From an uncultured Hyphomicrobiales bacterium (GTDB taxonomy: Bacteria; Bacteroidota; Ignavibacteria; Kapaibacteriales; UBA7675), in NCBI GenBank assembly GCA_964445695.1, contig CAYULF010000010.1, positions 57,821-121,820 of the forward strand: 64,000 nucleotides of DNA, written 5' to 3'. This document shows, one piece after another, positions 1 through 64,000 of this stretch. Below the pieces are notes generated by a model that saw nothing but the letters and a program-made list of their open reading frames with translations, was not told the DNA's origin and searched no databases. The translations under genes were made by a program, and so were the position numbers. Positions within the stretch are counted from its first letter, which is position 1. Every line of letters begins with the position of its first letter.

Positions 1-1239
1 AACCAGGCGATAGAACCGGCGCACGTCCTCAGCGTGCTGCTGGACGACAAGGGCGGCATCATTGCACCGATGCTGATGAAGCTGGGCGTGAATGTAGACA
101 ACCTGAAAAGCGGCATCGACGCCGAAATCGAAAAACTGCCGAAGGTGAGCGGCGCGGCGCTGGGCAACCAGTTTGTGTCGTCGGACATGGCCAAGGTGCT
201 GGACATCGCGCTGGCCGAAGCGCAGTCGCTCAAAGACGAATACGTCAGCACCGAGCACCTGCTGATCGCGCTGGCGGAGCAGCGCAGCGACACGGGACGC
301 ATGCTGAAGGCGCAGGGCGTGACCAAAGAAACGATCATGCGCATTCTGAAGGACTTCCGCGGTTCGCGGCGCGTGACGGATCAGAATCCGGAAGACAAAT
401 ACCAGGCGCTCAAGAAGTACGGCCGCGTGCTGAACGACGAGGTGCGCAAGGGCAAGGTCGACCCGATTATCGGCCGCGAGGACGAGATACGGCGCGTGCT
501 GCAGGTGCTGGCGCGCCGCACCAAAAACAACCCGGTGCTCATCGGCGAGCCCGGCGTGGGTAAAACGGCGATAGCGGAAGGCATCGCCCAGCGCATCGTT
601 GAGGGCGACGTTCCCGACTCGCTCAAGTCCAAGCAGATCGTTGCGCTGGACATGGCGTCGCTGGTGGCGGGCGCTCAGTTCCGCGGTCAGTTTGAGGAGC
701 GTCTCAAAGCCGTGGTGGAGGAAGTCACCGAGTCCAACGGCGAAATCATTCTGTTTATCGACGAGCTGCACACGCTGGTGGGCGCGGGCGCTACGAGCGG
801 CAGTATGGACGCTGCGAACATTCTCAAACCCGCGCTGGCGCGCGGCGAACTGCGCACGATTGGTGCGACGACGCTGGACGAGTACCACAAGTACATCGAA
901 AAAGACGCCGCGCTGGAGCGTCGTTTCCAGCGCGTCCTGATCGAGGAGCCGTCGGTTGAGGACGCAATTTCTATCCTGCGCGGCCTGCGCGAGAAGTACG
1001 AGGTACACCACGGCGTGCGGATTACGGACGCGGCGTTGGTGGCGGCGGCACAGCTTTCGGACAGGTACATCACGGACCGCTTTCTGCCGGACAAAGCTAT
1101 CGACCTTGTGGACGAGGCGGCGAGCAAGCTGCGCATCGAGATCGACTCGATGCCGGAGGAGCTGGACTCGCTGGAGCGTCGCATCCGCACGCTGGAGATC
1201 GAGAAGCAGGCTTTGTTAAGGGAGTTGGGGGAGTCGTAG
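1..1239 (+). CDS. clpB: ClpB-type AAA+ disaggregase, N-terminal half only (N-domain, NBD1 and start of the middle domain); 5' end lies outside the window and the 3' end is an in-frame stop with no continuation
   Basis: Frame-1 translation from nt 1 reads [19 protein letters not shown] and continues through Walker [14 protein letters not shown], Walker B ILFIDELH and the sensor region, ending [15 protein letters not shown] at about 445 aa of an expected ~860. None of the three downstream frames continues a ClpB-like sequence. Confidence 0.8.
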
Positions 1240-1282
1240 CGCGGGTGAGTGAAGAGTTAAACAGAGCTTCGTGAGATTAAAG

Positions 1283-1315
1283 GCCGGGTTCGGGAGAATC
1301 CGGCTTTTGTTGTTT
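1283..1315 (+). terminator. Rho-independent terminator immediately after the truncated clpB ORF
   Basis: gccggg-ttcgggagaa-tccggc hairpin followed by a ttttgttgttt T-tract. Confidence 0.5.
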
Positions 1316-1334
1316 AATTGATGTTTGTATTTCT

Positions 1335-1425
1335 TGAGTGATGGAGTTTTTGGTGCGGGAGTTTTTGAGTGATGGAGTTTTTAGTGCGGGAGTTTTTAAG
1401 TGATGGGTTTTCATGTGGGCGATGT
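1335..1425. repeat. Tandem repeat of a ~31-bp unit (tgagtgatggagtttttggtgcgggagtttt), about 2.5 copies
   Basis: Direct reading of the sequence; the units differ by 1-3 substitutions. Confidence 0.7.
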
Positions 1426-1690
1426 AGTTTGAAGACTTCGGGTTTGTTTAAACCGGCCGAACTCTCGGCTAGATCAGGGGACCGCCCCGCCGCCTCCACG
1501 GTCGAGTCCTCCGCGCACCAGACACACTCCTCCCACCCTGCATTGTGTGCAGATTTTTTGAGTGAAGGCCGTCGCGGATTCACGCGCCGCATGCTGCGCG
1601 TTTCATCATGTCAAGATTAAACAAGTTGGTCATTCTACACCAGCGGATAACACTGAACGGTATTGAATTTCTGTTTGATCGTGCTGAATA
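1425..1690. repeat. Direct repeat copy A (~265 bp; core 1431-1655 near-identical to copy B)
   Basis: The string gaagacttcgggtttgtttaaa(c)cggccgaactctcggctagatcagggg...gtcattctacaccagcggataa occurs twice. Each copy contains the weak hairpin ctgca-ttgtg-tgcag followed by attttttg. Confidence 0.85.
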
Positions 1691-1839
1691 GTCCGCCAAG
1701 TGGGAGCGATGCGCCGATTGTTAACCTGGAATTCGGCAGCTGGTTCCGTCCGGGGTGATGAGCTGGTGTGCGTCAAACCTACGCTACTCAATTTGGTGCC
1801 GCTGCAAGTCTCGCCGCCACAGGATCAGAGGCGTCGAGG

Positions 1840-2105
1840 AAGTTTAAAGACTTCGGGTTTGTTTAAAACGGCCGAACTCTCGGCTAGATCAGGGGACCGC
1901 CCCGCCGCCTCCACGGTCGAGTCCTCCGCGCACCAGACACACTCCTCCCACCCTGCATTGTGTGCAGATTTTTTGAGTGAAGGCCGTCGCGGATTCACGC
2001 GCCGCATGCTGCGCGTTTCATCATGTCAAGATTAAACAAGTTGGTCATTCTACACCAGCGGATAAAACTTACTGGTATTAAATACCTGGTTGAACGTACC
2101 GAATT
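1840..2105. repeat. Direct repeat copy B (415 bp downstream of copy A)
   Basis: Near-identical to 1431-1655, with degenerate similarity extending ~40 bp beyond the core on both sides. Confidence 0.85.
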
Positions 2106-2172
2106 TTCCGTTAAACGGGGATCGAACTGTGCCGACTGGCCGCTGCATAGTCATTGCAGCTTAAACAACACA

Positions 2173-2400
2173 TCAATTGTCGCCGGCCTGCTCCACACTG
2201 TCCGCCCCCGCGTGCTGCATCTCCGCCTCCGCCGCGCGCGCCGAATCCCGCTGCCGGTTGGCCTTTACGCGCATCGAATCCAGGTAGTGTTTTTTGTACT
2301 CAAAGCGACGCTGTTTGGCTTCGTAGCGCTCGCACCAGCCGCCGGTGAGAGCAAAGGCGCTGAGCAGTGCCGCCGCGATGAAAATCGGAAAGCGCTTCAT
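2173..2400 (-). CDS. Small secreted protein (75 aa) with an N-terminal signal peptide; hypothetical
   Basis: The ORF has hydrophobic leader MKRFPIFIAAALLSAFALTGG. Its ATG overlaps the rlmB stop in an ATGA arrangement (2397-2400), suggesting translational coupling. Confidence 0.45.
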   Translation of the reverse strand: MKRFPIFIAAALLSAFALTGGWCERYEAKQRRFEYKKHYLDSMRVKANRQRDSARAAEAEMQHAGADSVEQAGDN

Positions 2401-3154
2401 GCCGGTTTCTCCGCATGGCGGCGGCGGCGCAGAATCTCGAAGAACATGACCCCGGCGGCCACGGAGGCGTTCAGCGAGGAGATTTTACCTGCCATCGGAA
2501 CGCGCACCTGCACGTCGCACATCTTCAGGATCGGCGCGCTGATGCCCGCTCCCTCGCTGCCGATGACAATCACCTGCGGACCGTCGTAGTCGACCGCGTC
2601 GTAGTCTTCCGCACCGGCGTCGGCGCAGCCGACAATGCGGAAATCGGCATTGCGGCAGTCGATCAGCGCCTTTTCCAGCGGTCCCACCTTTGCCACGGGC
2701 AGGTGCTCAAACGCGCCGGCGGCCGTCTTGAGCGCCACATTGGTGATCGGCGCGCCGCCGCGCTCCGGAATAATCAGCCCGTGAATGCCGGCGCACTCGG
2801 CCGAGCGCGCGATTGCTCCCAGGTTGTGCGGATCGCTGATGCCGTCCAGGGCGGCCAGCACGGGATTGTCGCTGCGCTCGTAGGCCAGGTCGATCAGCTC
2901 GACCAGGCTGCGACGCGGCACCGGACTCACCAGAGCGATGACGCCCTGGGCGGCGTGCATGCCCGCCTTCAGTTCGCGTTCCATTGCGCCGAACTTGCGC
3001 GTGTCGGCTATGACGCAGGCGACGGAGCGCCTTTGCGCCTCGCTGCGGATCTGGGCCGTGCCGCTGTCTTCCGCGCCATGGCGGATAAATATCTTCTCAA
3101 TCTCGCGGTCGCCGCGCAGGGCTTCCAGGACTGGATTGCGTCCAAAAATGTACA
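2397..3154 (-). CDS. rlmB: 23S rRNA (guanosine-2'-O)-methyltransferase, SpoU/TrmH family (RlmB-like)
   Basis: Translation MYIFGRNPVLEAL...NLGAIARSAECAGIHGLII...VIGSEGAGIS...SLNASVAAGVMFFE shows the SpoU-substrate-binding domain and SPOUT motifs. Start placed at the MYIFG ATG (3152-3154) rather than the upstream ORF start. Confidence 0.8.
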
Positions 3155-3376
3155 TAGGGACTCTGCTGTTGGAATCAAGGGAATGCAGTTGCTGTGTCGT
3201 CGAATGGCCGGATTTATTTTTTGATACGCCCTCCGCAGCCCCGTGAACATTCTTCACATGGCGCGTAAATTTTCCTGAACATTTTAATATCTTTGCGGTT
3301 CTCGTCGAGCTACGGCCCGACATCGGCGACGCCGGCCGACCTGCCGTCGTTCATTCCCCGAGTGAGCAATTTACGC

Positions 3377-4096
3377 ATGTACAAAGTCGAACTGCCCAAT
3401 TTTGAAGGCCCGCTCGACCTGCTTCTCTTTTTCATCAAGCGGGACGAACTGGACATCTACGACATTCCGATAGCGCGCATTACCAGCGAGTTTCTGGACT
3501 ATGTGCGCCTGATGGAATTGCTCGATCTGGAGTTGGCGGGCGAGTTCCTCGTGATGGCGTCGATGCTCATGCAGATCAAGGTGCGCATGCTGCTGCCGCG
3601 TGAGGAACGCGGCGAAAACGAGGAGGCCGAAGAAGAAGATCCGCGCTCCGAACTGGTGCGCCGCCTGCTCGAATACAAACGCTACAAGGAAAGCGCCGAA
3701 CAACTGGCGCAGCGCGCCGAAGTCGAACGCTACGCCTACTACCGCCAGTTCTTCAAAGCCGATGCGGTGAGTGCGGACGACGAGGAAGACCTGCTCAGCA
3801 ATGTGACGCTGTTTGATCTGATTGCGGCTTTCAAGCGCGCTATGGAACGCGCGCCGCGTGAAGCGCCCAAACACCGGATCGAGTTTGAGCCGGTCACGAT
3901 TGAAGAGCAGGCCGACTTTATCATGGGTGAACTGCAGGAAAAAAAGCAGATTTCTTTCTTTACCGCGACGAACGCGCTGCACATCGGCGCCGTAATCGTC
4001 ACGTTTCTGGCTATCCTCGAACTGATGCGGGCGGGCAGACTGGCCATACGACAAAGCGCCGCGTTCGAGGACATTCTGCTGTACCGTCCGGATTGA
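3377..4096 (+). CDS. scpA: Segregation and condensation protein A (kleisin)
   Basis: MYKVELPNFEGPLDLLLFFIKRDELDIYDIPIARITSEFLDYV... is the typical ScpA N-terminus. Divergent from rlmB and followed by scpB. Confidence 0.85.
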   Translation: MYKVELPNFEGPLDLLLFFIKRDELDIYDIPIARITSEFLDYVRLMELLDLELAGEFLVMASMLMQIKVRMLLPREERGENEEAEEEDPRSELVRRLLEYKRYKESAEQLAQRAEVERYAYYRQFFKADAVSADDEEDLLSNVTLFDLIAAFKRAMERAPREAPKHRIEFEPVTIEEQADFIMGELQEKKQISFFTATNALHIGAVIVTFLAILELMRAGRLAIRQSAAFEDILLYRPD

Positions 4097-4112
4097 TCCG
4101 GCGCAGCTTCCA

Positions 4113-6002
4113 TTGCCGACAGTCATTATGCAAAAACTCGTCAGCCCTTTTCTCGACCTGGAACGCGAAGACCAACGTCTCGCTCTCGAAGCAATCATCT
4201 TTGCTTCTGATGAACCCCTGTCTACCGCCGCGCTGTACCGGTTACTCGTTGAGCCCGACGCCGACGTGCGCGCAATCGAGGAAGAAGACGCGCTCGAAAA
4301 TATAGAACCCAACAGTCAGGTCATCGATCCGGAAACCGCTGCCGACGAGTCCACCGCCGAAGAATCGGACCAGGAATCAGGCGAAGAATCGGACGAAGAA
4401 TCAGTCGAAGAATCTGGTGAAGAATCGGACGCCGAATCAGACAATGAATCGGACGAAGAATCAGACGAAGAATCTGGTGAAGAAACGGACGATGAATCAG
4501 GCGAAGAACCGGCCGATGAAATGGACAGTGAAGCAGACGACGAGACAGATGGCGAATCAGATGATGAAGCGGACGACGAAGACGAGGACAGCGACGCGGA
4601 AAGCTCCGAGCCTGACGCTGCAAGCGAAGTAGAGCCAGAGGCTGACGCCACTCAGCAGGCAGACACCGACGCTGCTAAAAGCGAGGACAAAAAAGCCGTT
4701 CAGGCACGCCACATCGAAGGCGATCCGGCCGGCGTGCTGACAAAACTGCGCGAACAGCAGGATACCCTAAAAAAATTGCACCGTGAAAAACGGCGTGAAA
4801 TCCGCAGTCTGTTCGATGAACTGATCGAGGAAATCAACGCCGATCTGGACGAGACCGGACGGCCTTTCCACGTCGTGCGCATCGCAGGTGGCTACCAGTT
4901 CGCCACGCGCCCCGAACACGGTGAAATGATCGTGCGCCTGCAAGGCTCGCGTACCCGCCGTCGCCTCTCGCGCGCAGCGGTCGAATCGCTGGCAATCATT
5001 GCCTATCGCCAGCCGCTGTCCAAGTCCGATGTCGAGGCGATCCGCGGCGTCAACTCCGGCGAGGTCATCAAAAAGCTGATGGAAAAAGGGCTCGTCTCCA
5101 TCGTCGGTCGCTCCGACAGCGTCGGCAAACCGCTGCTTTATGGTACGACCCGCGAGTTCCTTAAAACCTTTGGTTTGCACGACCTGACCGACCTGCCGCG
5201 TCCGCGCGAGCTCAAGGAAATCCTGCGCGACAGCCAGGAAGAAATGAGCCAGTATCAAACGATCATCATCGATGAGGACGACAACATCGAAGTCATCGAA
5301 GAGCGCATTCAGTCGATCACCGGCGAGTCGCCGCTCGTTGAAGGCAAGTATATTTCTCAGCGCGACGGCGATTCCGATGACGATGAAGAGACGGACGACT
5401 CCGAAGAGGAAATCCGTGACGCCGATTCCGACGATGAAGATGCCGACCTTGATTCCGCGGACGGTGATGAAAATACCGACGCCGACGACGCCGACGACGC
5501 CGACGATGATGAATCAGATGACGACGACGACGATGATGACGACGATGACGACGATGACGACGATGATGAATCAGATGACGACGATGATGACGACGATGAC
5601 GACGATGATGACGACGATGACGACGATGATGAATCAGATGACGACGATGAATCAGATGACGATGACGACGATGATGATGACGAATCAGATGACGATGAGC
5701 AGTTTGACGACCTGGCGTCCGGTGATGAGTTTTACGCCGATGGGAGCGGCGACGGGGAAGATCTGAGCGACGAAGATCCCGACTACGAGCAATTCGACGA
5801 CGAGCCCGCGGATGAAAACGCGGAGGATCACAACAACAATACTGACGGCGATCGTGGACGCGACGCCGACAACCGCACGACTAACAAGAATTCGGAAACC
5901 GCCACCGAAGGTGCGGAATCAAGGAAGCCGAAGTTTGCCAGGCAGGGCGGCGAGCAGGACCAAAATGCGCCCGAAATCCGGTTTATGAAGCGCCGCGGCT
6001 GA
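4113..6002 (+). CDS. scpB: Segregation and condensation protein B carrying a ~180-aa poly-acidic insertion and a ~250-aa poly-Asp C-terminal tail (629 aa versus a typical ~200 aa)
   Basis: Conserved ScpB blocks LALEAIIFASDEPLS and HVVRIAGGYQFATRPEHGEMIVRL...LSRAAVESLAIIAYRQPLSKSDVEAIRGV are present. Between and after them lie ESDEESGEESDEE repeats and DDDDDDDDDDDDDDDDESDDDD runs, encoded by 15-21-bp DNA tandem repeats. Confidence 0.8.
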   Translation: MPTVIMQKLVSPFLDLEREDQRLALEAIIFASDEPLSTAALYRLLVEPDADVRAIEEEDALENIEPNSQVIDPETAADESTAEESDQESGEESDEESVEESGEESDAESDNESDEESDEESGEETDDESGEEPADEMDSEADDETDGESDDEADDEDEDSDAESSEPDAASEVEPEADATQQADTDAAKSEDKKAVQARHIEGDPAGVLTKLREQQDTLKKLHREKRREIRSLFDELIEEINADLDETGRPFHVVRIAGGYQFATRPEHGEMIVRLQGSRTRRRLSRAAVESLAIIAYRQPLSKSDVEAIRGVNSGEVIKKLMEKGLVSIVGRSDSVGKPLLYGTTREFLKTFGLHDLTDLPRPRELKEILRDSQEEMSQYQTIIIDEDDNIEVIEERIQSITGESPLVEGKYISQRDGDSDDDEETDDSEEEIRDADSDDEDADLDSADGDENTDADDADDADDDESDDDDDDDDDDDDDDDDDESDDDDDDDDDDDDDDDDDDDESDDDDESDDDDDDDDDESDDDEQFDDLASGDEFYADGSGDGEDLSDEDPDYEQFDDEPADENAEDHNNNTDGDRGRDADNRTTNKNSETATEGAESRKPKFARQGGEQDQNAPEIRFMKRRG

Positions 6003-6011
6003 GCGCCGGGG

Positions 6012-6524
6012 TCAGGAAAGCCCGAACAGTTTTTTGTATTCGTCAATCTCCTTTTGACTGACTTTGCGCGGTTTTTCGCCGGCGTCCTCCATCGCGCCGC
6101 GCAGCGAATTCGCCGCCTTTTTTACCGTTTTTTTATTGCCCTTGGCCAGCCGCGCCAGGAATTGCTCCGCCCGCAGCGTCTCGCATTCAAAGCGCCGCGC
6201 AAACGCCGCCACCTCGTGATCATTGGAAACGACAATCCACTCACCGGCCATTCTGGAGCCGCGAACGATCTTTTTTATCACGGCATCGGCATTTTGATTG
6301 ACGCGTGTTCCACGCACAAAAATCACGTCGTCAATCGTGCGGGATTTGACGTCGCGCCCGTCAAAAACCAGTGTACAGCGGACATCGCGGCGGGCCAGGG
6401 CATAGGATTTGGCGCGTTCGATCAGCAGCTCGCGCGCATCGTTGAGGGACTGGCGCAGCAGTTGCTCCCAGTCGGGATTGGCGTGCAGGACGTTGTGGGC
6501 ATCGACGAGGTAGTTGGTCATGGT
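6012..6524 (-). CDS. NYN/PIN-domain RNA-binding nuclease, YacP (Rae1)-like
   Basis: MTNYLVDAHNVLH...TLVFDGRD...DDVIFVRGT...ADAVIKKIV matches the YacP-like NYN domain. Start chosen at MTNYL (6524); the upstream Arg-rich extension looks non-coding. Confidence 0.6.
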   Translation of the reverse strand, partial: TMTNYLVDAHNVLHANPDWEQLLRQSLNDARELLIERAKSYALARRDVRCTLVFDGRDVKSRTIDDVIFVRGTRVNQNADAVIKKIVRGSRMAGEWIVVSNDHEVAAFARRFECETLRAEQFLARLAKGNKKTVKKAANSLRGAMEDAGEKPRKVSQKEIDEYKKLFGLS

Positions 6525-6879
6525 GCATTCACTCCGGTGCATTGTGCGGCGTGGGGACGGGCTTTTTTCGGGCTCTTTCCAGCAAAGGCCATTTTGCTTT
6601 TCACCGATGTAGAAACGTCGGGAATTCAAGCTGTGCCGGGCCTTCGAGCTGAAATTCAGAGGTCGGCCAGGGAGTCCCTGCGCACATGAATAATTGCGGC
6701 AAGGGACGTTTTCATGCGGAAGATTCGTATTTTAGATGTTTGCCGCTTTTGCCGGACGGGTCCCCGCATGAACATTGGGAACGCGCCGGCCTGAAAAAAT
6801 TTGCGGAACCTGCGCCCGGTATGTCGACGATATGGTGCAGGAGCCCAATAGTTTTGGAACGTAAAGGACAAGAAGACGC

Positions 6880-7764
6880 ATGATCATCAGCATGACAGGT
6901 TTCGGCCGCGGTCAGGTTTCCAAAAACGGTGTAACCGTCACCGCCGAGATTCGCAGTGTCAACAGCCGTTTCCTCGAAATTTCGACCGGCGGACTGCCGC
7001 GGCGTTTTGCCGCCTTTGAGAATGAAGTTCGCGACATGATCAAAAGCAAACTGTCGCGTGGCAAGCTGAATCTCAGCGTCACCGTCGACAACAACAGCGA
7101 TGCCGCGGCGGAAGGGCTCGTCAACATTCCGGCGGCCAAAGCCTACCTGAACGCACTGCAGTCGATCCGCAAAGAACTGAAAATTAAGGAAACTGTCAAA
7201 CTGGAGCACCTGCTGCAGAACCAGGACATTTTCCGTCCCGTTGAAGGCGACAACGACGTCGTCGAAGCCGAGTTCGAGCAGGTCGCCGAAGCGATTGAAG
7301 TTGCGCTGGACGAACTCAACAACATGCGCGGCAAAGAAGGCCGCGAGCTGCGCGACGACATGATCAAGCGCATCAAGGAGATCGAGAAAAACGTCGACAG
7401 CATCGAGAAGATGACGGTGGACCGCATTCCGGCCGAGCGTCAGCGCCTGCGCGAGCGCATCGGCAAACTGTTCGAGAGCGATGAAATCGACGAGCAGCGC
7501 CTGGAGATGGAGATCGTCATTCTGGCGGACAAACTCGACATTTCCGAAGAGTGCGTGCGCATGCGCAGCCACATCAAGTTCTTCAACGAAGCGCTCAACG
7601 CCAAGGACAAACCCGGCCGCAAGATTAACTTCCTGCTGCAGGAAATGAACCGCGAAGTCAACACGATGGGATCCAAGAGCAACGACGCCAAGATCTCGCA
7701 CACCGTTGTGGCCGTGAAGGAAGACCTGGAGAAAATCCGCGAGCAGGTTCAGAACGTCGAATAA
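6880..7764 (+). CDS. yicC: YicC-family protein (stress-induced endoribonuclease family, TIGR00255)
   Basis: MIISMTGFGRG...SVNSRFLEI...the N- and C-terminal YicC domains are present, and the gene sits directly upstream of gmk as in the conserved yicC-gmk pairing. Confidence 0.85.
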   Translation: MIISMTGFGRGQVSKNGVTVTAEIRSVNSRFLEISTGGLPRRFAAFENEVRDMIKSKLSRGKLNLSVTVDNNSDAAAEGLVNIPAAKAYLNALQSIRKELKIKETVKLEHLLQNQDIFRPVEGDNDVVEAEFEQVAEAIEVALDELNNMRGKEGRELRDDMIKRIKEIEKNVDSIEKMTVDRIPAERQRLRERIGKLFESDEIDEQRLEMEIVILADKLDISEECVRMRSHIKFFNEALNAKDKPGRKINFLLQEMNREVNTMGSKSNDAKISHTVVAVKEDLEKIREQVQNVE

Positions 7765-7797
7765 ACTGCGTCGCAGGCCGCGACGCATTCCGATGAG

Positions 7798-8364
7798 ATG
7801 CAAAAACGACTCCTGATTATTTCGGCGCCGAGCGGGGCCGGCAAAACGACAATTGCCGGCCGCCTCATGTCCGCCTTTCCGCAGCTGAGATTTTCCGTTT
7901 CCGCCACCACCCGGTCGCGCCGCCCCGGCGAGGTCGACGGCAAGCACTACTACTTCCTCACACACGACGAGTTTAAACAGCGCATCGCCGCCGGCGATCT
8001 GGTTGAATACGAAGAGATTTACGGCAACTACTACGGCACGCTGCGCAGCGAAATCCAGTCCTCGATGGACGCAGGCCGCACCCTGATTTTCGACGTCGAC
8101 GTCAAAGGCGCGCTCTCGCTTAAACAACAATTCCCCGATCAATGTCTGCTGGTTTTCATAGCGCCGCCGAGTCTTGAGGTTCTGCACGACCGTCTGGCCG
8201 GCCGCAAGACCGAAGACGCGGCGCAGCTGGCGCGCCGCATGGAGCGCGCGCGCGAGGAGATGGACTACCGCTCCCGTTTTGACATCGTGGTTGTTAACGA
8301 CGACCTGGAGAAGGCCGTGGGGGAATTGACGGGGAAGCTGGAGTCGCTGCTGGCTGGTGAGTGA
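7798..8364 (+). CDS. gmk: Guanylate kinase
   Basis: P-loop SAPSGAGKTT, guanylate-binding SATTRSRRPGEVDGKHYYF and EEIYGNYYGT motifs. Confidence 0.9.
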   Translation: MQKRLLIISAPSGAGKTTIAGRLMSAFPQLRFSVSATTRSRRPGEVDGKHYYFLTHDEFKQRIAAGDLVEYEEIYGNYYGTLRSEIQSSMDAGRTLIFDVDVKGALSLKQQFPDQCLLVFIAPPSLEVLHDRLAGRKTEDAAQLARRMERAREEMDYRSRFDIVVVNDDLEKAVGELTGKLESLLAGE

Positions 8365-8399
8365 GTGGGATAAGAAGCAGCAATCTCTGCAGCGATGGA

Positions 8400-8425
8400 G
8401 TAAAGACCGCTGCCGCGGTCTTTAC
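8400..8425. terminator. Hairpin with 11-bp stem (gtaaagaccgc-tgcc-gcggtctttac) in the convergent intergenic region
   Basis: Perfect inverted repeat between gmk (+) and the ATP-grasp gene (-). Confidence 0.5.
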
Positions 8426-8441
8426 TCTACGACAAGTTTAA

Positions 8442-8475
8442 AACACAACGGGCCCTTTTCAGGGCCCGTTGTGTT
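8442..8475. terminator. Bidirectional rho-independent terminator with 14-bp perfect stem (aacacaacgggccc-ttttc-agggcccgttgtgtt)
   Basis: Perfect palindrome flanked by A/T runs on both sides, in the convergent gap between gmk and the ATP-grasp gene. Confidence 0.7.
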
Positions 8476-8542
8476 TATTCAGCTACCAGTCTTTCGACTC
8501 AACAACAAGTCTTCAAGCTTAACAAATCAAAGACTTAACGTC

Positions 8543-9475
8543 TTACTTCGAATTCAAAAACGAACTCCACGCGTATTCCTGCGGAACCTTGCGGCCTTCT
8601 TTGGCCAGGTCGATCAGGAACTGCGCCGTGGTCTGTACGACCCACTCGAAGTTCTCGTCTTGTACCGACGAAGCCTCGGCGTCCGGCGCGGGGTTCATGT
8701 AATCGATGGCGTAAGGCACGTCGTCTTCCACCGCAAATTCCACCGTGTTGAAGTCGTAACCCAGCGCTTCGCAGATCTTGATGCAGTATTCTTCGATCTG
8801 TTTGCGGCGTTTCTCCGTTAACTCAAAGTCCGCCACGTAGCGCAGGTGGTGCGGATTGCGCGGGTCGTAGGGCATGATGTGCACGTGTTTGCGGCCGATC
8901 ACGTAGCAGCGGTAGTACTCCGTGAAGTTAACATTGGCCTGCAGCACCATCGTAGTGTCGCCCGACTCGTTGTACGCCTCAAACAGCTCCTGCGCGTTGT
9001 CGACCTTGTAGACCTGCTTCCAGCCGCCGCCGTCGTGCGGCTTCAGGAAAGCCGGAAAACCGACGTAGTCGAAGACTTCGTCCCAGTTGAGCGGGAACAT
9101 GAGGTTGCGGAAGGACTCGCTGCTCGTACCCTCGGGGTGTTCCTTCGACGGCAGCAGCGCCGTGCGCGGCACCGGTACGCCGATCTGCGACGCAAGCGCG
9201 TAGTTGAAAAACTTGTCGTCGGCGCTCCACCAGAACGGATTGTTAACAACGCGCGTGCCCGTCAGCGCCGCGTTTTTCAGGAGCGAACGGTAAAAGGGAA
9301 TGTCGTGGGAGATGCGGTCCAGGATGACGTCGTACTTGCTCAGCTCGGCCATCTTGACCGCACCGACTTTAACAAATTCTGCACAGACGTCGTCCACGTC
9401 CATGCTGTTGATGCGTTCGACCAGGGCAGGCGGGAAGGATTGCTCCATCCCGAATAACAATCCGATAGTTTTCAT
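8543..9475 (-). CDS. ATP-grasp domain protein (RimK / glutathione-synthetase-like fold); substrate unknown
   Basis: About 310 aa with ATP-grasp-like core FLKPHDGGGWKQVYKV...MVLQ...YRCYVIG. Start placed at MKTIG. Confidence 0.55.
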   Translation of the reverse strand: MKTIGLLFGMEQSFPPALVERINSMDVDDVCAEFVKVGAVKMAELSKYDVILDRISHDIPFYRSLLKNAALTGTRVVNNPFWWSADDKFFNYALASQIGVPVPRTALLPSKEHPEGTSSESFRNLMFPLNWDEVFDYVGFPAFLKPHDGGGWKQVYKVDNAQELFEAYNESGDTTMVLQANVNFTEYYRCYVIGRKHVHIMPYDPRNPHHLRYVADFELTEKRRKQIEEYCIKICEALGYDFNTVEFAVEDDVPYAIDYMNPAPDAEASSVQDENFEWVVQTTAQFLIDLAKEGRKVPQEYAWSSFLNSK

Positions 9476-9576
9476 GCGTAGTCCTTGCAATTTGCAGCGA
9501 CGTGGATAAACGTGATAGTTTGTATGTGTTAATTATTTGTTCGGTTTCATGCGGTCGATTAAACACGCATAAAGTG

Positions 9577-10587
9577 TTAATCGATCAGAATGACTTCCGT
9601 GCGCTCGCGAGCCGAAACGTACATCGCCTCGATAATGCGCATGCGCTCATAAGCCTCACGGCCTGTCGAAACTGTCGGCACCAGCCCGCGCACGGCGTTC
9701 AGAAAATGCTGAAGCTCCGTGTGATAGGACTTGCGGATGACGTTCTTGCGCGTCAGTCCCTGCAGCGGATTCATCTCCACCGAAAATTCCGAACCGACGC
9801 GTTTAATAACTTTTAACGGGTTGGCGTATGCGCTGCCTTTTGTCCCGAAGATGTTGCAGTAGTAAACTTCGTCCGGGCGCATCAAAGACCAGCTGGCTTC
9901 CATGGTTGCCACGCGATCGTCGCGGAAGTTAATAAACGCCGTTACAAAGTCTTCGACATTTTTGGTTTCGTGGTAGTGTGTGGCCGCGCGCACCGAGTGC
10001 ACTTCCGCGTAGTTAAACATCCACAACATAATGTCCAGGAGCACGATGCCCAGGTCCAGCAGCACGCCGCCGCCCGCGCGGTCGGCTTCCTCCAGCCAGC
10101 GCCGTTGGTTGGAGCGCTGTGAGAGCCAGCCGGATTTCATGTAAAACAACTCGCCCAGCTCGCCTCGCATCACTTTGTCTTTTAACAGCACGATGTCCGA
10201 ACGGAAGCGGTGATTCATGCCGACCATCAACTTGCGCCCCAGCCGTTCCGCTGTCTCCACAATTGATTTGGCTTCGCGCGCCGAACGCGAAATCGGCTTT
10301 TCGATGAAGACGTCAAGACCGCGTTCCATGCACGCTTCGGCAATCTCCTGGTGGCCGTCCGTGCTCGTGCACACCAGCACCGCATCGATATTGTCGTAGG
10401 CCAGCATCTCTTCCAGGCTGCGGCAGTAATGCGGAATCGAATAGCGCTCCGCCAGAATCTTGGCTTTGGAACGGTTCCGGTCGCACACAACGCGCAGCTC
10501 CACATTCTTGAGCGTGCTCAGGAATGGGATGTGAAAATTTTGGGCGATGTTCCCCGCCCCGATGAGAGCGACGCCGAGTTGGTTCAT
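9577..10587 (-). CDS. Gfo/Idh/MocA-family NAD(P)-dependent oxidoreductase
   Basis: N-terminal Rossmann segment VALIGAGNIAQNFHIPFL, EKPIS motif and the C-terminal alpha/beta domain. Confidence 0.8.
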   Translation of the reverse strand: MNQLGVALIGAGNIAQNFHIPFLSTLKNVELRVVCDRNRSKAKILAERYSIPHYCRSLEEMLAYDNIDAVLVCTSTDGHQEIAEACMERGLDVFIEKPISRSAREAKSIVETAERLGRKLMVGMNHRFRSDIVLLKDKVMRGELGELFYMKSGWLSQRSNQRRWLEEADRAGGGVLLDLGIVLLDIMLWMFNYAEVHSVRAATHYHETKNVEDFVTAFINFRDDRVATMEASWSLMRPDEVYYCNIFGTKGSAYANPLKVIKRVGSEFSVEMNPLQGLTRKNVIRKSYHTELQHFLNAVRGLVPTVSTGREAYERMRIIEAMYVSARERTEVILID

Positions 10588-10815
10588 AACGCGACAGGAA
10601 TTTGGATCACGATTTGCGGCATGGGTGCACCTCGGTGCACGCGCACAAAATTAGTAAAATTGCGCGTTCTTTTACACTGGAATCGCCCCCTGCGTTCCCA
10701 TTCTGGCGCTTTTCGTCTTCTTTCTTCCCAGTGGTTTCCCTGACTTTTAAATCCGCTTTTGTTTGTCCTCGGGAGAGAAGTCGTCAGTCGCCGGGTTGTG
10801 ATCAGCCCCTTTGTG

Positions 10816-11871
10816 TCAGGTCGTCAGCTCCGTCACTGCGCGCACAACCTCGGCAACCTCCATGCCCAGCATGCAGTCAAAATGTCCGCGCGGACAGTTT
10901 TTACGTCCGATATGCGTGCACGGCCGGCAGCTCAGGTCGCGCTCCACAATCTTCAGCGGCGTGCGGAAAGGCGCAAAACCCAGTGCCGGCGACGTCGAAC
11001 CAAAAATCGACACAACCGGCACGCGCCGCGCCGCCGCCAGGTGCGCCGCCGCAGAGTCATTGCTCACCACCGCGCGGCAGGTGTCGATGGCCGCGATGCT
11101 CTCCGCCGCGGAACCCGCCGCGCCCACGTCCGTCAGTTTTTCACCGTACTTGAAATGCCGTCGGAATTCAGCCATTGTTTCGGCGTCTTCCGGTCCGCCG
11201 ATCAGCACGATTCTTTCGGTACTTCCGCGTTTAATCAGTTCGTTGCCCAGTTCGGCAAAGCGTTGCGCAGGCCAGCGTTTGGTCAGGTGCCGCGCGCCCG
11301 GCGCCAGGCCGATACTGTTTCTGCCCGCGTGGAATTCCGGTATTGCCGGCCGGTACACGCCATTTGCTCTGTCTTCCGGCAGCCAGATTTCGAGCCCTTC
11401 GCCGTCGTCCGGCACGTCGAGCTGCGCCGCTGCGTCCAGATAGCGCTGCGGCACCGGTGGCAGGCTCTTTGCCCGCCGTGCGCCGCGCCAGACCAGCGCC
11501 AGTTTGCCAATGCGGTGTTTGTCGATCGTGTAAATCTCACCGCCCAACTGTTTGCGGACTTTTTTGGATCGGCGGTTGTTCTGCAGGTCGAGGATGATTT
11601 GCGGCGCGTTTCCGTTCATCGCGGCTCTGATATCGTCGGCCGTGGATGCCGCATCGCGTGCGCGGTCGTAGGCGATGACGCCGTCGACGTAGGGGGAATA
11701 GCGGTAGAGGTCGACGCCGGCCGCGCCGACGAGCATGTGAATGGTGCTGTCGGGAAAGCGCCGCCGCAGGAGGCGCGGCAGCGCTGAACAGAGAATAATA
11801 TCGCCGAAGGAGGAAAGGCGGATCAGCAGAATTGAACGCGGAGTGTTTGCAGCCGCAATATCAGTTTTCAT
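10816..11871 (-). CDS. Glycosyltransferase family 9 (ADP-heptose:LPS heptosyltransferase-like)
   Basis: ILLIRLSSFGDIILCSALPRLLRRRFP...LIGGPED...VVSNDSAAAHLAAA...VSIFGSTSP are GT9 hallmarks. Confidence 0.8.
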   Translation of the reverse strand: MKTDIAAANTPRSILLIRLSSFGDIILCSALPRLLRRRFPDSTIHMLVGAAGVDLYRYSPYVDGVIAYDRARDAASTADDIRAAMNGNAPQIILDLQNNRRSKKVRKQLGGEIYTIDKHRIGKLALVWRGARRAKSLPPVPQRYLDAAAQLDVPDDGEGLEIWLPEDRANGVYRPAIPEFHAGRNSIGLAPGARHLTKRWPAQRFAELGNELIKRGSTERIVLIGGPEDAETMAEFRRHFKYGEKLTDVGAAGSAAESIAAIDTCRAVVSNDSAAAHLAAARRVPVVSIFGSTSPALGFAPFRTPLKIVERDLSCRPCTHIGRKNCPRGHFDCMLGMEVAEVVRAVTELTT

Positions 11872-12385
11872 CCGGATTCATCGAGGGCAGCGGCAGGGAG
11901 CCGGGCACGCCCATCACGGGGAAGTCCTTGCGCAGCGGATAAATCGGCTCGCCCGACTCGGGGTCGACGTAGTCTTCCGGCATGTAGAAGCGGCGCAGAT
12001 CCGGGTGGTTCTCAAAGTAGATGCCGTACATGTCGTAGGTTTCGCGCTCGTACCAGTTGGCGCTCTCCCAGACTTCAACCAGCGAGGCCACCGACGGGTC
12101 TTTTTCGGCCAAGGATACGCGCAGGCGGATGCGGTGTTTGTGCGTCAGCGAATACAGCGTGTAAATCACGTCGTAGCGCAGCGGCCGGCGGTCGTACCAG
12201 TCGATGGCCGTAACGTCGCGCAGTTGCTCAAAACGCGTGTCGGGATTGTCGCGCAGTTCACGCGCCGCCTCAACCAGATCGTCGGCGTCAACGGTAAAGG
12301 TCAGGTCGCCGCGGTGCTCATATACGTCCACGGATCCGCAAATCGGTGCAAGCACACCCAGAACTGTTTCTTTCGTACCAGCCAC
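11861..12385 (-). CDS. nuoC: NADH-quinone oxidoreductase subunit C-like (30-kDa subunit family), stand-alone
   Basis: DVTAIDWYD...RIRLRVSL...SLVEVWESANWYERETYDMYGIYFENHPDLRR matches the Nqo5/NuoC fold. No other nuo genes are adjacent. Confidence 0.7.
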   Translation of the reverse strand: MAGTKETVLGVLAPICGSVDVYEHRGDLTFTVDADDLVEAARELRDNPDTRFEQLRDVTAIDWYDRRPLRYDVIYTLYSLTHKHRIRLRVSLAEKDPSVASLVEVWESANWYERETYDMYGIYFENHPDLRRFYMPEDYVDPESGEPIYPLRKDFPVMGVPGSLPLPSMNPDEN

Positions 12386-12398
12386 GACGATTTCCCCC

Positions 12399-13067
12399 TT
12401 AGTCCTTGTTGAGCGGAGTTTCCACCCGCGTTTTGATTGATTTGCGCCGCGCGCGCACGTATTCCGGCACCGTGCCGAAAACGTAGTCCCACAGCGGGTT
12501 GCTCACACCATACGCCGTTGAATCATCGACGAAATGGTGTTTCATGTGATATTCCTTCAGGAAATGTCCAACCCGCCCGTTCAGGCGCATGTGATGCGTT
12601 GCGTAATGAATGCTGTCGTATGACACGTAGCCGAACAGGAAGCCGGCAAAAATGGCCTCGGCGGCAGCTGCGAACAGCAGGTCAAACAGTCCGTAAAACG
12701 CAACGGCCAGCGGCAGGCTGACCAAAAGAGGCATCACCAGGCGCGTGCTGTCGCGCGGATAATCATGGTGAATGCCGTGCACCAGAAAGTGCAATTTTTT
12801 TGCGAGGTCCGACCTGGGCTCATAGTGAAAAGCCCAGCGATGAATCGCGTATTCCGTAAATGTCCACAGCGCCGTCCCGCCCAGAAACGCGAGTGCGATC
12901 TGCCAGACCGCAATTTGATCGAAACTCAACCACAACATCACTCCGATAACAGGCACAAACACAACGACCGGCGTGGCCGGATGAATGTGCGAGAAGTACT
13001 CGAGAATCGGATTCTTGAAGAGCGGAATTGTCTCGTCTTTGTTCGATATGAACTTTGCTTTTGCCAT
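12399..13067 (-). CDS. Fatty acid hydroxylase / sterol desaturase superfamily membrane protein
   Basis: Histidine boxes HRWAFH, HGIHHDYPRD and HHMRLNGRVGHFLKEYHMKHH. Start placed at MAKAKF. Confidence 0.75.
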   Translation of the reverse strand: MAKAKFISNKDETIPLFKNPILEYFSHIHPATPVVVFVPVIGVMLWLSFDQIAVWQIALAFLGGTALWTFTEYAIHRWAFHYEPRSDLAKKLHFLVHGIHHDYPRDSTRLVMPLLVSLPLAVAFYGLFDLLFAAAAEAIFAGFLFGYVSYDSIHYATHHMRLNGRVGHFLKEYHMKHHFVDDSTAYGVSNPLWDYVFGTVPEYVRARRKSIKTRVETPLNKD

Positions 13068-13270
13068 GTCTGTGGCCTTCCGGATAGAGCAATGATTGCT
13101 GGACCAACGAACAACAATCACCCCGCAATCTACGGAAATTTCTCCATTTTCGATTTTGGCGTCCGGGATTGCGGCAGGGGTGATTTGCCGGGCTGCAAAC
13201 GACGAGCGAGGAACTTTTGTAGTTTTGCCGCTTCAGTTCCTGTTGACCAGCATTTGAACGGAATGACTCT

Positions 13271-14044
13271 ATGCGTTTGAACAACAAGATTGCCCTGATC
13301 AGCGGCGCATCTGCGGGTATCGGCCGAGCCACGGCCCGCAGCCTGGCGGCGGAAGGCGCTCGCCTCATCCTCACCGCGCGCCGCCGCGAACGCCTCGAAG
13401 AGCTGGCGGCCGAGCTGAAAAACGAATTCGGAACCGAATCGTTCCTCATTCCGCTCGACGTGCGGGTGCAATCGGACGTCGAAAAACAGATCAAAAACCT
13501 GCCGGCCGAGTGGCGGAATATCGACATCCTCGTCAACAATGCCGGTCTCTCGCGTGGACTGGAGCCGCTGCAGGAAGGTCTGATCGACAACTGGGAAGAG
13601 ATGATCGACACCAACGTCAAAGGGCTGCTTTATATGTCGCGCGCGGTCATGCCCGGCCTGCTGGCGCGCAACGACGGGATCATCGTGAATATCGGTTCGA
13701 TCGCCGGGCGCGAAGTGTACCCGGGCGGCAATGTCTACTGCGCCACCAAACACGCCGTCAAGGCGATTTCCGACGGCATGCGCATCGACACCAATGGTTC
13801 CGGCGTGCGGGTGGTCAACATCGACCCCGGTCTGGTCGAAACCGAGTTTGCCGGCGTGCGTTTTCACGGCGATCAGGAGCGCGCCCGCAAAGTCTACGAG
13901 GGTTATACGCCGCTGCGCGGCGAGGATGTGGCCGAAGCCGTTCTCTTTGCGGTTACGCGTCCGAAACACGTCGTCATTGCCGACATGCTGATTTTTCCGG
14001 CCGACCAGGCTTCGTCCACAATTGTCAATAAAACGCAGTCCTGA
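13271..14044 (+). CDS. Short-chain dehydrogenase/reductase (YdfG-like NADP-dependent oxidoreductase)
   Basis: ALISGASAGIGRATA (TGxxxGIG), NNAG, catalytic S...YCATK, and PG motifs. Confidence 0.85.
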   Translation: MRLNNKIALISGASAGIGRATARSLAAEGARLILTARRRERLEELAAELKNEFGTESFLIPLDVRVQSDVEKQIKNLPAEWRNIDILVNNAGLSRGLEPLQEGLIDNWEEMIDTNVKGLLYMSRAVMPGLLARNDGIIVNIGSIAGREVYPGGNVYCATKHAVKAISDGMRIDTNGSGVRVVNIDPGLVETEFAGVRFHGDQERARKVYEGYTPLRGEDVAEAVLFAVTRPKHVVIADMLIFPADQASSTIVNKTQS

Positions 14045-14092
14045 GCGCGGCGCGCGACCGGAAGCACTCTAAAACAAAGGTCGGACCGAGGC

Positions 14093-15202
14093 ATGGCCGA
14101 AATCACGCTCGACGGGCTCAACAAAGTTTACGACAATGGTTTTAACGCCGTGCGCGACGTCTCCCTGGACGTCGCCGAAGGTGAATTTCTGGTGCTGCTC
14201 GGCCCGTCCGGCTGCGGCAAATCCACCACGCTGCGGATGATAGCCGGCCTGGAGGAGATCAGCAGCGGGAAGTTGTTGTTCGACGGCGAGGACGTCACAC
14301 ACCGCGCCGCGCGCGAACGCGACGTCGGAATGGTTTTCCAGAATTACGCGCTCTATCCACACCTGACGGTGTTTGAGAATATCGCTTTTCCGCTGCGCAT
14401 CCAGAAGCTGGCAAAAACGGACGTGGCGGCGCGTGTGCAGGCCACCTCAACCATGCTGGGTCTGGACGAACTGCTGGAGCGCAAACCCAAACAGCTCAGC
14501 GGCGGCCAGCGGCAGCGCGTGGCACTGGGACGCGCCATCGTTCGCAAACCGCGCGTATTCCTGTTTGACGAACCGCTGTCCAATCTGGACGCCAAACTGC
14601 GCATGCGCATGCGCAGCGAGATTATTCAGCTGCATCGCAGCATCGGCGTAGCGGCTGTGTATGTGACGCACGACCAGACCGAGGCAATGACGATGGGCGA
14701 CCGCATCGCCATCATGAACGGCGGGGAACTGGTGCAGCTGGGCACGCCGCGCGAGGTCTACGACAATCCGGCGGATCGTTTTGTGGCCGGTTTTCTCGGC
14801 AGCCCAAGCATGAATTTTTTTGAGGGCGAGCTGCGCGACGGTCGTTTTTTCAGCGAAGACGGCGACGGAATTCAACTGGAGCTGGATGCGCGGTCCTTCA
14901 CGGGCGCGCCGCCAAGCGGCCGATGCAAGGTAGCCGTCGGCATTCGACCCGAAGCCTTGCATCGACGCGAAGCGGAGTTTATGTCGGTCGAAGCGGCTGG
15001 AGACCTGCGCGTTTTTGATGCGAAGATTGAACTACAGGAATACCTGGGACACGAGTTGCTGCTGCACTTCCGGACCGGTGACAAACAAAAAACAGCCAGA
15101 AGCGCCGGAGCAGACGAAGCCGCGACGGCAAGCGAGAATCAGCGGTTTTATGTGAGGTCGACCGATATTTTTGTGTTTGATGATTCCGGGAAGAGAATGT
15201 GA
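14093..15202 (+). CDS. ABC transporter ATP-binding protein, MalK/UgpC/MsiK-type (with C-terminal TOBE-like regulatory domain); no permease gene adjacent
   Basis: Walker A GPSGCGKST, Q-loop, signature LSGGQRQRVALGRA, Walker B FLFDEPLSNLD, H-loop VTHDQ, plus a C-terminal MalK-like extension. Confidence 0.85.
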   Translation: MAEITLDGLNKVYDNGFNAVRDVSLDVAEGEFLVLLGPSGCGKSTTLRMIAGLEEISSGKLLFDGEDVTHRAARERDVGMVFQNYALYPHLTVFENIAFPLRIQKLAKTDVAARVQATSTMLGLDELLERKPKQLSGGQRQRVALGRAIVRKPRVFLFDEPLSNLDAKLRMRMRSEIIQLHRSIGVAAVYVTHDQTEAMTMGDRIAIMNGGELVQLGTPREVYDNPADRFVAGFLGSPSMNFFEGELRDGRFFSEDGDGIQLELDARSFTGAPPSGRCKVAVGIRPEALHRREAEFMSVEAAGDLRVFDAKIELQEYLGHELLLHFRTGDKQKTARSAGADEAATASENQRFYVRSTDIFVFDDSGKRM

Positions 15203-15238
15203 GGTGTCGGTTGAAGTCGTACGAGTGAATATCCTGAA

Positions 15239-15967
15239 TCACAATTCCATGTGGTTGTAGTCGCGCATGATTGTGCGCAGAAAATCGAATGGCTCTTCGG
15301 CGGAAACAATTCCCGTGCGATTCTTGATTTTCTGAGCGGCGCTGCTGACCAGGTGTTTGAGAGCTTTGTTGCGCGGTCCGCGGTGGTAGCGTTCCAGAAT
15401 GTCGCGAATGAGTGAGATGTCGCTTTCGCGCAGATACTCCACCTGCGGATAGTGGATTTTGTAGCCTTCGATCTGATTCATGAGAATAGTGTCGTCCAGA
15501 CTCAAACGGCGAGAAACCTGTACGACGGTTGTACCGGCGGCCAGATCGCCCAGGCGTTGACCGCGCCCGTTGATGAGCACAACGATCAGTGCAAAAATGT
15601 TGCAGGCGAACTTTTCAACGAAGCCGATTATCCAGCGGATCAGGTAGCTTTCAATGGTTGCCTGTGTGCCGTCGATGCGCACCACGCGGATTTTCATGAT
15701 GCGTTTGCCGATCGTCTGGCCGTCCATGAGCGATTCTGTCACCGCGTCGTACAGAACAACCGGAAGCGAGAGCACAAACTGGAGCGTAACGAGTGTCCAG
15801 TTGCCGTGGTCCAAACCAAATGCCGGCACGACGAAAAACAGCATGGCGAGGACGTAGGCCAATTGAATCATGAAATCGATGCCGTAAGCCATCATGCGCG
15901 TGCCGACGTTGGCGACTTCATAGTCGATGGTGACATTCTGTGCGGTGTCTATCGAGATTCTTTCCAT
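15239..15967 (-). CDS. RDD-family membrane protein
   Basis: N-terminal RMMAYGIDFMIQ, transmembrane segments and the RLGDLAAGTTVV motif typical of RDD proteins. Confidence 0.75.
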   Translation of the reverse strand: MERISIDTAQNVTIDYEVANVGTRMMAYGIDFMIQLAYVLAMLFFVVPAFGLDHGNWTLVTLQFVLSLPVVLYDAVTESLMDGQTIGKRIMKIRVVRIDGTQATIESYLIRWIIGFVEKFACNIFALIVVLINGRGQRLGDLAAGTTVVQVSRRLSLDDTILMNQIEGYKIHYPQVEYLRESDISLIRDILERYHRGPRNKALKHLVSSAAQKIKNRTGIVSAEEPFDFLRTIMRDYNHMEL

Positions 15968-16050
15968 ATCGTCAGCTTTTTGTGTAACTTCAGCGCCGAA
16001 GCAATTTACCGGAAAAATAGTTAATTCTCTGGTGACTAAGACAAAAACGC

Positions 16051-17040
16051 ATGCGTGAAATCACCTTTCTGAAACGCAACCGCGAGAAATGGGAGAAGTA
16101 CGAGGAAATTCTCGCGAACGCCCGCCACACGGATGCGGATACGCTGGCCCAGTTGTTCGTGGAGCTGACCGACGATCTGTCGTACGCGCGCACGTACTAC
16201 CCGAAAAGCAAAACGACGCAATATCTCAACCAGCTGGCGGCGGATGTGCACCGCAATATTTATCGCACGCGCAAGCAGAATCTGAGCACGATCAAAAGAT
16301 TCTGGGTCTACGACCTGCCCATGGCCTTGACGCGGCGCCGTCGCGAGTTATTCGCGTCGCTGGCTATCTACCTCTTTGCCTTTGCCGTCGGCATGTACTC
16401 CAGCGCGGTGGACGATTCATTTGTCCGCATGATCATGGGGGACGGGTATGTGAACCTGACGATTGAGAATATCGAGAAGGGCGACCCGCTGGCAATATAC
16501 AAGGACGAAGAGTTGACGGCGATGGCGACCGGCATCGGGTTCAACAACACCTTTTATGCCTTCATCACATTTGTTCACGGCTTGTATTGGGACCCGTACT
16601 GCGCCGAAATGATTTTCAGTACCGGCGTGATGGTCGGCAGTTTTCATCAGATGTTTATCAACCGGGACCTCGGTTTTGAGATGTTCCGGGTTGTGTATAT
16701 ACACGGTGCGCTGGAATTGAGCGCCATCGTGATCGCCGGCGGAGCGGGCATATCGCTGCTTTTCGGTTTTTTGTTTCCGGGGACGCACGGTCGCCTGCGT
16801 TCTTTTGGACAGGCCGTCCTAGACGGTTTGCGCATCATGCTGGGCCTGGTACCTGTTTTCGGGATGGCCGCACTGCTCGAAGGTTTTGTGACGCGACATA
16901 CGGAAATGCCGCTGCTCCTCAGTCTGATCATCATCGGCGGCTCGTTTGCGTTCATTATTTGGTACTTTATACTCTACCCAATGACCGTAGCCCGGTCGCA
17001 ACTGAAATTATCAGGAGACATCCCGAATGGACTATCGTGA
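16051..17040 (+). CDS. SpoIIM-like / DUF95 integral membrane protein
   Basis: N-terminal soluble region followed by about 5 TM helices (HGALELSAIVIAGGAG) characteristic of the stage II sporulation protein M family. Occupies the expected position in the RDD-MoxR neighbourhood. Confidence 0.65.
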   Translation: MREITFLKRNREKWEKYEEILANARHTDADTLAQLFVELTDDLSYARTYYPKSKTTQYLNQLAADVHRNIYRTRKQNLSTIKRFWVYDLPMALTRRRRELFASLAIYLFAFAVGMYSSAVDDSFVRMIMGDGYVNLTIENIEKGDPLAIYKDEELTAMATGIGFNNTFYAFITFVHGLYWDPYCAEMIFSTGVMVGSFHQMFINRDLGFEMFRVVYIHGALELSAIVIAGGAGISLLFGFLFPGTHGRLRSFGQAVLDGLRIMLGLVPVFGMAALLEGFVTRHTEMPLLLSLIIIGGSFAFIIWYFILYPMTVARSQLKLSGDIPNGLS

Positions 17041-18103
17041 GGACTACATTGACCTGCGACAACAGCGCGATTTCGGCCAGATGCTGTCGGCCACTTTCGG
17101 CATTGTGCGCAGGGAATTCGTCCCCCTCATCAAGGCTCTGCTCGTGTTGGCCGGTCCGTTTATTATTGCCGGCGCAATCATCAGCGTATTTGTTCAGATA
17201 GCCGCGATCGAAGCCGCACAGGCGATGCTGACCTTGCCGCAGGAAGATCCGATGATGATGTTCAAGGCAATGATGGGTGCGGCGGGCGCGGGCATCGGCC
17301 TGACCATGCTGGCATTCGCGATCGGAACGGCAACCAGTTTTTCGATTGCCTGGACCGGCTATGAATACGTGCGACTCTACATGGAGCGTGGCGAAGGCAA
17401 TATTTCAGTCGGCGACGTTGCGCGCGCTATCGGCAATGACTTCGGCGTTCTGCTGGGCACTTCGATCGTTGCGTACATTCTGTTGGTAATCGGTTTTATG
17501 TTCTGCATCCTGCCGGGAATCTACCTGTTGGTGCCGATGAGTTTTCTCATCATTGGTCGAATCATGCAGCGCGACAGCAGCATCGGCGATAGTTTCAGCC
17601 AGGCATTTGAGTTTACCAAGGAACGCTACTGGGTGTCGCTGTTCACGATTATTGTCGTGATTCTGATACAGATTGTAGTGAGTTATGGACTGTCACTGCC
17701 GCTGTCGAACTATACCGCGGAAATGACTTTTGTCGGCGTGGATGCATTTGACAAGGTGCATGCCCTGTTGTTGGCGCTGGTGCACAACTTTACAAATCTG
17801 TTGGGTGTTCTGCCCGCGATTGCAGGCGTTGTGATCTATGTGGGCGCGCGCGAATACCACCGCGCCGACTCGCTCTACGACGAAGTAGAGGGCATGGACA
17901 TGGAGCAGGACGACGATGGCTATGGTGCTTCAAGCGCCGATTCCTACGGCGGCTACGGCAACGACGAGTCCGGCAACAATGATTCCGACGACGATGCGCG
18001 TTGGCAGTCGCCGTCGTCCGGCGATGATTCATCCGACGATGACGCCGACCGCTGGAAAGGCCCCGACAGGTCGGGCAGCGACGATGATGACCGAAATTCC
18101 TGA
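17027..18103 (+). CDS. Multi-pass membrane protein, paralog A of a tandem triplet; acidic Asp/Gly/Ser-rich C-terminal tail
   Basis: Shares the motif ILPGIYLLVPMSF...ERYWVSLFTI with the next two ORFs. Tail is DDDGYGASSADSYGGYGNDESGNNDSDDD. Confidence 0.6.
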   Translation: MDYREDYIDLRQQRDFGQMLSATFGIVRREFVPLIKALLVLAGPFIIAGAIISVFVQIAAIEAAQAMLTLPQEDPMMMFKAMMGAAGAGIGLTMLAFAIGTATSFSIAWTGYEYVRLYMERGEGNISVGDVARAIGNDFGVLLGTSIVAYILLVIGFMFCILPGIYLLVPMSFLIIGRIMQRDSSIGDSFSQAFEFTKERYWVSLFTIIVVILIQIVVSYGLSLPLSNYTAEMTFVGVDAFDKVHALLLALVHNFTNLLGVLPAIAGVVIYVGAREYHRADSLYDEVEGMDMEQDDDGYGASSADSYGGYGNDESGNNDSDDDARWQSPSSGDDSSDDDADRWKGPDRSGSDDDDRNS

Positions 18104-18260
18104 CGATCGCATTTAACACGGGCCGATATGCTGCGGCAGTCGGCCTGTGATGTTTTATTATCCCTCCCCCCCAAATCCCGGTTGCCCTGTTCAGTATCCA
18201 GTCACGTTGTACTCCCGGAGACTTCAGACCGCATCATATACTTTGATCACGTGATCTCAA

Positions 18261-19373
18261 TTGCCGGAGACCATTGCTGCCATGCCAAACGACGAGCTGT
18301 TCAGTTCCGATTTCATTGAGTTCCGCCGGGTTCGCAACGTCGGCCAGATTCTTGGCGATACCTTTGGCTTTATGCGTCAGGAATACAAACTGATGTTAAG
18401 GTCATTCGCAAGGACTGCAGGACCGTGGCTGCTGGCGGCATTTGTTTTTGTTCTGGTCGGAGCAATTGTAAGCCCGGGCGGACTGGCTTCGGGAAGCACG
18501 GGGTCACACTACGATCCCGCTACCGATACCTACGTGGACAGCTCCGGCGGATCCGGTTCCTTTTTTGGTTTGCTGTTTATCCTGGGAATGATTTCCGGGG
18601 CGGTCGGAATGTACTTCCTGATCGCCACGAGCATCAATTACTGCGGCGTTTACGTGCGTATGGGCGCCGGCAATTTTGACGTGCAGGATATCCGGGAGGC
18701 GGTGAAAAAAGACGGCGGCCGCACTTTCCTGGGCGCTCTGATCAGTAACGTCGTAACGTCCATCGCATCCAACCTGTGTTTTTTCCCGGGTTTATACCTG
18801 AGCGTTCCGATGAACCTGATGATGGTCGAATACATTCTGGAGCGCGACACGACTATCAGCGGGGCATTCAGCGAAGGATTTACGCTCAGCAAAGATCGCT
18901 GGTGGGTGTCGTTTTTATCGTCCTTTACGATCAGCATCATACTGGTTGCGGCCGCTGTAGTTGTTGTGTTTTCTCCCTTCTTGGCGCCGGACGCCGCGGA
19001 TCCCCACGAGTCTATCAACATAGTGACTTTTGTGCAGGGCGTTCTCTTTCTGGCCATTCTGGTCGCGGCGGGAGCGATCTTGTTTTCCATGTACCAGATC
19101 TGCAACGTGTTCATCTACTACTCCAACCGCGAGTACCATTTCGGCGATTCGATAGCCGAAGAGATCGACAATATTGACGGCGCCGAGTTTGACGAATTCG
19201 ACGAAGAATTGCGGCGCGACGCGAACTATCGTTCACGGGAAGACGATGAACCCGCCGCCGATGATCCGATCCGTTGGAGCCGCGCGCCGCGCGACAATCC
19301 CGACGAGAAAAATTCCAGTGAAGACGGTCCGGGCGACACGGCCGGCGGCGACGATCGTGAATTCAGAGGATGA
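18261..19373 (+). CDS. Multi-pass membrane protein, paralog B of the tandem triplet; acidic C-terminal tail
   Basis: FFPGLYLSVPMNLMMVEYILERDTTISGAFSEGFTLSKDRWWVSFLS aligns with paralogs A and C. Confidence 0.6.
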   Translation: MPETIAAMPNDELFSSDFIEFRRVRNVGQILGDTFGFMRQEYKLMLRSFARTAGPWLLAAFVFVLVGAIVSPGGLASGSTGSHYDPATDTYVDSSGGSGSFFGLLFILGMISGAVGMYFLIATSINYCGVYVRMGAGNFDVQDIREAVKKDGGRTFLGALISNVVTSIASNLCFFPGLYLSVPMNLMMVEYILERDTTISGAFSEGFTLSKDRWWVSFLSSFTISIILVAAAVVVVFSPFLAPDAADPHESINIVTFVQGVLFLAILVAAGAILFSMYQICNVFIYYSNREYHFGDSIAEEIDNIDGAEFDEFDEELRRDANYRSREDDEPAADDPIRWSRAPRDNPDEKNSSEDGPGDTAGGDDREFRG

Positions 19374-20200
19374 AGATGTCGGATCCCACGGAATACGCCC
19401 TGCCTCGTTCCGCCTGGAAGATAGCCGCCGCCTCGTGGAGCACTGCACGGCGTGATGCGCGTGAGCTGACCATGCTCTCTCTGCGCGCGGCCGCGCCGGG
19501 ACTGTTGTCCGGTACCCTGGTTTGCACGGTCGTGCTGTGGATGGGGGGGCAATTTACCCAGACGGGGTGGGGGCCAACCTTGCTCCTTGCGGCCGGTCTG
19601 GCAATAATCTTTTGCGCCACTATGTTGGCGCGCGCCGCGGCAATCGAGTTTTATGCCGCGCGTCTTGCGCAGGCGCCCGGTGCGTATCAGTCCGAGGGAA
19701 TTGTGTCGTCAAGGCCGGCTGCCTGGCCGCGCCGTCTGTTGGCGACCGTTCCGGCCTGGCTGGCAGTGCAGATCGGATTTGAAATTTGTGTGCTGCCGGG
19801 TGTCTACCTCATGGTTCCCATGGCCGTGCTGCCGGCTGCCGTACTGCTGCGCGCTGATCAAACGCTGCAGCAGGCACTGAACGAAACATTTAAATTGATT
19901 GCCAGGCGCTGGTGGTTTGTCTTCAAGGCAGTTGCGCTCTTCGATCTTGTCGCGATCGGTGTTGGCTTTATTCTGGTCGTCCCGGGAATCTATCTCGGGC
20001 ACGGCCTGGGACTGATGCTGGACGACGGGAGGCTGATGCGAGCATTTTGCATCTTGTTGTTCACCGGCGCGGGCTTCAGCGTGCTTCAGGCAGCGATGGG
20101 GATCTTTACCGTCAATATCTATCGCGCACTTTTCCGGATTCGGGCGGAAGTAAAGGCGTCAGCCGCCGCCGAAACATCTGATGATGAATCAGAAAGATAA
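19370..20200 (+). CDS. Multi-pass membrane protein, paralog C of the tandem triplet
   Basis: VLPGVYLMVPMAVLPAAVLLRADQTLQQALNETFKLIARRWWFVFKAV aligns with A and B. Start overlaps the stop of B by 4 nt. Confidence 0.55.
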   Translation: MKMSDPTEYALPRSAWKIAAASWSTARRDARELTMLSLRAAAPGLLSGTLVCTVVLWMGGQFTQTGWGPTLLLAAGLAIIFCATMLARAAAIEFYAARLAQAPGAYQSEGIVSSRPAAWPRRLLATVPAWLAVQIGFEICVLPGVYLMVPMAVLPAAVLLRADQTLQQALNETFKLIARRWWFVFKAVALFDLVAIGVGFILVVPGIYLGHGLGLMLDDGRLMRAFCILLFTGAGFSVLQAAMGIFTVNIYRALFRIRAEVKASAAAETSDDESER

Positions 20201-21139
20201 ATGTTAACAAAAACGACATATCGCGGAATTCGGAGAACGGGGGAGTCGCTCCCGGAGGAAAAATGGTTAACCGGCGCTCGTCGATTGCTGTTTCTCTGGC
20301 TGTGCTGTTGTTTAAGTTGCGTCGTCACGCCGCTGACGGCGCAGGAGAACGAACAGGCGACCTACGAGTGGACGTCCAACTCCACCATATCCATTGATGA
20401 AGACGGCAACGTCATCTTCAAAGAGAAAGAGCCGGAAAAGACGGCCGGCGTCAAAGTTGAAAGCACCACATCGACAATCGACCTGCCGCAGGACAATCAG
20501 TCGATAGAAGCCCGCGGTATCGATCAACAAACCATTGATGCCCTGCGCGACAAACCCGAGTACCAATACAATGTCGTCAAGCCTGAAGAGCCGTCGCTCT
20601 GGGATGAATTATGGTACTGGCTGGTGCGCAACCTGTTTTCTCCGATCGACGATGAAGGGCAAGTTACGCCGTTTAAGTTGATCAGCTACGGCCTGATTCT
20701 TCTGGCGCTGGTTTTGCTGGTTCGCGTGCTGATGGGCGGCGCCTTCTTTGGTTTGCTGGGGCGGCGCGACAAGTCGACGGGGATTGATTACACGACAGGC
20801 GCCGAAGAAGACATCCACAGCATGAGTCTGGAAGATCTGTTAAGTGAAGCGCTGGCGCAGGAGAACTATCGATCCGCCGTGCGCTATCGCTTCCTGATGC
20901 TGCTGCGCGAACTGGCGCGGCAGAACAAAATTTCCTGGCGCCGCGAAAAGACCAATTCGCGTTACATGGCCGAGATTCAGGACCCCGAACTTAAACAGAT
21001 GTTCAGGAAGGCGGCCTGGTGGTTTGACCTGGCCTGGTACGGCGAATGGAGCCTCACGGCGGCCGACGAAGCGCAGATAGCCCAGGTGTTCAGAGATTGC
21101 ATGGCGCGCCTGGGCGTGCGGGAGGCGATGCAGAAATGA
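20201..21139 (+). CDS. DUF4129-domain protein (transglutaminase-associated membrane protein)
   Basis: TM segment plus the C-terminal block YRSAVRYRFLMLLRELARQNKISWRREKTNSRYMAEI...WWFDLAWYGEW typical of DUF4129. Confidence 0.7.
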   Translation: MLTKTTYRGIRRTGESLPEEKWLTGARRLLFLWLCCCLSCVVTPLTAQENEQATYEWTSNSTISIDEDGNVIFKEKEPEKTAGVKVESTTSTIDLPQDNQSIEARGIDQQTIDALRDKPEYQYNVVKPEEPSLWDELWYWLVRNLFSPIDDEGQVTPFKLISYGLILLALVLLVRVLMGGAFFGLLGRRDKSTGIDYTTGAEEDIHSMSLEDLLSEALAQENYRSAVRYRFLMLLRELARQNKISWRREKTNSRYMAEIQDPELKQMFRKAAWWFDLAWYGEWSLTAADEAQIAQVFRDCMARLGVREAMQK

Positions 21140-22560
21140 AGAAAATCTGGATCGTTCTTGTTATCGCCCTGATTGTCGTATTCCTCGTAGTGCAGAGCAG
21201 TGTACCGCAGGCGCCTGACTGGAGCCCAGACTTCCGGTCGTCCAGTACCAAACCGTACGGCGGCAAAATTCTGTACGACCTTCTGCCCGAGCTGATTCCC
21301 GGTGCACGTGTGTTTAAGTCGGACGTCACCGCTTTTGAAGATTCGCGCAATGCCGGCATGATGGAGGGGAAAACCTATTTTTCCGTTGGTTACAGTTTTG
21401 CTCCGGACGACTACAGCACCTACGAACTGTTAAACTTTGTGGAGGAGGGCAACACGGCTTTTATCGCTGCGGCGCAGATCGACGGGCTTATCTCCAAGCG
21501 CCTGGGATTCAGGGTCGGGATGCGACATCCCTACCAGGTCGCGTTTAAAGCCGGCGATTATTTTGAGACCGGCGCGGGCATTCCAGCCGCGGAGACCGAG
21601 GCTGCAAGTACGGAGGCTACGATTTCCGCCGCATCGGCTTCAGACGCGACGGCAAACGACTCTGCGATTGTCGATGCGCAGGTTCCCGACTCGGCGATTA
21701 ACAAAAAATCAGGGGAAAGCACCGACAGCAGCGAGATCGTGCAGCAGGAGAGGGATTCGCCCATGTCGGCGGCGGACTGGATTCTGAGTTATTCGACCGA
21801 CATCAACCTGTTAAACGAAGATCTGCGCCTGGATTCCGGCGTCTGGTACCAGCGTTTTGAAGGTTATCGCTGTTTTACGGAAATGGTAGGCACAAGCACC
21901 TGTACCGTCCTGGGACGCAATCAATTCGGCGAGGCCAATTTCATGCATTTCCGCTGGGGCGAGGGCGACTTTTACATCAGTACCGTGCCGTTTGCCTATT
22001 CGAATTTCAACATGTTGCAGGACGGTTGCGCTGAGTACGCGGCGCGTTCTTTGTCCTATTTGCCGAATCGCGATTTGTACTGGGACAACTACACCGGTAA
22101 AAACATTGGCGAGCTGGATTCCATGCGTCTGTTGCGACAGTCGCCGGCGTTAATGGCGGCCATCTGGACGGGGGCGGCGACGCTGCTGCTCTTTCTGGTG
22201 TTCAGTGTTAAACGCCGCCAGAGAATCATTCCGGTCATTACACCGCCGTCCAATGCCACGCTGGGATTTGTCGGCATGGTCGGCAATCTGTATTACCAGC
22301 GCGCTGACCACGTGGTGGCGGCGCACAAGAAAATTCGCTTCCTGCTGGAGTATATACGCCGGCGTTACTTTTTACGAACCAACGTGATCGATCACGAGTT
22401 TCGCGATGCGCTCGAAGCCAAATCAGGCGTGCCGCGCAGCGATATCGACGCGCTCTTTGACGCTATTGATGCGGTGCAAAAACAGCCCGACATCACAGCG
22501 GAAGAGCTGGCCGATATCTGTCGATTGATCGATGCGTTTTATTCCGACTGCAAAGTGTGA
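21136..22560 (+). CDS. DUF4350-domain protein (signal-anchored, with C-terminal TM)
   Basis: MKKIWIVLVIALIVVFLV leader, GGKILYDLLPEL motif, and C-terminal TM plus basic stretch. ATGA overlap with the DUF4129 gene. Confidence 0.7.
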   Translation: MKKIWIVLVIALIVVFLVVQSSVPQAPDWSPDFRSSSTKPYGGKILYDLLPELIPGARVFKSDVTAFEDSRNAGMMEGKTYFSVGYSFAPDDYSTYELLNFVEEGNTAFIAAAQIDGLISKRLGFRVGMRHPYQVAFKAGDYFETGAGIPAAETEAASTEATISAASASDATANDSAIVDAQVPDSAINKKSGESTDSSEIVQQERDSPMSAADWILSYSTDINLLNEDLRLDSGVWYQRFEGYRCFTEMVGTSTCTVLGRNQFGEANFMHFRWGEGDFYISTVPFAYSNFNMLQDGCAEYAARSLSYLPNRDLYWDNYTGKNIGELDSMRLLRQSPALMAAIWTGAATLLLFLVFSVKRRQRIIPVITPPSNATLGFVGMVGNLYYQRADHVVAAHKKIRFLLEYIRRRYFLRTNVIDHEFRDALEAKSGVPRSDIDALFDAIDAVQKQPDITAEELADICRLIDAFYSDCKV

Positions 22561-23633
22561 TGGAAAACGAACAGCAAGACGGTCGCACGGCGACCAACCC
22601 GGAGCAGGAACGTCCGGCCGATGCGGCCGCCACGCCTGCCCACGATGCGCCCGACGCGCCGGCGGTGAGCACGGCGCAACGAACGTCACTGGATGTACTG
22701 AGCGACAAACTGGAGAGCGTGCGCCGGGAAATCGCCAAGGTGATCGTCGGCCAGGCTTCGATGATCGACCAGTTGATAGCGGCAATGCTCGTGGACGGGC
22801 ACGTGCTGATTGAAGGCGTGCCGGGCGTGGCCAAAACGCTGGCGGCGCGCCTGCTGGCGCAGACGCTGGACGTCGATTTTGCGCGAATTCAGTTCACGCC
22901 CGACCTGATGCCTTCGGACGTCATCGGGACGAATGTGTTTAACCCGCGCGAGTCCCGTTTTGAATTCCACCGCGGTCCGATTTTTGCCAACGTCGTGCTG
23001 ATCGACGAGATCAACCGCGCTCCCGCCAAAACGCAGGCCGCGCTGTTCGAGGCGATGGAAGAACGCCAGGCGACCGTCGACGGAACGACCTACGCCTTTG
23101 CGCCGCCCTTCACCGTCCTGGCTACGCAGAACCCGGTGGAGCACGAAGGCACCTACCGTCTGCCCGAGGCGCAACTGGACCGTTTTATGTTCAAGATTGA
23201 AGTCGGTTACCCCGATCTGGCGGAAGAGACGCGCATTCTGACGGCCGGCCACGAACGCCGCGGACGGCCGCAGACCGCCGAAGTACGGCCCGTGCTGAGC
23301 GGCGCGGACCTGCTGGCGCTGCGCGAAACCGTGCATCAGGTGCACGTGGACGCCAAACTGATGGAATACGTTGCCAAACTGGTGCAGCAGACGCGCAGCT
23401 CGCCTTCGATTTTCCTGGGCGGCTCGCCGCGCGCTTCGCTCGCAATTCTGGCGGCCTCCAAGGCATTTGCCGTGATGAGCGCGCGCGACTTCGTGATTCC
23501 CGAGGACATCCAGCTGGCCGCTTTCCCGGTACTGCGCCATCGCCTCATCCTGACGCCGGAACGCGAAATGGAGGGCACGCGCCCGGACGACGTCATCAAG
23601 GAGCTGATCAAACGCGTCGAGGTGCCGCGCTAG
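22557..23633 (+). CDS. MoxR-family AAA+ ATPase
   Basis: IVGQASMIDQL, Walker A EGVPGVAKT, Walker B VLIDEINRA, and TQNPVE...GTYRLPEAQLDRF are MoxR signatures. Confidence 0.9.
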   Translation: MMENEQQDGRTATNPEQERPADAAATPAHDAPDAPAVSTAQRTSLDVLSDKLESVRREIAKVIVGQASMIDQLIAAMLVDGHVLIEGVPGVAKTLAARLLAQTLDVDFARIQFTPDLMPSDVIGTNVFNPRESRFEFHRGPIFANVVLIDEINRAPAKTQAALFEAMEERQATVDGTTYAFAPPFTVLATQNPVEHEGTYRLPEAQLDRFMFKIEVGYPDLAEETRILTAGHERRGRPQTAEVRPVLSGADLLALRETVHQVHVDAKLMEYVAKLVQQTRSSPSIFLGGSPRASLAILAASKAFAVMSARDFVIPEDIQLAAFPVLRHRLILTPEREMEGTRPDDVIKELIKRVEVPR

Positions 23634-24976
23634 TGGACAAGTTGAAAGAGTTCATGGGCGGCGTTTTCCTGCCGGCGCGTCTGTTGGTTGTGCTGATTGT
23701 CATCGTGGCGATGATGGTGGCCGGCTATCTGCTGCCCTTTCTCTACGAATTGGCCGTGCTGCTGGTCTGGGGCACGGCCGCGCTGACGCTGATCGATCTG
23801 CTGCTGCTCTACGGTGCGCGCGAGGGCATCCAGGCTACGCGGATTGTGGCTGAGCGCTTTTCCAACGGCGATATTAATCCCGTCAACGTCAGCGTTGAAA
23901 ACAACTACCGTTTTCCCGTGCGGGCCACGCTGATTGACGAACTGCCGGAGCAATTCCAGATTCGCGACAGCAAACACCACTTCTCACTTTCGACCGGCGC
24001 CATGCGCACCATTCGCTACGAACTGCGACCGACCAAACGCGGCGACTACGGCTTCGGCCGCTCGATGATCTACGTCACCTCGCCGATCGGCTTGGTGCAG
24101 CGCCGATATATTGGTGCGTCAGAACAGAACGTGGTGACCTATCCGTCCTTTCTGCAAATGCGGCGCTATGAGCTGCTGGCCATCTCGAACCGCCTCTCGG
24201 AGGTCGGCGTCAAAAAAGTGCGCCGTCTGGGACACAGCATGGAGTTCGACCAGATCCGCCAGTACGTGCCGGGCGACGACTACCGCACGATCAACTGGAA
24301 GGCCACGGCGCGCGCCACGGAACTGATGGTCAACCACTTTCAGGACGAGCGCTCGCAGCACGTTTATGCCGTGATCGACAAGGGGCGCACGATGAAAAGC
24401 CCGTTTCGCGGCATGACGCTGCTGGACTACGCCATCAACGCCTCGCTGGTGATCTCCAATATCGCCATGCTCAAATACGACAAGGCGGGTTTGCTGACCT
24501 TCAACGACGGGACGGATGCTTTTTTGAAGCCGGACCGCGGCGGCAAACACCTCAACCGCATCCTGGAGGTGCTCTACAACCAGACGACCACCTTCCGCGA
24601 GTCCAACTTTGAGTTGCTGTTCACAATGACACGCAGATCAATCCACCAACGGAGCCTGATCCTGCTGTTCACAAACTTTGATACGGTGTCCTCAATGCGC
24701 CGCAGCCTGGACAAACTGCGGGCCATCGCCCGCAATCACGTTCTGGTGGTCATTTTCTTCGACAACACCGAGCTGCTCGACGTACTTGAAGGCGAGACGG
24801 AAACAGTGGCGGAAGCCTACACCAAAATAATTGCGGAGCAGTTTGCGTTTGAAAAACGTGAAATTGTGGCGGAACTGGAGCGCCACGGCATTCACGCCGT
24901 TTTAAGCGCCCCGGAAAACCTGACGGTCGATACGATTAATTCCTATCTGCGGCTGAAGTCGCGGGGCATCATCTGA
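23633..24976 (+). CDS. DUF58-domain protein (vWA-like, the usual MoxR partner), with N-terminal TM helices
   Basis: DUF58 core GDDYRTINWKATAR and a downstream vWA-like region. GTG start overlaps the MoxR stop. Confidence 0.75.
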   Translation: MDKLKEFMGGVFLPARLLVVLIVIVAMMVAGYLLPFLYELAVLLVWGTAALTLIDLLLLYGAREGIQATRIVAERFSNGDINPVNVSVENNYRFPVRATLIDELPEQFQIRDSKHHFSLSTGAMRTIRYELRPTKRGDYGFGRSMIYVTSPIGLVQRRYIGASEQNVVTYPSFLQMRRYELLAISNRLSEVGVKKVRRLGHSMEFDQIRQYVPGDDYRTINWKATARATELMVNHFQDERSQHVYAVIDKGRTMKSPFRGMTLLDYAINASLVISNIAMLKYDKAGLLTFNDGTDAFLKPDRGGKHLNRILEVLYNQTTTFRESNFELLFTMTRRSIHQRSLILLFTNFDTVSSMRRSLDKLRAIARNHVLVVIFFDNTELLDVLEGETETVAEAYTKIIAEQFAFEKREIVAELERHGIHAVLSAPENLTVDTINSYLRLKSRGII

Positions 24977-25038
24977 GCCCAACTTTCAGCGGTGGAATTC
25001 GTAGGATGGAAATTGTGTTATACGCCTGTGCCAATGGC

Positions 25039-25071
25039 GCGCAGGGGCCGCGCAGGGGCCGCGCAGGGGCC
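25039..25071. repeat. 11-bp tandem repeat gcgcaggggcc, 3 copies
   Basis: Direct reading of the sequence. Confidence 0.8.
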
Positions 25072-25128
25072 TGAAACTCAGCAAATAACTACTGTACATA
25101 CACACTGACAATTCAAGGACTTGAGACA

Positions 25129-25839
25129 ATGGAAGTCAGAGAGATGAGTTTTGCCGAGCGCATGACCGAGAAAGTGGAACTCGGCGCGGATCGCGCAGCG
25201 CTCGTCAAACAATCATACCTGATGTTGAGCCTGGCGGTGGTTGCCGCCATGTTCGGCGGATGGGTCGGCTCTACGGTGCCGTTTTTCATTAATCTGTTCA
25301 CGGGTTGGGGCGGCTGGATCATGGCCATGCTGCTCATCAACTTTTTACCGATTATGGCGCTGCGCACGGCGCACAATCCGACGACCGGTCTGCTCTCGCT
25401 GCTCGGCTACGGATTTGTGGCCGGCCTCGTGCTTGGACCGATGATCTACGTGGTGGCCTTTATTCTTGAACAGCCTGAATTGCTGTTCAGCGCAGGGGTG
25501 ATTACCGCGGCGGTCTTCGGCGCGGTCACATTCTACGTGTTTACCTCCGGCAAGAGTTACTCCGCGCCGAAGGGAATGATGGTAGGAATGTTCGTGGGAC
25601 TCACGGGCGCCGTGCTGGTAAACCTGATGTTGGGCTCCAGCCTGCTCGGTTTCCTGATCAGCATCGGCATCGGTATTTTCGGCGTTATCTCGCTGTTTTA
25701 CTCGACCTCGAACCTGCTGCACAACCGCGACATCACAAGCCCGATTACCGGCGCCGTGTTGCTGTTCAGCGGTGTGTTCATGATCTTTCAGTCCGTGCTG
25801 CGCATCCTGATGGCTTTTGCCGGCGGCAGCCGCAACTGA
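25129..25839 (+). CDS. Bax inhibitor-1 / YccA-family (TMBIM) membrane protein
   Basis: Seven-TM profile with BI-1 family motifs, including the FYSTSNLLHNRD-like loop and a C-terminal basic end. Confidence 0.75.
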   Translation: MEVREMSFAERMTEKVELGADRAALVKQSYLMLSLAVVAAMFGGWVGSTVPFFINLFTGWGGWIMAMLLINFLPIMALRTAHNPTTGLLSLLGYGFVAGLVLGPMIYVVAFILEQPELLFSAGVITAAVFGAVTFYVFTSGKSYSAPKGMMVGMFVGLTGAVLVNLMLGSSLLGFLISIGIGIFGVISLFYSTSNLLHNRDITSPITGAVLLFSGVFMIFQSVLRILMAFAGGSRN

Positions 25840-25874
25840 TGCATCTGATTGATTGACGGATTTTACTCTTACTG

Positions 25875-25903
25875 CAGGCGCCCTCGTGGCGCCTGTTTTT
25901 TTT
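25875..25903 (+). terminator. Rho-independent terminator (caggcgcc-ctcgt-ggcgcctg followed by T8)
   Basis: 8-bp GC-rich stem followed by tttttttt, directly after the BI-1 gene. Confidence 0.8.
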
Positions 25904-26077
25904 GTGCCTGTCAGCAGAATGGCAGTATCCCGGTGTACACATGGAAAACCCGCAGCGTTAATATTGGCGCGTCTCTCGTTCCGGCTTGCATCCACCAATG
26001 ATACTTTTCTATTTTGAGTCGCCTTAATCTTTTTGCTTAACTCACTGTTTGTTCAAATCTTTAAGGATGGTTTTTTT

Positions 26078-26461
26078 ATGCAACGTACTCTTGGTTTAAC
26101 ATTCGCACTGCTCGTGGTGTTTGTTTGCGGTCTGGGCCAGTCGGCCTATGCCCTTGATTGCCACACGGTTACGGTTCGCAATGAAGGGACTTGTACCGAG
26201 CGGGTCATTGTCAGTTCCCAAAGCACGGACTACGGTCCGTTTAACGTCCTGCCGGGGACGACGCTGCTGGTGACATTTTCGTCGGCGGCGGAAACGCTGC
26301 AGCAGTTTACGATTAACGGCGTGTCGATTGACGCGGACGACGCCTGCGCCGCGACCAAATGCCCGCAGATCGGTTCCGGTTCCTGTCCGCTGACCGTTGT
26401 GCGTTACCTCTGCCCGGTAACGGCCGACTGCTGCAACTGGCGTATTACAACCACGCCCTGA
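26078..26461 (+). CDS. Small secreted cysteine-rich protein (127 aa, 9 Cys), hypothetical
   Basis: Signal peptide MQRTLGLTFALLVVFVCGLGQSAYA. The mature part carries CHTV, GTCTE, DACAATKCPQIGSGSCPL and CPVTADCCNW. Confidence 0.5.
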   Translation: MQRTLGLTFALLVVFVCGLGQSAYALDCHTVTVRNEGTCTERVIVSSQSTDYGPFNVLPGTTLLVTFSSAAETLQQFTINGVSIDADDACAATKCPQIGSGSCPLTVVRYLCPVTADCCNWRITTTP

Positions 26462-27154
26462 CCGAAACGGTAATCACCATTGGGCACTGCCGCCTCGACT
26501 GACTGCCCCGACTTCACCGGGCGTTGTTTAATTTGCGCTGCCTGTGCAGCGCCCGGCTTATTCTCACGATTGTTAAACATGTTTGCCGGCGTTTTTCACT
26601 TGCCGGATTGTTAACTGCTGCTCGCTTCCGGCGTATTAACACCTTGACTTTTTTCTGAGCTTCCGACAAAACCATCTTGTTCGTCAAGGAGCGTCAAACC
26701 AGAAGTCTCCGAACCGGCCGAGAGCATCCACGCTGAAAACCCGACAACCAACAAGAAAATCATAGAGCCTGAGATGCCGCAGGCAGCTCAAAGCGGTCGG
26801 AATTGTGTGACATCCCGCCGCCTCGGATTGTCGAGGGGAGTGATTGGTCTGACGTTTGATGCGACGCGCCTTGTGCCGTCGTGCCGACGTTCGTACTGAC
26901 GGCCGGACCGGCGAACGTCCTGAGCTTTGGGAAGCGTTCGTTGTGGAGGGTTCCTGTGCGTTATTCCCGTGGTGAGTCCGTAGTCGGTCCGTTCGTCTGT
27001 TTACCATTATATTGTGTCCGCGAGCAGCCGGCGGGGCTGTAACATTCGTTCGTCCGCCGGATTGAAATGGAACGCAGTGCGCTGCGATTGTTCCCGGCCT
27101 GCGCGCTGTTTTTTTACGATGTTCACATTCCACTCAGAGCAACATCCGGCTCCC

Positions 27155-30100
27155 ATGATATTCCGAAAACTCTTTCTCATTTGCCTGTGTGTGCAGTTCG
27201 GTGCTGCTGCTGCTGCGATAGCCGCGTCGCCGGTGGATCTCGGCGGGCTGAAACCGGGCATGCAGGCGCGCGTGCTGGACGACGGCATTCTGTTTCATCA
27301 CTACGTCGTCGATGCGGAAGTCATACGCGAAACATGCGTGCGAATGCGCGTCGGGCTGGCCGACGAGGCGGCGGGGACAATTGTGCCGCGATCGGGCGAG
27401 GTGGAATTTCCGGAACATTTGAACGGCATGCGGACGACTTCGCTGGAAGTGACGCAGGTTTGTGCCGGCGTCGATATGCTCGTACACGCGCAGGGCGGCC
27501 TGCCGCGCTATGACTTTGTGCTGCGTCCCGGGCTGGATCCTCATCGCCTGCGCCTGGCCTTCAGCGGGGTTGACAGCCTGACAGTTCGTGGCGAAGAATT
27601 GACGCTCTTCAGCGGTGAGCACCGCCTGGATCACGGCGGCTTGTTTACCTATCAGGAAACAAACAATGGCCGAATTGCAGTTGACTGTCAATTTATCGAC
27701 GCAGGTGAAGTTGACGGTGAATGGACGGCGGCCTTCCGCGTCGGCGCACATGATCCCGCTCTGCCATTGGTAATCGATCCGCTGGTGGACGCGACCTATT
27801 GGGGCGGCCTCGGCGCAGAAAAAATCTGTGATATGCGTCGGCGTGACGACGGCAGCATCGTGGTGGTGGGAGAAACGAAATCGGTCGATTTCCCGATCAC
27901 GCTGGGCGATGCGGTGCGCGCGGACATGGATGGGCACGACATTTTTATCAGCGCCTTTGCGCCGAACGGCACGGACCTGCTTTGGTCGCGCATTCTGGGC
28001 GGCAGTTCGGACGATCTGGTCGGCGGCATGAGCATAGGCAACGACGGCCGAATTATTGTCTGCGGGCAGACCGGCTCGGATGACTTTGACATGCCGGGAT
28101 TCACGTTTGAAGGCAAGACGCGCGGCACGACCGACGGTTTTGTCCTCGTGCTGCTGCCGGACGGCGAAAATGTGGACTATTTCAGGTTGATCGGCGGTGA
28201 AGCCGACGACGCGATGACGGACGTGGTCTGGCACGGCGGCAAGCGCCTGATGCTGCTCTGCGGCTGGACGTCTTCGCAGGATTTTCCGATAAGTGGGGAA
28301 ACGCCCTATCAGGTGGAGCTGAAACCGTCGACCGACGGCAAATTGACGCGCGACGCCGTGGTGGTCTACCTGAACCAGAGCGAGAGTGAGCTGCAATACG
28401 CCACCTATCTGGGCGGCAACGGCGAGGATGCGGCGCTTGGTATCGCAACAGATCTGGACGGCGCGGCTTATGTGTGCGGTTATACGGACTCACGGGAGTT
28501 GCGCGAAGCCAAAAACACCAATGAAGGCGGGCGCGACGCTTTTGCCGCGCGCTTCACGCCCAACGGCGGCCTGCGCTACCTGCGTTTTCTCGGCGGCGAA
28601 TATTACGACGCTGCGGCGGACATTCAGCGCATCGACGGTGCGCTGGTGGCCATTGTCGGCACGACATTTTCACCCGACTTTCCCTGGACCGCCGATGCGC
28701 CGCAGACAGAACTGGTCGGCGGCCCGACTTTCAGCGACGGATTCCTGACGGTTCTCAACGGCGACGGAGAGCTGGAAACCAGCGGTTTTGTCGGCGGCAA
28801 TTTCAACGACGAGCTGGCGGCGCTGGACATACGCGAGCAGCGTTACCTGGCCCTGGCGGGGAACAGCGCGTCGTCGCAGTTTGGATTTAATATTGAGGGT
28901 TGCAGCGGCACGCGCGGCGTTGAAGACCTGTTTGCGGTGGTTTACGATCTGAACAACAACGACGTCAGTTTTGCCGCGCAGCACGGCGGCACGCAGGCCG
29001 ACCGCGCCACGGCGGTTCAGTGGCGCAGCGACACGCGCATCCTGCTGGGCGGCACGACATTTTCAGACGATTTCCCGGTCGACATCGGCGCTTTGCAGTC
29101 GATGAAGTCCGACGCGCCCTCGGATGTCTCCAATGGTTTTCTGGCGCAACTGGATCTGGAGCAGAACGAAGAATTTCGCGTCAGCGGACAACTGGACCTT
29201 GGCTACGTCGAGGCCGGATTTTTCAAGTCGGTCGAAGTAACGATCCACAACCTGCGCAACAGCGATCTGACGATCACACTGGAAGAGGGCGCTCGCCTGG
29301 GCGAGCTGGAGTTGAGCTGGGTCGGGCCGATCACCATTCCGCCCTGCGGTTCGTACAAAATCAACGTCAGCATCGCGCCGGTGACGCAACGCCATCACAG
29401 CACCGAATTGATTGTCGGCAGCGACGCGGGCGAAAAGCGCTACGTCTTCCACGCGGTCAGCACAACGCCGGAAGAGGCCGCGGCGCAGGTGCTGCTGCGC
29501 ATTCCGCGCAATCTGGCGGCCGCGCCGGGCGAGGAGTTTGCGCTGCCGATTTTTCTGGACGCTGCGCGTTTTGACCTCATGCCGGCCGCGCGGCCGACGC
29601 GCCTGACGATGAACCTGAGTTTCAATGCGCGCAGTTTTACCACGGCCGACGAAAATGCGCGCGGCCTGGAGAACGACAACCGCCATGAAATTCCGCTCGA
29701 CATTGCTTTCGATGAAGACGAGTTCCGCGCCGGCATGACTCTGGTCGAAATTCCGATGATCGCGACGCTGGGCGACAGCCGCCAGACGGTGATCAACGTC
29801 TACGATATTCGCTGGTTCACCGGCGCGGCGGAGAACGAGGACATCGCGACGGCCGTCAGCCCGGGACTGTTCACGACGGAAGACCTGTGGTTTTTTCCCG
29901 ACGGCTCTCCGCGTCTGATTCAATCGGCCGACGACAACTTCTATCTGGAGATTCTGCCGAGCGTCATCAGCGACGGCGTTCTTCGCGCGGTGATTGCGCT
30001 GCCTGAAGGCGGCGTGGCGACGCTGAGTATCAGCGACCTCAACATGATGCCGGTGCTGGACCTGACGCCGCAGTTGATTGCCGGCGCAGGACTGAAAGAC

Positions 30101-30196
30101 TTTGAAGCGGATATCAGCGCGCTGGGCGCGGGCGTCTACGCCGTCGAGCTGTCCGACGGGCGAAATTCCTTATGGAGATTGATCCTGCTTGAATAA
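27155..30196 (+). CDS. Large secreted SBBP (beta-propeller) repeat protein with a choice-of-anchor-like Ig domain and a T9SS C-terminal sorting domain
   Basis: Signal peptide MIFRKLFLICLCVQFGAAAAAIAASP. Repeated units of the form GGxxxDxxxGIAxDxxGxxYVxGxTxSxDFP, and a C-terminal beta-sandwich ending VYAVELSDGRNSLWRLILLE. Confidence 0.7.
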   Translation: MIFRKLFLICLCVQFGAAAAAIAASPVDLGGLKPGMQARVLDDGILFHHYVVDAEVIRETCVRMRVGLADEAAGTIVPRSGEVEFPEHLNGMRTTSLEVTQVCAGVDMLVHAQGGLPRYDFVLRPGLDPHRLRLAFSGVDSLTVRGEELTLFSGEHRLDHGGLFTYQETNNGRIAVDCQFIDAGEVDGEWTAAFRVGAHDPALPLVIDPLVDATYWGGLGAEKICDMRRRDDGSIVVVGETKSVDFPITLGDAVRADMDGHDIFISAFAPNGTDLLWSRILGGSSDDLVGGMSIGNDGRIIVCGQTGSDDFDMPGFTFEGKTRGTTDGFVLVLLPDGENVDYFRLIGGEADDAMTDVVWHGGKRLMLLCGWTSSQDFPISGETPYQVELKPSTDGKLTRDAVVVYLNQSESELQYATYLGGNGEDAALGIATDLDGAAYVCGYTDSRELREAKNTNEGGRDAFAARFTPNGGLRYLRFLGGEYYDAAADIQRIDGALVAIVGTTFSPDFPWTADAPQTELVGGPTFSDGFLTVLNGDGELETSGFVGGNFNDELAALDIREQRYLALAGNSASSQFGFNIEGCSGTRGVEDLFAVVYDLNNNDVSFAAQHGGTQADRATAVQWRSDTRILLGGTTFSDDFPVDIGALQSMKSDAPSDVSNGFLAQLDLEQNEEFRVSGQLDLGYVEAGFFKSVEVTIHNLRNSDLTITLEEGARLGELELSWVGPITIPPCGSYKINVSIAPVTQRHHSTELIVGSDAGEKRYVFHAVSTTPEEAAAQVLLRIPRNLAAAPGEEFALPIFLDAARFDLMPAARPTRLTMNLSFNARSFTTADENARGLENDNRHEIPLDIAFDEDEFRAGMTLVEIPMIATLGDSRQTVINVYDIRWFTGAAENEDIATAVSPGLFTTEDLWFFPDGSPRLIQSADDNFYLEILPSVISDGVLRAVIALPEGGVATLSISDLNMMPVLDLTPQLIAGAGLKDFEADISALGAGVYAVELSDGRNSLWRLILLE

Positions 30197-30204
30197 ATTG
30201 CCGC

Positions 30205-32301
30205 ATGTTTTTGCATTTCAGGCGGTTTTTCTGCGGCCTTGTTTGTGTGTTTGCAGCAATTGCACCGATAAGGGGCGCTGAAGAAAGCGACTCCGAGGTG
30301 CGCTTCGGCGCGGCTATGTGGGGCGGGGTGACGAGCCTGGATGCCCCGGCGGTGCCGTTCAACGGCATTGAGCTGCCGCCGGACGCCACCGGTTTTTCCG
30401 CCGCCGATGCTCCGCACTTCGGCCTGCTGGCCGAATGGGATTATTACCCGACGCCCGCCTGGTTCGTCGGCCTGCAGGCCGGCCTGGAAATTCAGACCGC
30501 CGCGCGTTTTACCGCCACCGAAACCCAACTGTACACGGACGACAACCTGGTTGTGCGCGAGCTGCTGTTCCAGCACACGCTCGACGCCGATCTGACTGTT
30601 GTCGGCGCCGGCCCGGTGGCCGGATTTCACCTGCCGTTTTTACCCGATCTGCGCATCGCGGCGGGGGCCTGGTTCGCCTGGCCGCTCAGCTCGCGTCTGA
30701 TTCAGGAACAGAGCATTGTCTCGCCCGAGGGTTTGACGTTTGCCGGCGGACAGACGCGCGTGCGCAGCCTGGACGAGGAGTGGACCAGCGTCGCTTCACC
30801 TCTGGTGAGCGGCGAAATCGGCATGCAGTTTGCGCTTTCGCGTCTGAGTTTCGGCGGCTGGGAGCCGCGCATCCTGGCGGGTTGGCGCAGCTCGCTCCAG
30901 TCAATCGACGCGGACATCGACTGGAACACACAGACGCTTACCGCCGGGCTGGGCATCTACCAGATGGCCACGCCGCCGCGCCCCGTGCTGACCGATACAA
31001 CCTGGCTGCGGGACACGGTGGACTTCACCTCGCCGGATATCGAGGAAGAGCGCGTGGAACTGGCCGCCTCCACGAGCACCTGGCAGCGCCAGGAATTGCC
31101 CGACGCCATTTACAACACGCTGATCGTGCGCGAGCGCTACCGCCGCATGGTGCCGGAGATCCGCAGCCTGCTGCTGCTCGGAATGCAGGTCAGTTTTGTC
31201 AAACGCGACGGCAGCGAATCCGGCAATATCACAATCGATCTGGAAGAATTTGTCGCGCTGGAGCGTTTTCCGCTGCTGCCTTATATCTTTTTTGAACGCG
31301 AATCGGTCGAGTTGGCGGCGCGTTATCGCGGCGCTTCACCTTCCGAATCCGCGGGCGATCTGGCGACTTACTGGGGGCTGATAGACACGTTGGCCGCGCG
31401 CCTGCTACGCTTTCCCGTCGCGACGCTGACGCTCCGCGGTCAATCGCTGGACGACGAGAGGGACCTTGGTCTTGCGCGTGCACAGGTGATTAAACAGGCG
31501 ATTGTCCGGCGCAATGCCGCCGTCGACCCGCAGCGGATAGTGGTGGAGGGAGCTGTATCGGACGCCGTGGCGTTCAACCGTCCGGAGCTGCGTGACGAAC
31601 TGCGCCGCGTGGAGTGTTCGTCCGACGATCCGCGCCTGCTGGAGCCCGCCGCGCGCAGCCTGGTGCGCCGCCGCGCCGATCCGCCGACTGTGCGTTTTTA
31701 TCCCGAAGTATTCGCCGAGGCCGGCATCCGCGACTGGCGTCTGGAAATTCTGTGGCGCGACAGCGTGGCCGCCGTGATGCAGGGCCGGGGCGAGCCGCCC
31801 GTCTCGCTCGACTGGAACCTGCGCGAAACGCAGGAAGCGCTCGGTATCGCACTGGATCAGTTGCGCCTGGATCACCGGCTGACGGTCACCGACGGGGACG
31901 GGCAGATCAAATCGACGGAGCGCGGTTCAATCGACTTCCGCCGTACTGCACCGCCTTCGCGTATCGACACGCTGGAGGAGCGACGCATGTTGGCCTGGTA
32001 TGCACACAACGACACCACGCTGCTGCCGCATCACGTTCGCGAGCTGCAATCGGTGGCGGAGTCGGGGCACAACTTAAACAACATCACGGTGTTCGGCGCG
32101 ACGGACAATACGGGCAGCGTCGACTACAATCGGGTGCTTTCGCGTCAGCGTGCGCAGGGCGCGGTGCGGCTGCTGGGGCCGCGTGCACGCGTGGCCGATC
32201 ACGACGATGCCGCCGGGATGACTGTTTACGACAATGCGCTGCCCGAGGGCCGCATGTACAACCGCCGCGTGGAGATTCTGCTGCAGCCGGAGTCGCGTTG
32301 A
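30205..32301 (+). CDS. Outer-membrane protein with N-terminal beta-barrel-like region and C-terminal OmpA-family peptidoglycan-binding domain
   Basis: Signal peptide present. C-terminus TVFGATDNTGSVDYNRVLSRQRAQGAVRLL...GRMYNRRVEILLQP is the OmpA_C motif, and a second degenerate OmpA-like segment lies around aa 380-460. Confidence 0.7.
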   Translation: MFLHFRRFFCGLVCVFAAIAPIRGAEESDSEVRFGAAMWGGVTSLDAPAVPFNGIELPPDATGFSAADAPHFGLLAEWDYYPTPAWFVGLQAGLEIQTAARFTATETQLYTDDNLVVRELLFQHTLDADLTVVGAGPVAGFHLPFLPDLRIAAGAWFAWPLSSRLIQEQSIVSPEGLTFAGGQTRVRSLDEEWTSVASPLVSGEIGMQFALSRLSFGGWEPRILAGWRSSLQSIDADIDWNTQTLTAGLGIYQMATPPRPVLTDTTWLRDTVDFTSPDIEEERVELAASTSTWQRQELPDAIYNTLIVRERYRRMVPEIRSLLLLGMQVSFVKRDGSESGNITIDLEEFVALERFPLLPYIFFERESVELAARYRGASPSESAGDLATYWGLIDTLAARLLRFPVATLTLRGQSLDDERDLGLARAQVIKQAIVRRNAAVDPQRIVVEGAVSDAVAFNRPELRDELRRVECSSDDPRLLEPAARSLVRRRADPPTVRFYPEVFAEAGIRDWRLEILWRDSVAAVMQGRGEPPVSLDWNLRETQEALGIALDQLRLDHRLTVTDGDGQIKSTERGSIDFRRTAPPSRIDTLEERRMLAWYAHNDTTLLPHHVRELQSVAESGHNLNNITVFGATDNTGSVDYNRVLSRQRAQGAVRLLGPRARVADHDDAAGMTVYDNALPEGRMYNRRVEILLQPESR

Positions 32302-32620
32302 TTTCACCTGGAGTTCGATACTTGTTATTCGGTTTTGTTTAACTCGCCTGCCGGCCGCAACCCGCATGAGCACTGCGCCGTGCGGCTGCACTTTGTTGGC
32401 CTGCGGCTTGCTTTTTCTTTTGTTGGTCGCGCAGATTCAAGTCCGAAGTCACGGAGGTTGTTAACAGACTTCAAGCGCGAAGTCTCATGTCCGCCGCATG
32501 TCTTCCTGTTTAAGTAAATACAGCGCGTGCCGCGTCCGGCACTGTTAAACAACATTGCAGTTTAATGCGCCTCGCAGCTTTGTGTTTTCGCTGTCCCGGC
32601 ACTGGAGTGTTTAAAACGAT

Positions 32621-32652
32621 CGAGGCCACCGTCGCAAACGACGATGGCCTCG
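32621..32652 (-). terminator. Hairpin (14-bp stem, 1 mismatch) downstream of the minus-strand sigma/anti-sigma operon
   Basis: cgaggccaccgtcg-caaa-cgacgatggcctcg, with an A/T run on the minus-strand 3' side. Confidence 0.4.
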
Positions 32653-32740
32653 AATCAGCGCGTAAGTACTCCCATTTTCAGTCGGTCGGTCTTGCCGCTC
32701 GGCCGGGTGAACAGCCGGCGCGGCGCCCGATCGTGCCGCT

Positions 32741-33739
32741 TTAGTGCGGCAGCTCTTCCAATGCTTTCTCGTAGGATTTTGTGTCGCGTCCCAGTTTGCG
32801 CAGTTGCTCGATGCTGCTGCGCAGGATGTCCTCTGTTTTGTCGCGGTTGGCGCTTGTGGCGTTCAGCAGCGCCAGATCGGCCGTGCATTGGACTTCGAGC
32901 GCGCGCAGGCCGTGTTCCACCGCCAGATCGTGTGCGCGTTCGTATTGTGTCGCGGCCGCGCCGACGTCGCCAAGGTGTGCGTAGACGCCGCCAAGGCGGT
33001 GCGCCGTCGTGGCTTCGCGCGCGGCGTCGCCCTGCTGGTGATGGCGCTGCAATTCTTCGCGCAGGCTGGCCGCAGCCATGCGCAGCTGTTTTTCCAGTCG
33101 TTCGGTGACGCGCGTACGACCTTCCACCGTATTGCTGTTCGGCGTCTCGCTGTCCGTGCGGATTTCGGCCGACTGACTGTCCACGACGTCGGCCGAATTG
33201 CCGGACTGCGGCATGGCCCTGTCGGACCCGCGCGGCGGACCGGGATTAAATCCGTCGATCGTGCCGGGCCTGTCCACGTCGCGTTCGATCGTGGTGTAGT
33301 CCTGTGCGTGTTCGTTGTGTGCTTCGTCCGGCGGGAAGTTGAGTTCCAGTGTCGGTGTTGGTTCGGCGGTGAGTGAGGCTTCCGGCGCGAGTGAAGCGTC
33401 GACGGCAGCTGAGTTGTCGCCGGCGAACCACAGGAGCGCCGCGACGGTCAGCAGGATGACGGCTCCGCCGGCTATCCACGCCGTTTTGGCGCCCGCGGCC
33501 GTGCCGGCGGCGGCGCCGGACTGGCTCTGGATGTTCTGCAGGACGCGCGTGCGGAATTCCGCGCTGGCGCTGTGCGACAGTTCGGCGCGTTCGGTCAACA
33601 GGTTTTCAACCTGTTGCAGCTCGCGAATTTCCTCGGCCAGGCTCGAATCCTGCGCCAGCAGTTGTTCGAGTCGCAGGCGGTCAGCTTCGCTGAGGGTGCC
33701 GTCCAGCAGTTGTACAAGTAGTTCTTCGCTCTGGCTCAT
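32741..33739 (-). CDS. Anti-sigma factor (N-terminal zinc-finger-like anti-sigma domain, one TM, C-terminal TPR-like region)
   Basis: MSQSEELLVQLLDGTLSEADRLRLEQLL..., a single TM helix AWIAGGAVILLTVAALLWF, and a 4-nt overlap with the upstream ECF sigma gene. Confidence 0.65.
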   Translation of the reverse strand: MSQSEELLVQLLDGTLSEADRLRLEQLLAQDSSLAEEIRELQQVENLLTERAELSHSASAEFRTRVLQNIQSQSGAAAGTAAGAKTAWIAGGAVILLTVAALLWFAGDNSAAVDASLAPEASLTAEPTPTLELNFPPDEAHNEHAQDYTTIERDVDRPGTIDGFNPGPPRGSDRAMPQSGNSADVVDSQSAEIRTDSETPNSNTVEGRTRVTERLEKQLRMAAASLREELQRHHQQGDAAREATTAHRLGGVYAHLGDVGAAATQYERAHDLAVEHGLRALEVQCTADLALLNATSANRDKTEDILRSSIEQLRKLGRDTKSYEKALEELPH

Positions 33740-34302
33740 GTTGTTTCTTGCATATATGGTTGCAATGTTTTGCGGAGGAGCTTTTTGGCCCTGAAGATGC
33801 GCACCTTGACCAATGAGAGGCTGATGTTCATCATTTCGGCTATTTCGTCGTAGGAAAAGCCGCTCAGGTACTTGTATTCGATCGGGAGCCGGAACTCATC
33901 CGGCAAGTTGAGTACCGCCTGATCGAAAGCTTCCCGCAGCAAAAAATCATCTCCGGTTTTGTCGGCCGCGTTCGGGATGGATTCGGCCAGTTCATCAACG
34001 GGAGTAGTATGCGCGCTGGAGCGTTTGGCCTTCAGGCAAAAGTTGCGGGCTATCGTAAAGATCCACGCCGCAAAGTTTCCGCCCCGGTATGAATCGCGGC
34101 TTTTGTAGGCCGTCATCATCGTGGTTTGGTATGCGTCTTCCGCCGCCTCGCGGTCTTTCAGGACCGTGAGGCAGTACGCAAAAATTCGCCTGTCGTACCG
34201 CCGGTAAATCTCTTCGAAGGCCCGCTCGTCGTTGTTCCGCACCATCGCGAAAACATCATCATCGCTGAGCGCTTCGAGTGACTCACGATTTGTTTTGCTC
34301 AT
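33736..34302 (-). CDS. RNA polymerase ECF-type sigma-70 factor
   Basis: Region 2 FEEIYRRYDRRIFAYCL and region 4 LPDEFRLPIEYKYLSGFSYDEIAEMMNISLSLVKVRIFRAKKLL. Confidence 0.85.
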   Translation of the reverse strand: MSKTNRESLEALSDDDVFAMVRNNDERAFEEIYRRYDRRIFAYCLTVLKDREAAEDAYQTTMMTAYKSRDSYRGGNFAAWIFTIARNFCLKAKRSSAHTTPVDELAESIPNAADKTGDDFLLREAFDQAVLNLPDEFRLPIEYKYLSGFSYDEIAEMMNISLSLVKVRIFRAKKLLRKTLQPYMQETT

Positions 34303-34539
34303 TTGCTCGAAACAATCCTGTCAACAATGGAATGTTACAGACCGCCTGCTCGTAGCCGCCAGGGGCGCTTTTTCGGCTCTTTCAGAGCGCTGAAACGGCT
34401 CCCGGCGACCGCGGTATCACGCGGACGAAACAAGGTCCGGCAGCGTTTAACATTTTTTTGAAAAGCCCGGTAACTATTCATCGGAAGCCGGATTGCTCCG
34501 GTCACAGTCCCTGAGACAGGACCTGATCATAACAAGACC

Positions 34540-34875
34540 ATGACTGAAAACTCGCTCCACATATCGCACGCATTAACAAACAAGAAGGCTGTTTTTAAAT
34601 CAGGCCGGATTGAGGCGTTTGCTGCGATCCACGGTGAAAAAGCGCCGTACAGCGATCGGTTTAAACAAATTGCGTCCGCGGCATCCATCGATGCGGCCGG
34701 AACAGATGAAAATCTCACATTCTACCAGAACCCGGAACAGACTGGATCCACTTATTCAATTGTCGGCCACATGCGGACCCGGAAGCCGTATGCAGGGATA
34801 ATTGATGTACGACGCCAGAGCGATCACATCAGGACAACCATGGAGTTGAAGGAGGTAGTGACGAGGTCGACCTGA
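34540..34875 (+). CDS. Hypothetical small protein (111 aa); coding status uncertain
   Basis: An ORF in an otherwise gene-free 900-bp gap, with no recognisable motifs. Confidence 0.2.
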   Translation: MTENSLHISHALTNKKAVFKSGRIEAFAAIHGEKAPYSDRFKQIASAASIDAAGTDENLTFYQNPEQTGSTYSIVGHMRTRKPYAGIIDVRRQSDHIRTTMELKEVVTRST

Positions 34876-35191
34876 ACGTCGATTCGTGCGGGCGCAAACC
34901 CGGCCCGGTTTACCGACCGCGGGCGGAGGCGTCTACCCGACGGGAATGCGGAGGAACACATTCCCCGGACAATATGGCGCTCGACGCTATCACCTGATCC
35001 ACCACCGGACAGACACGCCGCGTATCATGCTTGATGCGCGGCGTGTTATTTTTCGGGCCGGCCCTCGTCGAAATTGCGGTACACTTGACGGCCACATCAA
35101 CCGTTACTGTGCCCTGCGCCTGGCGGATGCACCGTCGCGGCGCGGCGGACGCCTGCCGGCGTCGATTCTTCCTCACGCATTTCACAGTTCT

Positions 35192-36049
35192 GTGAACAAT
35201 ATTCGCACCTACTTACGGGACTCGGTCGACCGCATTGACTTTGTCGTCTGGGGACTCGTCATAGTCTTTTTCCAGGTATCGGCGGCGGTCAACGGCGGCG
35301 ACGGGCCCATGTCGCTTCTGGCGGCGCTGGGCATCATCGCGGCTATGCTGCTGATCAGCACTTCAATCGAGGTGTTGATCGGCACGCTGCGCAACATGCC
35401 GGGCATCGGCACGCTGATCGGCTTTATCACAAACGGCCCGGAAGCGCTGGTGCTGCTGATCGGCCTGCTGGACAACGACATTATTTTTGCCTCGTCGACG
35501 CCCTTGGGCTCCAACCCGATGAACGTCCTGCTGTTTTTCCTGGCCACGACGCTGACGGGGACGATGGCGGTGGTCTGGGCGCGCAAGGTTGTGTACCGCT
35601 ATCTCGTTTTTATCGCCACGATAGCCATAGCGCTGAGTTTTTATCTGATTCCGGTCGCCATGTACAGCTCCTGGCTGATTTACTGGCTGATCGGCGTGCT
35701 GGCGATTTCGGGCCTTATCTTTGCGACGCGTCCCGCCGAGGAGCTGCCGGAGGAGGACGTGGCGTTGAGCCGCATCTGGATGCTGCCTGCGCTGGCGGTG
35801 CTGGTCGGTGCTGGTGTGCTGCTGGACTTTGTCGTTTCGATGGCTTCCGACGTTTCGATGGCGCCCAAAGGCGTGATCGGTTTTATCGTGCTCTCGACGA
35901 TGACGTCCTGGCCCGAGTTCAAATCGACGCTGTCGCTGCTGCGCAAGGACATGCCGCTGGCGGCTTTTCTGAATATTCTGGTCAGCAACATCACCAATTT
36001 ATGGCTTGCCTGTCTCGGCGTGCTGATCTACTGGCTGCTTTCGCTCTAG
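35192..36049 (+). CDS. Cation/Ca2+ exchanger-like (CaCA/YrbG-like) membrane protein; start uncertain (GTG 35192 or ATG 35309)
   Basis: Two alpha-repeat-like segments GFITNGPEALVLLIGL and STMTSWPEFKSTLSLL within about 8 TM helices. The upstream Arg-rich part of the ORF is judged non-coding. Confidence 0.5.
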   Translation: MNNIRTYLRDSVDRIDFVVWGLVIVFFQVSAAVNGGDGPMSLLAALGIIAAMLLISTSIEVLIGTLRNMPGIGTLIGFITNGPEALVLLIGLLDNDIIFASSTPLGSNPMNVLLFFLATTLTGTMAVVWARKVVYRYLVFIATIAIALSFYLIPVAMYSSWLIYWLIGVLAISGLIFATRPAEELPEEDVALSRIWMLPALAVLVGAGVLLDFVVSMASDVSMAPKGVIGFIVLSTMTSWPEFKSTLSLLRKDMPLAAFLNILVSNITNLWLACLGVLIYWLLSL

Positions 36050-36372
36050 CTCTTTATTCCCGACGCGTTTATACCCGTTTTTGCGACCGTTCAGAGGCAA
36101 AGGTCGCCCGTTTGCGTTTTTGCAGTTGTGCTGTCGGTTCGGACGTGGCATATTGTCTGCGTTGGATCTTCCGGAGGATGCGACGGAGCTGTGAGGCGGG
36201 AATAAAACTTGTTGCCTAAGCAACGATTTTTCACTGATCGCTTTGAGCCTCGCTTGCAGCTTCGTCTCAGGCTCTTATGACTTTTTTGCTTGTCACCGGG
36301 TTTTCAGACTTCAAGCTTGATGTTGTCGCTCAGCGCCATGCAAACGAACTGCCAGTCTTTCAACGCGACACT

Positions 36373-36420
36373 CAGTGACAAACAAGAGAAAAGCAAGCCG
36401 CCGAACAGGTGAGGAGGCGA
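36373..36420. promoter_or_regulatory. ~50-nt conserved intergenic motif (copy 1), upstream of the yqiJ-flotillin operon
   Basis: cagtgacaaacaagagaaaagcaagccgccgaacagg is nearly identical to 55899-55950 (cagtgacaaacaagaggaaaaacaagccgcaggcggaacag). Confidence 0.4.
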
Positions 36421-36678
36421 AGCGCTCCGCCGTCGCGCGTGCCATGCCGGCCTGTAGCCCGTCGCGACTCCCTGTGCCGCGTCCGCCGGCGGTCGGAATC
36501 GCGCGATTGTGTATCTTCGTGCGCGCCCGACGTCCGCTCGCGTCAAACGGCCGCGCCCGCATTTGCCCGGTCGTTTCGTGAATCTTTTGTCATATTTACC
36601 CGTTGATCGGGCTTCGACAAAAGACGGACAGCGGCGCCTCCGGGCGCGAAAAAAAACTCTCAATTCCGAGGTTCTTCA

Positions 36679-37434
36679 ATGGACCAGTTGCTGGATGCCG
36701 CACTCAGCGCAGTTAACATACCTTTTACGGTATTGTTTGTTCTGGTGCTGTTATATTGGATCACCGTCATTATTGGTCTGCTCGACATCGACTCGCTCGA
36801 TGTGGACGTGCACGCCGATGCGGACTTCGATTTTGACGCAGATCTGGACGTCGATGCCGATATCGACGTCGACGCGGACCTCCATCTGGACGCCGATACA
36901 CATGTTGATGTCGGCAACGCGGAAATCGTCGGCGCGCATGCCGACGGCGCGGTGACGGACATCGGCGTCGATCACGGCGGAATGTTAAACTCGCTGCTGC
37001 TCTTTGCCAACCTCGGTTATATCCCTTTCATGATTGTCTTTTCCTTTATGGTACTGTTCCTCTGGACGGGCGCCATATTGTTAAACTATTACTTTAACCC
37101 CGACCTGGGCCTCGGCATGGCTGCGCTGCTGTTTGTGCCGAACTTCGCCGTCAGTTTTACCGCGATGAAGTTAATAACCTGGCCCCTCAAAAAACTGTTT
37201 TATCACATGCGCCGCGAAGAGCGCGAGATCGAATCCGTTGTGGGCCGCATTTGCGTGCTCACGATGGACGCCAGCCCGGAGCGCCTTTCCCAGGCCACGG
37301 TGGCGCGTCGCGGCGTTCCGCATTTGTTAAACGTCCGCCCGGTTGGCGACGACACGATTCTGCGCGGCAGCAAGGCCGTGGTTGTATCCTACATTGAAGA
37401 TCAGAGCGTGTACCTCGTCCAACCCGTGGACTGA
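36679..37434 (+). CDS. yqiJ: YqiJ-family (DUF1449) membrane protein with C-terminal NfeD-like OB-fold and an acidic (D-x)n repeat
   Basis: TM1, then DVDVHADADFDFDADLDVDADIDVDADLHLDADTHVDV, then 2-3 TM helices, then a C-terminal OB-fold GRICVLT...LRGSKAVVVSYIEDQSVYLVQPV. Sits upstream of SPFH genes as in E. coli yqiJK. Confidence 0.65.
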   Translation: MDQLLDAALSAVNIPFTVLFVLVLLYWITVIIGLLDIDSLDVDVHADADFDFDADLDVDADIDVDADLHLDADTHVDVGNAEIVGAHADGAVTDIGVDHGGMLNSLLLFANLGYIPFMIVFSFMVLFLWTGAILLNYYFNPDLGLGMAALLFVPNFAVSFTAMKLITWPLKKLFYHMRREEREIESVVGRICVLTMDASPERLSQATVARRGVPHLLNVRPVGDDTILRGSKAVVVSYIEDQSVYLVQPVD

Positions 37435-37522
37435 TTCCCCCCAGCAAGACAACTGAATTTGTGTTTAATCTGCGCGCATCGCGGCGGAAGAGTTAACGCT
37501 GCCATCGTGCGGCATTAAAGGA

Positions 37523-38197
37523 ATGCCTATGTTCTCCGGCGTCCTGGTACTGTTGGGTCTTGCACTCGTGCCGATTAACTTTTTCATCATATCCATGTTT
37601 GCCTTTCGCAAGCCGCCGGCGGGATTTGCCCTGGTGCGCAGCGGCTTTGGCGGCATGCGCGTCGGTTTTGCGGGAATGTTTGTTTTCCCCCTGCTGCACC
37701 GCGCGGAGCTGGTGGATATGCGCATGAAAACCGTGGATGTCGATCTCTCCGGTCCCGACGCTGTGGTGTTTAAGGACGGCGTACGCGCCGACGTTCTACT
37801 TCGGATGCAACTGCGAGTTAACCACACTGCTGAATCGGTTATGCAGGTGCACGGCGTTTTCGGCGCAGGCGACCACTTTGCCGAATCGCAATTTCAGAAC
37901 TCCTGGACTGGGCGGTTTGCCGCGGCTGTGCGTCATGTTTTCAGCATGCTTGAATTTTCCGAAGCGGACTCCCTGGAAGCCAAGGACATGATCCTGACGA
38001 TGATTGGCATGGATATGAACGGTTACGTCCTCGAAGACATTTCCGTCCTGCAGTGCCGCAAAAACTCGTCGATCTTTGCCGAGCATGGGCTTGACCTGGA
38101 ATACCGGGAAGGCCTTCTTGTTTGGCACGGAGTCAGAAACGTCGAGATTTTGAGTAGCAGCGAACCCAATAGCGTCGTGCTCAAAGCACGTGTTTAA
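37523..38197 (+). CDS. SPFH/band-7 domain protein, short paralog (N-terminal TM plus SPFH core only, no coiled-coil)
   Basis: PPAGFALVRSGFGGMRVGFAGMFVFPLLHRAELVDMRMKTVDV aligns with the N-terminus of the downstream flotillin (ALVRTGLGGVKVAFNGIMVVPAIHRMELMDISVKRIEI). Confidence 0.65.
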   Translation: MPMFSGVLVLLGLALVPINFFIISMFAFRKPPAGFALVRSGFGGMRVGFAGMFVFPLLHRAELVDMRMKTVDVDLSGPDAVVFKDGVRADVLLRMQLRVNHTAESVMQVHGVFGAGDHFAESQFQNSWTGRFAAAVRHVFSMLEFSEADSLEAKDMILTMIGMDMNGYVLEDISVLQCRKNSSIFAEHGLDLEYREGLLVWHGVRNVEILSSSEPNSVVLKARV

Positions 38198-38273
38198 GTC
38201 CTTAAACGCCCGCGTGCGAGCGGGTGAGAACTGAAAATTTCGAACTTGAAATACAACATTTAATCATCTTTGA

Positions 38274-40271
38274 GTGAGAGGAAATATGCTGGAAAGTTTA
38301 GGGCTTGTAGGCATAGTTGCGACTGCACTGTTTGTCTTTGGTATTGCCGTGTTCATCGTCAAGATGTACCGAAAGGTTGAACAGGGGAAAGCGTTAGTAA
38401 GAACCGGCTTGGGCGGAGTTAAAGTTGCATTTAATGGAATCATGGTTGTTCCCGCCATTCACAGAATGGAGCTGATGGACATCTCTGTTAAACGCATTGA
38501 AATCTCGCGCCTCGGCAAAGCCGGCCTTGTGTGTAAAGACAACATTCGTGCTGACATTAAGGTCGCTTTTTTTGTGCGGGTCAATCAGACAGTCGAGTCT
38601 GTTAGTCAGGTGGCCGGTTCGCTCGGCTGTGAACGCGCATCTTTGCAGGACGCATTGGTCGAACTCTTTGACGCCAAGTTCTCCGAAGCGCTTAAAACAG
38701 TCGGTAAGAAGTTTAACTTCGAAGAACTCTACGAAGCGCGCGTTGAATTCAAACGTGAAATGCTTGAAGTAATCGGCAGAGACCTCAACGGTTACGTTCT
38801 GGAAGATGCGGCGATCGATTACCTCGAACAGACGCCTTTAATGGAGCTTTCGCCCGACAACATTCTGGATGCGGACGGTATCAAGAAGATCACCGATCGC
38901 ACCGCCGCCGAAAACATGTTGACGAACAATATTCGGCGTGAAGAAGAAAAAGTCATCAAGAAACAGGACGTCGAAGCGCGCGAAGCCATCCTGCAGATGG
39001 AGCGTCAACTGGCCGAAACCGAACAGCGCCAGCAAAAGGAAATTGCCGCGATTACCGCGCGTGAACAGTCCGAAGCGCACCAGGTCGAGTATCAGGAAAT
39101 GTTAAAAGCCGAACAGGCCCGCATCCGCACGGAAGAAGAAGTGCGCGTCGCAGAACAAAACCGCGACCGCCAGGTGATTGTCGCCGAGCGCGCCAAACAA
39201 CGCACCGACGCCGTCGAGTCCGAACGCGTCGAAAAAGATCGCCTGCTCGAAAAAACCGAGAAGGAAAAGATCGTCAGCCTGGCCGAAATCGAAAAACAAC
39301 GCGCCGTTGAAGAAGAGCGCAAAAACATTCAGGAAGTCATCCGCCAGCGCGTGATGGTAGAAAAAGCCGTGGTCGAGGAAGAAGAGCGCATCAAAGACAC
39401 GCGCGCCAAAGCCGCTGCCGACCGCGAAAAACTCGTGGCCGTCACCAAAGCGCAGGAAGTCGCCGAAGAAGCCAAAATCAGCGAAGTCGTCGCCGCCGAA
39501 GCCGCGCGTGAAGCCGCGCGACTGAACGCCGAACGCAAAGTCATCGACGCGGACGCCGACAGAACAACCGCCGAAAAACGCGCCGAAGCGATGAAAACCA
39601 TTGCCGACGCCCGCGCCGAAGAAGAAGCCGTGCTCGGCCTCTCCGAGGTTCGCGTGATGGAAGCGCGCGCGCTGGCAATCGAAAAAGAAGGCGGCGCCGA
39701 GGCGCGCGTCATCGAACTCAAAGCCGGTTCGGAAGCCAAAGGTATACGCGAGAAAGCCGAAGCCATGAAGGAATTCGACGGCGTCGGTCGCGAACACGAA
39801 GAGTTTAAACTGCGCCTCAACAAAGAAAAAGAGGTCGAACTGGCCGGCATCAATATTAACAAAGACATCGCCCTGGCGCAGGCCGAAATCATCCGCGATG
39901 CGCTCAGCTCCGCCAAGATCGACATCATCGGCGGTGAAACGATGTTCTTTGAAAACATCGTCAACGCCGTATCACGCGGCAAAGCGCTCGACCGCATGGT
40001 CGACAACAGCAGCGTGCTGCAGGATCTGCGCAAAGGCATTCTGGGCGAGGGCGGCGGCAACATCGCCTCCGGAATCCGCGGCATCATGGATCGCCTGGGC
40101 GTCAACTGGGAAGATGTTAAAAACATCAGCGTTTCCGCTCTGCTGACGCAGTTGATGACGCGCGCCGACAGCGACACACACGCCATGCTCAGCGACTGGT
40201 TTAACACCGTCAAGGGTACGCCGCTGGCCGACCAGCAGGTCTCCAGCGTCATGTCGCGGCTGCGCTCCTGA
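38274..40271 (+). CDS. yqiK: Flotillin-family protein (YqiK/FloT-like: TM, SPFH domain, long EA-rich coiled coil, conserved C-terminal domain)
   Basis: 665 aa with the SPFH core, a ~250-aa charged heptad region (AEQ...REEE...) and a flotillin C-terminal block GGETMFFENIVNAVSRG. Confidence 0.85.
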   Translation: MRGNMLESLGLVGIVATALFVFGIAVFIVKMYRKVEQGKALVRTGLGGVKVAFNGIMVVPAIHRMELMDISVKRIEISRLGKAGLVCKDNIRADIKVAFFVRVNQTVESVSQVAGSLGCERASLQDALVELFDAKFSEALKTVGKKFNFEELYEARVEFKREMLEVIGRDLNGYVLEDAAIDYLEQTPLMELSPDNILDADGIKKITDRTAAENMLTNNIRREEEKVIKKQDVEAREAILQMERQLAETEQRQQKEIAAITAREQSEAHQVEYQEMLKAEQARIRTEEEVRVAEQNRDRQVIVAERAKQRTDAVESERVEKDRLLEKTEKEKIVSLAEIEKQRAVEEERKNIQEVIRQRVMVEKAVVEEEERIKDTRAKAAADREKLVAVTKAQEVAEEAKISEVVAAEAAREAARLNAERKVIDADADRTTAEKRAEAMKTIADARAEEEAVLGLSEVRVMEARALAIEKEGGAEARVIELKAGSEAKGIREKAEAMKEFDGVGREHEEFKLRLNKEKEVELAGININKDIALAQAEIIRDALSSAKIDIIGGETMFFENIVNAVSRGKALDRMVDNSSVLQDLRKGILGEGGGNIASGIRGIMDRLGVNWEDVKNISVSALLTQLMTRADSDTHAMLSDWFNTVKGTPLADQQVSSVMSRLRS

Positions 40272-40385
40272 TCCGCCAGTAAACAGACCGACGGACGCCG
40301 TCACGGCCACGCCTTAAACAGCAGACGGGCGGCGTCGATTCAACTCGAACACCGAATAAACTTAACAAGCTGAGCGTGCCTGGAT

Positions 40386-43300
40386 ATGGCGGATACGGAA
40401 ATACAACAGGAACAGGCAAAATCGAGTGCGGAAAAAGAGGCGGGATCAAATCGTCTTGACGAAGGCGCTTACGGCCTGATACGCGGGCGCATGCGGGCCG
40501 CCGCCGGCGAACTGCTGCGGGATCTGGATCACCTTAACAAAGAGCGCCGCGCCGTCTATGGCGCAGTCTCAACCGAACTGCTCGGCAGCGAACGCATCAG
40601 CACGATAAACAACTGCGTTCCGCGCGACATGACGCCGATCGGTTCGCGTTTTCTCTTCGGCTACAACGTACATATCGGCCTGCGCTCGGAGACGCGGCTG
40701 GAAGACGTCTTTGCCATGTACGAGTGGCGCGACGGTCATCTGGTGAGTTCAACGCTCGACAGCATCGACGACCCGCAGTTTAAACGCGAATTCGCCGAAC
40801 TGTACAAATACTACAAAAACACGGCCTTTGCCAAGTTTGCGCGTCGCGGCGTCTACCTCTACATGAAGTTTCGCATCGGCTCCAGCGTCGACGACTTCAA
40901 GGCGTTTAAGTGGCAGATCAACGACGACGGCACGTTGACCTATATCAATAACCGCGGCGACCTGGAGTTGCACTATCCGCCGCAACATGAATTTGAGTGG
41001 AAAAGGCTCGGACGCGACGCACAGCGAACTGCCGGCACTGACTACCTCTCGGTCAGCGAGAAGCTGTTTATCTCGATCGAAAATGCGGTGTTAACGTTCC
41101 GCGTTGAGGACAATACCGAGCAAGGCGCTACAATTGCCGGCGAGCCGGTGGCCGAAGCCGAGCAAAAGCTGGACGACATGTCCATTGAATTTGCCGAGCT
41201 CGAGCATTTGATAATTCTGCGAATCCGGCCTTATCGCGAAGAGAAACTGCGCTACTTCGTGTTCAACGGCAAGACGCAGGAACTTAAACGCGTGGACGGC
41301 CTGGCGGAGGCGGCTATCCTGTTGCCGGAGAACCACGGGCTGATTTTTCCGCGCGGCAGTTACTTAAACGACGGCACATTGCAGGAGCTGGACACGCGCC
41401 AGGCGGACATGTTGTTCGAGCGTCGTTATCCCGCGCCTAACGGCGAGGATTTCCTCTTTGTGTTTTACAACCGCGCCGACGGCGTCTACGTGCTTCTGCA
41501 GTACAATCTGATCGAGCAGGTGCTGGCGCCGCCCCTGGTCTGCAACGGGTTTTCAATTTTCGACGACGGGCGTCTGCTGTGTTTTCGCGTTGAAGAACTG
41601 GCACAGAAACACCACATGGTTCAGATCTGGCGCACGCCGTTCATGGTGGACATGCCGGTCGCAACAGAACAAAGCGATTCGCCACTGCTGAAAATCGGCA
41701 ACCGCGAAATCGTGCGCTGCATGGCAGAGTGTCACGAACTCTACGGCCTGACGCAGAAAGAAGAAATCTACGCCGATCTTTACCTCGACATCACGCGCAA
41801 AGGCGGAGACATACGCGACGCCTATTTCTGGCTGGAGCAGGTTGAAGCCGGCGCGATTATTAAACACATCGACGGAATCCGCTCCGCTGCCGAAGCCGCG
41901 ATCGACGAATACGACAAACTGCGCGCGGTCAAGGCCGACACAAGCCAGAAGTTTAACGAGTTCCGCAGCGAGGTGGAGGAATTTTTAACGACTTCGGCGG
42001 CGCAGCGCCCGGGGTCGATCGAAGAGTTTGTAGCCGCGCTGGCTCAGGTGCGCGCTCTGCGTGGGCGGGCCGCCGCCGTGGCGGAGTTGCCGCACTGCGA
42101 CGTCGAAGCCGTTGAACAACTGGACGCCGCCATCCGCGCACATGGCGAGGAACTGGCGCACGGCTGTGTTGAGTTTCTGCTGCGCGACGACGCGTTGGAC
42201 GGTTATCGCGCGCGCATCGAAGTGCTGGACGGTGAAACTGCACAGGCGCGGAAAGCTGCGGACCTGATCGAACCGCTGGCGTCGCTGGACCAGCTCTCGA
42301 CCGACCTCGAAATGTTAATCGACGTGGTTGTCAACCTGGACATCGAAGACAGCACGCAGAGCACGCGGATTGTAGAATCGATTTCCGCGCAGTTCACCGA
42401 CATCAACCGCGTGCGTGCGGGCATGCGCTCGCGGCGTTCGGATCTGGCGCGCGGCGAAGGCGAAGCCGAGTTCCGCGCGCAGCTGAATCTTATACAGCAG
42501 AGTCTGTTAAACTACCTGGAACTGGCCGATACGCCCGTCCGTTGCGACGAATTCACCACCAAGCTGCTGATCCAGATCGAAGAACTCGAAGCGCGCTTTG
42601 CCGACTTTGACGGTTTCCTGGATGAACTGGGTCTTAAACGCGACGACGTTTACAACGCTTTTGAACAGAAAAAAGTCGCGCTGACGGAAAAGTTAAACAA
42701 ACGCGCGCTGGCCTTGACGCGTTCGGCCGAGCGCATTCTGGGCGGCATCCGCGAACGCCTGTCCCGCTTCGGCAAAGCCGATGAAATTTTCGCCTGGTTT
42801 TCGACCGATCAGATGGTCGCCAAGGTACGCGACATCTCGCAGTCCCTGCGCGAGGAACTGGGCGACAGCACCCGCGCCGACGATCTCTGGACGCGTTTAA
42901 ACACATTGCGCGAAGATGCTCTGCGCAATCTCAAGGACGCCGATGAACTCTTCGTCGATGGTCCCGACCGCGTAAAATTCGGCCGCCAGATTTTTTCCGT
43001 TGTCAACGACAAACCGCATCTCAGCCTGGTTGTTCGCGATGACGAAGACTATTTTCACGTCGGCGGCACGCAGTACTTTCTACCCGTGCACGACGAGGAG
43101 TTAAACGCTCTGCGCGACGTCCGCGATCAGGAGATCGCCTTTGAGAACAACCATGTCTACCGTGCCGAGTACCTGGCTTTTGAAATCTGGGACGGCTACG
43201 GTGCGCCCGGGCTGCTTGAGGCGGTCGACGGCCGGGCTCTGGACGAGGCGTCGCTTTCATTTGTGCAGCACCACCTTAACAAGAAACCCTCGGATGCGTA

Positions 43301-45353
43301 CGTCAAGGGCGTGCACGACCACGATGCCGCCAAGATTCTGGCCGCCCTGTTAACCATTGAGTCGCAGGCGGGGCTGCTGGCCTGGCGCGACGCCGACCGC
43401 GCTTTGGCCTGGTGTTATCATGTGGACCGCGGCCGGGACGAATCATTGCAATCGCTCAACGAACAGATTGAAGCGATGCGCGTTGTGCGGACGCTCTACG
43501 AACTGCCGTACGAGTCCAGATATGTTGTGGACCGCCTGGAGCGCGAAATCGCGCGTTACTGCGACGACAGCGATTTTGCTCTCGACGCCGACACACACGC
43601 TGCGGCGGAATATCTGTTTAATGTTTTGACGCGCAATCAGGCGCGTGAAGGCGTCGAAGGTTTTGTGTTGAACGCGCGCGCGCGCGACATGGCCGCTGCG
43701 TTCCGCGAAGCGATGCGCGTCAGTCCCAAACCGCGCGCCTTTGAAGAATCGCTTCAGGGCCGCGAGTCCGCCGCGCTGCGTCTGCGCATCGCGCTGATCT
43801 GGTTGAATGCCCGTCGTGAAGGTCCGAACTCGGCGGCGAATGCCGTTGACGCGGCGCTTTTGTTAAGTGTGCCGGAAGGAATGGAATCGGCGTTCACCTT
43901 CGGCGAGCTGGAAACACGGGTAACCGTTGACGGTCTGCACGGCCGGCACGTGCGCGTGGAAAAGGGCGCGCTGCAACTGGATTATCACGGTTTTTTAACA
44001 TGCGTTGGCCGGTTTGCAACAAATGCAGCGCTGCGTTTTCAACAGTTGCAGGCGCGCAAACAGCATCTGCTGGAAGAGCACCGCCGTGTACTGCGTCTCG
44101 AAAAACTGCAGCCCGGCGTGCCGTCCTACTTTGTGCGTAACCGATTGCTGACGCGCGTCTACCTGCCGATGATCGGCGAAAACTTTGCACGTCAGATCGG
44201 AACCTCCGGGCGCGACACGCGCAGCGACCGCAGCGGCTTGCTGTTGTTAATCTCGCCGCCGGGCTACGGCAAAACGAGTTTGATCGAATACGTCGCCAAA
44301 CGCCTCGGCATGCTCTACGTCAAGGTCGACGGGCCGGCGCTGGGACACGACGTGACCTCGCTCGATCCGGCGACCGCGCCTAACTCCGCCGCGCGCTCCG
44401 AATTGATGAAGTTAAACCAGGCTTTTGCCCTGGGCGACAACGTCATGTTGTACATAGATGACATTCAACACTGCAACCCGGAGTTCCTGCAGAAGTTTAT
44501 TCCGCTCTGCGACGCACAGCGCCGCATAGAAGGCGTGTTTAACGGGGAGGCGCACAGCTTTGACCTGCGCGGTCGGCGTTTTGCCGTGGTTATGGCCGGC
44601 AATCCCTACACGGAAAGCGGCTCGGCATTTGTGATCCCCGACATGCTGGCCAACCGCGCCGACGTGTTTAACCTGGGCGACATCTCCACGGCCGAGCAGG
44701 AAGCCTTTGAGCTCTCCTTTGTTGAAAACTGTTTAACCTCCAATGCCACGACGCGGCGCATGGCATTGACGCATCGCGAGGACGTGCCTGCCTTTGTGCG
44801 CTGGGCGCGCAGCAAGTCGCGCGAAGGCCTCGAGTTCAAAGGCTCGTATTCATCCGCCGAGATGCAGGACATCGTGAATGTGATCGGCAAACTGATGCGC
44901 GTGCGCGATACCGTCCTGGCCGTCAACAACGCCTACATCCGCTCGGCGGCAACGGCCGAAGCCTACCGCACCGAGCCGCCTTTTCAGTTGCAGGGTTCCT
45001 ATCGCGACATGAATAAAATCGCCGCCAACGTGCTGGCCGCGATGACCGAGGAAGAGCTGGATAAACTCGTTGAAAATCACTACGTCAACGAAGCGCAGAC
45101 ATTGGCGGGCGACAGCGAAGCCAATCTGTTGAAATGGCGCGAAATTGTCGGCGTCATGACGGAACCTGAACGCAAGCGCTACGAAGATATCAAACGCCGC
45201 TTCGGCGACAATCAATTGTTCGGCGGAGCGGGCGACGGCGATCCGCTGCAGGAAACAATCAGGCAGATTAAACAACTCAATTCCGGCGTGCACGCCATCG
45301 CCCGTGCAATCAGCAATCACGCCGGCAACAAGGGCGGAAGTTTAAATGAGTGA
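40386..45353 (+). CDS. Giant (1655-aa) multidomain ATPase: N-terminal domain of unknown function, long alpha-helical middle region, C-terminal AAA-type P-loop domain (DUF3686-like, sometimes annotated as a DNA-repair ATPase)
   Basis: Walker A LLLLISPPGYGKTSLIEY (nt ~44238-44290), Walker B VMLYIDDIQH (nt ~44447), arginine-rich sensor region FAVVMAGNPYTESG. Family assignment is from memory and should be verified. Confidence 0.6.
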   Translation: MADTEIQQEQAKSSAEKEAGSNRLDEGAYGLIRGRMRAAAGELLRDLDHLNKERRAVYGAVSTELLGSERISTINNCVPRDMTPIGSRFLFGYNVHIGLRSETRLEDVFAMYEWRDGHLVSSTLDSIDDPQFKREFAELYKYYKNTAFAKFARRGVYLYMKFRIGSSVDDFKAFKWQINDDGTLTYINNRGDLELHYPPQHEFEWKRLGRDAQRTAGTDYLSVSEKLFISIENAVLTFRVEDNTEQGATIAGEPVAEAEQKLDDMSIEFAELEHLIILRIRPYREEKLRYFVFNGKTQELKRVDGLAEAAILLPENHGLIFPRGSYLNDGTLQELDTRQADMLFERRYPAPNGEDFLFVFYNRADGVYVLLQYNLIEQVLAPPLVCNGFSIFDDGRLLCFRVEELAQKHHMVQIWRTPFMVDMPVATEQSDSPLLKIGNREIVRCMAECHELYGLTQKEEIYADLYLDITRKGGDIRDAYFWLEQVEAGAIIKHIDGIRSAAEAAIDEYDKLRAVKADTSQKFNEFRSEVEEFLTTSAAQRPGSIEEFVAALAQVRALRGRAAAVAELPHCDVEAVEQLDAAIRAHGEELAHGCVEFLLRDDALDGYRARIEVLDGETAQARKAADLIEPLASLDQLSTDLEMLIDVVVNLDIEDSTQSTRIVESISAQFTDINRVRAGMRSRRSDLARGEGEAEFRAQLNLIQQSLLNYLELADTPVRCDEFTTKLLIQIEELEARFADFDGFLDELGLKRDDVYNAFEQKKVALTEKLNKRALALTRSAERILGGIRERLSRFGKADEIFAWFSTDQMVAKVRDISQSLREELGDSTRADDLWTRLNTLREDALRNLKDADELFVDGPDRVKFGRQIFSVVNDKPHLSLVVRDDEDYFHVGGTQYFLPVHDEELNALRDVRDQEIAFENNHVYRAEYLAFEIWDGYGAPGLLEAVDGRALDEASLSFVQHHLNKKPSDAYVKGVHDHDAAKILAALLTIESQAGLLAWRDADRALAWCYHVDRGRDESLQSLNEQIEAMRVVRTLYELPYESRYVVDRLEREIARYCDDSDFALDADTHAAAEYLFNVLTRNQAREGVEGFVLNARARDMAAAFREAMRVSPKPRAFEESLQGRESAALRLRIALIWLNARREGPNSAANAVDAALLLSVPEGMESAFTFGELETRVTVDGLHGRHVRVEKGALQLDYHGFLTCVGRFATNAALRFQQLQARKQHLLEEHRRVLRLEKLQPGVPSYFVRNRLLTRVYLPMIGENFARQIGTSGRDTRSDRSGLLLLISPPGYGKTSLIEYVAKRLGMLYVKVDGPALGHDVTSLDPATAPNSAARSELMKLNQAFALGDNVMLYIDDIQHCNPEFLQKFIPLCDAQRRIEGVFNGEAHSFDLRGRRFAVVMAGNPYTESGSAFVIPDMLANRADVFNLGDISTAEQEAFELSFVENCLTSNATTRRMALTHREDVPAFVRWARSKSREGLEFKGSYSSAEMQDIVNVIGKLMRVRDTVLAVNNAYIRSAATAEAYRTEPPFQLQGSYRDMNKIAANVLAAMTEEELDKLVENHYVNEAQTLAGDSEANLLKWREIVGVMTEPERKRYEDIKRRFGDNQLFGGAGDGDPLQETIRQIKQLNSGVHAIARAISNHAGNKGGSLNE

Positions 45354-46200
45354 TTTCAATCCCGTTGTTCGCGAACTGCATGTGTATCCGCTCAAATCGG
45401 CCGGCGGAATTGCAGTTGATCGCGCCGCGGTCGATATGCGCGGTCTGGAATTCGATCGGCGCTGGATGTTGGTCGACGCGGAGGGAATGTTTATCTCGCA
45501 GCGCGAATACGCGCGCATGGCGTTGTTAAACATGCGCCCGGCCGACGGCGGATTTGTGATTGAAGCGCCGTCCATGCCACCGCTGTTTATAGCCCACGAC
45601 CTGCCGATGAGCGACCGCCGTATGGTGCAGGTCTGGAGCAGCCGCCTGCGGGCCTGGACATATCCGGCCGCGGTGGACGAGTGGTTCACGCAGTTCCTCG
45701 GTGTCGAATGTCATTTAACTGCAATGCCGGACGACGGCAAACGCATCGCCAATCCGCGCAACACGCGCTCGATTACTCCGATTCGTTTTGTCGACGGTTA
45801 TCCGATTTTGCTGCTCTCGGACGCCTCGCTGGCCGATCTGAACAGTCGGCTTGCCACGCCTCTGCCTCACGACCGCTTTCGCGCAAACATGATCATTTCC
45901 GGCTGCGAGGCGTTTGCTGAAGACGGCTGGGACCGCTTTTCCATCGGCGACGTCGAGTTTGAAACCATCAAGCCATGCCCGCGCTGCGTCGTGACGACGA
46001 TCGATCAGCGCAATGCGCAGAAATCGGACGAGCCGCTGCGCACGCTGGCGTCCTACCGCAATCGCGGCGGCGCGGTGGAATTCGGTATGTACGCGCGGGC
46101 GCTCAACGCGGGGACCATAAACTGCGGGGCTGAAATTCTGCTTACATTGCGTCGGTCGGAAGCGGACAGCCAGGATCAAGATTCCCGGCCGACTACGTGA
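45346..46200 (+). CDS. MOSC-domain protein (YcbX/YiiM-like MoCo-sulfurase C-terminal beta-barrel)
   Basis: MOSC N-terminal beta-barrel plus core VDGYPILLLSDASLADLNSRL...RFRANMIISG...ETIKPCPRCVVTTIDQ. Start overlaps the giant ATPase stop by 8 nt. Confidence 0.75.
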   Translation: MSDFNPVVRELHVYPLKSAGGIAVDRAAVDMRGLEFDRRWMLVDAEGMFISQREYARMALLNMRPADGGFVIEAPSMPPLFIAHDLPMSDRRMVQVWSSRLRAWTYPAAVDEWFTQFLGVECHLTAMPDDGKRIANPRNTRSITPIRFVDGYPILLLSDASLADLNSRLATPLPHDRFRANMIISGCEAFAEDGWDRFSIGDVEFETIKPCPRCVVTTIDQRNAQKSDEPLRTLASYRNRGGAVEFGMYARALNAGTINCGAEILLTLRRSEADSQDQDSRPTT

Positions 46201-46210
46201 AACTACGTAA

Positions 46211-46244
46211 GAGCTGTGAGCCCTAAGGGCTCACAGCTCTTTTC
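46211..46244 (+). terminator. Rho-independent terminator (13-bp perfect stem gagctgtgagccc-taa-gggctcacagctc followed by a T-run)
   Basis: Perfect palindrome immediately after the MOSC gene stop. Confidence 0.8.
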
Positions 46245-46287
46245 CTGCGTTCCGATTCCTTCAGAACCCAATTCCCGAGAGAACCCC

Positions 46288-46536
46288 ATGGGCATCTTCT
46301 GGCTTCTGCTCATAGTCATCGTCGTACAGGGACTGTTGGCCCTGATCTCCACCCGCCTCGGCGCGCGCGAGTCGGCCGGCCTGCGCCTGGCCGTCAACGC
46401 GGCTCTCATGGGCATGTGTGCGGCGCTGTTTATCCTGGGCGGCGGCGGCCTGCTATTTCTCTTGATGGCTCTGGCTATCGGCCTGCTCATGTGGCGCGAG
46501 ATTGTTCGTCTGCGTGCTCCGCAGGATCGCCGGTGA
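46288..46536 (+). CDS. Small two-TM membrane protein (82 aa), hypothetical
   Basis: MGIFWLLLIVIVVQGLLALIS...MGMCAALFILGGGGLLFLLMALAIGLLMW is strongly hydrophobic with a basic C-terminus. Confidence 0.4.
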   Translation: MGIFWLLLIVIVVQGLLALISTRLGARESAGLRLAVNAALMGMCAALFILGGGGLLFLLMALAIGLLMWREIVRLRAPQDRR

Positions 46537-46592
46537 CGCCGTCTTCCCGGTCGGATGTTTTTATAACTCAGAATCATTGACTTCAGGACTCC

Positions 46593-47936
46593 ATGTTTCC
46601 ATCCAGACGCAGCGGCTTTTTTCTGTTTGCCGCCTCCTGTATCGGCCTGCTATTTTTTTGTTTGTCAACGGGAGCGAATGCTCAGAGCGACAGGGAAGTC
46701 ACCGCGGCGATGCGCGGTCTGCTGCGAACGCTCGACGGCGCGCCGGATCCAAACAACCCGGCGGCTTTCATTTTGGGTCTGCGTGACGAACAAGAGAATC
46801 TCAAGGGGTATGTTTTACGGGTAAACGGAGCGGGTATCGAGATAAACGGGCCGCTGGATTTTCTGCCGCTGCCGTACGGCGACAGTTTGCAGTATGTCTA
46901 CAAATACACCGAAATGGACATCACACGGGAGGTCGGGGCGGAAGTGCGCATGAAAGCCGGCGTCGACACCCTGCTGGATTGCAGCAGCCTCAGCAGCGTA
47001 TTCCTGACGAACGACGTTTCCACGGCGCGCAAACGGGGCAATCTTACGATCGACCATGCGGGCGCCGACAGCTCACTGATCCGGGAGGTCCGGGAATATC
47101 AAATGCGGTTCGGCGAAAACAAAATCGCGTGGTACAACGATTGCAGCACCCAACTGGAATATTGCGGCGCCAACGTCCTGACCGTCACCGCGCGATATAC
47201 CGGCGATACGGGCGGCAACCAGACGTATCGCGAGATAGAAGAATACAGCCTGCCGATCGGCCAGGTGATGAACAGCACAATCTCGGGTTGCGATGAATAT
47301 CTGAAGCCGGAGAACCTTGCTGTCGCCTCCACCGCGCCGCTGCGGCTGGAAGATTTTGTCGACTCAACCGAGCTGGCGCAGGTGCGCGCACGCGTCGTTG
47401 CCGATCTGGAGTACCGCCGCAAAAACGGCGTGGCCTCGGGTGATCTGGCGGAGTTTGATCGCATCGCCGTGGCATTCGATGCGTCCCTGCTGCCGACGGT
47501 GGAACGCCAGCAGACGCTGAACTGCATGGATCCCTGTACGGAGGACATTCAGACTGTGTCATGCCGCGTGGTGCGTTGGCTGGGGCGGATGTACGCAATT
47601 GCCGGGACGAACTGCTGGGGCAACTACCTCTGCACCGGCGGAATTCCGTATCGATTTGAAACGCTCGTGGGCGCGGTGGGCGATGAATCCGATGCGCGCA
47701 GCATGCCTTTTGACCCGGCCGATCTGCTTGCCGCGGGAATCGTGGATGCGGCGCTCAGTGCGGACGGCAGCCTGGCGCTGTTTGTGCACGAAAAGGGGCT
47801 GGCGGTCTACGACGTCGCTGCGCAGCGACTGCTCTGGCAGTTGCCTTTTGATCCGCAAAAAACGCGGATCGTGATGGTCAAAAGCGTTGGCGGCGACAAT
47901 ATGAAACGACTATTGGACGTTTTGGCGGACGACTGA
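46593..47936 (+). CDS. Secreted hypothetical protein (447 aa) with signal peptide
   Basis: Leader MFPSRRSGFFLFAASCIGLLFFCLSTGANAQ, followed by a long ORF with coding-like codon usage and several Cys pairs. Confidence 0.5.
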   Translation: MFPSRRSGFFLFAASCIGLLFFCLSTGANAQSDREVTAAMRGLLRTLDGAPDPNNPAAFILGLRDEQENLKGYVLRVNGAGIEINGPLDFLPLPYGDSLQYVYKYTEMDITREVGAEVRMKAGVDTLLDCSSLSSVFLTNDVSTARKRGNLTIDHAGADSSLIREVREYQMRFGENKIAWYNDCSTQLEYCGANVLTVTARYTGDTGGNQTYREIEEYSLPIGQVMNSTISGCDEYLKPENLAVASTAPLRLEDFVDSTELAQVRARVVADLEYRRKNGVASGDLAEFDRIAVAFDASLLPTVERQQTLNCMDPCTEDIQTVSCRVVRWLGRMYAIAGTNCWGNYLCTGGIPYRFETLVGAVGDESDARSMPFDPADLLAAGIVDAALSADGSLALFVHEKGLAVYDVAAQRLLWQLPFDPQKTRIVMVKSVGGDNMKRLLDVLADD

Positions 47937-48104
47937 CAAGCGGGCGTCGACCGGACGCGTAGTCACCGAAATTGTTGATGCCCCTGTCAAAGCCGCTGCG
48001 GCCCAAATCCGACGAGCGGCGGCGCTGTGACGCCGTCCGGGCCTTTCCATTCGGCCTGCCATGTTTTCAAGTCGTAATCCGACTTACGCTGAAAAACCCG
48101 CGCT

Positions 48105-49415
48105 ATGAGTCCTGAAAACTTCAAGTACATAGCCACGGCGATATTTGCCCTGGCTGTCCTGCACACCTTCGTTTCAAGCTATTTCAACAAACTGGCGTCG
48201 AAGTATCCGGAAGGTTCGCCGCTCGAAAATCTCTTCCACTTCCTCGGGGAAATCGAAGCGGTTTTCGGTTTGTGGCTCATTCCGCTTTTTTACGCCTACT
48301 GGGCATCCTTCGGCTTGACGGAGACGCTGGATTACTTTGACTCCGTCACGCCAAAACTGATGGAACCGCTGTTTGTCATTGTCATAATGGTGATGGCGGC
48401 CACGCGGCCAATCCTCAAAGCCACGCAGAATCTGGTGGCCATGGCGTCGAAGCTGGTGCCGATCCCCAGCGCTACGGCGCGTTACTACGCGACTGTGCTG
48501 GCTATAACGCCGCTACTCGGTTCGTTTATCACCGAACCGGCGGCCATGACGATTTCGGCTTTACTGCTCAGCAAGTTTCTCTACGAAAACAAACCCAGCC
48601 CGCAGTTGATGTACACCACGATCGCCCTGCTGTTCGTGAACGTCTCGATCGGCGGCACGCTGACGCACTTTGCGGCTCCGCCGGTGCTTATGGTCGCGAA
48701 CAAGTGGCACTGGGACATCAACTTCACCTACATGGCGACGCATTTCGGCTGGAAGGCGGCGGTGTCGATCTTTGTTTGTACCAGCGTCGTGACAACGATG
48801 TTTTTCCGCGAGTTCAAACGTCTGGACGGCATGCCGAAACAGGTGGAGGACATGAGGCCGATTCCGTTCTGGGTGACGGGTGTGCACGTGATTGCGCTGG
48901 CGTGGTCCGTCGTGATGGCGCACCATCCGCTGCTGCTGATCCTCGGATTCATGTTTTTCTTCGGCTGGTGCATCATCACAAATGAGTACCAGAGCGAGCT
49001 GCAGCTCAAACCGGCGCTGTTGGTCGGATTTTTCCTGGCCGGCCTGGTGACGCACGGCAGCCTGCAGGACTGGTGGATCAGCCCGATCATTGCCCAGCTG
49101 GAGAGCGTGCCGCTCTTTATCGGCTCGACGATTCTGACGGCCTTCAACGACAATGCCGCGATTACGTATCTCTCGACGCTGGCGCTCGACCAGGGATTCT
49201 CCGGACCGTTTACGGAGATGGGACTCAAGAAATACGCCATCGTGGCCGGCGCCGTGACGGGCGGCGGTTTGACGATTATCGCCAACGCGCCCAACCCGGC
49301 CGGGAACGCCATCCTGTCGAAGTACTTCCCCGGCGGCAGCGTCAACCCCGGCAAACTTTTTCTGTTTGCCTTGCCTTTTACCATCATCGCTGCGCTCTGT
49401 TTCATGCTGCTTTGA
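48105..49415 (+). CDS. Putative Na+/H+ antiporter-family (PF07399-like) multi-pass membrane protein, tandem paralog 1
   Basis: 436 aa with about 11-12 TM helices and conserved blocks FITEPAAMTI, GGTLTHFAAPPVLMVA and TAFNDNAAITYLS. About 60% identical to the next gene. Confidence 0.55.
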   Translation: MSPENFKYIATAIFALAVLHTFVSSYFNKLASKYPEGSPLENLFHFLGEIEAVFGLWLIPLFYAYWASFGLTETLDYFDSVTPKLMEPLFVIVIMVMAATRPILKATQNLVAMASKLVPIPSATARYYATVLAITPLLGSFITEPAAMTISALLLSKFLYENKPSPQLMYTTIALLFVNVSIGGTLTHFAAPPVLMVANKWHWDINFTYMATHFGWKAAVSIFVCTSVVTTMFFREFKRLDGMPKQVEDMRPIPFWVTGVHVIALAWSVVMAHHPLLLILGFMFFFGWCIITNEYQSELQLKPALLVGFFLAGLVTHGSLQDWWISPIIAQLESVPLFIGSTILTAFNDNAAITYLSTLALDQGFSGPFTEMGLKKYAIVAGAVTGGGLTIIANAPNPAGNAILSKYFPGGSVNPGKLFLFALPFTIIAALCFMLL

Positions 49416-49680
49416 GCGGCGCGATTGAAAAATTTTCAAGGCCGTCGGGAGGTCTGCGCACAGACTGCGCGTTCCGACGGCCTTTTCATTTCAAACCGCT
49501 GCTGTGCCTTTCCATCCCGATTCGGGTCGGTTTCATCCCGGTATTTCGCCATTCGGCTCAACATCGGCTGCATGCCTGCGTTGTATTGGCCTGATTGTGG
49601 GCGGACGCCTTGCGTCTTTTCACGTATGTTTGCTCTGCGTACCTTCCATTGTAATCTGAAACCGAAAGCGAGTGACTTAC

Positions 49681-50982
49681 ATGACTTTTGATCATGTTGC
49701 AACGGTGCTGTTTGCACTGGCCGTGCTGCACACCTTCATGGCCGGCAAATTCAACAGCCTGGCGTCCAAATACCCCAGGGGATCCATACGCGAGAGCGTG
49801 TATCACTTTCTCGGCGAAATAGAGGTGGTCTTCGGCATCTGGCTGATACCGCTTTTTTACGCTTACTGGGCCTACAATTCCTGGGACGCCACGCTGGACT
49901 ATTTCAACTCCGTTGCGCCCAAAATGATCGAGCCGCTCTTTGTGGTGGTGGTCATGGTCAAGGCCGCGACCAAACCGGTGCTGGACGCCACGCGCGGTGC
50001 GATCCTCTCGCTTTCGCGCATCGTGCCGCTGCCGAGTGAGACGGCGCGTTACTACGCCACGATCTTGATCATTGCGCCGATTATCGGTTCGTTTATCACC
50101 GAACCGGCGGCGATGACGATAGCCGCACTTTTGCTTGCGCAGTTGTTTTACGAGAAAAATCCGTCGCCCGTGCTCAAGTACGCCACGATTGCATTGTTGT
50201 TTGTTAACATCTCGATCGGCGGCACGCTGACGCATTTTGCCGCGCCGCCGGTATTGATGGTCGCAGCAAAGTGGGGCTGGAATACGGACATCATGTTCAT
50301 GCTGACCAATTTCGGCTGGAAATCGGTTGTGTCGATTGTGCTTTGCACTCTGGCAGTCGTAATAATTTTCCGCCGTCAGTTCCGCGAACTCGACGCGGTA
50401 AAAGTTAAAGCCGAGGCCGCGGACCCGATTCCGGCCTGGGTTACGCTGGTGCATTTACTGTCGCTCGGCTGGGCGGTGCTGATGGCGCATCAGGCGGTAC
50501 TGCTGGTTCTTGGGTTTATGTTCTTCCTGGGTTTTGTGGTTATCACGCAGAAGTATCAGGACGGCGTCAATGTCAAACCGGCGCTGCTGGTTGGATTTTT
50601 CCTGGCGGGGCTTGTCATTCACGGCAATCTGCAGGAGTGGTGGATCACGCCGATTATTCAACAGCTCAGCGCGCTTCCGCTCTTTATTTCATCGATGGTG
50701 CTGACGGCGTTTAACGACAACGCGGCGATTACCTATTTGTCGTCGCTGGCGCTGGAACCGGGCCTGGCGGAGGTCGGATCGGAGGAAGCGCTCAAGAAAT
50801 ACGCCATTGTGGCGGGAGCTGTCGGTGGCGGCGGTTTAACAATTATCGCCAACGCGCCGAACCCGGCGGGCAACTCAATCCTCAAACCCTACTTTGGCGA
50901 TGAGGGCGTAAACCCGCTCAAACTGGCGCTGTTCGCCATTCCATTTACGGTGGTGGCGGCGCTCTGCCTCTACCTCTTGTAA
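49681..50982 (+). CDS. Putative Na+/H+ antiporter-family membrane protein, tandem paralog 2
   Basis: Collinear with 48105-49415 (same blocks FITEPAAMTI, GGTLTHFAAPPVLMVA, TAFNDNAAITYLSSLAL). Start chosen at ATG 49681 by alignment with paralog 1. Confidence 0.55.
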   Translation: MTFDHVATVLFALAVLHTFMAGKFNSLASKYPRGSIRESVYHFLGEIEVVFGIWLIPLFYAYWAYNSWDATLDYFNSVAPKMIEPLFVVVVMVKAATKPVLDATRGAILSLSRIVPLPSETARYYATILIIAPIIGSFITEPAAMTIAALLLAQLFYEKNPSPVLKYATIALLFVNISIGGTLTHFAAPPVLMVAAKWGWNTDIMFMLTNFGWKSVVSIVLCTLAVVIIFRRQFRELDAVKVKAEAADPIPAWVTLVHLLSLGWAVLMAHQAVLLVLGFMFFLGFVVITQKYQDGVNVKPALLVGFFLAGLVIHGNLQEWWITPIIQQLSALPLFISSMVLTAFNDNAAITYLSSLALEPGLAEVGSEEALKKYAIVAGAVGGGGLTIIANAPNPAGNSILKPYFGDEGVNPLKLALFAIPFTVVAALCLYLL

Positions 50983-51146
50983 ACCGGTCTTTCAGCCGAA
51001 TCCGACTCTGAAAATCTGTTCAAACCGCAGCCGGCATTTCTGAGCGCTTCGCCGCCATGGGATGTCGGCTTGCTTTTTGCTTTTGTTTGTCAACGAGAGA
51101 GAAACAACAAACAGAAGAGTTGGCCACAAACCGCACAACTTCCGAG

Positions 51147-51271
51147 CCCACAGTCAGTCCCCAGCCTCAGAGTGTTCAGCCCACAGTCAGTCTCCAGCCT
51201 CAGAGTCCTCAGCCGAAAACCAGTTTCCAGCCTCAAAGTCCTCAGTCGAAAACCTGTCCCAGGCCGTGAAG
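51147..51271. repeat. 33-bp imperfect tandem repeat, 3.8 copies (cccacagtcagtccccagcctcagagtgttcag and variants) within a ~1-kb gene-free region
   Basis: Direct reading of the sequence; the units diverge progressively. Confidence 0.75.
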
Positions 51272-51948
51272 AGCGCCGGCTCCAAAGCCGGTTTCCAGTG
51301 TTTAATTTCACGAATCAGAAGAGAAGAGTTTGCTCTTGCCGTCCGATCAGTTCCGCGTGGACATGTGCCGCAGTCGATTTTCCGGCGATGTTTGAGTTCT
51401 TGTTTTCGCGGCCCGGCATGTCGGCCGACGCACACGCGCTTCCCGTTCAGCGGCGTAATCTCGCCGTTCACCTGCGTTTTACCGCCCGCTTGTTTCTTTC
51501 GGGCTTGAAATCACGCAATGTCGTTGTATGCTTGTGAAGTGAAAGGAGAGAACTGCGCAGACAAGAGCAGGAAGGAGATCGCGTCGTCAGGCCGGGAATC
51601 CGCGCAACCTTCGGGTTGTCGAGCGGACGGCCTGCTGGTGGGTTGGTGGTGGAAAACCTGACTGGAGGCGGCGGCGGGGGCGGGCCCACTTGATTTCACA
51701 CCAAAATGCGTTCAGACCCGAACCCCGCCCGTTCAGGCCACGAGAACCTACGATTAAGCACTGAATTCGTCCAATCAAGCCCTGGGAAAAGCTGTTGAAA
51801 CGCCGTCAGCCACGACGCAATTCACCGTCAGCGACTCGAACTTTGTGCAGGGATTGGCCTTTGACAGCAGAGAGTTGTTTATCACCCGTGTGCAGCAGAG
51901 ACAACGGTACTCCGCATGTAGTCGTCCGTTGACAACCGAGCCGGGAAG

Positions 51949-52575
51949 ATGAGGCGCGGTGCAATTTTCTTCTGTGTTGCCATTTCTTTCTGCCTATCTT
52001 TGTCCGGCATTGAGATTCTCGTTGGCAATTCGGCGGTCGGAATTAGCATGTTGTATAACGATGACTTGCCGCCTAATCCACGTGGTTTTGGCGGATGGAT
52101 GATCATGCTCAGCCTGGGTTTGATCTTTGTTTTTGCACATTCTCTGTCCAGAATTTGGACGGAATATCTGCCTGTCTTTCAACCCGAAAATCTCAACGTT
52201 TACACGCTTCCAGCTTCAGAGTACTTTGTTCCGTACATTTCAGGTCTGTTGTTCGCGGAGCTTGCGCTAAGTTTTCTCTTTTCCGTTGCGCTCGCCTTTC
52301 TTCTCATTTTACTGTTCAAGAGAAGTCGGTACTTCCCCAGACTCTTTGTCTTTACAATGCTCAGTCATTTAATATTGCTGACAGCGATTGCTCTGATCTT
52401 CGATGCTGTAACGGCGGACATCCAGTATCCGGATGAAATCGGAATTACTGAAGGAGAATTTTACAGTTCAATATATGTTACTGTCGTTTGGGGTAGTTAC
52501 GTTCTCTTGTCCCGCCGCGTATACAACACCTTTCTGCGTAAATCCGGTGCTGAAGACCAGATTAAAGAACCGTGA
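51949..52575 (+). CDS. Small polytopic membrane protein, tandem paralog 1 of 4 (DUF2569-like; family assignment tentative)
   Basis: Shares LLILLFKRSRYFPRLFVF and a C-terminal RRVYNTFLRK block with the three following ORFs. Confidence 0.5.
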   Translation: MRRGAIFFCVAISFCLSLSGIEILVGNSAVGISMLYNDDLPPNPRGFGGWMIMLSLGLIFVFAHSLSRIWTEYLPVFQPENLNVYTLPASEYFVPYISGLLFAELALSFLFSVALAFLLILLFKRSRYFPRLFVFTMLSHLILLTAIALIFDAVTADIQYPDEIGITEGEFYSSIYVTVVWGSYVLLSRRVYNTFLRKSGAEDQIKEP

Positions 52576-52664
52576 AGGCAACCAGCGACATCCGACATCG
52601 CCGGTTAAAACGTTTTAACGGGTCGGCCAGACTGGAAACACCTGCTTCGGGGAGTTAAAAAATC

Positions 52665-53759
52665 ATGAGCAACACACATGATGAAAATCAATTTGAATTC
52701 AACATGACGGCCCTTTGGCCGCCCGCCGCAATTCTCATTGTATACATGTTGTATTCGCTGGTGCTCGGCGTCCAGATCGATATTTTCAGCCTTCCCGACC
52801 TTGTGGGTGCGCTCTCAGACGATCTGGGCAATGTAAGCAATCACCTGATTTTCTATCTCATGGCAATTATGTCCGGCGTACTCGCGACTTTACTGTGCAG
52901 TATATTTCTGCTGTTGTTGTTAATCCGGCGCAGCCGGAGGTTTCATCGCTTATTTATGACGTTTCTGTGGTCTGTTTTGCTGGGTAACGGCGTCGTCTGT
53001 TTTCTCGAACTCTACTTTTTTCAATTAGGTGGCGATTCGTTTGCGATTTGGCATTTCCAGCTTTCAACCGTCGCTTTGCTTGCCTTTGTGTTGTATGCTG
53101 CCGCATCCCAATACTATGTCCAACTTTTCAGACCCGGGTATGCGTATAAATTCTGCTGCGCGCCGGTTGAAGTTTCACATGCAGAAGGCGCGCCGATCGA
53201 ACAGAGCCGGGCACCACGGCCTGCTTCAGGTGGTCCGGTCGGCATCGGCGGATGGTTGATTGTGCCGCTCCTGTTGTTTGTTTTAACACTTGCCTTTGAA
53301 TGTGTCTACTTTATTATTTCCCTTCCTGCTTTCATAGGGCCGTTTGAAATAGTTAACCAAATTGGCGTCTTCCTGCCTGGACTGAGCCTTGCGGGCTTTG
53401 TGCCCTTAGTCGTTGGTGTTATTGCGACGGCTCTGTTCGTTAGGCGCAATCGGTGGTTCCCCGGTGTTTTAGCGCTGTACTTTTTTGTCGGTGTCCTGAG
53501 CCACTGGATTAGCATATCCTGGTATGATATGTTGATTTTTGACCTGGTCCTTACACTTGAAGATGTGGCGGGAGCACCTCAATCGCTAGTCGGATTTAAT
53601 CCTCTCCCGGTCGAAATATCTGTCGCAATTCTGCTGGCACTCTACCTGCGATTATCCAAACGCGTTAAAAACACCTTCCCGCGCAAGGTCGACTCCGACG
53701 ACGAACAGCAAGACATTGACAACGGGGAAGCACAACCGGCAATGCCGAAAATTAACTGA
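52665..53759 (+). CDS. Membrane protein, tandem paralog 2 of 4; contains an internal duplication of the same domain
   Basis: Half 1: LLLLLIRRSRRFHRLFMTF. Half 2: GIGGWLIVPLL...LFVRRNRWFPGVLALYFF...SKRVKNTFPRK. Confidence 0.55.
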   Translation: MSNTHDENQFEFNMTALWPPAAILIVYMLYSLVLGVQIDIFSLPDLVGALSDDLGNVSNHLIFYLMAIMSGVLATLLCSIFLLLLLIRRSRRFHRLFMTFLWSVLLGNGVVCFLELYFFQLGGDSFAIWHFQLSTVALLAFVLYAAASQYYVQLFRPGYAYKFCCAPVEVSHAEGAPIEQSRAPRPASGGPVGIGGWLIVPLLLFVLTLAFECVYFIISLPAFIGPFEIVNQIGVFLPGLSLAGFVPLVVGVIATALFVRRNRWFPGVLALYFFVGVLSHWISISWYDMLIFDLVLTLEDVAGAPQSLVGFNPLPVEISVAILLALYLRLSKRVKNTFPRKVDSDDEQQDIDNGEAQPAMPKIN

Positions 53760-53855
53760 ATGACTTGTAATTCAATGCCCCCACTGCAGCAAAGGAGTAG
53801 AGGTGTTTAAACACACTGATCTCGATGCCTTGGCGCGTCGCCTCAATAGATCCGA

Positions 53856-54377
53856 GTGAGAACTATGCGGGAACAACAAACAGACAGTTCAACAAGTCGG
53901 CCGGGAATAACGTTCTACGTCCCCGCTTTGTTGCTCTTGTTGTATGGAGTTGGAAACTTGCTGCAATTTGTGGATACATCTTTTGATAAAATCTTCTTTT
54001 TGTATAAAAAACTGCTCTCGATGCTGTTGTATGGCATTGATCCCTACTTTTTGCCCTATCTGCTGTTTATCTCGAAGGCCATGTGGGAGTTGTTTAATAT
54101 CCTGGCGAGTGTTGTTCTATTGCTCTTGTTTGTTCGCGGAAAACGCTCGTTTCATCGCCTGGCCATGTATTATGTCTGGCTGTACGCCCTCGTTTGGCTG
54201 CTGGCGGGATTGCCGATTAATGTCTTCGGCGGCGAGTCGGTGTTAAACGTAAATTTCTGGCTGGCGGTGGTAGCAGCGGCTATCTTTACGATATTCACAT
54301 CCAGGTCTGCGGCGTACGCGCGCGTGTTCAGGCAGATGGATGTTCAACAATCGCAGGAAGGTTCAGATGGAAACTAA
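53856..54377 (+). CDS. Membrane protein, tandem paralog 3 of 4
   Basis: LLLLFVRGKRSFHRLAMYYVW...AYARVFRQ matches the family pattern. Confidence 0.5.
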   Translation: MRTMREQQTDSSTSRPGITFYVPALLLLLYGVGNLLQFVDTSFDKIFFLYKKLLSMLLYGIDPYFLPYLLFISKAMWELFNILASVVLLLLFVRGKRSFHRLAMYYVWLYALVWLLAGLPINVFGGESVLNVNFWLAVVAAAIFTIFTSRSAAYARVFRQMDVQQSQEGSDGN

Positions 54378-54936
54378 TGACGCTAACAACCAGCCATCGC
54401 CTGCCGCTGTTCCGCCCGCTCCTGCCCGGGGTCCGCACGGTATCGGCGGGTTGATGTGGTTGCCGCTGCTGTATCTTGCAGTCGTCCTGCTTGATCCTCT
54501 CTTCAACATTGGTGCATTTCTGTTTAAGCTGGTTGTCCACGGCTGGCCGCAGGAGCCGGAGAACTCCGGGTTGCGATCGGTATTCGCCGATGCGCTTTTT
54601 TCCACGCTGATCATTCAGGCTTGCAACTTTGTCATGCTGGCAATCGGCGCTCAGACTCTTAATCTGTTTGTTAAACGCAGTCGTTTTTTTCCTCCATTGC
54701 TGTCTGCCCTCTTTTTTCTCTACGTCATGTTCCACTTCGTCACTTTGTTGCTTCGCCTTTGGATGGTATTTGGCAGCGGGGGCACGATGTCTGCCACGGT
54801 ACTTGCGCGGCAACTGGAACCTGAAATTGTGCTCCTCCTGCTCGAATTGTCGGCGGCAATCGTTTTGACCTTTTACCTCGGTATTTCCAAACGTGTTAAA
54901 AATACCTTTGGGCGGCTCTTCGTCAAATCCACCTGA
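54340..54936 (+). CDS. Membrane protein, tandem paralog 4 of 4 (true start may be the internal Met at ~54424)
   Basis: GIGGLMWLPLLYL...LNLFVKRSRFFPPLLSALFF...SKRVKNTFGRLF. The 38-nt overlap with paralog 3 suggests the later start. Confidence 0.5.
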   Translation: MFNNRRKVQMETNDANNQPSPAAVPPAPARGPHGIGGLMWLPLLYLAVVLLDPLFNIGAFLFKLVVHGWPQEPENSGLRSVFADALFSTLIIQACNFVMLAIGAQTLNLFVKRSRFFPPLLSALFFLYVMFHFVTLLLRLWMVFGSGGTMSATVLARQLEPEIVLLLLELSAAIVLTFYLGISKRVKNTFGRLFVKST

Positions 54937-54971
54937 GCAATCCCTTTCAAACCAATTTTGTTCGTTGTTTA

Positions 54972-55751
54972 ATGACAAGCTCGACGTCCTGGAACCCGGC
55001 CCTGTACCTGCAGTTTGAAGATCATCGTCTGCGGCCGGCCCTCGATCTGCTGAACCGCATTCCACTGCAAAACGCCGATCTGGTCTGCGACCTCGGCTGC
55101 GGCGCCGGCAACGTCATGTCTTTTCTCGCGCAGCGCTGGCCGCAGGCGCAGATTATCGGAATTGATCACTCGGCCGAGATGCTGGAGCGTGCGCGGCGCG
55201 AGTATCCGCAGTTCGACTTCCAGGAAGCCGATGCCGGAGCGTGGAAGGCGTCGACACCCGCAGACATCATTTACTCCAATGCCGCACTGCACTGGCTGCC
55301 GGATCACCGCAGCTTGTTTCCGCGCCTGGTTAAACAGCTGAAAGCCGGCGGCTGCCTGGCCGTGCAGATGCCCGCCAACTTCAAGGCGCCATCGCACACG
55401 CTGATTCGCGACGTACTCGATGACTTGCAACTGTGGAATGAAGAACTGCGTCGCGCACTTGGCTCGGTGGGTATTCTCGACGCGGCGGACTACTACGACA
55501 TTCTTGCGCCGCACACCGGCTCGCTGGATATCTGGCAAACCGAATACATGCAGTGCTTGCAGGGCGAAGATCCCGTACTGAACTGGGTGCGCGCCTCGGC
55601 TCTGCGCCCCGTGTTTAACTGCCTGTCGCCCGACCAGAGTAATCAATTTCTCAATGAGTACAAGCAGCGTTTGTCCGCCGCCTATCCACGACGCGGTGAT
55701 GGGAGCGTGCTCTTTCCTTTTAAACGTCTGTTCATAGTGGCTCGGATCTGA
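54972..55751 (+). CDS. tam: Trans-aconitate 2-methyltransferase-like class I SAM-dependent methyltransferase
   Basis: WNPALYLQFEDHRLRPALDLL...VCDLGCGAGN...IYSNAALHWLPDH is characteristic of the Tam family. Confidence 0.8.
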   Translation: MTSSTSWNPALYLQFEDHRLRPALDLLNRIPLQNADLVCDLGCGAGNVMSFLAQRWPQAQIIGIDHSAEMLERARREYPQFDFQEADAGAWKASTPADIIYSNAALHWLPDHRSLFPRLVKQLKAGGCLAVQMPANFKAPSHTLIRDVLDDLQLWNEELRRALGSVGILDAADYYDILAPHTGSLDIWQTEYMQCLQGEDPVLNWVRASALRPVFNCLSPDQSNQFLNEYKQRLSAAYPRRGDGSVLFPFKRLFIVARI

Positions 55752-55898
55752 AGTGAGCCTGCGGCGCCTGTGTTGGTCGGGCCTGAACCATGTAGCTTCC
55801 TCAAACCCGACGACCTGCAAGACCCGAACAGTGGTATTGCTGTGGAACTATGCAGTTCGTCTGCCGCAAAACAGGCCGTGTATTCAGGGCTGATCACC

Positions 55899-55950
55899 CA
55901 GTGACAAACAAGAGGAAAAACAAGCCGCAGGCGGAACAGCGAGAAGCCGC
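55899..55950. promoter_or_regulatory. ~50-nt conserved intergenic motif (copy 2), upstream of the DUF2235 gene
   Basis: Near-identical to 36373-36420. Confidence 0.4.
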
Positions 55951-56204
55951 ACGGCGAAGTGCTCAAGCCGCCCAATCAGAGTGAGGCGGTGTAAAGCCGG
56001 ATGGGAGTCTGTTCGCAGGCCGAAAAATTTCGCAGATCGCAGCAGTACAGGACTGAGCGGAAGTGCCGATGCCGAATGCGAAACGTTGAGCGCGTGAATT
56101 GTGTGTCGCCAAAAATTGCCTTGTAGAGTTTCGTTTGACGCGATAATTTCGGCGCAGCAACGTGAGTGAGATTATCCTTTTGTGTTAAGTTCAAGGATCA
56201 GAAG

Positions 56205-57224
56205 ATGAAACACATAGCTATCTTTGCCGACGGGACGTGGAATTCGCCGGAGACCGAGCGGCCGACCAATGTCCTGATGACCGCCCGTGCCGTGGCGCCC
56301 GAAAATAAAGCAGGTGTTAATCAGGTTGCTTTTTACGATTGGGGCGTCGGCAGCGACGGTAAACGCGTGGTCGGCGGTTTGACGGGGGAAGGCATCGACA
56401 AGAATATTATGGACTGTTATCGCTTCCTGGTGCACAACTACGAGCCGGGCGATAAACTCTACTTTTTTGGTTTCAGCCGCGGTGCGTACACCGTGCGTTC
56501 GTTGGGCGGTTTTATCCGCAACTGTGGTTTGTTAAAACGCGAGTCCGCCGGTGAAATTCAGCGTGCATATGAGTTCTACCGCAAGCGCGGTAAAAATTAC
56601 CACCCGGATTCCGTAAAAGGCAAAGCGCTGCGTGCAAAGTACGCCGTTGCCGACATCACACCGATCGAATTTATCGGCGTCTGGGACACGGTCGGTTCAC
56701 TGGGAATTCCCGTGCCGTTCTGGGGTACGCTGGGAGCGGAAGAATTTCTGTTTCACGATACACAGCCGAGTCGGATTGTTAAACACGCGCGTCATGCGTT
56801 GTCGATAGATGAAGACAGGGAAGACTTTGCCGAGACATCCTGGGACCACAAACCCGGTCTCGATGTTAAACAGGTCTGGTTTGCCGGCGTGCATTCGGAC
56901 ATCGGCGGTGGGTACCCGGAAGCCGGGCTGTGCGCCTGCGCGGCCGACTGGATGATGAAGGAAGCCGAGAAATTTGAGTTCAAGTTTTCGGATTACCTGT
57001 CCAAGCTGATCAAACCCAATCCGCACGACAAGATCCACAAAGCGCGCACGGGCATGTTTCACTTGCGGCCGGAAAATGTGCGCACAATCCAGGGACCGCT
57101 GCACAGCTCCGTTAAACAGCGCTGGGATGCCGACACACAGGGCTACCGCAAAAAAAGCAAGGCAATGCGCAAGTTGCTGCAGTCCGTCGGCAACGACTGG
57201 TCGAAGATAGAAGTCGTGGATTGA
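56205..57224 (+). CDS. DUF2235-domain alpha/beta hydrolase (Tle1-like phospholipase fold); no secretion-system context
   Basis: HIAIFADGTWNSPE N-terminus, nucleophile elbow YFFGFSRGAYTVRSL (GxSxG), and downstream GVWDTVGSLG, all typical of DUF2235. Confidence 0.7.
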   Translation: MKHIAIFADGTWNSPETERPTNVLMTARAVAPENKAGVNQVAFYDWGVGSDGKRVVGGLTGEGIDKNIMDCYRFLVHNYEPGDKLYFFGFSRGAYTVRSLGGFIRNCGLLKRESAGEIQRAYEFYRKRGKNYHPDSVKGKALRAKYAVADITPIEFIGVWDTVGSLGIPVPFWGTLGAEEFLFHDTQPSRIVKHARHALSIDEDREDFAETSWDHKPGLDVKQVWFAGVHSDIGGGYPEAGLCACAADWMMKEAEKFEFKFSDYLSKLIKPNPHDKIHKARTGMFHLRPENVRTIQGPLHSSVKQRWDADTQGYRKKSKAMRKLLQSVGNDWSKIEVVD

Positions 57225-57276
57225 CCGTGCCACGGCGCTGGAGTGTTAAAACTCAAGAAGTACAAAGTGGCGGTTG

Positions 57277-58155
57277 TTAACCAGCTGCGAGTGCAGGAGA
57301 TCCAAGCGGGCGGAACTGCAGGTGATGCGCCGTCGGGACAATCAGCGGTGTGTTGCTCTGCGGATGCGTGCGGACATCAACCTCCAGACCGAAGGCTGCG
57401 CCTATGTGCTCTTGCGTGAGGACCCGGGCCGGGCTGCCGCTCGCAAGAATTCTGCCGCTGTTTAACAGGCAGACGCGGTCCGCACATTGCGCCGCCATGT
57501 TGAGATCGTGCATGATAATAACCACGCCCAGTCCCTGTGAGTCAGCCAGCCCGCGAACGAGCTGCAGCATCAGGTGCTGTTGTTTAATGTCGAGATTTGA
57601 CGTCGGCTCGTCGAGCAGGAGGAAACGACCGCGCATATCGCATGTATTGTCGCAGCGCAATTGCGCCAGGGCGCGCGCAAGGTGAATGCGCTGTTGTTCG
57701 CCGCCGGACAGCGTTAAAAAGTCGCGTTCCGCCAGGTGTGCCGCGTCCACAAGCTTCAATAGATTGTAAGCCGCTTCCGCATCGTCCTGACCGGCGCGGC
57801 CCGCGTGCAGCGGCAGCCGTCCAAGCATGACAACGTCGACGGCGGCGAAGGAAAAACCGAGCTTTGGATTTTGCGTCATGACTGCGCGCAGTTGAGCCAA
57901 TTCGTCCGCCTTCCAGTCGCGCAATGGACGATTGTTAAACAGTATCTCGCCGGAGTCGGGCGCAAGGTCGCCGCAGACCAACCGCATCAGCGTTGTTTTA
58001 CCTGCGCCGTTGCAGCCCATCAGCGCACAGACTTCGCCCGGGACGATGTCGAGCGAGACGTCGTCCAGAATTGAGTGTTTGCCGTGAGCGAAATTCAGGT
58101 GTTTAACGCTTATCACATCAGGCTCCGGTTGCGTTTGAAGCGTAAAAGCAGCCAC
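57277..58155 (-). CDS. hmuV: Heme/iron-siderophore ABC transporter ATP-binding protein (HmuV/FecE-like)
   Basis: Walker A GCNGAGKTTL, signature LSGGEQQRIHLARAL, Walker B LLLDEPTSNLD, H-loop IIMHDLN. Confidence 0.85.
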   Translation of the reverse strand: MAAFTLQTQPEPDVISVKHLNFAHGKHSILDDVSLDIVPGEVCALMGCNGAGKTTLMRLVCGDLAPDSGEILFNNRPLRDWKADELAQLRAVMTQNPKLGFSFAAVDVVMLGRLPLHAGRAGQDDAEAAYNLLKLVDAAHLAERDFLTLSGGEQQRIHLARALAQLRCDNTCDMRGRFLLLDEPTSNLDIKQQHLMLQLVRGLADSQGLGVVIIMHDLNMAAQCADRVCLLNSGRILASGSPARVLTQEHIGAAFGLEVDVRTHPQSNTPLIVPTAHHLQFRPLGSPALAAG

Positions 58156-59204
58156 AGGAAAAAGGGACCGCCGATGGCGGATGTTAATATTCCCACCGGC
58201 ATCTCCGCCGGCGCAGCCACGAGACGCGCCGCCAGGTCCGAGAGTAACAACAATATTCCACCGCTCAATATCGAGAGCGGAATGACGCGTTGGTGATGCG
58301 AGCCCACAAGCAGTCTCACAATATGCGGCACCACCAGGCCGATGAATCCGATCACACCCGCCAGCGAGACAGCCGCGCCTACAATAATTGCCGTTAAAAA
58401 TGTGATGTGAAATTTGCCGCGTTCCACGTCAAAGCCGAGGTGCCGCGCCTCGCGTTCGCCCAGCATCATGGCGTCCAGCACACTCGAATAGCGCGTTAAA
58501 GCTAAAAGAGCGGGCAGGATAAACAGTGCCGCGATGCCGATCGACTTCCAGCCCGCTCCGGCGATATTGCCGAGCAGCCAGAACGTTACCGTGCGCAGTT
58601 CGTCGTCGTCCGCCACGAACATCATTAAACCGATAAATGCCGCGGCCATGGCGTTGATCGCAATACCGCCCAGAATCATGATTGTGACGGATGTTTCATT
58701 GTTGCGCGTAGAAATGCGGAACACCAGCCAGGTTGCCGCCAGGCCGCCCAGGAAGGCCGCCGCCGGCGTCAGAAACAGCGTCAGAGCTCCGGCTGTTGCT
58801 CCGAAGAGTCCGCCGCCGATCACAATAAAAAATACCGCGCCGCAAGCCGCGCCGTTGCTGATGCCGATCAGCGCCGGGTCCGCCAGCGGATTGCGGAACA
58901 ATCCCTGAATTGCCGCGCCGGAAGCCGCCAGTCCCGCTCCGAGCAGAATGCAGAACAGCGTGCGCGGCAGGCGGATAAATACGACAATTGATTCCTGCGT
59001 GGCGGTGAATTCCCAGGGGAGTTTAAGTCCGATCTGTGCCGCCAGTATGGATAACAGCTCCTGCGGCGAGAGTCCGACAGCGCCGAAGGAAACCGAAGCC
59101 AGCGCCAGTGCAACAAGCGCAAACAGCAGCACCGCAACCAATTGTGACTGCGATGTACTGCGACTTTTGCGTTTGTTTAATATGGCGGCGGCCAGGCTGT
59201 TCAT
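58113..59204 (-). CDS. hmuU: FecCD-family ABC permease (heme/iron complex)
   Basis: About 9 TM helices with FecCD blocks RLPRTLFCILLGAGLAASGAAIQGLFRNPLADPALIGIS. Start placed at MNSLAAAIL, since the upstream Arg-rich extension is non-coding. Confidence 0.8.
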   Translation of the reverse strand: MNSLAAAILNKRKSRSTSQSQLVAVLLFALVALALASVSFGAVGLSPQELLSILAAQIGLKLPWEFTATQESIVVFIRLPRTLFCILLGAGLAASGAAIQGLFRNPLADPALIGISNGAACGAVFFIVIGGGLFGATAGALTLFLTPAAAFLGGLAATWLVFRISTRNNETSVTIMILGGIAINAMAAAFIGLMMFVADDDELRTVTFWLLGNIAGAGWKSIGIAALFILPALLALTRYSSVLDAMMLGEREARHLGFDVERGKFHITFLTAIIVGAAVSLAGVIGFIGLVVPHIVRLLVGSHHQRVIPLSILSGGILLLLSDLAARLVAAPAEMPVGILTSAIGGPFFLWLLLRFKRNRSLM

Positions 59205-60133
59205 CGACCTGCCTCCGCATCGCCGAAGTGCAGGCCGCGTACGAGTTCGATCATGGCTTTGCCGAGGCGCGGACCGAAACCGAGCAGGAGCAGATCGTCG
59301 ATGACGACAAAGTTGGCGTTTCTGCCGGCGGGAGTCTGCGCAATACCGGGGATGTTTAACAGCCCCTCGGTTCCACCGACACTGGCAAGTCCGGAAGTCG
59401 TCAGCACCAGCACGTCGGGCGAACGTCCGATAATCGCTTCGGCGCCGACGGGTTTCCATCCGTCGATGTCATGCACCACGTTGTCGGACATGCACCAGTT
59501 CAACATGAAGTCGATCGGCGTGTCCGCGCCGCCGGCGTTGAGTACTTTGGCGCCGCGCAGGTAAAGCATCAGTGCTTTCCGGCGCGTTGTTGCATCTTTT
59601 AACAGTTCGCGCGCATGTGCCAGATCGCGATCCAGCGTACTGATCAGCGCTTCGCCGCGTTCTTTGCGGTTGAGTGCGGCGGCCAACAGCGTGATTTTGT
59701 GTTTCGCGCCCGGAATGCTGAACTCTTCCGGCACGCGCAGCACCGGGATTCCCGTTGCGCGCAACTGGTCAAAAATGTACTCGGGACCGGCCAGATCGGA
59801 AATGATAATGAGCGTGGGGTTAAACGACAGAATTCCTTCCGTCGCCAGCGCGCGCCAGTAACCTACTTTGGGCAGGTTCTCCAGCGATTCGGGCCAGGTG
59901 CTCGAAATGTCCGTCGCCACGATATTGTCGGCATAACCCAGCGCGCAGACGATTTCCGTCACCGGGCCGCCCAGCGATACAATCCGCGAGCGATCCGCAA
60001 TGTGAACTTTGTGACCGTCCGCATCAACCACCGTCACGGCGTCGTCTGATTGGGCCCGCAGCTCCGCTCCCGTCGGCAAACAGAAGAACAGGATTGAGAG
60101 AAGCAGCGGTGTGATGTTAACAGATTTAAACAT
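59201..60133 (-). CDS. hmuT: Periplasmic heme/iron-complex ABC substrate-binding protein (HmuT/class III SBP)
   Basis: Signal peptide, then RIVSLGGPVTEIVCALG...PTLIII (SBP_bac_8-like fold). 4-nt overlap with the permease gene. Confidence 0.75.
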   Translation of the reverse strand: MFKSVNITPLLLSILFFCLPTGAELRAQSDDAVTVVDADGHKVHIADRSRIVSLGGPVTEIVCALGYADNIVATDISSTWPESLENLPKVGYWRALATEGILSFNPTLIIISDLAGPEYIFDQLRATGIPVLRVPEEFSIPGAKHKITLLAAALNRKERGEALISTLDRDLAHARELLKDATTRRKALMLYLRGAKVLNAGGADTPIDFMLNWCMSDNVVHDIDGWKPVGAEAIIGRSPDVLVLTTSGLASVGGTEGLLNIPGIAQTPAGRNANFVVIDDLLLLGFGPRLGKAMIELVRGLHFGDAEAGR

Positions 60134-61178
60134 GAACGTACTCCTCCCAGGCGCCGTATTTGCTCGCCAGGACCTCGCGCCACTCGTTCAGTTCGGGAAT
60201 GCCGGGTTTGCGTTTGCCAAAGAGTTGCAACACCATTTCGCCTTTGTCATTAAATATTTCCAGCGAATGAATCATGCCGTCGCGACTCGGTTTGCGCACG
60301 TACCAGGTTTCGTGCAGATTTGCGCCGTTAATGTGCAGGTTGAATCCGGGATCCATCACGTTGAACCAGCCGTTGAATTCGGCTGTTTTGTTTACCGTGC
60401 CGGAAAAAATTTGCAGGATGCCGCCGTTGCCTACAAATGCCATGATCGGCGTTTGTGTTTCGGCTGCGGCGGTTATGACTTCAGTAAATGAATTGAGCGG
60501 TACGCGGCGCGCCCAGTCCGGTCCGGCAATGCGCAAGGCCTGTGTGCGCGGCAGACCATGCTTTTTTAACATCCCGAAAAACTCGTGTGTGTCCTGCAGA
60601 GCGGCCCAGTCTTGCCGGAACAATTCTACATCGACATCGTTGTTGTCGTCCGCGCGTTTAACTTCCTGCGGCGTTGGATTGACCGCACTCTGGTCGTCCG
60701 ACATCAGGTCCTTCTCCAGCTGCTCAAAGGCTTCGCGATTGGATTCCGCGCCGATATACACCTTGTGGATTGCTTTTCCATGTTCGTCAAAGATCTGGAA
60801 GCTGATCAACTCGCCGCGTGCCGTAGAGCGGCGTTCGGTGTAGAGGCTGTGCCAGGCGGAAGGGAAGAGGCGCAGGTCGATTTCGCTGCCGAGTACCAGC
60901 CCGTGATCGGCGTTCAGGTGGATGTTTTTGTACTCGCCGCGCACCTCGTGCACAACGTCGTCATTGCGCGTCAATGCCATCACGCGCCCCAGTTCGCCCA
61001 GGCGCGGAATAAACGTTTTCCAGTCGGCTTTGAGGCGTTTAACATTGTCGCCGCAGTCGGTCGTCAGCAGAGCTTCCTCGCTCACGCCAAGTTGGTCGGC
61101 GGCGTCGCGGATACGCGGCGGATTGGCGCCGGCGCGCATTTCCTGCCATTGTTCGCGGATAGAATCTACGGAAGTCAT
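60126..61178 (-). CDS. hmuS: Hemin-degrading / heme-trafficking protein, HemS/ChuS/HmuS family
   Basis: Two-repeat ChuX-like architecture, with blocks MALTRNDDVVHEV and IMAFVGNGGILQIFSGTV. Confidence 0.7.
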   Translation of the reverse strand: MTSVDSIREQWQEMRAGANPPRIRDAADQLGVSEEALLTTDCGDNVKRLKADWKTFIPRLGELGRVMALTRNDDVVHEVRGEYKNIHLNADHGLVLGSEIDLRLFPSAWHSLYTERRSTARGELISFQIFDEHGKAIHKVYIGAESNREAFEQLEKDLMSDDQSAVNPTPQEVKRADDNNDVDVELFRQDWAALQDTHEFFGMLKKHGLPRTQALRIAGPDWARRVPLNSFTEVITAAAETQTPIMAFVGNGGILQIFSGTVNKTAEFNGWFNVMDPGFNLHINGANLHETWYVRKPSRDGMIHSLEIFNDKGEMVLQLFGKRKPGIPELNEWREVLASKYGAWEEYVHV

Positions 61179-61332
61179 TGGTTTGCCTGTCCGATGTTTA
61201 ATGAAATGTTTGTTGTTCAGCGTCCGAAGCCGCAGCATCATTCGCATGAAAAAAAGTTGGCGGCAGGAGAACGGGTCTCTCGATGCTTTCGCTCTCCTGC
61301 CGCCGTGTGATCACCGCCGTCGCGTTGATGAG

Positions 61333-62604
61333 TTAGTGGATTTGAAGAGTTGCCATAAGCGTTTTTCCATCCAACTGCAGTTGAACTGCATACTGTCCCG
61401 CAGCCAGACCGTTTACATTCAGCGGAAGCTGATGCATGCCCGTTCCGGCCTTAACATTTTCCCGCAACACAATGTGACCGTTCAGGTCCACGATGCGCAG
61501 TTGCGCGCTCTTGATGTGCTTGTTAATCGCATAACTCAGCGTGCATGCGCCGTCCGTTACCGGTGCGGGGAAGAGCGCCATGCTGCCGACAAGTTCGCCG
61601 TTCGTTTCTGCAACGTCCGTCGACAGTGGTTCACCGACTTCAAAGCCGACCTTGCCGTCCGCACCGCCGCCGAATTCCGTGAAGTAGACTTTGTAAATAC
61701 TGCCGTCGTGCGCCTGTACAAAGTAGGCCACGCTCTCATTCATCACGTATGAGTTGGTTGAGAATGAGAATTCTTTCCAGTCGTGACCGATAATGTTAAT
61801 ATCCTCGCTCAGCGTCATGTCCTGGCTGTAGCTGACCGTCAGCGGGTCGACGTCGTCGGCCTGGGCGCAAAGCACGCCGACATTGCTGCGCACGCCGGAG
61901 ACGACGTAGGGAACATCGCCATTTTCGCCGACGTAGGCGATGTAACGTCCAAACACGATGTCCCACTCGGCGCTGAGCGGTTCGCGGTCAAGCGTCGTAT
62001 GTGAACCGAGCGAATAATACGCGAAGTTTTTACCGCTGAACTCACTCTTGGCGATTTCGGCGCTGTGCGCGTTGCTGCCGTCCAGGTTGGCGTATTTGAT
62101 CGTGTACACACCCGACTTCAGACTCTCGACCATCAGTTTAACATAAGTCGTCGCGTCCAGCTGCAGGACAAAAATTTCCGTGCCGTCCACGTGGTGAGTA
62201 ATCGGATTGTATTCACCCCAGCCCAGCGAGCCGCTGTTCGGGTCAATGCCGAGGTTAAGCGCACCCGAGCTCCATGACGTTTCCGAATTGTATGTCAGTT
62301 CCCAATTCGCCGTCATGCCGTTGGTGTCCAGCAGGTCAAAGTTGTCGATGTTAACGCCGAATGCGTGCCACACAAGAATGCCCTTGCTGTGGTTAACCAG
62401 CACCGAGGCGGCAAATCCCGAAATCTCAAAAGCCAGATCCCAATCGCTTGCGCTCCGGCTTTCAACGCCGTCATCAGTAAGACTGAAAAACACGTCGTTG
62501 GCGTAGTCCGCTCCCATCGCGATGCTCCGTTCGCCTGCCAGAACGGGAGAGGCCAGGAGCGCAAATACACAAACGAATGATAAAAAAGTGCCGCAAAGTT
62601 TCAT
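61333..62604 (-). CDS. HmuY-like heme-binding protein with T9SS C-terminal sorting domain
   Basis: Signal peptide; MGADYANDVFFSL, SDWDLAF and EWDIVFGRY motifs, shared with the next paralog and reminiscent of the HmuY family. C-terminal ~80 aa forms a beta-sandwich ending LQLDGKTLMATLQIH. Confidence 0.55.
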   Translation of the reverse strand: MKLCGTFLSFVCVFALLASPVLAGERSIAMGADYANDVFFSLTDDGVESRSASDWDLAFEISGFAASVLVNHSKGILVWHAFGVNIDNFDLLDTNGMTANWELTYNSETSWSSGALNLGIDPNSGSLGWGEYNPITHHVDGTEIFVLQLDATTYVKLMVESLKSGVYTIKYANLDGSNAHSAEIAKSEFSGKNFAYYSLGSHTTLDREPLSAEWDIVFGRYIAYVGENGDVPYVVSGVRSNVGVLCAQADDVDPLTVSYSQDMTLSEDINIIGHDWKEFSFSTNSYVMNESVAYFVQAHDGSIYKVYFTEFGGGADGKVGFEVGEPLSTDVAETNGELVGSMALFPAPVTDGACTLSYAINKHIKSAQLRIVDLNGHIVLRENVKAGTGMHQLPLNVNGLAAGQYAVQLQLDGKTLMATLQIH

Positions 62605-62819
62605 CGCTAAACCTATGATATAATTGCAGTTAAAAGAATCGTGCTCGTCGGTGTCGGCCGCAGTTGCCGGCAGTCTTCACCTTATCTGTATTTAAATCTG
62701 GATTAAGTCCAGATAACTGAGGCATTCTTGTTCGATGCGATTTCGCCGCTCTCTCTTGAAAGCCCCTTGAATGTTTTTGTTAACCTCGCCGGTAGAAGGC
62801 GAAGAACGACAAGTCAGTC

Positions 62820-63839
62820 TCAGAGCCGCTGGAATTCAAACGCGGGACTGCCTTTGTCGCCGCTTTCAGGATCGTAAAAATCCGTGAAACGCAGCTTGTA
62901 CAGAAAGCCGGCCGCATCGCGTACGATATAACTGCGGCTGATGTCGACGATGTAGAGCGACTCCTGCAAGATGAATGTCTTCCAGTCGTAGCCGATTGCG
63001 TCGGGGCGTGTGTTTAACTCCACCGCCGCCGCAGTCTCGCGGTCGATCAGTTCGTAGGGAAGTTCGTTAAACTCCGCCGCGCTTACCAGGCCGGGATTGG
63101 ACAATGCGCCGTTAACCGAATAGGGCAGCGGCTCCGGCTGGTAGAACACATAGACGTACTTTGTGAAAACCAGGTCCCAGCTTTCGCGCGGCGGCTCGTG
63201 CTCAAATTCTGCTTTGCTGTCAAAATCAAAGCCGATATAGTTGAAGCTGTCGTCGCGATTAACCGCGTAGGTCGCAGCGCCTGTTCCATCGATATTCGCA
63301 AGGCTGACGGAATAGAACTTGTCGTTGGCGGATTCAATCCGGAACAGCACGAGGCCGTTTTTCTCGCCCGCGGCGCTGTAGCCGCGATCAAGCAGGTAGA
63401 CGTGTTTGCGCGATGCAGCGCCGGGTTCTTCATCCGATCGCCACCACGCGCCGATGCCGCTGGAGTCCACATCGCCGCTCTGTACATCGTACCGGAATTC
63501 GGCGTTCTTGATCATCGCTGCATTGACGTCGCTGAATTCAATCGCTCCAAGATCGGCGACGGAAGCAAATTTTGCACTGTTCAGACGCACGTCGTAGCGG
63601 CCGGGCCGGCAGTTAAACTCCAGGTCCCAGAGTGCAAAGTCAACAGACTTAACGCTCCTGTTGCTGCCAAGGTCGAAGTACACGCGCTGCGCGTAGTCGC
63701 CGCCCATTGTAACCGTGGCGGCGCGAACGTCGCCGCGATCGATGGGAGCCACCAGTTCGTCCTCGGGCAGGCAGCCGCTCAGACCGACAAACACGGCGGC
63801 CAGCGCAAATCTGAATATGATGGAGTGTGTGTTAAACAT
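62820..63839 (-). CDS. HmuY-like lipoprotein (paralog of 61333-62604, no T9SS tail)
   Basis: Lipobox VGLSGC; MGGDYAQRVYFDL, FALWDLEF and ESWDLVFTKY motifs collinear with the upstream paralog. Confidence 0.55.
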   Translation of the reverse strand: MFNTHSIIFRFALAAVFVGLSGCLPEDELVAPIDRGDVRAATVTMGGDYAQRVYFDLGSNRSVKSVDFALWDLEFNCRPGRYDVRLNSAKFASVADLGAIEFSDVNAAMIKNAEFRYDVQSGDVDSSGIGAWWRSDEEPGAASRKHVYLLDRGYSAAGEKNGLVLFRIESANDKFYSVSLANIDGTGAATYAVNRDDSFNYIGFDFDSKAEFEHEPPRESWDLVFTKYVYVFYQPEPLPYSVNGALSNPGLVSAAEFNELPYELIDRETAAAVELNTRPDAIGYDWKTFILQESLYIVDISRSYIVRDAAGFLYKLRFTDFYDPESGDKGSPAFEFQRL

Positions 63840-63857
63840 CTTGTTGTCATTCCGAGT

Positions 63858-64000
63858 GTCAGAGCGTGTTCAGATCCAGGCGCAGAAACAGCGATCTCCC
63901 GGTGCCGATCGACACGCTGCCGCCCGCATCCGAGTGCACATCATTGCTGTTCAGGCTGTTGCTGATATTCACAACGTCGAAAATATTTTTCACACCGCCG
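63858..64000 (-). CDS. TonB-dependent receptor, C-terminal end only (start outside the window), likely the HmuR-type heme receptor
   Basis: Minus-strand translation ...GGVKNIFDVVNISNSLNSNDVHSDAGGSVSIGTGRSLFLRLDLNTL* resembles a TBDR C-terminal beta-strand region. Sits at the head of the hmu locus. Confidence 0.45.

Follow-up and report, generated by a model that had tools for sequence, protein, structure and literature searches.

The closest described relatives of the locus studied here are the operons that Ravi et al. (mSystems 2024, PMC11237479) reported by comparative genomics, with Dokdonia donghaensis as an example, and in which a YqiJ/YuaF protein, a band-7/flotillin protein and a protein combining a beta-propeller, a coiled coil and an AAA+ domain are encoded together. 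The full form of this operon includes a CesT-PspA pair, whereas abbreviated operons without the pair are widely distributed, and a chaperone-like role in membrane dynamics was proposed. A homologous two-gene membrane module is represented by E. coli yqiJ-yqiK and B. subtilis yuaF-floT (NfeD2-SPFH2; Hinderhofer et al. 2009, PMC2636767); in E. coli, unlike the present locus, no ATPase gene follows yqiK. Duplicated SPFH genes in operons of the NfeD2-SPFH2 type are also known, e.g. from cyanobacteria. MoxR-type AAA+ proteins and beta-propellers occur together, as here, in the MoxR-vWA-beta-propeller ternary conflict systems (Kaur et al., eLife 2020, PMC7159879). Finally, HflK/C-FtsH and Vps4-ESCRT-III each combine a membrane scaffold polymer with a dedicated AAA+ machine, HflK/C being an SPFH cage; their likeness to the present locus is one of logic, not of homology.

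The locus lies in the 64-kb stretch of DNA that was analysed as a whole (the window) and consists of five genes, all verified as open reading frames on the + strand. They encode a YqiJ/YuaF-type (NfeD2-like) membrane protein of 251 aa (36679-37434), a truncated SPFH paralog of 224 aa (37523-38197), a YqiK-type flotillin of 665 aa (38274-40271), a giant soluble ATPase of 1655 aa (40386-45353) and a YcbX-like MOSC protein of 284 aa (45346-46200). Gene callers also predict five genes on public contigs with identical DNA, placing the starts of two of them slightly later (about 37529 and 38286), so the co-directional arrangement given by the first-pass annotation stands. The first-pass annotation also held that the combination matched no function that could be named; the combination as such is already described, since the three proteins, their order and the architecture of the ATPase (propeller, coiled coil, AAA+) are those of the operon of Ravi et al. 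(PMC11237479). PspA and CesT are absent from the entire 64-kb window, and the locus therefore corresponds to the abbreviated form. It differs from the full form in lacking the CesT-PspA pair and the LexA-like regulator, and in having the truncated SPFH gene and the overlapping MOSC gene as additions. That study (PMC11237479) contains no experiment and assigns the ATPase to no AAA+ clade, whereas we here place it next to the MoxR proteins CbbQ and NorQ and quantify its genomic linkage in both directions. The trio is thus a widespread, experimentally uncharacterised module described once by comparative genomics, and the window holds a variant of it with two extra genes.

The linkage between flotillin and ATPase is close to obligate in both directions. 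Among the 66 ATPase-anchored loci with enough upstream DNA, the flotillin gene was found directly upstream and on the same strand in 63, with a YqiJ gene 5' of it in 54. This set spans Planctomycetota, Verrucomicrobiota, Bacteroidota, Desulfobacterota, Clostridia, Kiritimatiellota, Omnitrophota and Fibrobacterota. Flavobacterium, Hymenobacter, Gimesia and Roseibacillus are among the more tractable carriers. When metagenome contigs were instead anchored on the flotillin, the ATPase gene followed directly downstream in 61 of 63, and YqiJ preceded the flotillin gene in 58 of 71 flotillin-anchored loci. The ATPase family is accordingly not one that usually occurs apart from SPFH genes. Other conserved neighbours of the ATPase are limited to CesT, PspA and HTH-S24, each present only sometimes, and no gene downstream of the ATPase is conserved across the ATPase-anchored loci. 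Of 80 metagenome loci, 39 carry CesT_Tir_1 and PspA_IM30 immediately upstream, as do 18 of the 83 genome loci; in a nineteenth genome locus PspA is encoded elsewhere on the opposite strand. The conserved system hence comprises three genes, encoding a YqiJ/NfeD-like protein with three transmembrane (TM) segments, a YqiK-type flotillin and a DUF3686 ATPase. The functional unit of five genes suggested by the first-pass annotation is not upheld, as MOSC was found in 0 of about 160 other loci and a second SPFH gene in only one other lineage, with an independent origin. From these two counts, the combination of scaffold, ATPase and MOSC is a lineage-specific accident of gene order. The description of the locus as system-like and functionally unexplained fared better, given the near-obligate linkage and the fact that no well-characterised family absorbs the full-length ATPase.

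A few loci depart from the common arrangement. Three (L043, L044 and L078) carry the ATPase gene without an upstream flotillin gene; they were considered as an alternative partner set, which was rejected as their neighbours are unrelated. In some loci the flotillin gene is separated from the ATPase gene by small inserted open reading frames of DUF559 and PDDEXK_3 endonuclease-like type, and Bacteroidota loci have a divergent LexA/CI-like HTH-S24 repressor.

With regard to the two membrane proteins of the core, Pfam scans of the single sequences gave no match for the YqiJ-like protein and neither Band_7 nor Flot for the 665-aa flotillin. Both identities were nevertheless recovered by hhalign with family profiles, and the domain calls of the first-pass annotation stand with these qualifications. 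A profile of 18 YqiJ-family sequences aligned to E. coli YqiJ with 95.5% probability (E 1.4e-8, 177 columns), and the flotillin profile to E. coli YqiK with 100% probability (E 2e-41, 30% identity, 410 columns). Across 20 flotillin family members, Band_7 matched only three and Flot none. Against the PDB, the YqiJ profile gave no match and the flotillin profile only a weak one to QmcA. The YqiJ-like protein has three hydrophobic segments by hydropathy followed by a soluble C-terminal tail of 70 aa, with an Asp-rich alternating loop at residues ~37-100, and its gene stands directly upstream of the SPFH genes, in the manner of NfeD2 partners. The flotillin (661 aa if read from the ATG at 38286) consists of a single N-terminal TM segment, an SPFH domain, a helix of about 300 aa rich in Glu, Ala, Lys and Arg, and a conserved C-terminal region. 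Its family is longer than E. coli YqiK (665-745 versus 553 aa), and its C-terminal 185 aa failed to align with the end of YqiK (hhalign probability 1%), so that any cage or roof geometry is an assumption. By eye, FKL...KIDIIGG in this region resembles FKL...IKIIQVDG of YqiK. The flotillin is better conserved than the ATPase, being 54-69% identical to orthologues in other phyla compared with 44-48%. All five genes are under purifying selection, the dN/dS values of the three core genes lying between 0.07 and 0.12 (0.066 for YqiJ and 0.11 for the flotillin).

The ATPase matches Pfam DUF3686 (4e-157), DUF7902 and AAA. A helix at residues 28-58 is followed by a beta-propeller-like domain at ~64-416 (DUF3686, nt 40509-41828), for which Foldseek found WD40 and prolyl-oligopeptidase propellers (E 2e-6), and by helical bundles at 433-699 that include DUF7902 (nt 42189-42440). 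The structure prediction called for earlier covered the propeller-like domain and the bundles, up to residue 699. Past a middle region (residues 700-1150), the C-terminal part holds a MoxR-like AAA+ core at residues 1286-1409 (nt 44241-44612), a lid and a helical tail. No TM segment was seen by hydropathy, and the Pfam and topology analysis revealed neither a protease or membrane-insertion domain nor a TM anchor. Full-length family members are uniformly 1550-1930 aa long.

The closest structural matches of the AAA+ core are the MoxR chaperones CbbQ and NorQ, and we place the module adjoining them. Walker A (with K1296), the sensor-1 Asn, the candidate arginines and the lid GSYR align motif for motif with the canonical MoxR protein encoded in the window, Walker A, sensor 1 and lid following one another in the order seen in MoxR proteins. 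Sequence similarity to MoxR is marginal (hhalign probability 23%), and the Pfam MoxR model AAA_3 did not match. Compared with the MoxR class (CbbQ, NorQ, RavA and canonical MoxR), the ATPase is about five times larger and has an N-terminal propeller and helical arms in place of a VWA/MIDAS partner; no VWA/MIDAS co-chaperone gene is conserved among the neighbours of the ATPase loci. Moreover, its Walker B motif has an invariant Asp-Asp (D1358-D1359) and not Asp-Glu, and ATP hydrolysis may therefore be slow or regulatory. Profile searches gave P-loop matches to p97 and RuvB only, the sequence had no match in the PDB, NCBIfam offered no informative family, and a literature search for DUF3686, DUF7902, PF12458 and PF25472 returned no paper. 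The protein thus lies outside the well-characterised families, domain searches assigning its full length to none of them.

Both additional genes are found only here and in one sibling genome (L084). The short SPFH protein (Pfam Band_7, 3.9e-7) has one N-terminal TM segment and an SPFH domain, lacks the coiled coil and the C-terminal region, and shares 39% identity with residues 24-181 of the adjacent flotillin. Its dN/dS is relaxed (0.32), with non-synonymous change relative to synonymous change proceeding 3-5 times faster. Judged from these comparisons, the gene is a young, fast-evolving, lineage-specific duplicate of the flotillin N-terminus. Elsewhere a second short SPFH gene was seen only in L028, and as its product is just 23% identical, it arose independently. 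The first-pass annotation was right that a truncated paralog exists, but not in making it part of the expanded module. The idea that it encodes a conserved second subunit, comparable to the pairing of HflK with HflC, was rejected, the gene occurring in two lineages only and with independent origins; in this lineage the protein might modulate or cap the assembly of the cage. The MOSC protein matches Pfam MOSC_N and MOSC (7.8e-25 and 3.4e-24), as proteins of the YcbX/mARC type do, and its homologues are thousands of ordinary proteins at about 45% identity, some of them named YcbX. It contains KPCPRCVVTTID, which we take to resemble the mARC signature CxRCxxTTVDP, and, unlike E. coli YcbX, it has no C-terminal ferredoxin domain. 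The gene (dN/dS 0.15) overlaps the ATPase gene by 8 nt (ATGAGTGA), an overlap noted earlier and also kept in the sibling genome. Its sequence and position indicate an ordinary YcbX-like enzyme, added in this lineage and translationally coupled, that is probably a passenger. MOSC was rejected as a member of the system on its absence from the other loci.

Starting from the observed gene order, homologies, domain architecture, topology and two-way linkage, we infer a physical complex in which the ATPase would form a ring and have the scaffold as its substrate. In our judgement the chances are about even that the core is a flotillin scaffold with a dedicated ATP-driven remodeller, serving membrane maintenance or envelope stress. 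The three proteins would then work as one machine at the inner membrane, on its cytoplasmic side. Held by its N-terminal TM anchor, the flotillin would be expected to build an SPFH-type cage or cap by oligomerising, with the 3-TM YqiJ protein as its NfeD-type partner. The soluble ATPase would assemble into a MoxR-like AAA+ ring that docks onto this scaffold by way of its beta-propellers and long helical arms, and would spend ATP on assembling, disassembling or otherwise remodelling the flotillin polymer; in the many relatives with CesT-PspA just upstream, the same would apply to the PspA/ESCRT-III-like polymer. The physiological role would be in membrane maintenance or the response to envelope stress. 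A more specific proposal, which we put forward only tentatively, would make the DUF3686 protein the first ATP-driven factor dedicated to assembling or disassembling a bacterial flotillin cage, a hexameric MoxR-like ring with six propeller-tipped arms that grip the flotillin or PspA lattice, and with the truncated SPFH protein acting as a chain-terminating regulator of cage size. The parallels with HflK/C-FtsH and Vps4-ESCRT-III have their limits: FtsH is a membrane-anchored protease inside its cage, whereas the present ATPase is soluble, MoxR-like and devoid of a protease domain; and Vps4 belongs to the classical AAA clade. A point of likeness is that PspA, which half of the related loci encode, is a member of the ESCRT-III superfamily. 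Against the remodeller stands the fact that characterised MoxR proteins serve cofactor insertion or complex maturation together with VWA/MIDAS partners, and not polymer disassembly. So do the lack of a linked VWA protein, the lack of PspA within 64 kb, the Asp-Asp Walker B motif and the failed alignment of the flotillin C-terminal region to YqiK.

The same linkage data fit equally well with a holdase-unfoldase arrangement, in which unfolded or damaged membrane proteins would be confined or stabilised by the flotillin/YqiJ assembly and the AAA+ ATPase would extract, refold or hand over these clients and not act on the scaffold. S. aureus FloA-NfeD is reported to stabilise unfolded proteins without ATP (PMC11222466; summarised in PMC13086221), an activity that an ATP-dependent partner would complement, and MoxR-class ATPases are chaperone-like (PMC7159879), while HflK/C cages enclose the AAA+ protease FtsH. 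We nonetheless regard this explanation as rather unlikely: the ATPase is without a TM anchor or any domain for proteolysis or membrane insertion, client-type genes are not conserved nearby, and the propeller with its long helical arms would rather suit an adaptor for a large regular assembly. An integrated system of all five genes, for example with a redox or detoxifying activity at a flotillin microdomain, could draw on the overlap kept in the sibling, on purifying selection throughout and on the single hairpin that follows MOSC, no strong one lying between the genes. It is improbable in view of the roughly 160 other loci without MOSC, the very large and generic YcbX-like family from which this enzyme comes, and a short SPFH gene that recurs in just one other lineage, with an independent origin, and evolves 3-5 times faster in its non-synonymous relative to synonymous changes.

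A defence role, also raised by the first-pass annotation, found no support in PADLOC, whose sole match was IetA (E 0.0073, 13.7 bits, a P-loop stretch of 26 residues). A system of phage defence or biological conflict, such as a relative of the ternary systems or a membrane-acting abortive-infection module, is suggested by the theme of MoxR with a beta-propeller in PMC7159879, by the bpMoxR model in Pfam, and by the endonuclease-like insertions and LexA/CI-like repressors of some loci. However, the systems of PMC7159879 are spread over three separate proteins and involve a vWA co-chaperone and effectors that vary, whereas here vWA and effector are missing and the SPFH partner is constant. From phylum to phylum the loci keep a uniform composition and order and show none of the diversification that conflict systems typically undergo, and the neighbours are housekeeping or transport genes, which together make this explanation very improbable. 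Least credible of all, with hardly any probability left to it, is that the protein is the 'DNA repair ATPase' of the Pfam DUF3686 description and NCBI product names and has its membrane neighbours by coincidence. A similarity to RuvB confined to the P-loop (E 0.006, far below the cut-off) and the LexA-like regulator at some Bacteroidota loci speak for it. They are opposed by the near-obligate linkage to two membrane proteins, by best structural matches to CbbQ and NorQ, by the failure to detect a nuclease, helicase or DNA-binding domain in the ATPase or a nuclease partner beside it, and by the empty literature search for DUF3686. The database name is misleading; its probable origin is a coiled-coil resemblance to proteins of the SbcC/Rad50 type.

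The function of bacterial flotillins and the opening, closing and turnover of SPFH cages are questions of long standing. The present family, with 429 to 1200 clusters at 50% identity, joins a flotillin in many phyla to a very large and near-obligate AAA+ partner and offers a concrete experimental handle on them, since the partner is a single ATPase with a clear Walker A motif that can be mutated and the effect measured on flotillin and PspA assemblies. If the ATPase is indeed a remodeller of the flotillin scaffold, SPFH scaffolds in a large part of the bacteria would undergo active cycling of the kind that Vps4 imposes on ESCRT-III. The analysis also corrects the DNA repair name by setting the motor beside the MoxR chaperones, and it separates the conserved core from its passengers, MOSC and the short SPFH gene, so that the five-gene combination is not over-interpreted.

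The genes of the locus are closely spaced (88, 76 and 114 nt, followed by the 8-nt overlap), and the locus neighbours are housekeeping or transport genes, with an ECF sigma factor encoded nearby at 33736-34302. No strong hairpin lies between the five genes, and one is located 9 nt past the MOSC stop, a perfect GC-rich hairpin of 15 bp (46209-46241, + strand; dG -31.5 kcal/mol, z -6.4) that is a possible intrinsic terminator. The 'strong terminator' earlier placed at 46211 is supported only in part, because the stable hairpin has a U-tract of just 4 nt, was not flagged by a consensus terminator scan and has its left arm deleted in the sibling genome. An Rfam search of 35900-46700 and a sigma-70 promoter scan gave no match and nothing above chance, respectively. 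Upstream of the first gene we measured 629 nt of non-coding DNA (36050-36678, + strand), in line with the 630 bp first noted; it is a likely promoter or leader region, is 81% identical to that of the sibling overall with blocks at 88-94%, and contains a small hairpin with a T-run at 36209-36226. The motif said to be repeated in the window was confirmed as GACAAACAAGAGRAAAA (36377-36393); a consensus RNA fold for it was unsupported (-0.74 kcal/mol), and it has six matches in the window against 0.18 expected.

The five co-directional genes of the first-pass annotation are present on the + strand: a YqiJ-like gene (36679-37434, 251 aa), a short SPFH gene (37523-38197, 224 aa), a flotillin gene (38274-40271, 665 aa), the giant ATPase gene (40386-45353) and a MOSC gene (45346-46200). 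The first four are separated by gaps of 88, 76 and 114 nt, in order. Public contigs with identical DNA carry the same five gene calls, with slightly later starts for the short SPFH and flotillin genes (222 and 661 aa). The 8-nt overlap claimed for the ATPase and MOSC genes (ATGAGTGA) was seen and is kept in the sibling genome L084. The strong terminator placed at 46211 held up in part: a perfect 15-bp hairpin (46209-46241; dG -31.5 kcal/mol, z -6.4) lies 9 nt past the MOSC stop, but it has four U's only, was not flagged by the terminator scan, and its left arm is gone from the sibling copy. We regard it as a plausible candidate rather than a proven terminator.

More than 3000 relatives of the ATPase are present in a 90%-clustered database, most of them called "DNA repair ATPase" or lacking a name, and the N-terminal 700 residues of the ATPase gave 1200, 891 and 429 clusters at 50% identity for E<=0.001, E<=1e-10 and E<=1e-30, respectively. 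The length of complete members is uniform, at about 1550-1930 aa. We fetched 80 ATPase-anchored genome loci spanning Planctomycetota, Verrucomicrobiota, Kiritimatiellota, Bacteroidota, Desulfobacterota, Clostridia, Halanaerobiales, Omnitrophota and Fibrobacterota, and upstream genes were counted only in the 66 loci whose upstream sequence reached 3.5 kb or more. A flotillin gene lay directly upstream on the same strand in 63 of these, and a YqiJ gene was also detectable by tblastn in 54 of the 66; the three loci without upstream flotillin had unrelated neighbours. When metagenome contigs were anchored on the flotillin (63 loci whose downstream sequence reached 1.5 kb or more), the ATPase was the next gene on the same strand in 61. 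The ATPase family is thus not usually found apart from SPFH genes, and this two-way linkage bears out the proposal of a system-like module tightly linked to them. All-against-all clustering of neighbouring ORFs in the ATPase-anchored loci gave no other broadly conserved gene, and none downstream. The conserved unit comprises three genes (YqiJ, flotillin and ATPase). Conservation is higher in the flotillin than in the ATPase, with 54% versus 44% identity to a planctomycete orthologue.

The MOSC and short SPFH genes are recent add-ons to this trio and not, as first proposed, parts of a conserved system. None of about 160 other ATPase- or flotillin-anchored loci contains a MOSC gene, and a second, short SPFH gene is present in only one of them, L028 (Sphingobacteriales). 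Since the L028 gene shares 23% identity with the short SPFH of the window and 24% with its own neighbour, and that of the window is 39% identical to its adjoining flotillin, the two are independent duplications. The sibling genome contains the same five genes, its ATPase being 89% identical, and dN/dS between the two was 0.066 for YqiJ, 0.11 for flotillin, 0.12 for the ATPase, 0.15 for MOSC and 0.32 for the short SPFH, a paralog that is intact and under relaxed constraint. The product of the MOSC gene matched MOSC_N and MOSC in Pfam and is one of a very large, ordinary family of YcbX-like proteins.

With regard to the individual proteins, the 224-aa product, the short SPFH protein, matched Band_7 in Pfam (3.9e-7). 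The Pfam scan gave no match for the 251-aa and 665-aa proteins, and their identities were settled with profiles built from orthologues. The 251-aa family profile matched E. coli YqiJ (hhalign probability 95.5%, E 1.4e-8), in agreement with the initial assignment, and the 665-aa profile matched E. coli YqiK (100%, E 2e-41, 30% identity over 410 columns). The term "full flotillin" is supported for the SPFH and coiled-coil parts and is tentative for the C-terminal part: the last 185 residues are strongly conserved inside the family, gave no alignment to the YqiK C-terminus in an hhalign comparison, and no family member matched Pfam Flot. As judged by hydropathy, a single TM segment is present at the N-terminus of both the flotillin and the short SPFH protein, none in the ATPase and MOSC proteins, and three in the YqiJ-like protein, with an Asp-rich loop between the first and second. 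This loop (residues ~37-100) alternates Asp and hydrophobic residues, 21 of its 64 residues being acidic; its DxDxD pattern recurs throughout the aligned family and might serve to bind cations at the membrane surface.

Pfam matches in the ATPase were DUF3686 (4e-157), DUF7902 and, weakly, AAA/AAA_5 at residues 1286-1409. In the AlphaFold2 model of residues 1-700 (pLDDT 84.6), a long helix (28-58) is followed by an all-beta domain (~64-416), after which come helical bundles (433-699). Foldseek matched the beta domain to beta-propellers in the PDB, including DCAF1 WD40 (E 2e-6, probability 1.0, target-normalised TM 0.44), the prolyl oligopeptidase propeller, IFT-A, Kelch and clathrin, so that modelling supports a propeller plus helical bundles up to residue 699. 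In the model of residues 1150-1655 (pLDDT 71 overall and 85-93 in the AAA core), a classic AAA+ alpha/beta core has a beta-hairpin ahead of the sensor-1 strand and is accompanied by a lid and a helical tail. Structure comparison ranked CbbQ/NorQ ahead of ClpA (13.5), Skd3, dynein and midasin (~12.9-13.0). The hhalign alignment to the canonical MoxR of the window was weak (probability 23%); in it, Walker A, Walker B, sensor 1, the NRAD arginine and the lid GSYR/SPRA motif match position for position. Walker A (GYGKT), sensor-1 N1406 and R1424 are invariant among 16 diverse members, as is a Walker B with Asp-Asp instead of Asp-Glu. The motor can thus be placed as MoxR-like, and its DD Walker B is unusual. 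The canonical MoxR belongs to an operon (16051-24976; SpoIIM-like, DUF4129, DUF4350, MoxR (AAA_3, 2.7e-63), DUF58) about 13 kb upstream of the flotillin operon, which makes the giant ATPase a further, divergent MoxR-like protein of this genome.

The module, whose gene combination was at first taken as unnamed, has already been described by Ravi et al. (mSystems 2024, PMC11237479), who found abbreviated operons without PspA to be widely distributed and whose supplementary table lists a Dokdonia example with the same gene order as here. The window shares the trio order with that module but differs in lacking CesT-PspA and in carrying the MOSC and short SPFH genes; it represents a lineage-specific variant of a module that comparative genomics has already recognised. 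Our literature search found no paper mentioning DUF3686 or DUF7902 and no experimental study of the module, and the classic SPFH surveys report operons of the NfeD-SPFH type as well as SPFH gene duplications, with no mention of an ATPase partner. New here are the numbers for the two-way linkage, the placement of the motor as MoxR-like with its DD Walker B, the structural support through residue 699 and the demonstration that two genes are recent add-ons.

Nineteen genome loci and 39 of the 80 metagenome loci carry a PspA_IM30 gene, which in all but one locus immediately precedes YqiJ in the same orientation and usually follows a CesT_Tir_1 gene; neither PspA nor CesT occurs anywhere in the 64-kb window. 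In 17 genome loci, most of which also have PspA, the operon is preceded by a divergent HTH_3 + Peptidase_S24 (LexA/CI-like) gene (for example 3932-4729 (-) in locus L006, with 16 further loci largely from Bacteroidota). The order CesT-PspA-YqiJ-flotillin-ATPase behind a repressor of the self-cleaving type hints at damage- or signal-induced derepression in Bacteroidota. In several unrelated genomes, small DUF559 or PDDEXK_3 endonuclease-like ORFs lie between the flotillin and ATPase genes (L041 9347-9904; L011 9519-9938; also L042, L013, L061 and L030) and may represent selfish elements inserted where the intergenic gap tolerates them.

SPFH proteins form membrane-attached cages (HflK/C around FtsH, QmcA-YbbJ, flotillin), PspA is an ESCRT-III-type polymer, and MoxR-class AAA+ rings remodel protein complexes. 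The homologies, topology, domain order, two-way linkage across phyla and purifying selection are direct observations; beyond them, we consider it an evenly balanced proposition that a ring-forming ATPase reshapes a flotillin/PspA lattice. The soluble ATPase would form a ring, its helical arms and propellers would reach the flotillin (and PspA) lattice, and ATP would be spent on assembling, disassembling or reshaping this lattice during membrane maintenance or envelope stress. The main rival, rather unlikely in our judgement, is that the ATPase would process client proteins held by a flotillin/NfeD holdase, by analogy with S. aureus FloA-NfeD, which is reported to stabilise unfolded proteins without ATP (PMC11222466).

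An integrated five-gene system that includes MOSC is improbable, given the absence of MOSC from the roughly 160 other loci and its large, ordinary family, and a role in defence even more so. DNA repair is hardly credible: Pfam, NCBIfam and PDB sequence/profile searches found no nuclease, helicase or DNA-binding module in the ATPase, and the "DNA repair" label is therefore without support. We infer that this name most likely stems from coiled-coil similarity.

On its 5' side, the operon is preceded by 629 nt without a credible ORF. The motif in this region is indeed repeated across the window, GACAAACAAGAGRAAAA having six intergenic copies against 0.18 expected (26743-26759(+), 32412-32428(-), 36377-36393(+), 51075-51091(-), 54118-54134(-) and 55903-55919(+)). 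Similarity extends over about 70 nt among three of the copies and over some 50-70 nt (…GCAAGCCGC…) among several. Each of the three + copies is located 263-302 nt 5' of a + strand gene start (27014, 36679 and 56166), and two - copies lie in gaps without a downstream gene. The motif is conserved in the sibling genome and gave no Rfam match and no consensus fold. The gene at 56166-57224, with a copy upstream, encodes a Tle1-like T6SS phospholipase catalytic domain protein (3.6e-78).

Further upstream are an ECF sigma and TPR anti-sigma-like gene pair (32741-34302, -) and, adjoining it at 34540-36049 (+), an ORF of 111 aa and a membrane protein of 387 aa with weak similarity to Na_Ca_ex (34886-36049), an order also seen in the relatives L002 and L084. 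This arrangement may have a regulatory role. Downstream lie two tandem Na_H_antiport_3 paralogs (48105-49415 and 49672-50982; 64% protein identity), which show up as a direct-repeat set with 1567-nt spacing. Elsewhere, a ScpB-domain protein (4113-6002) contains very long Asp/Glu-rich tracts from 9- and 12-nt periodic repeats (4323-4592, 5400-5734). Other repeats are a 31-nt tandem repeat x3 (1331-1423), a 285-nt direct repeat (1420-2119; 93% identical, copies 415 nt apart) and an intergenic 33-nt tandem repeat x3 (51145-51243).

Follow-up and report, generated by a model that had tools for sequence, protein, structure and literature searches.

Birth-and-death evolution of a tandem array of YdgK/DUF2569-type membrane proteins in an uncultured Hyphomicrobiales bacterium

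Among described proteins, Escherichia coli YdgK (b1626) belongs to the same family, DUF2569, as the proteins studied here. YdgK is a highly conserved protein of 146 aa with four transmembrane (TM) helices and the motifs RIGGWL, FFKRRRCVP, and KRSSRVKATF, and its gene, ydgK, belongs to the single-copy core of E. coli, with a copy at an identity of at least 95% in 5425 of the 5426 genomes. We found no functional study of YdgK or DUF2569 in the literature, where YdgK appears in omics lists only. An exhaustive profile search for DUF2569/YdgK returned 1595 clusters at 50% identity, and the distant genes that we sampled were mostly single-copy and placed in unrelated housekeeping contexts. The same four-TM module and motifs are also found in multidomain proteins (DUF3857 + transglutaminase-like + DUF2569, and DUF2569 + TPR), where it accompanies large periplasmic domains in the manner of a membrane anchor or partner.

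Two toxin-related systems also invite comparison. Pore-forming colicins are countered by immunity proteins that are small, polytopic, and located in the inner membrane, and orphan immunity genes are often arranged in tandem arrays undergoing decay. In the Tle1-Tli1 pairs of the type VI secretion system (T6SS), the Tli immunity proteins are reportedly periplasmic soluble proteins or lipoproteins rather than polytopic membrane proteins.

We analyzed a stretch of 64,000 nucleotides of an uncultured Hyphomicrobiales bacterium (hereafter the window), in which four same-strand open reading frames (ORFs), P1 to P4, occupy exactly positions 51949-54936 and encode five homologous four-TM domains (Table 1). 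These domains are of two types, a canonical type A and a divergent type B, and follow each other along the array in the order A, B-A, B, A. Compared with the single domain of YdgK, the locus thus holds five domains in four genes, a divergent subtype missed by Pfam, and a B-A fusion, and it is reshuffled between near-identical strains. Unlike the multidomain DUF2569 proteins, the array proteins carry no extra domain.

Table 1 Features of the array locus and its surroundings, in window coordinates.
Feature	Position	Strand	Description
Non-coding leader	50983-51948		966 nt, upstream of P1
P1	51949-52575	+	208-aa ORF, type A (canonical) DUF2569; PF10754, E 1e-17
Palindrome	52604-52619		perfect 16-nt palindrome GTTAAAACGTTTTAAC; left breakpoint of the variable segment
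Segment differing from L005	52620-53802		blastn; only short 3'-end motif matches between the flanks
P2	52665-53759	+	364 aa, two-domain B-A fusion
B-alpha remnant	53803-53858	+	last 17 codons (VFKHTDLDALARRLNRSE*)
P3	53856-54377	+	173 aa, GTG start, single type B domain (B-beta paralog)
P4	54340-54936	+	198 aa, type A DUF2569; PF10754, E 4e-10
tam-like gene	54972-55751	+	SAM-dependent methyltransferase; NCBIfam trans-aconitate 2-methyltransferase, 292 bits (cut-off 297)
DUF2235 hydrolase gene	56166-57224	+	Tle1-like catalytic domain; PF09994, E 3.6e-78

The likelier start of P1 is M34 at position 52048 (175 aa), and its ortholog in the relative L006 is called from MLYNDD, without the upstream ATG. 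P2 starts at 52704 in databases (351 aa) and consists of a type B domain (~52704-53189), a cytoplasmic linker, and a type A domain (~53217-53756). For P4, the likelier start is at 54367, giving 189 aa and an 11-nt overlap with P3. P1-P4 and the tam-like gene located 35 nt downstream of P4 probably form a single operon.

The original prediction, made from the sequence alone, had described four tandem paralogs with five copies of one domain, the second ORF carrying it twice, and this was confirmed. BLASTP between the domains gave scores far above chance, with E-values of 1.5e-20 for the C-half of P2 (P2C) and P4, 4.6e-13 for the N-half of P2 (P2N) and P3 (31% identity over 140 aa), 6.7e-9 for P1 and P2C, 1.5e-7 for P1 and P4, 3.8e-5 for P1 and P3, and 5.3e-5 for P1 and P2N. 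P2 combines a type B domain in its N-half with a type A domain in its C-half.

The tentative DUF2569 assignment of that prediction also proved correct. PF10754 (DUF2569, the E. coli YdgK family) matched P1 (65.4 bits), P4 (40.8 bits), and the C-half of P2 (residues 193-338, 37.1 bits, E 5e-9), above the Pfam gathering threshold of 26.5 bits. Neither of the two type B domains (P3 and P2N) had a Pfam match, and both fell short of the PF10754 threshold. Type A and type B were nevertheless aligned by hhalign over their first half (86.5% probability, E 4.6e-6), a broad DUF2569 profile matched the type B domains at i-E values of 2e-9 to 4e-4, and the type B profile in turn matched canonical DUF2569 members at 13-26 bits. 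P2N scored 3e-75 with the type B profile and 2.6e-4 with the broad one. With homology supported by hhalign and, in both directions, by the custom profiles, type B is treated here as a putative divergent DUF2569 subfamily rather than a certified member; it was found in this clade only.

All five domains carry the central basic motif (KRSRYFPRLF, RRSRRFHRLF, RRNRWFPGVL, RGKRSFHRLA, and KRSRFFPPLL), as originally claimed. The C-terminal SKRVKNTF-like end, said to be shared by all copies, is clear in three of them (SRRVYNTF in P1, SKRVKNTF in P2C and P4) but degenerate in P2N and P3 (S..Y..(L/V)FR), so that this part of the claim was slightly overstated. P1, P2C, and P4 contain the complete trio of GIGGW, (K/R)SRxFP, and C-terminal SKRVKNTF, whereas type B keeps the central motif only (RRSRRFHRL, RGKRSFHRL) along with the degenerate end. 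The same three motifs are present in a 45-sequence family alignment and in E. coli YdgK; those noted in the original prediction are in fact the signature motifs of the DUF2569 family. In the family alignment, polar TM residues conserved elsewhere in the family are missing from P2C and P4.

The type A pattern S[KR]RV[KY]NTF[GLP]R, too narrow a pattern, was found at two loci in genome contigs, one of them a known relative; SKRVKNTF was found at 14 loci in metagenomes, mostly short; and a word-indexed protein search with P2, saturated by hydrophobic words, gave two matches. Generic four-helix membrane bundles (MARVEL/synaptophysin, tetraspanin, CD20/MS4A, and claudin-like) share 5-14% sequence identity with the domain; since soluble and designed four-helix bundles score equally well, the match is functionally uninformative.

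The AlphaFold2 (AF2) model of P1 residues 40-208 (pLDDT 88.8) shows four TM helices (11-37, 58-84, 90-116, and 129-148) followed by a C-terminal amphipathic helix, and the hydropathy computed for the domains agrees with four TM segments. In the sequence, the basic residues K and R are restricted to the C-tail and the loop between TM2 and TM3, and the other two loops are acidic. In the fusion proteins of the family, a signal peptide and a periplasmic domain are followed by an extra TM, a basic stretch, and then GIGGW. The DUF2569 domain is thus predicted to have four TM helices with both termini in the cytoplasm. GIGGW precedes TM1, the basic KRSRxFP occupies the loop joining TM2 and TM3, and SKRVKNTF belongs to the basic amphipathic C-terminal helix; in this predicted topology the conserved surface is wholly cytoplasmic, leaving the periplasmic loops, linker, and tails free to vary. 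Conservation among the P2 alleles is highest in the cytoplasmic motifs and lowest in the linker, the tail, and the periplasmic loops of the A domain.

The evolutionary comparison covered the four haplotypes available, namely the window and its relatives L001, L005, and L006. In the three relatives, whose flanks are 83-98% identical to the window, whole array genes have been replaced, lost, or have decayed. By blastn, window positions 46215-52619 correspond to L005 1-6370 at 98.0% identity and positions 53803-59995 to L005 8004-14196 at 97.9%, while the counterpart of the segment in between is an unalignable 1.6 kb encoding a 34%-identical B-A fusion and an extra B-alpha gene. The B-alpha gene is intact in L005 (7539-8060), and its 3' end is identical to the remnant left in the window, where the GTG start of P3 overlaps the stop codon of the deleted gene. 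The palindrome GTTAAAACGTTTTAAC lies 29 nt past the P1 stop, and its end is precisely where the homology with L005 breaks off; it occurs only once in the window (chance expectation of 0.01 matches) and is also found in L005 and L024.

Identity varies widely from gene to gene and from relative to relative: P1 shares 99% identity with its counterpart in L005 and 90% with that in L006 but only 34-39% in L001, and the B-A fusion P2 is 73%, 55%, and 34% identical across the relatives. P3 is 98% and P4 94% identical in L005, and P4 has decayed independently in L001 (58-aa remnant) and L006 (73-aa remnant). Although the flanks of L001 are 87% identical, its DNA gives no alignment to P1 and P3.

The dN/dS ratio of P2 was 0.36-0.45, compared to 0.04-0.06 for the DUF2235 and antiporter genes at similar dS; three haem-uptake genes compared with L006, again at similar dS, gave 0.08-0.13. 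P1 was the most constrained array gene within its own allele class (0.13), and P2, P3, and P4 reached 0.36-0.61, raised values below 1 for which relaxed constraint and diversifying selection on a few sites look alike. The GC3 of the array is 0.48-0.60, against 0.66-0.78 for its neighbors. A horizontal origin was considered in view of this low GC3; as the array occupies the same site in genomes diverged by dS ~0.5-0.9, any acquisition would be old, and continued exchange or weak selection could equally account for the low GC3. Overall, the array locus evolves by birth-and-death: whole genes are replaced, different paralogs are lost in different relatives, and purifying selection is weak. Such rapid turnover is common in immunity-like and receptor-like arrays, in keeping with the early likening to them; the proposed link to DUF2235 is not supported.

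The surroundings of the array are far more stable. Two PF07399 antiporter-like genes lie upstream, and the order antiporter pair, array, tam is kept in the window, L001, and L005, the haplotypes whose contigs reach that far. The tam-like gene directly follows the array in all four haplotypes, belongs to the conserved backbone (dN/dS of 0.16-0.24), and is probably transcribed together with P4. After a 453-nt gap comes the DUF2235 hydrolase gene, which probably starts at 56205, giving 339 aa, and encodes a GFSRG serine motif; its product is 94-100% identical across the four haplotypes and gave a marginal match to the Tle1 structures of the PDB (E 9e-4). Within the leader upstream of P1, a 33-nt tandem repeat occurs in three copies (51145-51243). 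Neither an Rfam family nor a tRNA was detected in the window, the leader included, no inverted repeats of the invertible-promoter type were found flanking the leader or the array, and promoter-like and terminator-like matches were not above the shuffled expectation.

The original prediction had also raised the possibility of an effector/immunity-like arrangement, in which the array proteins would confer cognate immunity to a phospholipase effector, the Tle1-like DUF2235 protein encoded nearby. As in the Tle1-Tli1 systems, a gene for a DUF2235 catalytic domain is close at hand, 1.2 kb downstream in the same orientation, and this proximity is preserved in all four related haplotypes. However, the hydrolase has remained near-invariant while the array genes were replaced, lost, or diverged, and the tam-like gene and the 453-nt gap separate the two, so that the array is not adjacent to, co-transcribed with, or co-varying with the hydrolase. 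No T6SS apparatus or carrier gene (Hcp, VgrG, PAAR, Tss) was found by Pfam scans of the plausible ORFs of at least 150 aa in the 64-kb window. The hydrolase itself is a bare catalytic domain without extension, carrier, or targeting regions and with marginal likeness to solved Tle1 proteins, and the array proteins are polytopic membrane proteins, in contrast to what is said of Tli proteins. DUF2235 was found near DUF2569 in the four syntenic relatives only; the 24 further DUF2569 loci compared, many of them on short contigs, all lacked it. The loci outside the clade comprised E. coli ydgK, eight distinct genomic contexts (L007-L009, L025-L032), and 14 metagenome contigs. Distant homologs, mostly single-copy, were associated with neither the hydrolase nor toxin genes, which is largely the outcome that the original prediction had named as refuting it, and the pairing did not recur. 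Cognate immunity to DUF2235 is not supported, we regard it as extremely improbable, and the hydrolase is judged to be a neighbor only, outside the array system.

Protection might instead be directed outward, with an orphan array guarding the cell against the membrane-targeting toxins of competitors (pore formers, ionophoric CDI/T6SS toxins) or against phage entry, DUF2235 being uninvolved. The replacement of whole-gene alleles between strains with 98%-identical flanks, paralog gain and loss, raised dN/dS, atypical GC3, and A-domain periplasmic loops among the least conserved segments all fit this idea, as does the resemblance to colicin immunity proteins and decaying orphan arrays. That resemblance (small polytopic inner-membrane proteins, tandem paralogs, decay, and allele replacement) concerns the evolutionary pattern only, as there is no sequence or profile similarity to colicin immunity proteins, no toxin gene nearby, and the parent family is of housekeeping type elsewhere, conserved and single-copy as ydgK is in E. 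coli. No toxin, secretion, or phage gene was found in the window by the Pfam scans; P1-P4 had no match in PADLOC or PHROGs (anti-phage defense and phage families), tblastn of P1 against plasmids and phages found nothing, and gene-wide dN/dS is below 1. We consider this explanation unlikely. It would imply diversifying selection on the variable periplasmic loops. Its more specific form, a polymorphic, frequency-dependent protective locus in which the variable periplasmic loops of heterodimers would intercept membrane-targeting toxins or phage entry proteins, we hold to be quite unlikely. The same turnover could reflect redundant paralogs drifting towards loss, with one or two copies (P1, P2) keeping an ancestral YdgK-like role and the others near-neutral and without a role of their own. 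The two independent losses of P4, the loss of B-alpha in the window, the contrast in dN/dS between P1 and P2-P4, a GC3 low enough to fit weak selection, and the polar TM residues missing from P2C and P4 speak for it. Yet all retained copies are intact ORFs with the three cytoplasmic motifs, the B-A fusion is kept in four of four haplotypes despite deep divergence, and dN/dS stays well under 1, so that drift seems to us no likelier than the orphan protective array and just as doubtful.

The conserved gene order around the array, with tam only 35 nt beyond P4, would also be compatible with the array proteins being accessory subunits or substrates of the PF07399 antiporter-like proteins, or being linked to the tam-like methyltransferase. 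Against this, the 966-nt leader separates the antiporter genes from P1, these neighbors are highly conserved and the array is not, and neither PF07399 nor a methyltransferase stood beside DUF2569 in the distant loci examined. As the association was not seen beyond the clade, this proposal is weakened, and we find it very unlikely.

We favor, with slightly more confidence than doubt, a reading in which these observations are taken jointly: the array would be a lineage-specific tandem expansion of YdgK/DUF2569 small inner-membrane proteins, built on a dimeric scaffold, evolving by birth-and-death, and not serving as immunity to DUF2235. The working unit would be a DUF2569 dimer, here an A:B heterodimer that may be either fused (P2) or assembled from the products of overlapping genes (P3/P4). 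Such a dimer may act as a non-enzymatic membrane scaffold, with its cytoplasmic face binding a conserved partner or the inner leaflet. The B-A fusion is intact in all four haplotypes, A-A fusions have arisen independently in other lineages (P0009, P0027, and P0104), and an independent tandem DUF2569 pair is present in L025; these fusions and overlapping gene pairs, independent in several lineages, suggest from gene architecture that DUF2569 domains work as dimers. Within the haplotypes, A and B domains do not occur in matched numbers (3:2, 3:3, 2:2, and 2:3), and for P1 no B partner is obvious. An AF2 model for the P2 fusion, built from an alignment of four sequences, had a pLDDT of 48, too low to judge the packing of the two domains.

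The DUF2569/YdgK family itself was already known; what is new here is the variable array, subtype B, and the B-A fusion, and the finding is unlikely to surprise a specialist. It removes a tempting yet unsupported "Tle1 effector-immunity" annotation. In one uncultured lineage, expansion of the family has produced an array of rapid turnover that includes a new, divergent subtype, and the independent fusions and overlapping pairs of several lineages argue for a dimeric DUF2569 domain. If the protective reading were true, the array would offer the first functional handle on the widespread uncharacterized YdgK/DUF2569 family.

The array ORFs P1 to P4 were predicted from the sequence to be tandem paralogs with five copies of one domain, two of them in the second ORF, and this was borne out by their coordinates, all on the + strand, and by BLASTP among the five domains. 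The C-terminal domain of P2 (P2C) paired with P4 (E 1.5e-20) and its N-terminal domain (P2N) with P3 (E 4.6e-13), while P1-P2N and P1-P3 formed the weak end (E about 5e-5). With P1, P2C and P4 as type A and P2N and P3 as type B, the order along the array is A, B-A, B, A. The basic motif proposed for all copies lies between hydrophobic segments 2 and 3 in 5/5 domains; the SKRVKNTF-like C-terminal end, also proposed for all, can be recognised clearly in the three type A domains and is degenerate in the two of type B. An inverted repeat inside the P2 reading frame, in the region of the linker and the beginning of its A domain, may be due to chance.

Features of the DUF2569 array and its surroundings
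Feature	Position	Strand	Description
P1	51949-52575	+	208-aa ORF
P2	52665-53759	+	364-aa ORF, two domains
P3	53856-54377	+	173-aa ORF
P4	54340-54936	+	198-aa ORF
Palindrome	52604-52619		GTTAAAACGTTTTAAC, perfect, 16 nt, unique in window
Other-frame stretch	52576-52618		just past P1 stop
Inverted repeat in P2	53190-53209 / 53428-53447		20 nt, 90% complementary, arms 218 nt apart
Tandem repeat	51145-51243		33 nt x3, copies 73-91% identical to first
Antiporter pair	48105-49415, 49672-50982	+	PF07399 'putative Na+/H+ antiporter', 436 aa each, E 2e-156 and 1e-154
1655-aa protein	40386-46200	+	DUF3686 ('ATPase involved in DNA repair'), DUF7902, AAA domains
ORF, no Pfam match	46593-47936	+	447 aa
ORF, no Pfam match	38274-40271	+	665 aa
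ORF, no Pfam match	36679-37434	+	251 aa
Haem uptake cluster	57277-63839	-	ABC ATPase, FecCD permease, periplasmic binding protein, HemS/ChuX, two HmuY-like proteins
Bat-like cluster	16051-25839		operon-like MoxR/DUF58/DUF4350/DUF4129, with SpoIIM-like, RDD and Bax1-I membrane protein genes

The tentative DUF2569-like assignment proved correct for type A, as PF10754 matched P1 (1e-17), P2 residues 193-338 (5e-9) and P4 (4e-10) above the Pfam cut-off of 26.5 bits. The Pfam scan gave no match for P3 or P2N, and no NCBIfam model matched any of the four proteins; type B is linked to the family by hhalign and profiles. Types A and B aligned from TM1 to the basic loop (86.5% probability, E 4.6e-6), a broad DUF2569 profile matched the type B domains (i-E 2e-9 to 4e-4), and a type B profile matched many canonical members at 13-26 bits; sequences scoring better as B than A came from this clade only. 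Since E. coli YdgK, annotated as a DUF2569 inner-membrane protein, carries the same three motifs (RIGGWL, FFKRRRCVP and KRSSRVKATF), as does the consensus of a 45-sequence alignment (PxGIGGWLIL ... LFFxKSRxFP ... IWxPYxLxSKRVKNTFV), the motifs noticed initially are the family signature.

The AF2 model of the P1 domain (58 homologs) is confident (pLDDT 88.8, pTM 0.81) and consists of four long helices plus a short one in the first loop and an amphipathic one at the C-terminus. Basic residues occupy the TM2-TM3 loop and the C-tail and the remaining two loops are acidic, so that both termini are predicted to be cytoplasmic. Three natural fusions, P0068, P0150 and P0020, agree with this prediction: each begins with a large domain that has a signal peptide or is placed in the periplasm, and an additional TM and a basic stretch come before GIGGW.

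The exhaustive profile search (E <= 1e-3) returned 1595 clusters at 50% identity, the best 150 of which are mostly single-domain proteins of 150-240 aa (median 183 aa). Two-domain proteins recur, as B-A fusions in this clade (P0005, P0007) and A-A fusions outside it (P0009, P0027, P0104); some members are joined to DUF3857 plus a transglutaminase-like domain, others to TPR repeats. The distant readable loci mostly hold a single DUF2569 gene in unrelated neighbourhoods: cnu/rsxA for E. coli ydgK, ThiC/creatininase, a position downstream of GCS2, three more contexts and 14 metagenome contigs. The possibility that homologs are single-copy genes without a hydrolase link therefore largely held, DUF2235 being absent there, but locus L025 has two tandem copies, 55% identical, downstream of the GCS2 glutamate-cysteine ligase gene (7375-8513), where the syntenic L027 has one (8001-8501); the L025 pair is an independent tandem duplication in an unrelated lineage. 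E. coli ydgK is present in 5425/5426 complete genomes (median one copy, at least 95% identity), and the literature on YdgK consists of mentions in omics lists.

The window, which is chromosomal, includes housekeeping genes such as those for ClpB-like, ScpA/B and MoxR proteins. Its T9SS sorting-domain proteins point to a Bacteroidota-related group, and the best named MoxR matches (61-65% identical, from Bacteroidota and Rhodothermales) point the same way. The lineage of the window is rarely sampled, as the backbone protein clusters looked up have 2-4 members each among about 15 billion sequences. One HmuY-like protein of the haem uptake cluster has a T9SS C-terminal sorting domain, pointing to a Bacteroidota-like lineage. 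The gene for the 1655-aa protein, which gave only a very weak IetA match in PADLOC (E 0.007), runs into the beginning of a MOSC-domain gene, and this pair is conserved in the related MAG L001; so is the 447-aa protein, which is also conserved in a second relative, L005. The Bat-like cluster is unrelated to the array.

The window was compared with three relatives, L001, L005 and L006 (a further locus, L024, is identical to the window). They share a backbone of the antiporter pair (where the contig reaches), the array, tam, the DUF2235 gene and the haem uptake cluster. In L005, with flanks at 98% nucleotide identity, window positions 52620-53802 (P2) are swapped for an unalignable 1.6 kb, in which the B-A fusion is 34% identical to P2 and is joined by an additional type B gene, B-alpha, whose last 17 codons persist in the window just before P3. 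L001 is 87% identical in the flanks (82-96% in protein), and P2 alone aligns within its array (81% nt, 73% aa); its P1 is 34% identical to ours, its single B gene is B-alpha and not the window's B-beta (P3), and its P4 is a 58-aa in-frame remnant. L006, with flanks about 83% identical, carries the window's P1 allele (90% aa), a 55%-identical P2, both B-alpha and B-beta, and a 73-aa P4 remnant truncated unlike that of L001. Allele similarity thus does not track genome similarity, and the losses are independent.

The palindrome lies 29 nt past the P1 stop, exactly where homology with L005 ends; it may act as a terminator stem or mark a recombination junction. Another frame just past this stop reads ...RHPTSPVKTF*, resembling the C-tail of the L001 P1 allele (...RHPTSPIKTL*); an acidic C-tail present ancestrally was apparently lost from window P1 by frameshift or early stop. 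The antiporter genes immediately upstream, about 69-70% identical to each other in DNA, are 95-100% conserved in L001 and L005, in contrast to the array. The 33-nt repeats, without an Rfam match, lie in the 966-nt non-coding leader between them and P1.

Estimated dN/dS was 0.36-0.45 for P2, 0.20-0.29 for B-alpha, 0.13 for P1 within its own allele class and 0.54-0.61 for P3 and P4 (window vs L005), next to 0.04-0.06 for DUF2235 and the antiporters, 0.08-0.13 for PBP, FecCD and HemS (vs L006) and 0.16-0.24 for tam; dS was comparable between P2 and its neighbours. Across the P2 alleles, conservation is highest in the cytoplasmic motifs and lowest in the A-domain periplasmic loops, linker and tail. 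GC3 is 0.48-0.60 in the array and 0.66-0.78 in neighbouring genes; as these include the antiporter membrane proteins, the low G+C is not an effect of hydrophobic residues alone. On the evidence of four haplotypes, the turnover may reflect either diversifying selection on a protective array or relaxed constraint on redundant copies, two readings of equal and low probability.

The possible effector/immunity arrangement raised at first, in which the array would be cognate immunity for the nearby hydrolase, found no support. The downstream gene does encode a genuine DUF2235 domain (PF09994, 3.6e-78), but the 339-aa product is a catalytic domain and nothing more, resembles solved Tle1 only marginally (E 9e-4) and is nearly invariant among haplotypes. 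Between this gene and the array lie tam and a 453-nt gap, no T6SS genes were found in the window, and DUF2235 neighbours DUF2569 in four syntenic relatives only, at none of the other DUF2569 loci of this analysis. PADLOC, PHROGs, plasmid and phage searches with the array proteins were all negative. Tli immunity proteins are periplasmic and are not known to be polytopic, whereas the array proteins are predicted to have four TM helices. On these grounds we consider cognate immunity very unlikely.

The locus is a rapidly turning-over tandem array that encodes 4-TM proteins of the YdgK family, whose cytoplasmic face is conserved. Gene architecture suggests that DUF2569 domains function as dimers: every haplotype retains the B-A fusion, P3 and P4 overlap by 11 nt, and A-A fusions and tandem pairs have arisen independently elsewhere. 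In this array the dimer would pair an A with a B domain and serve as a membrane scaffold without enzymatic activity. To a known but uncharacterised parent family, this locus adds a divergent subtype and heterotypic fusions, in an array that is hypervariable.
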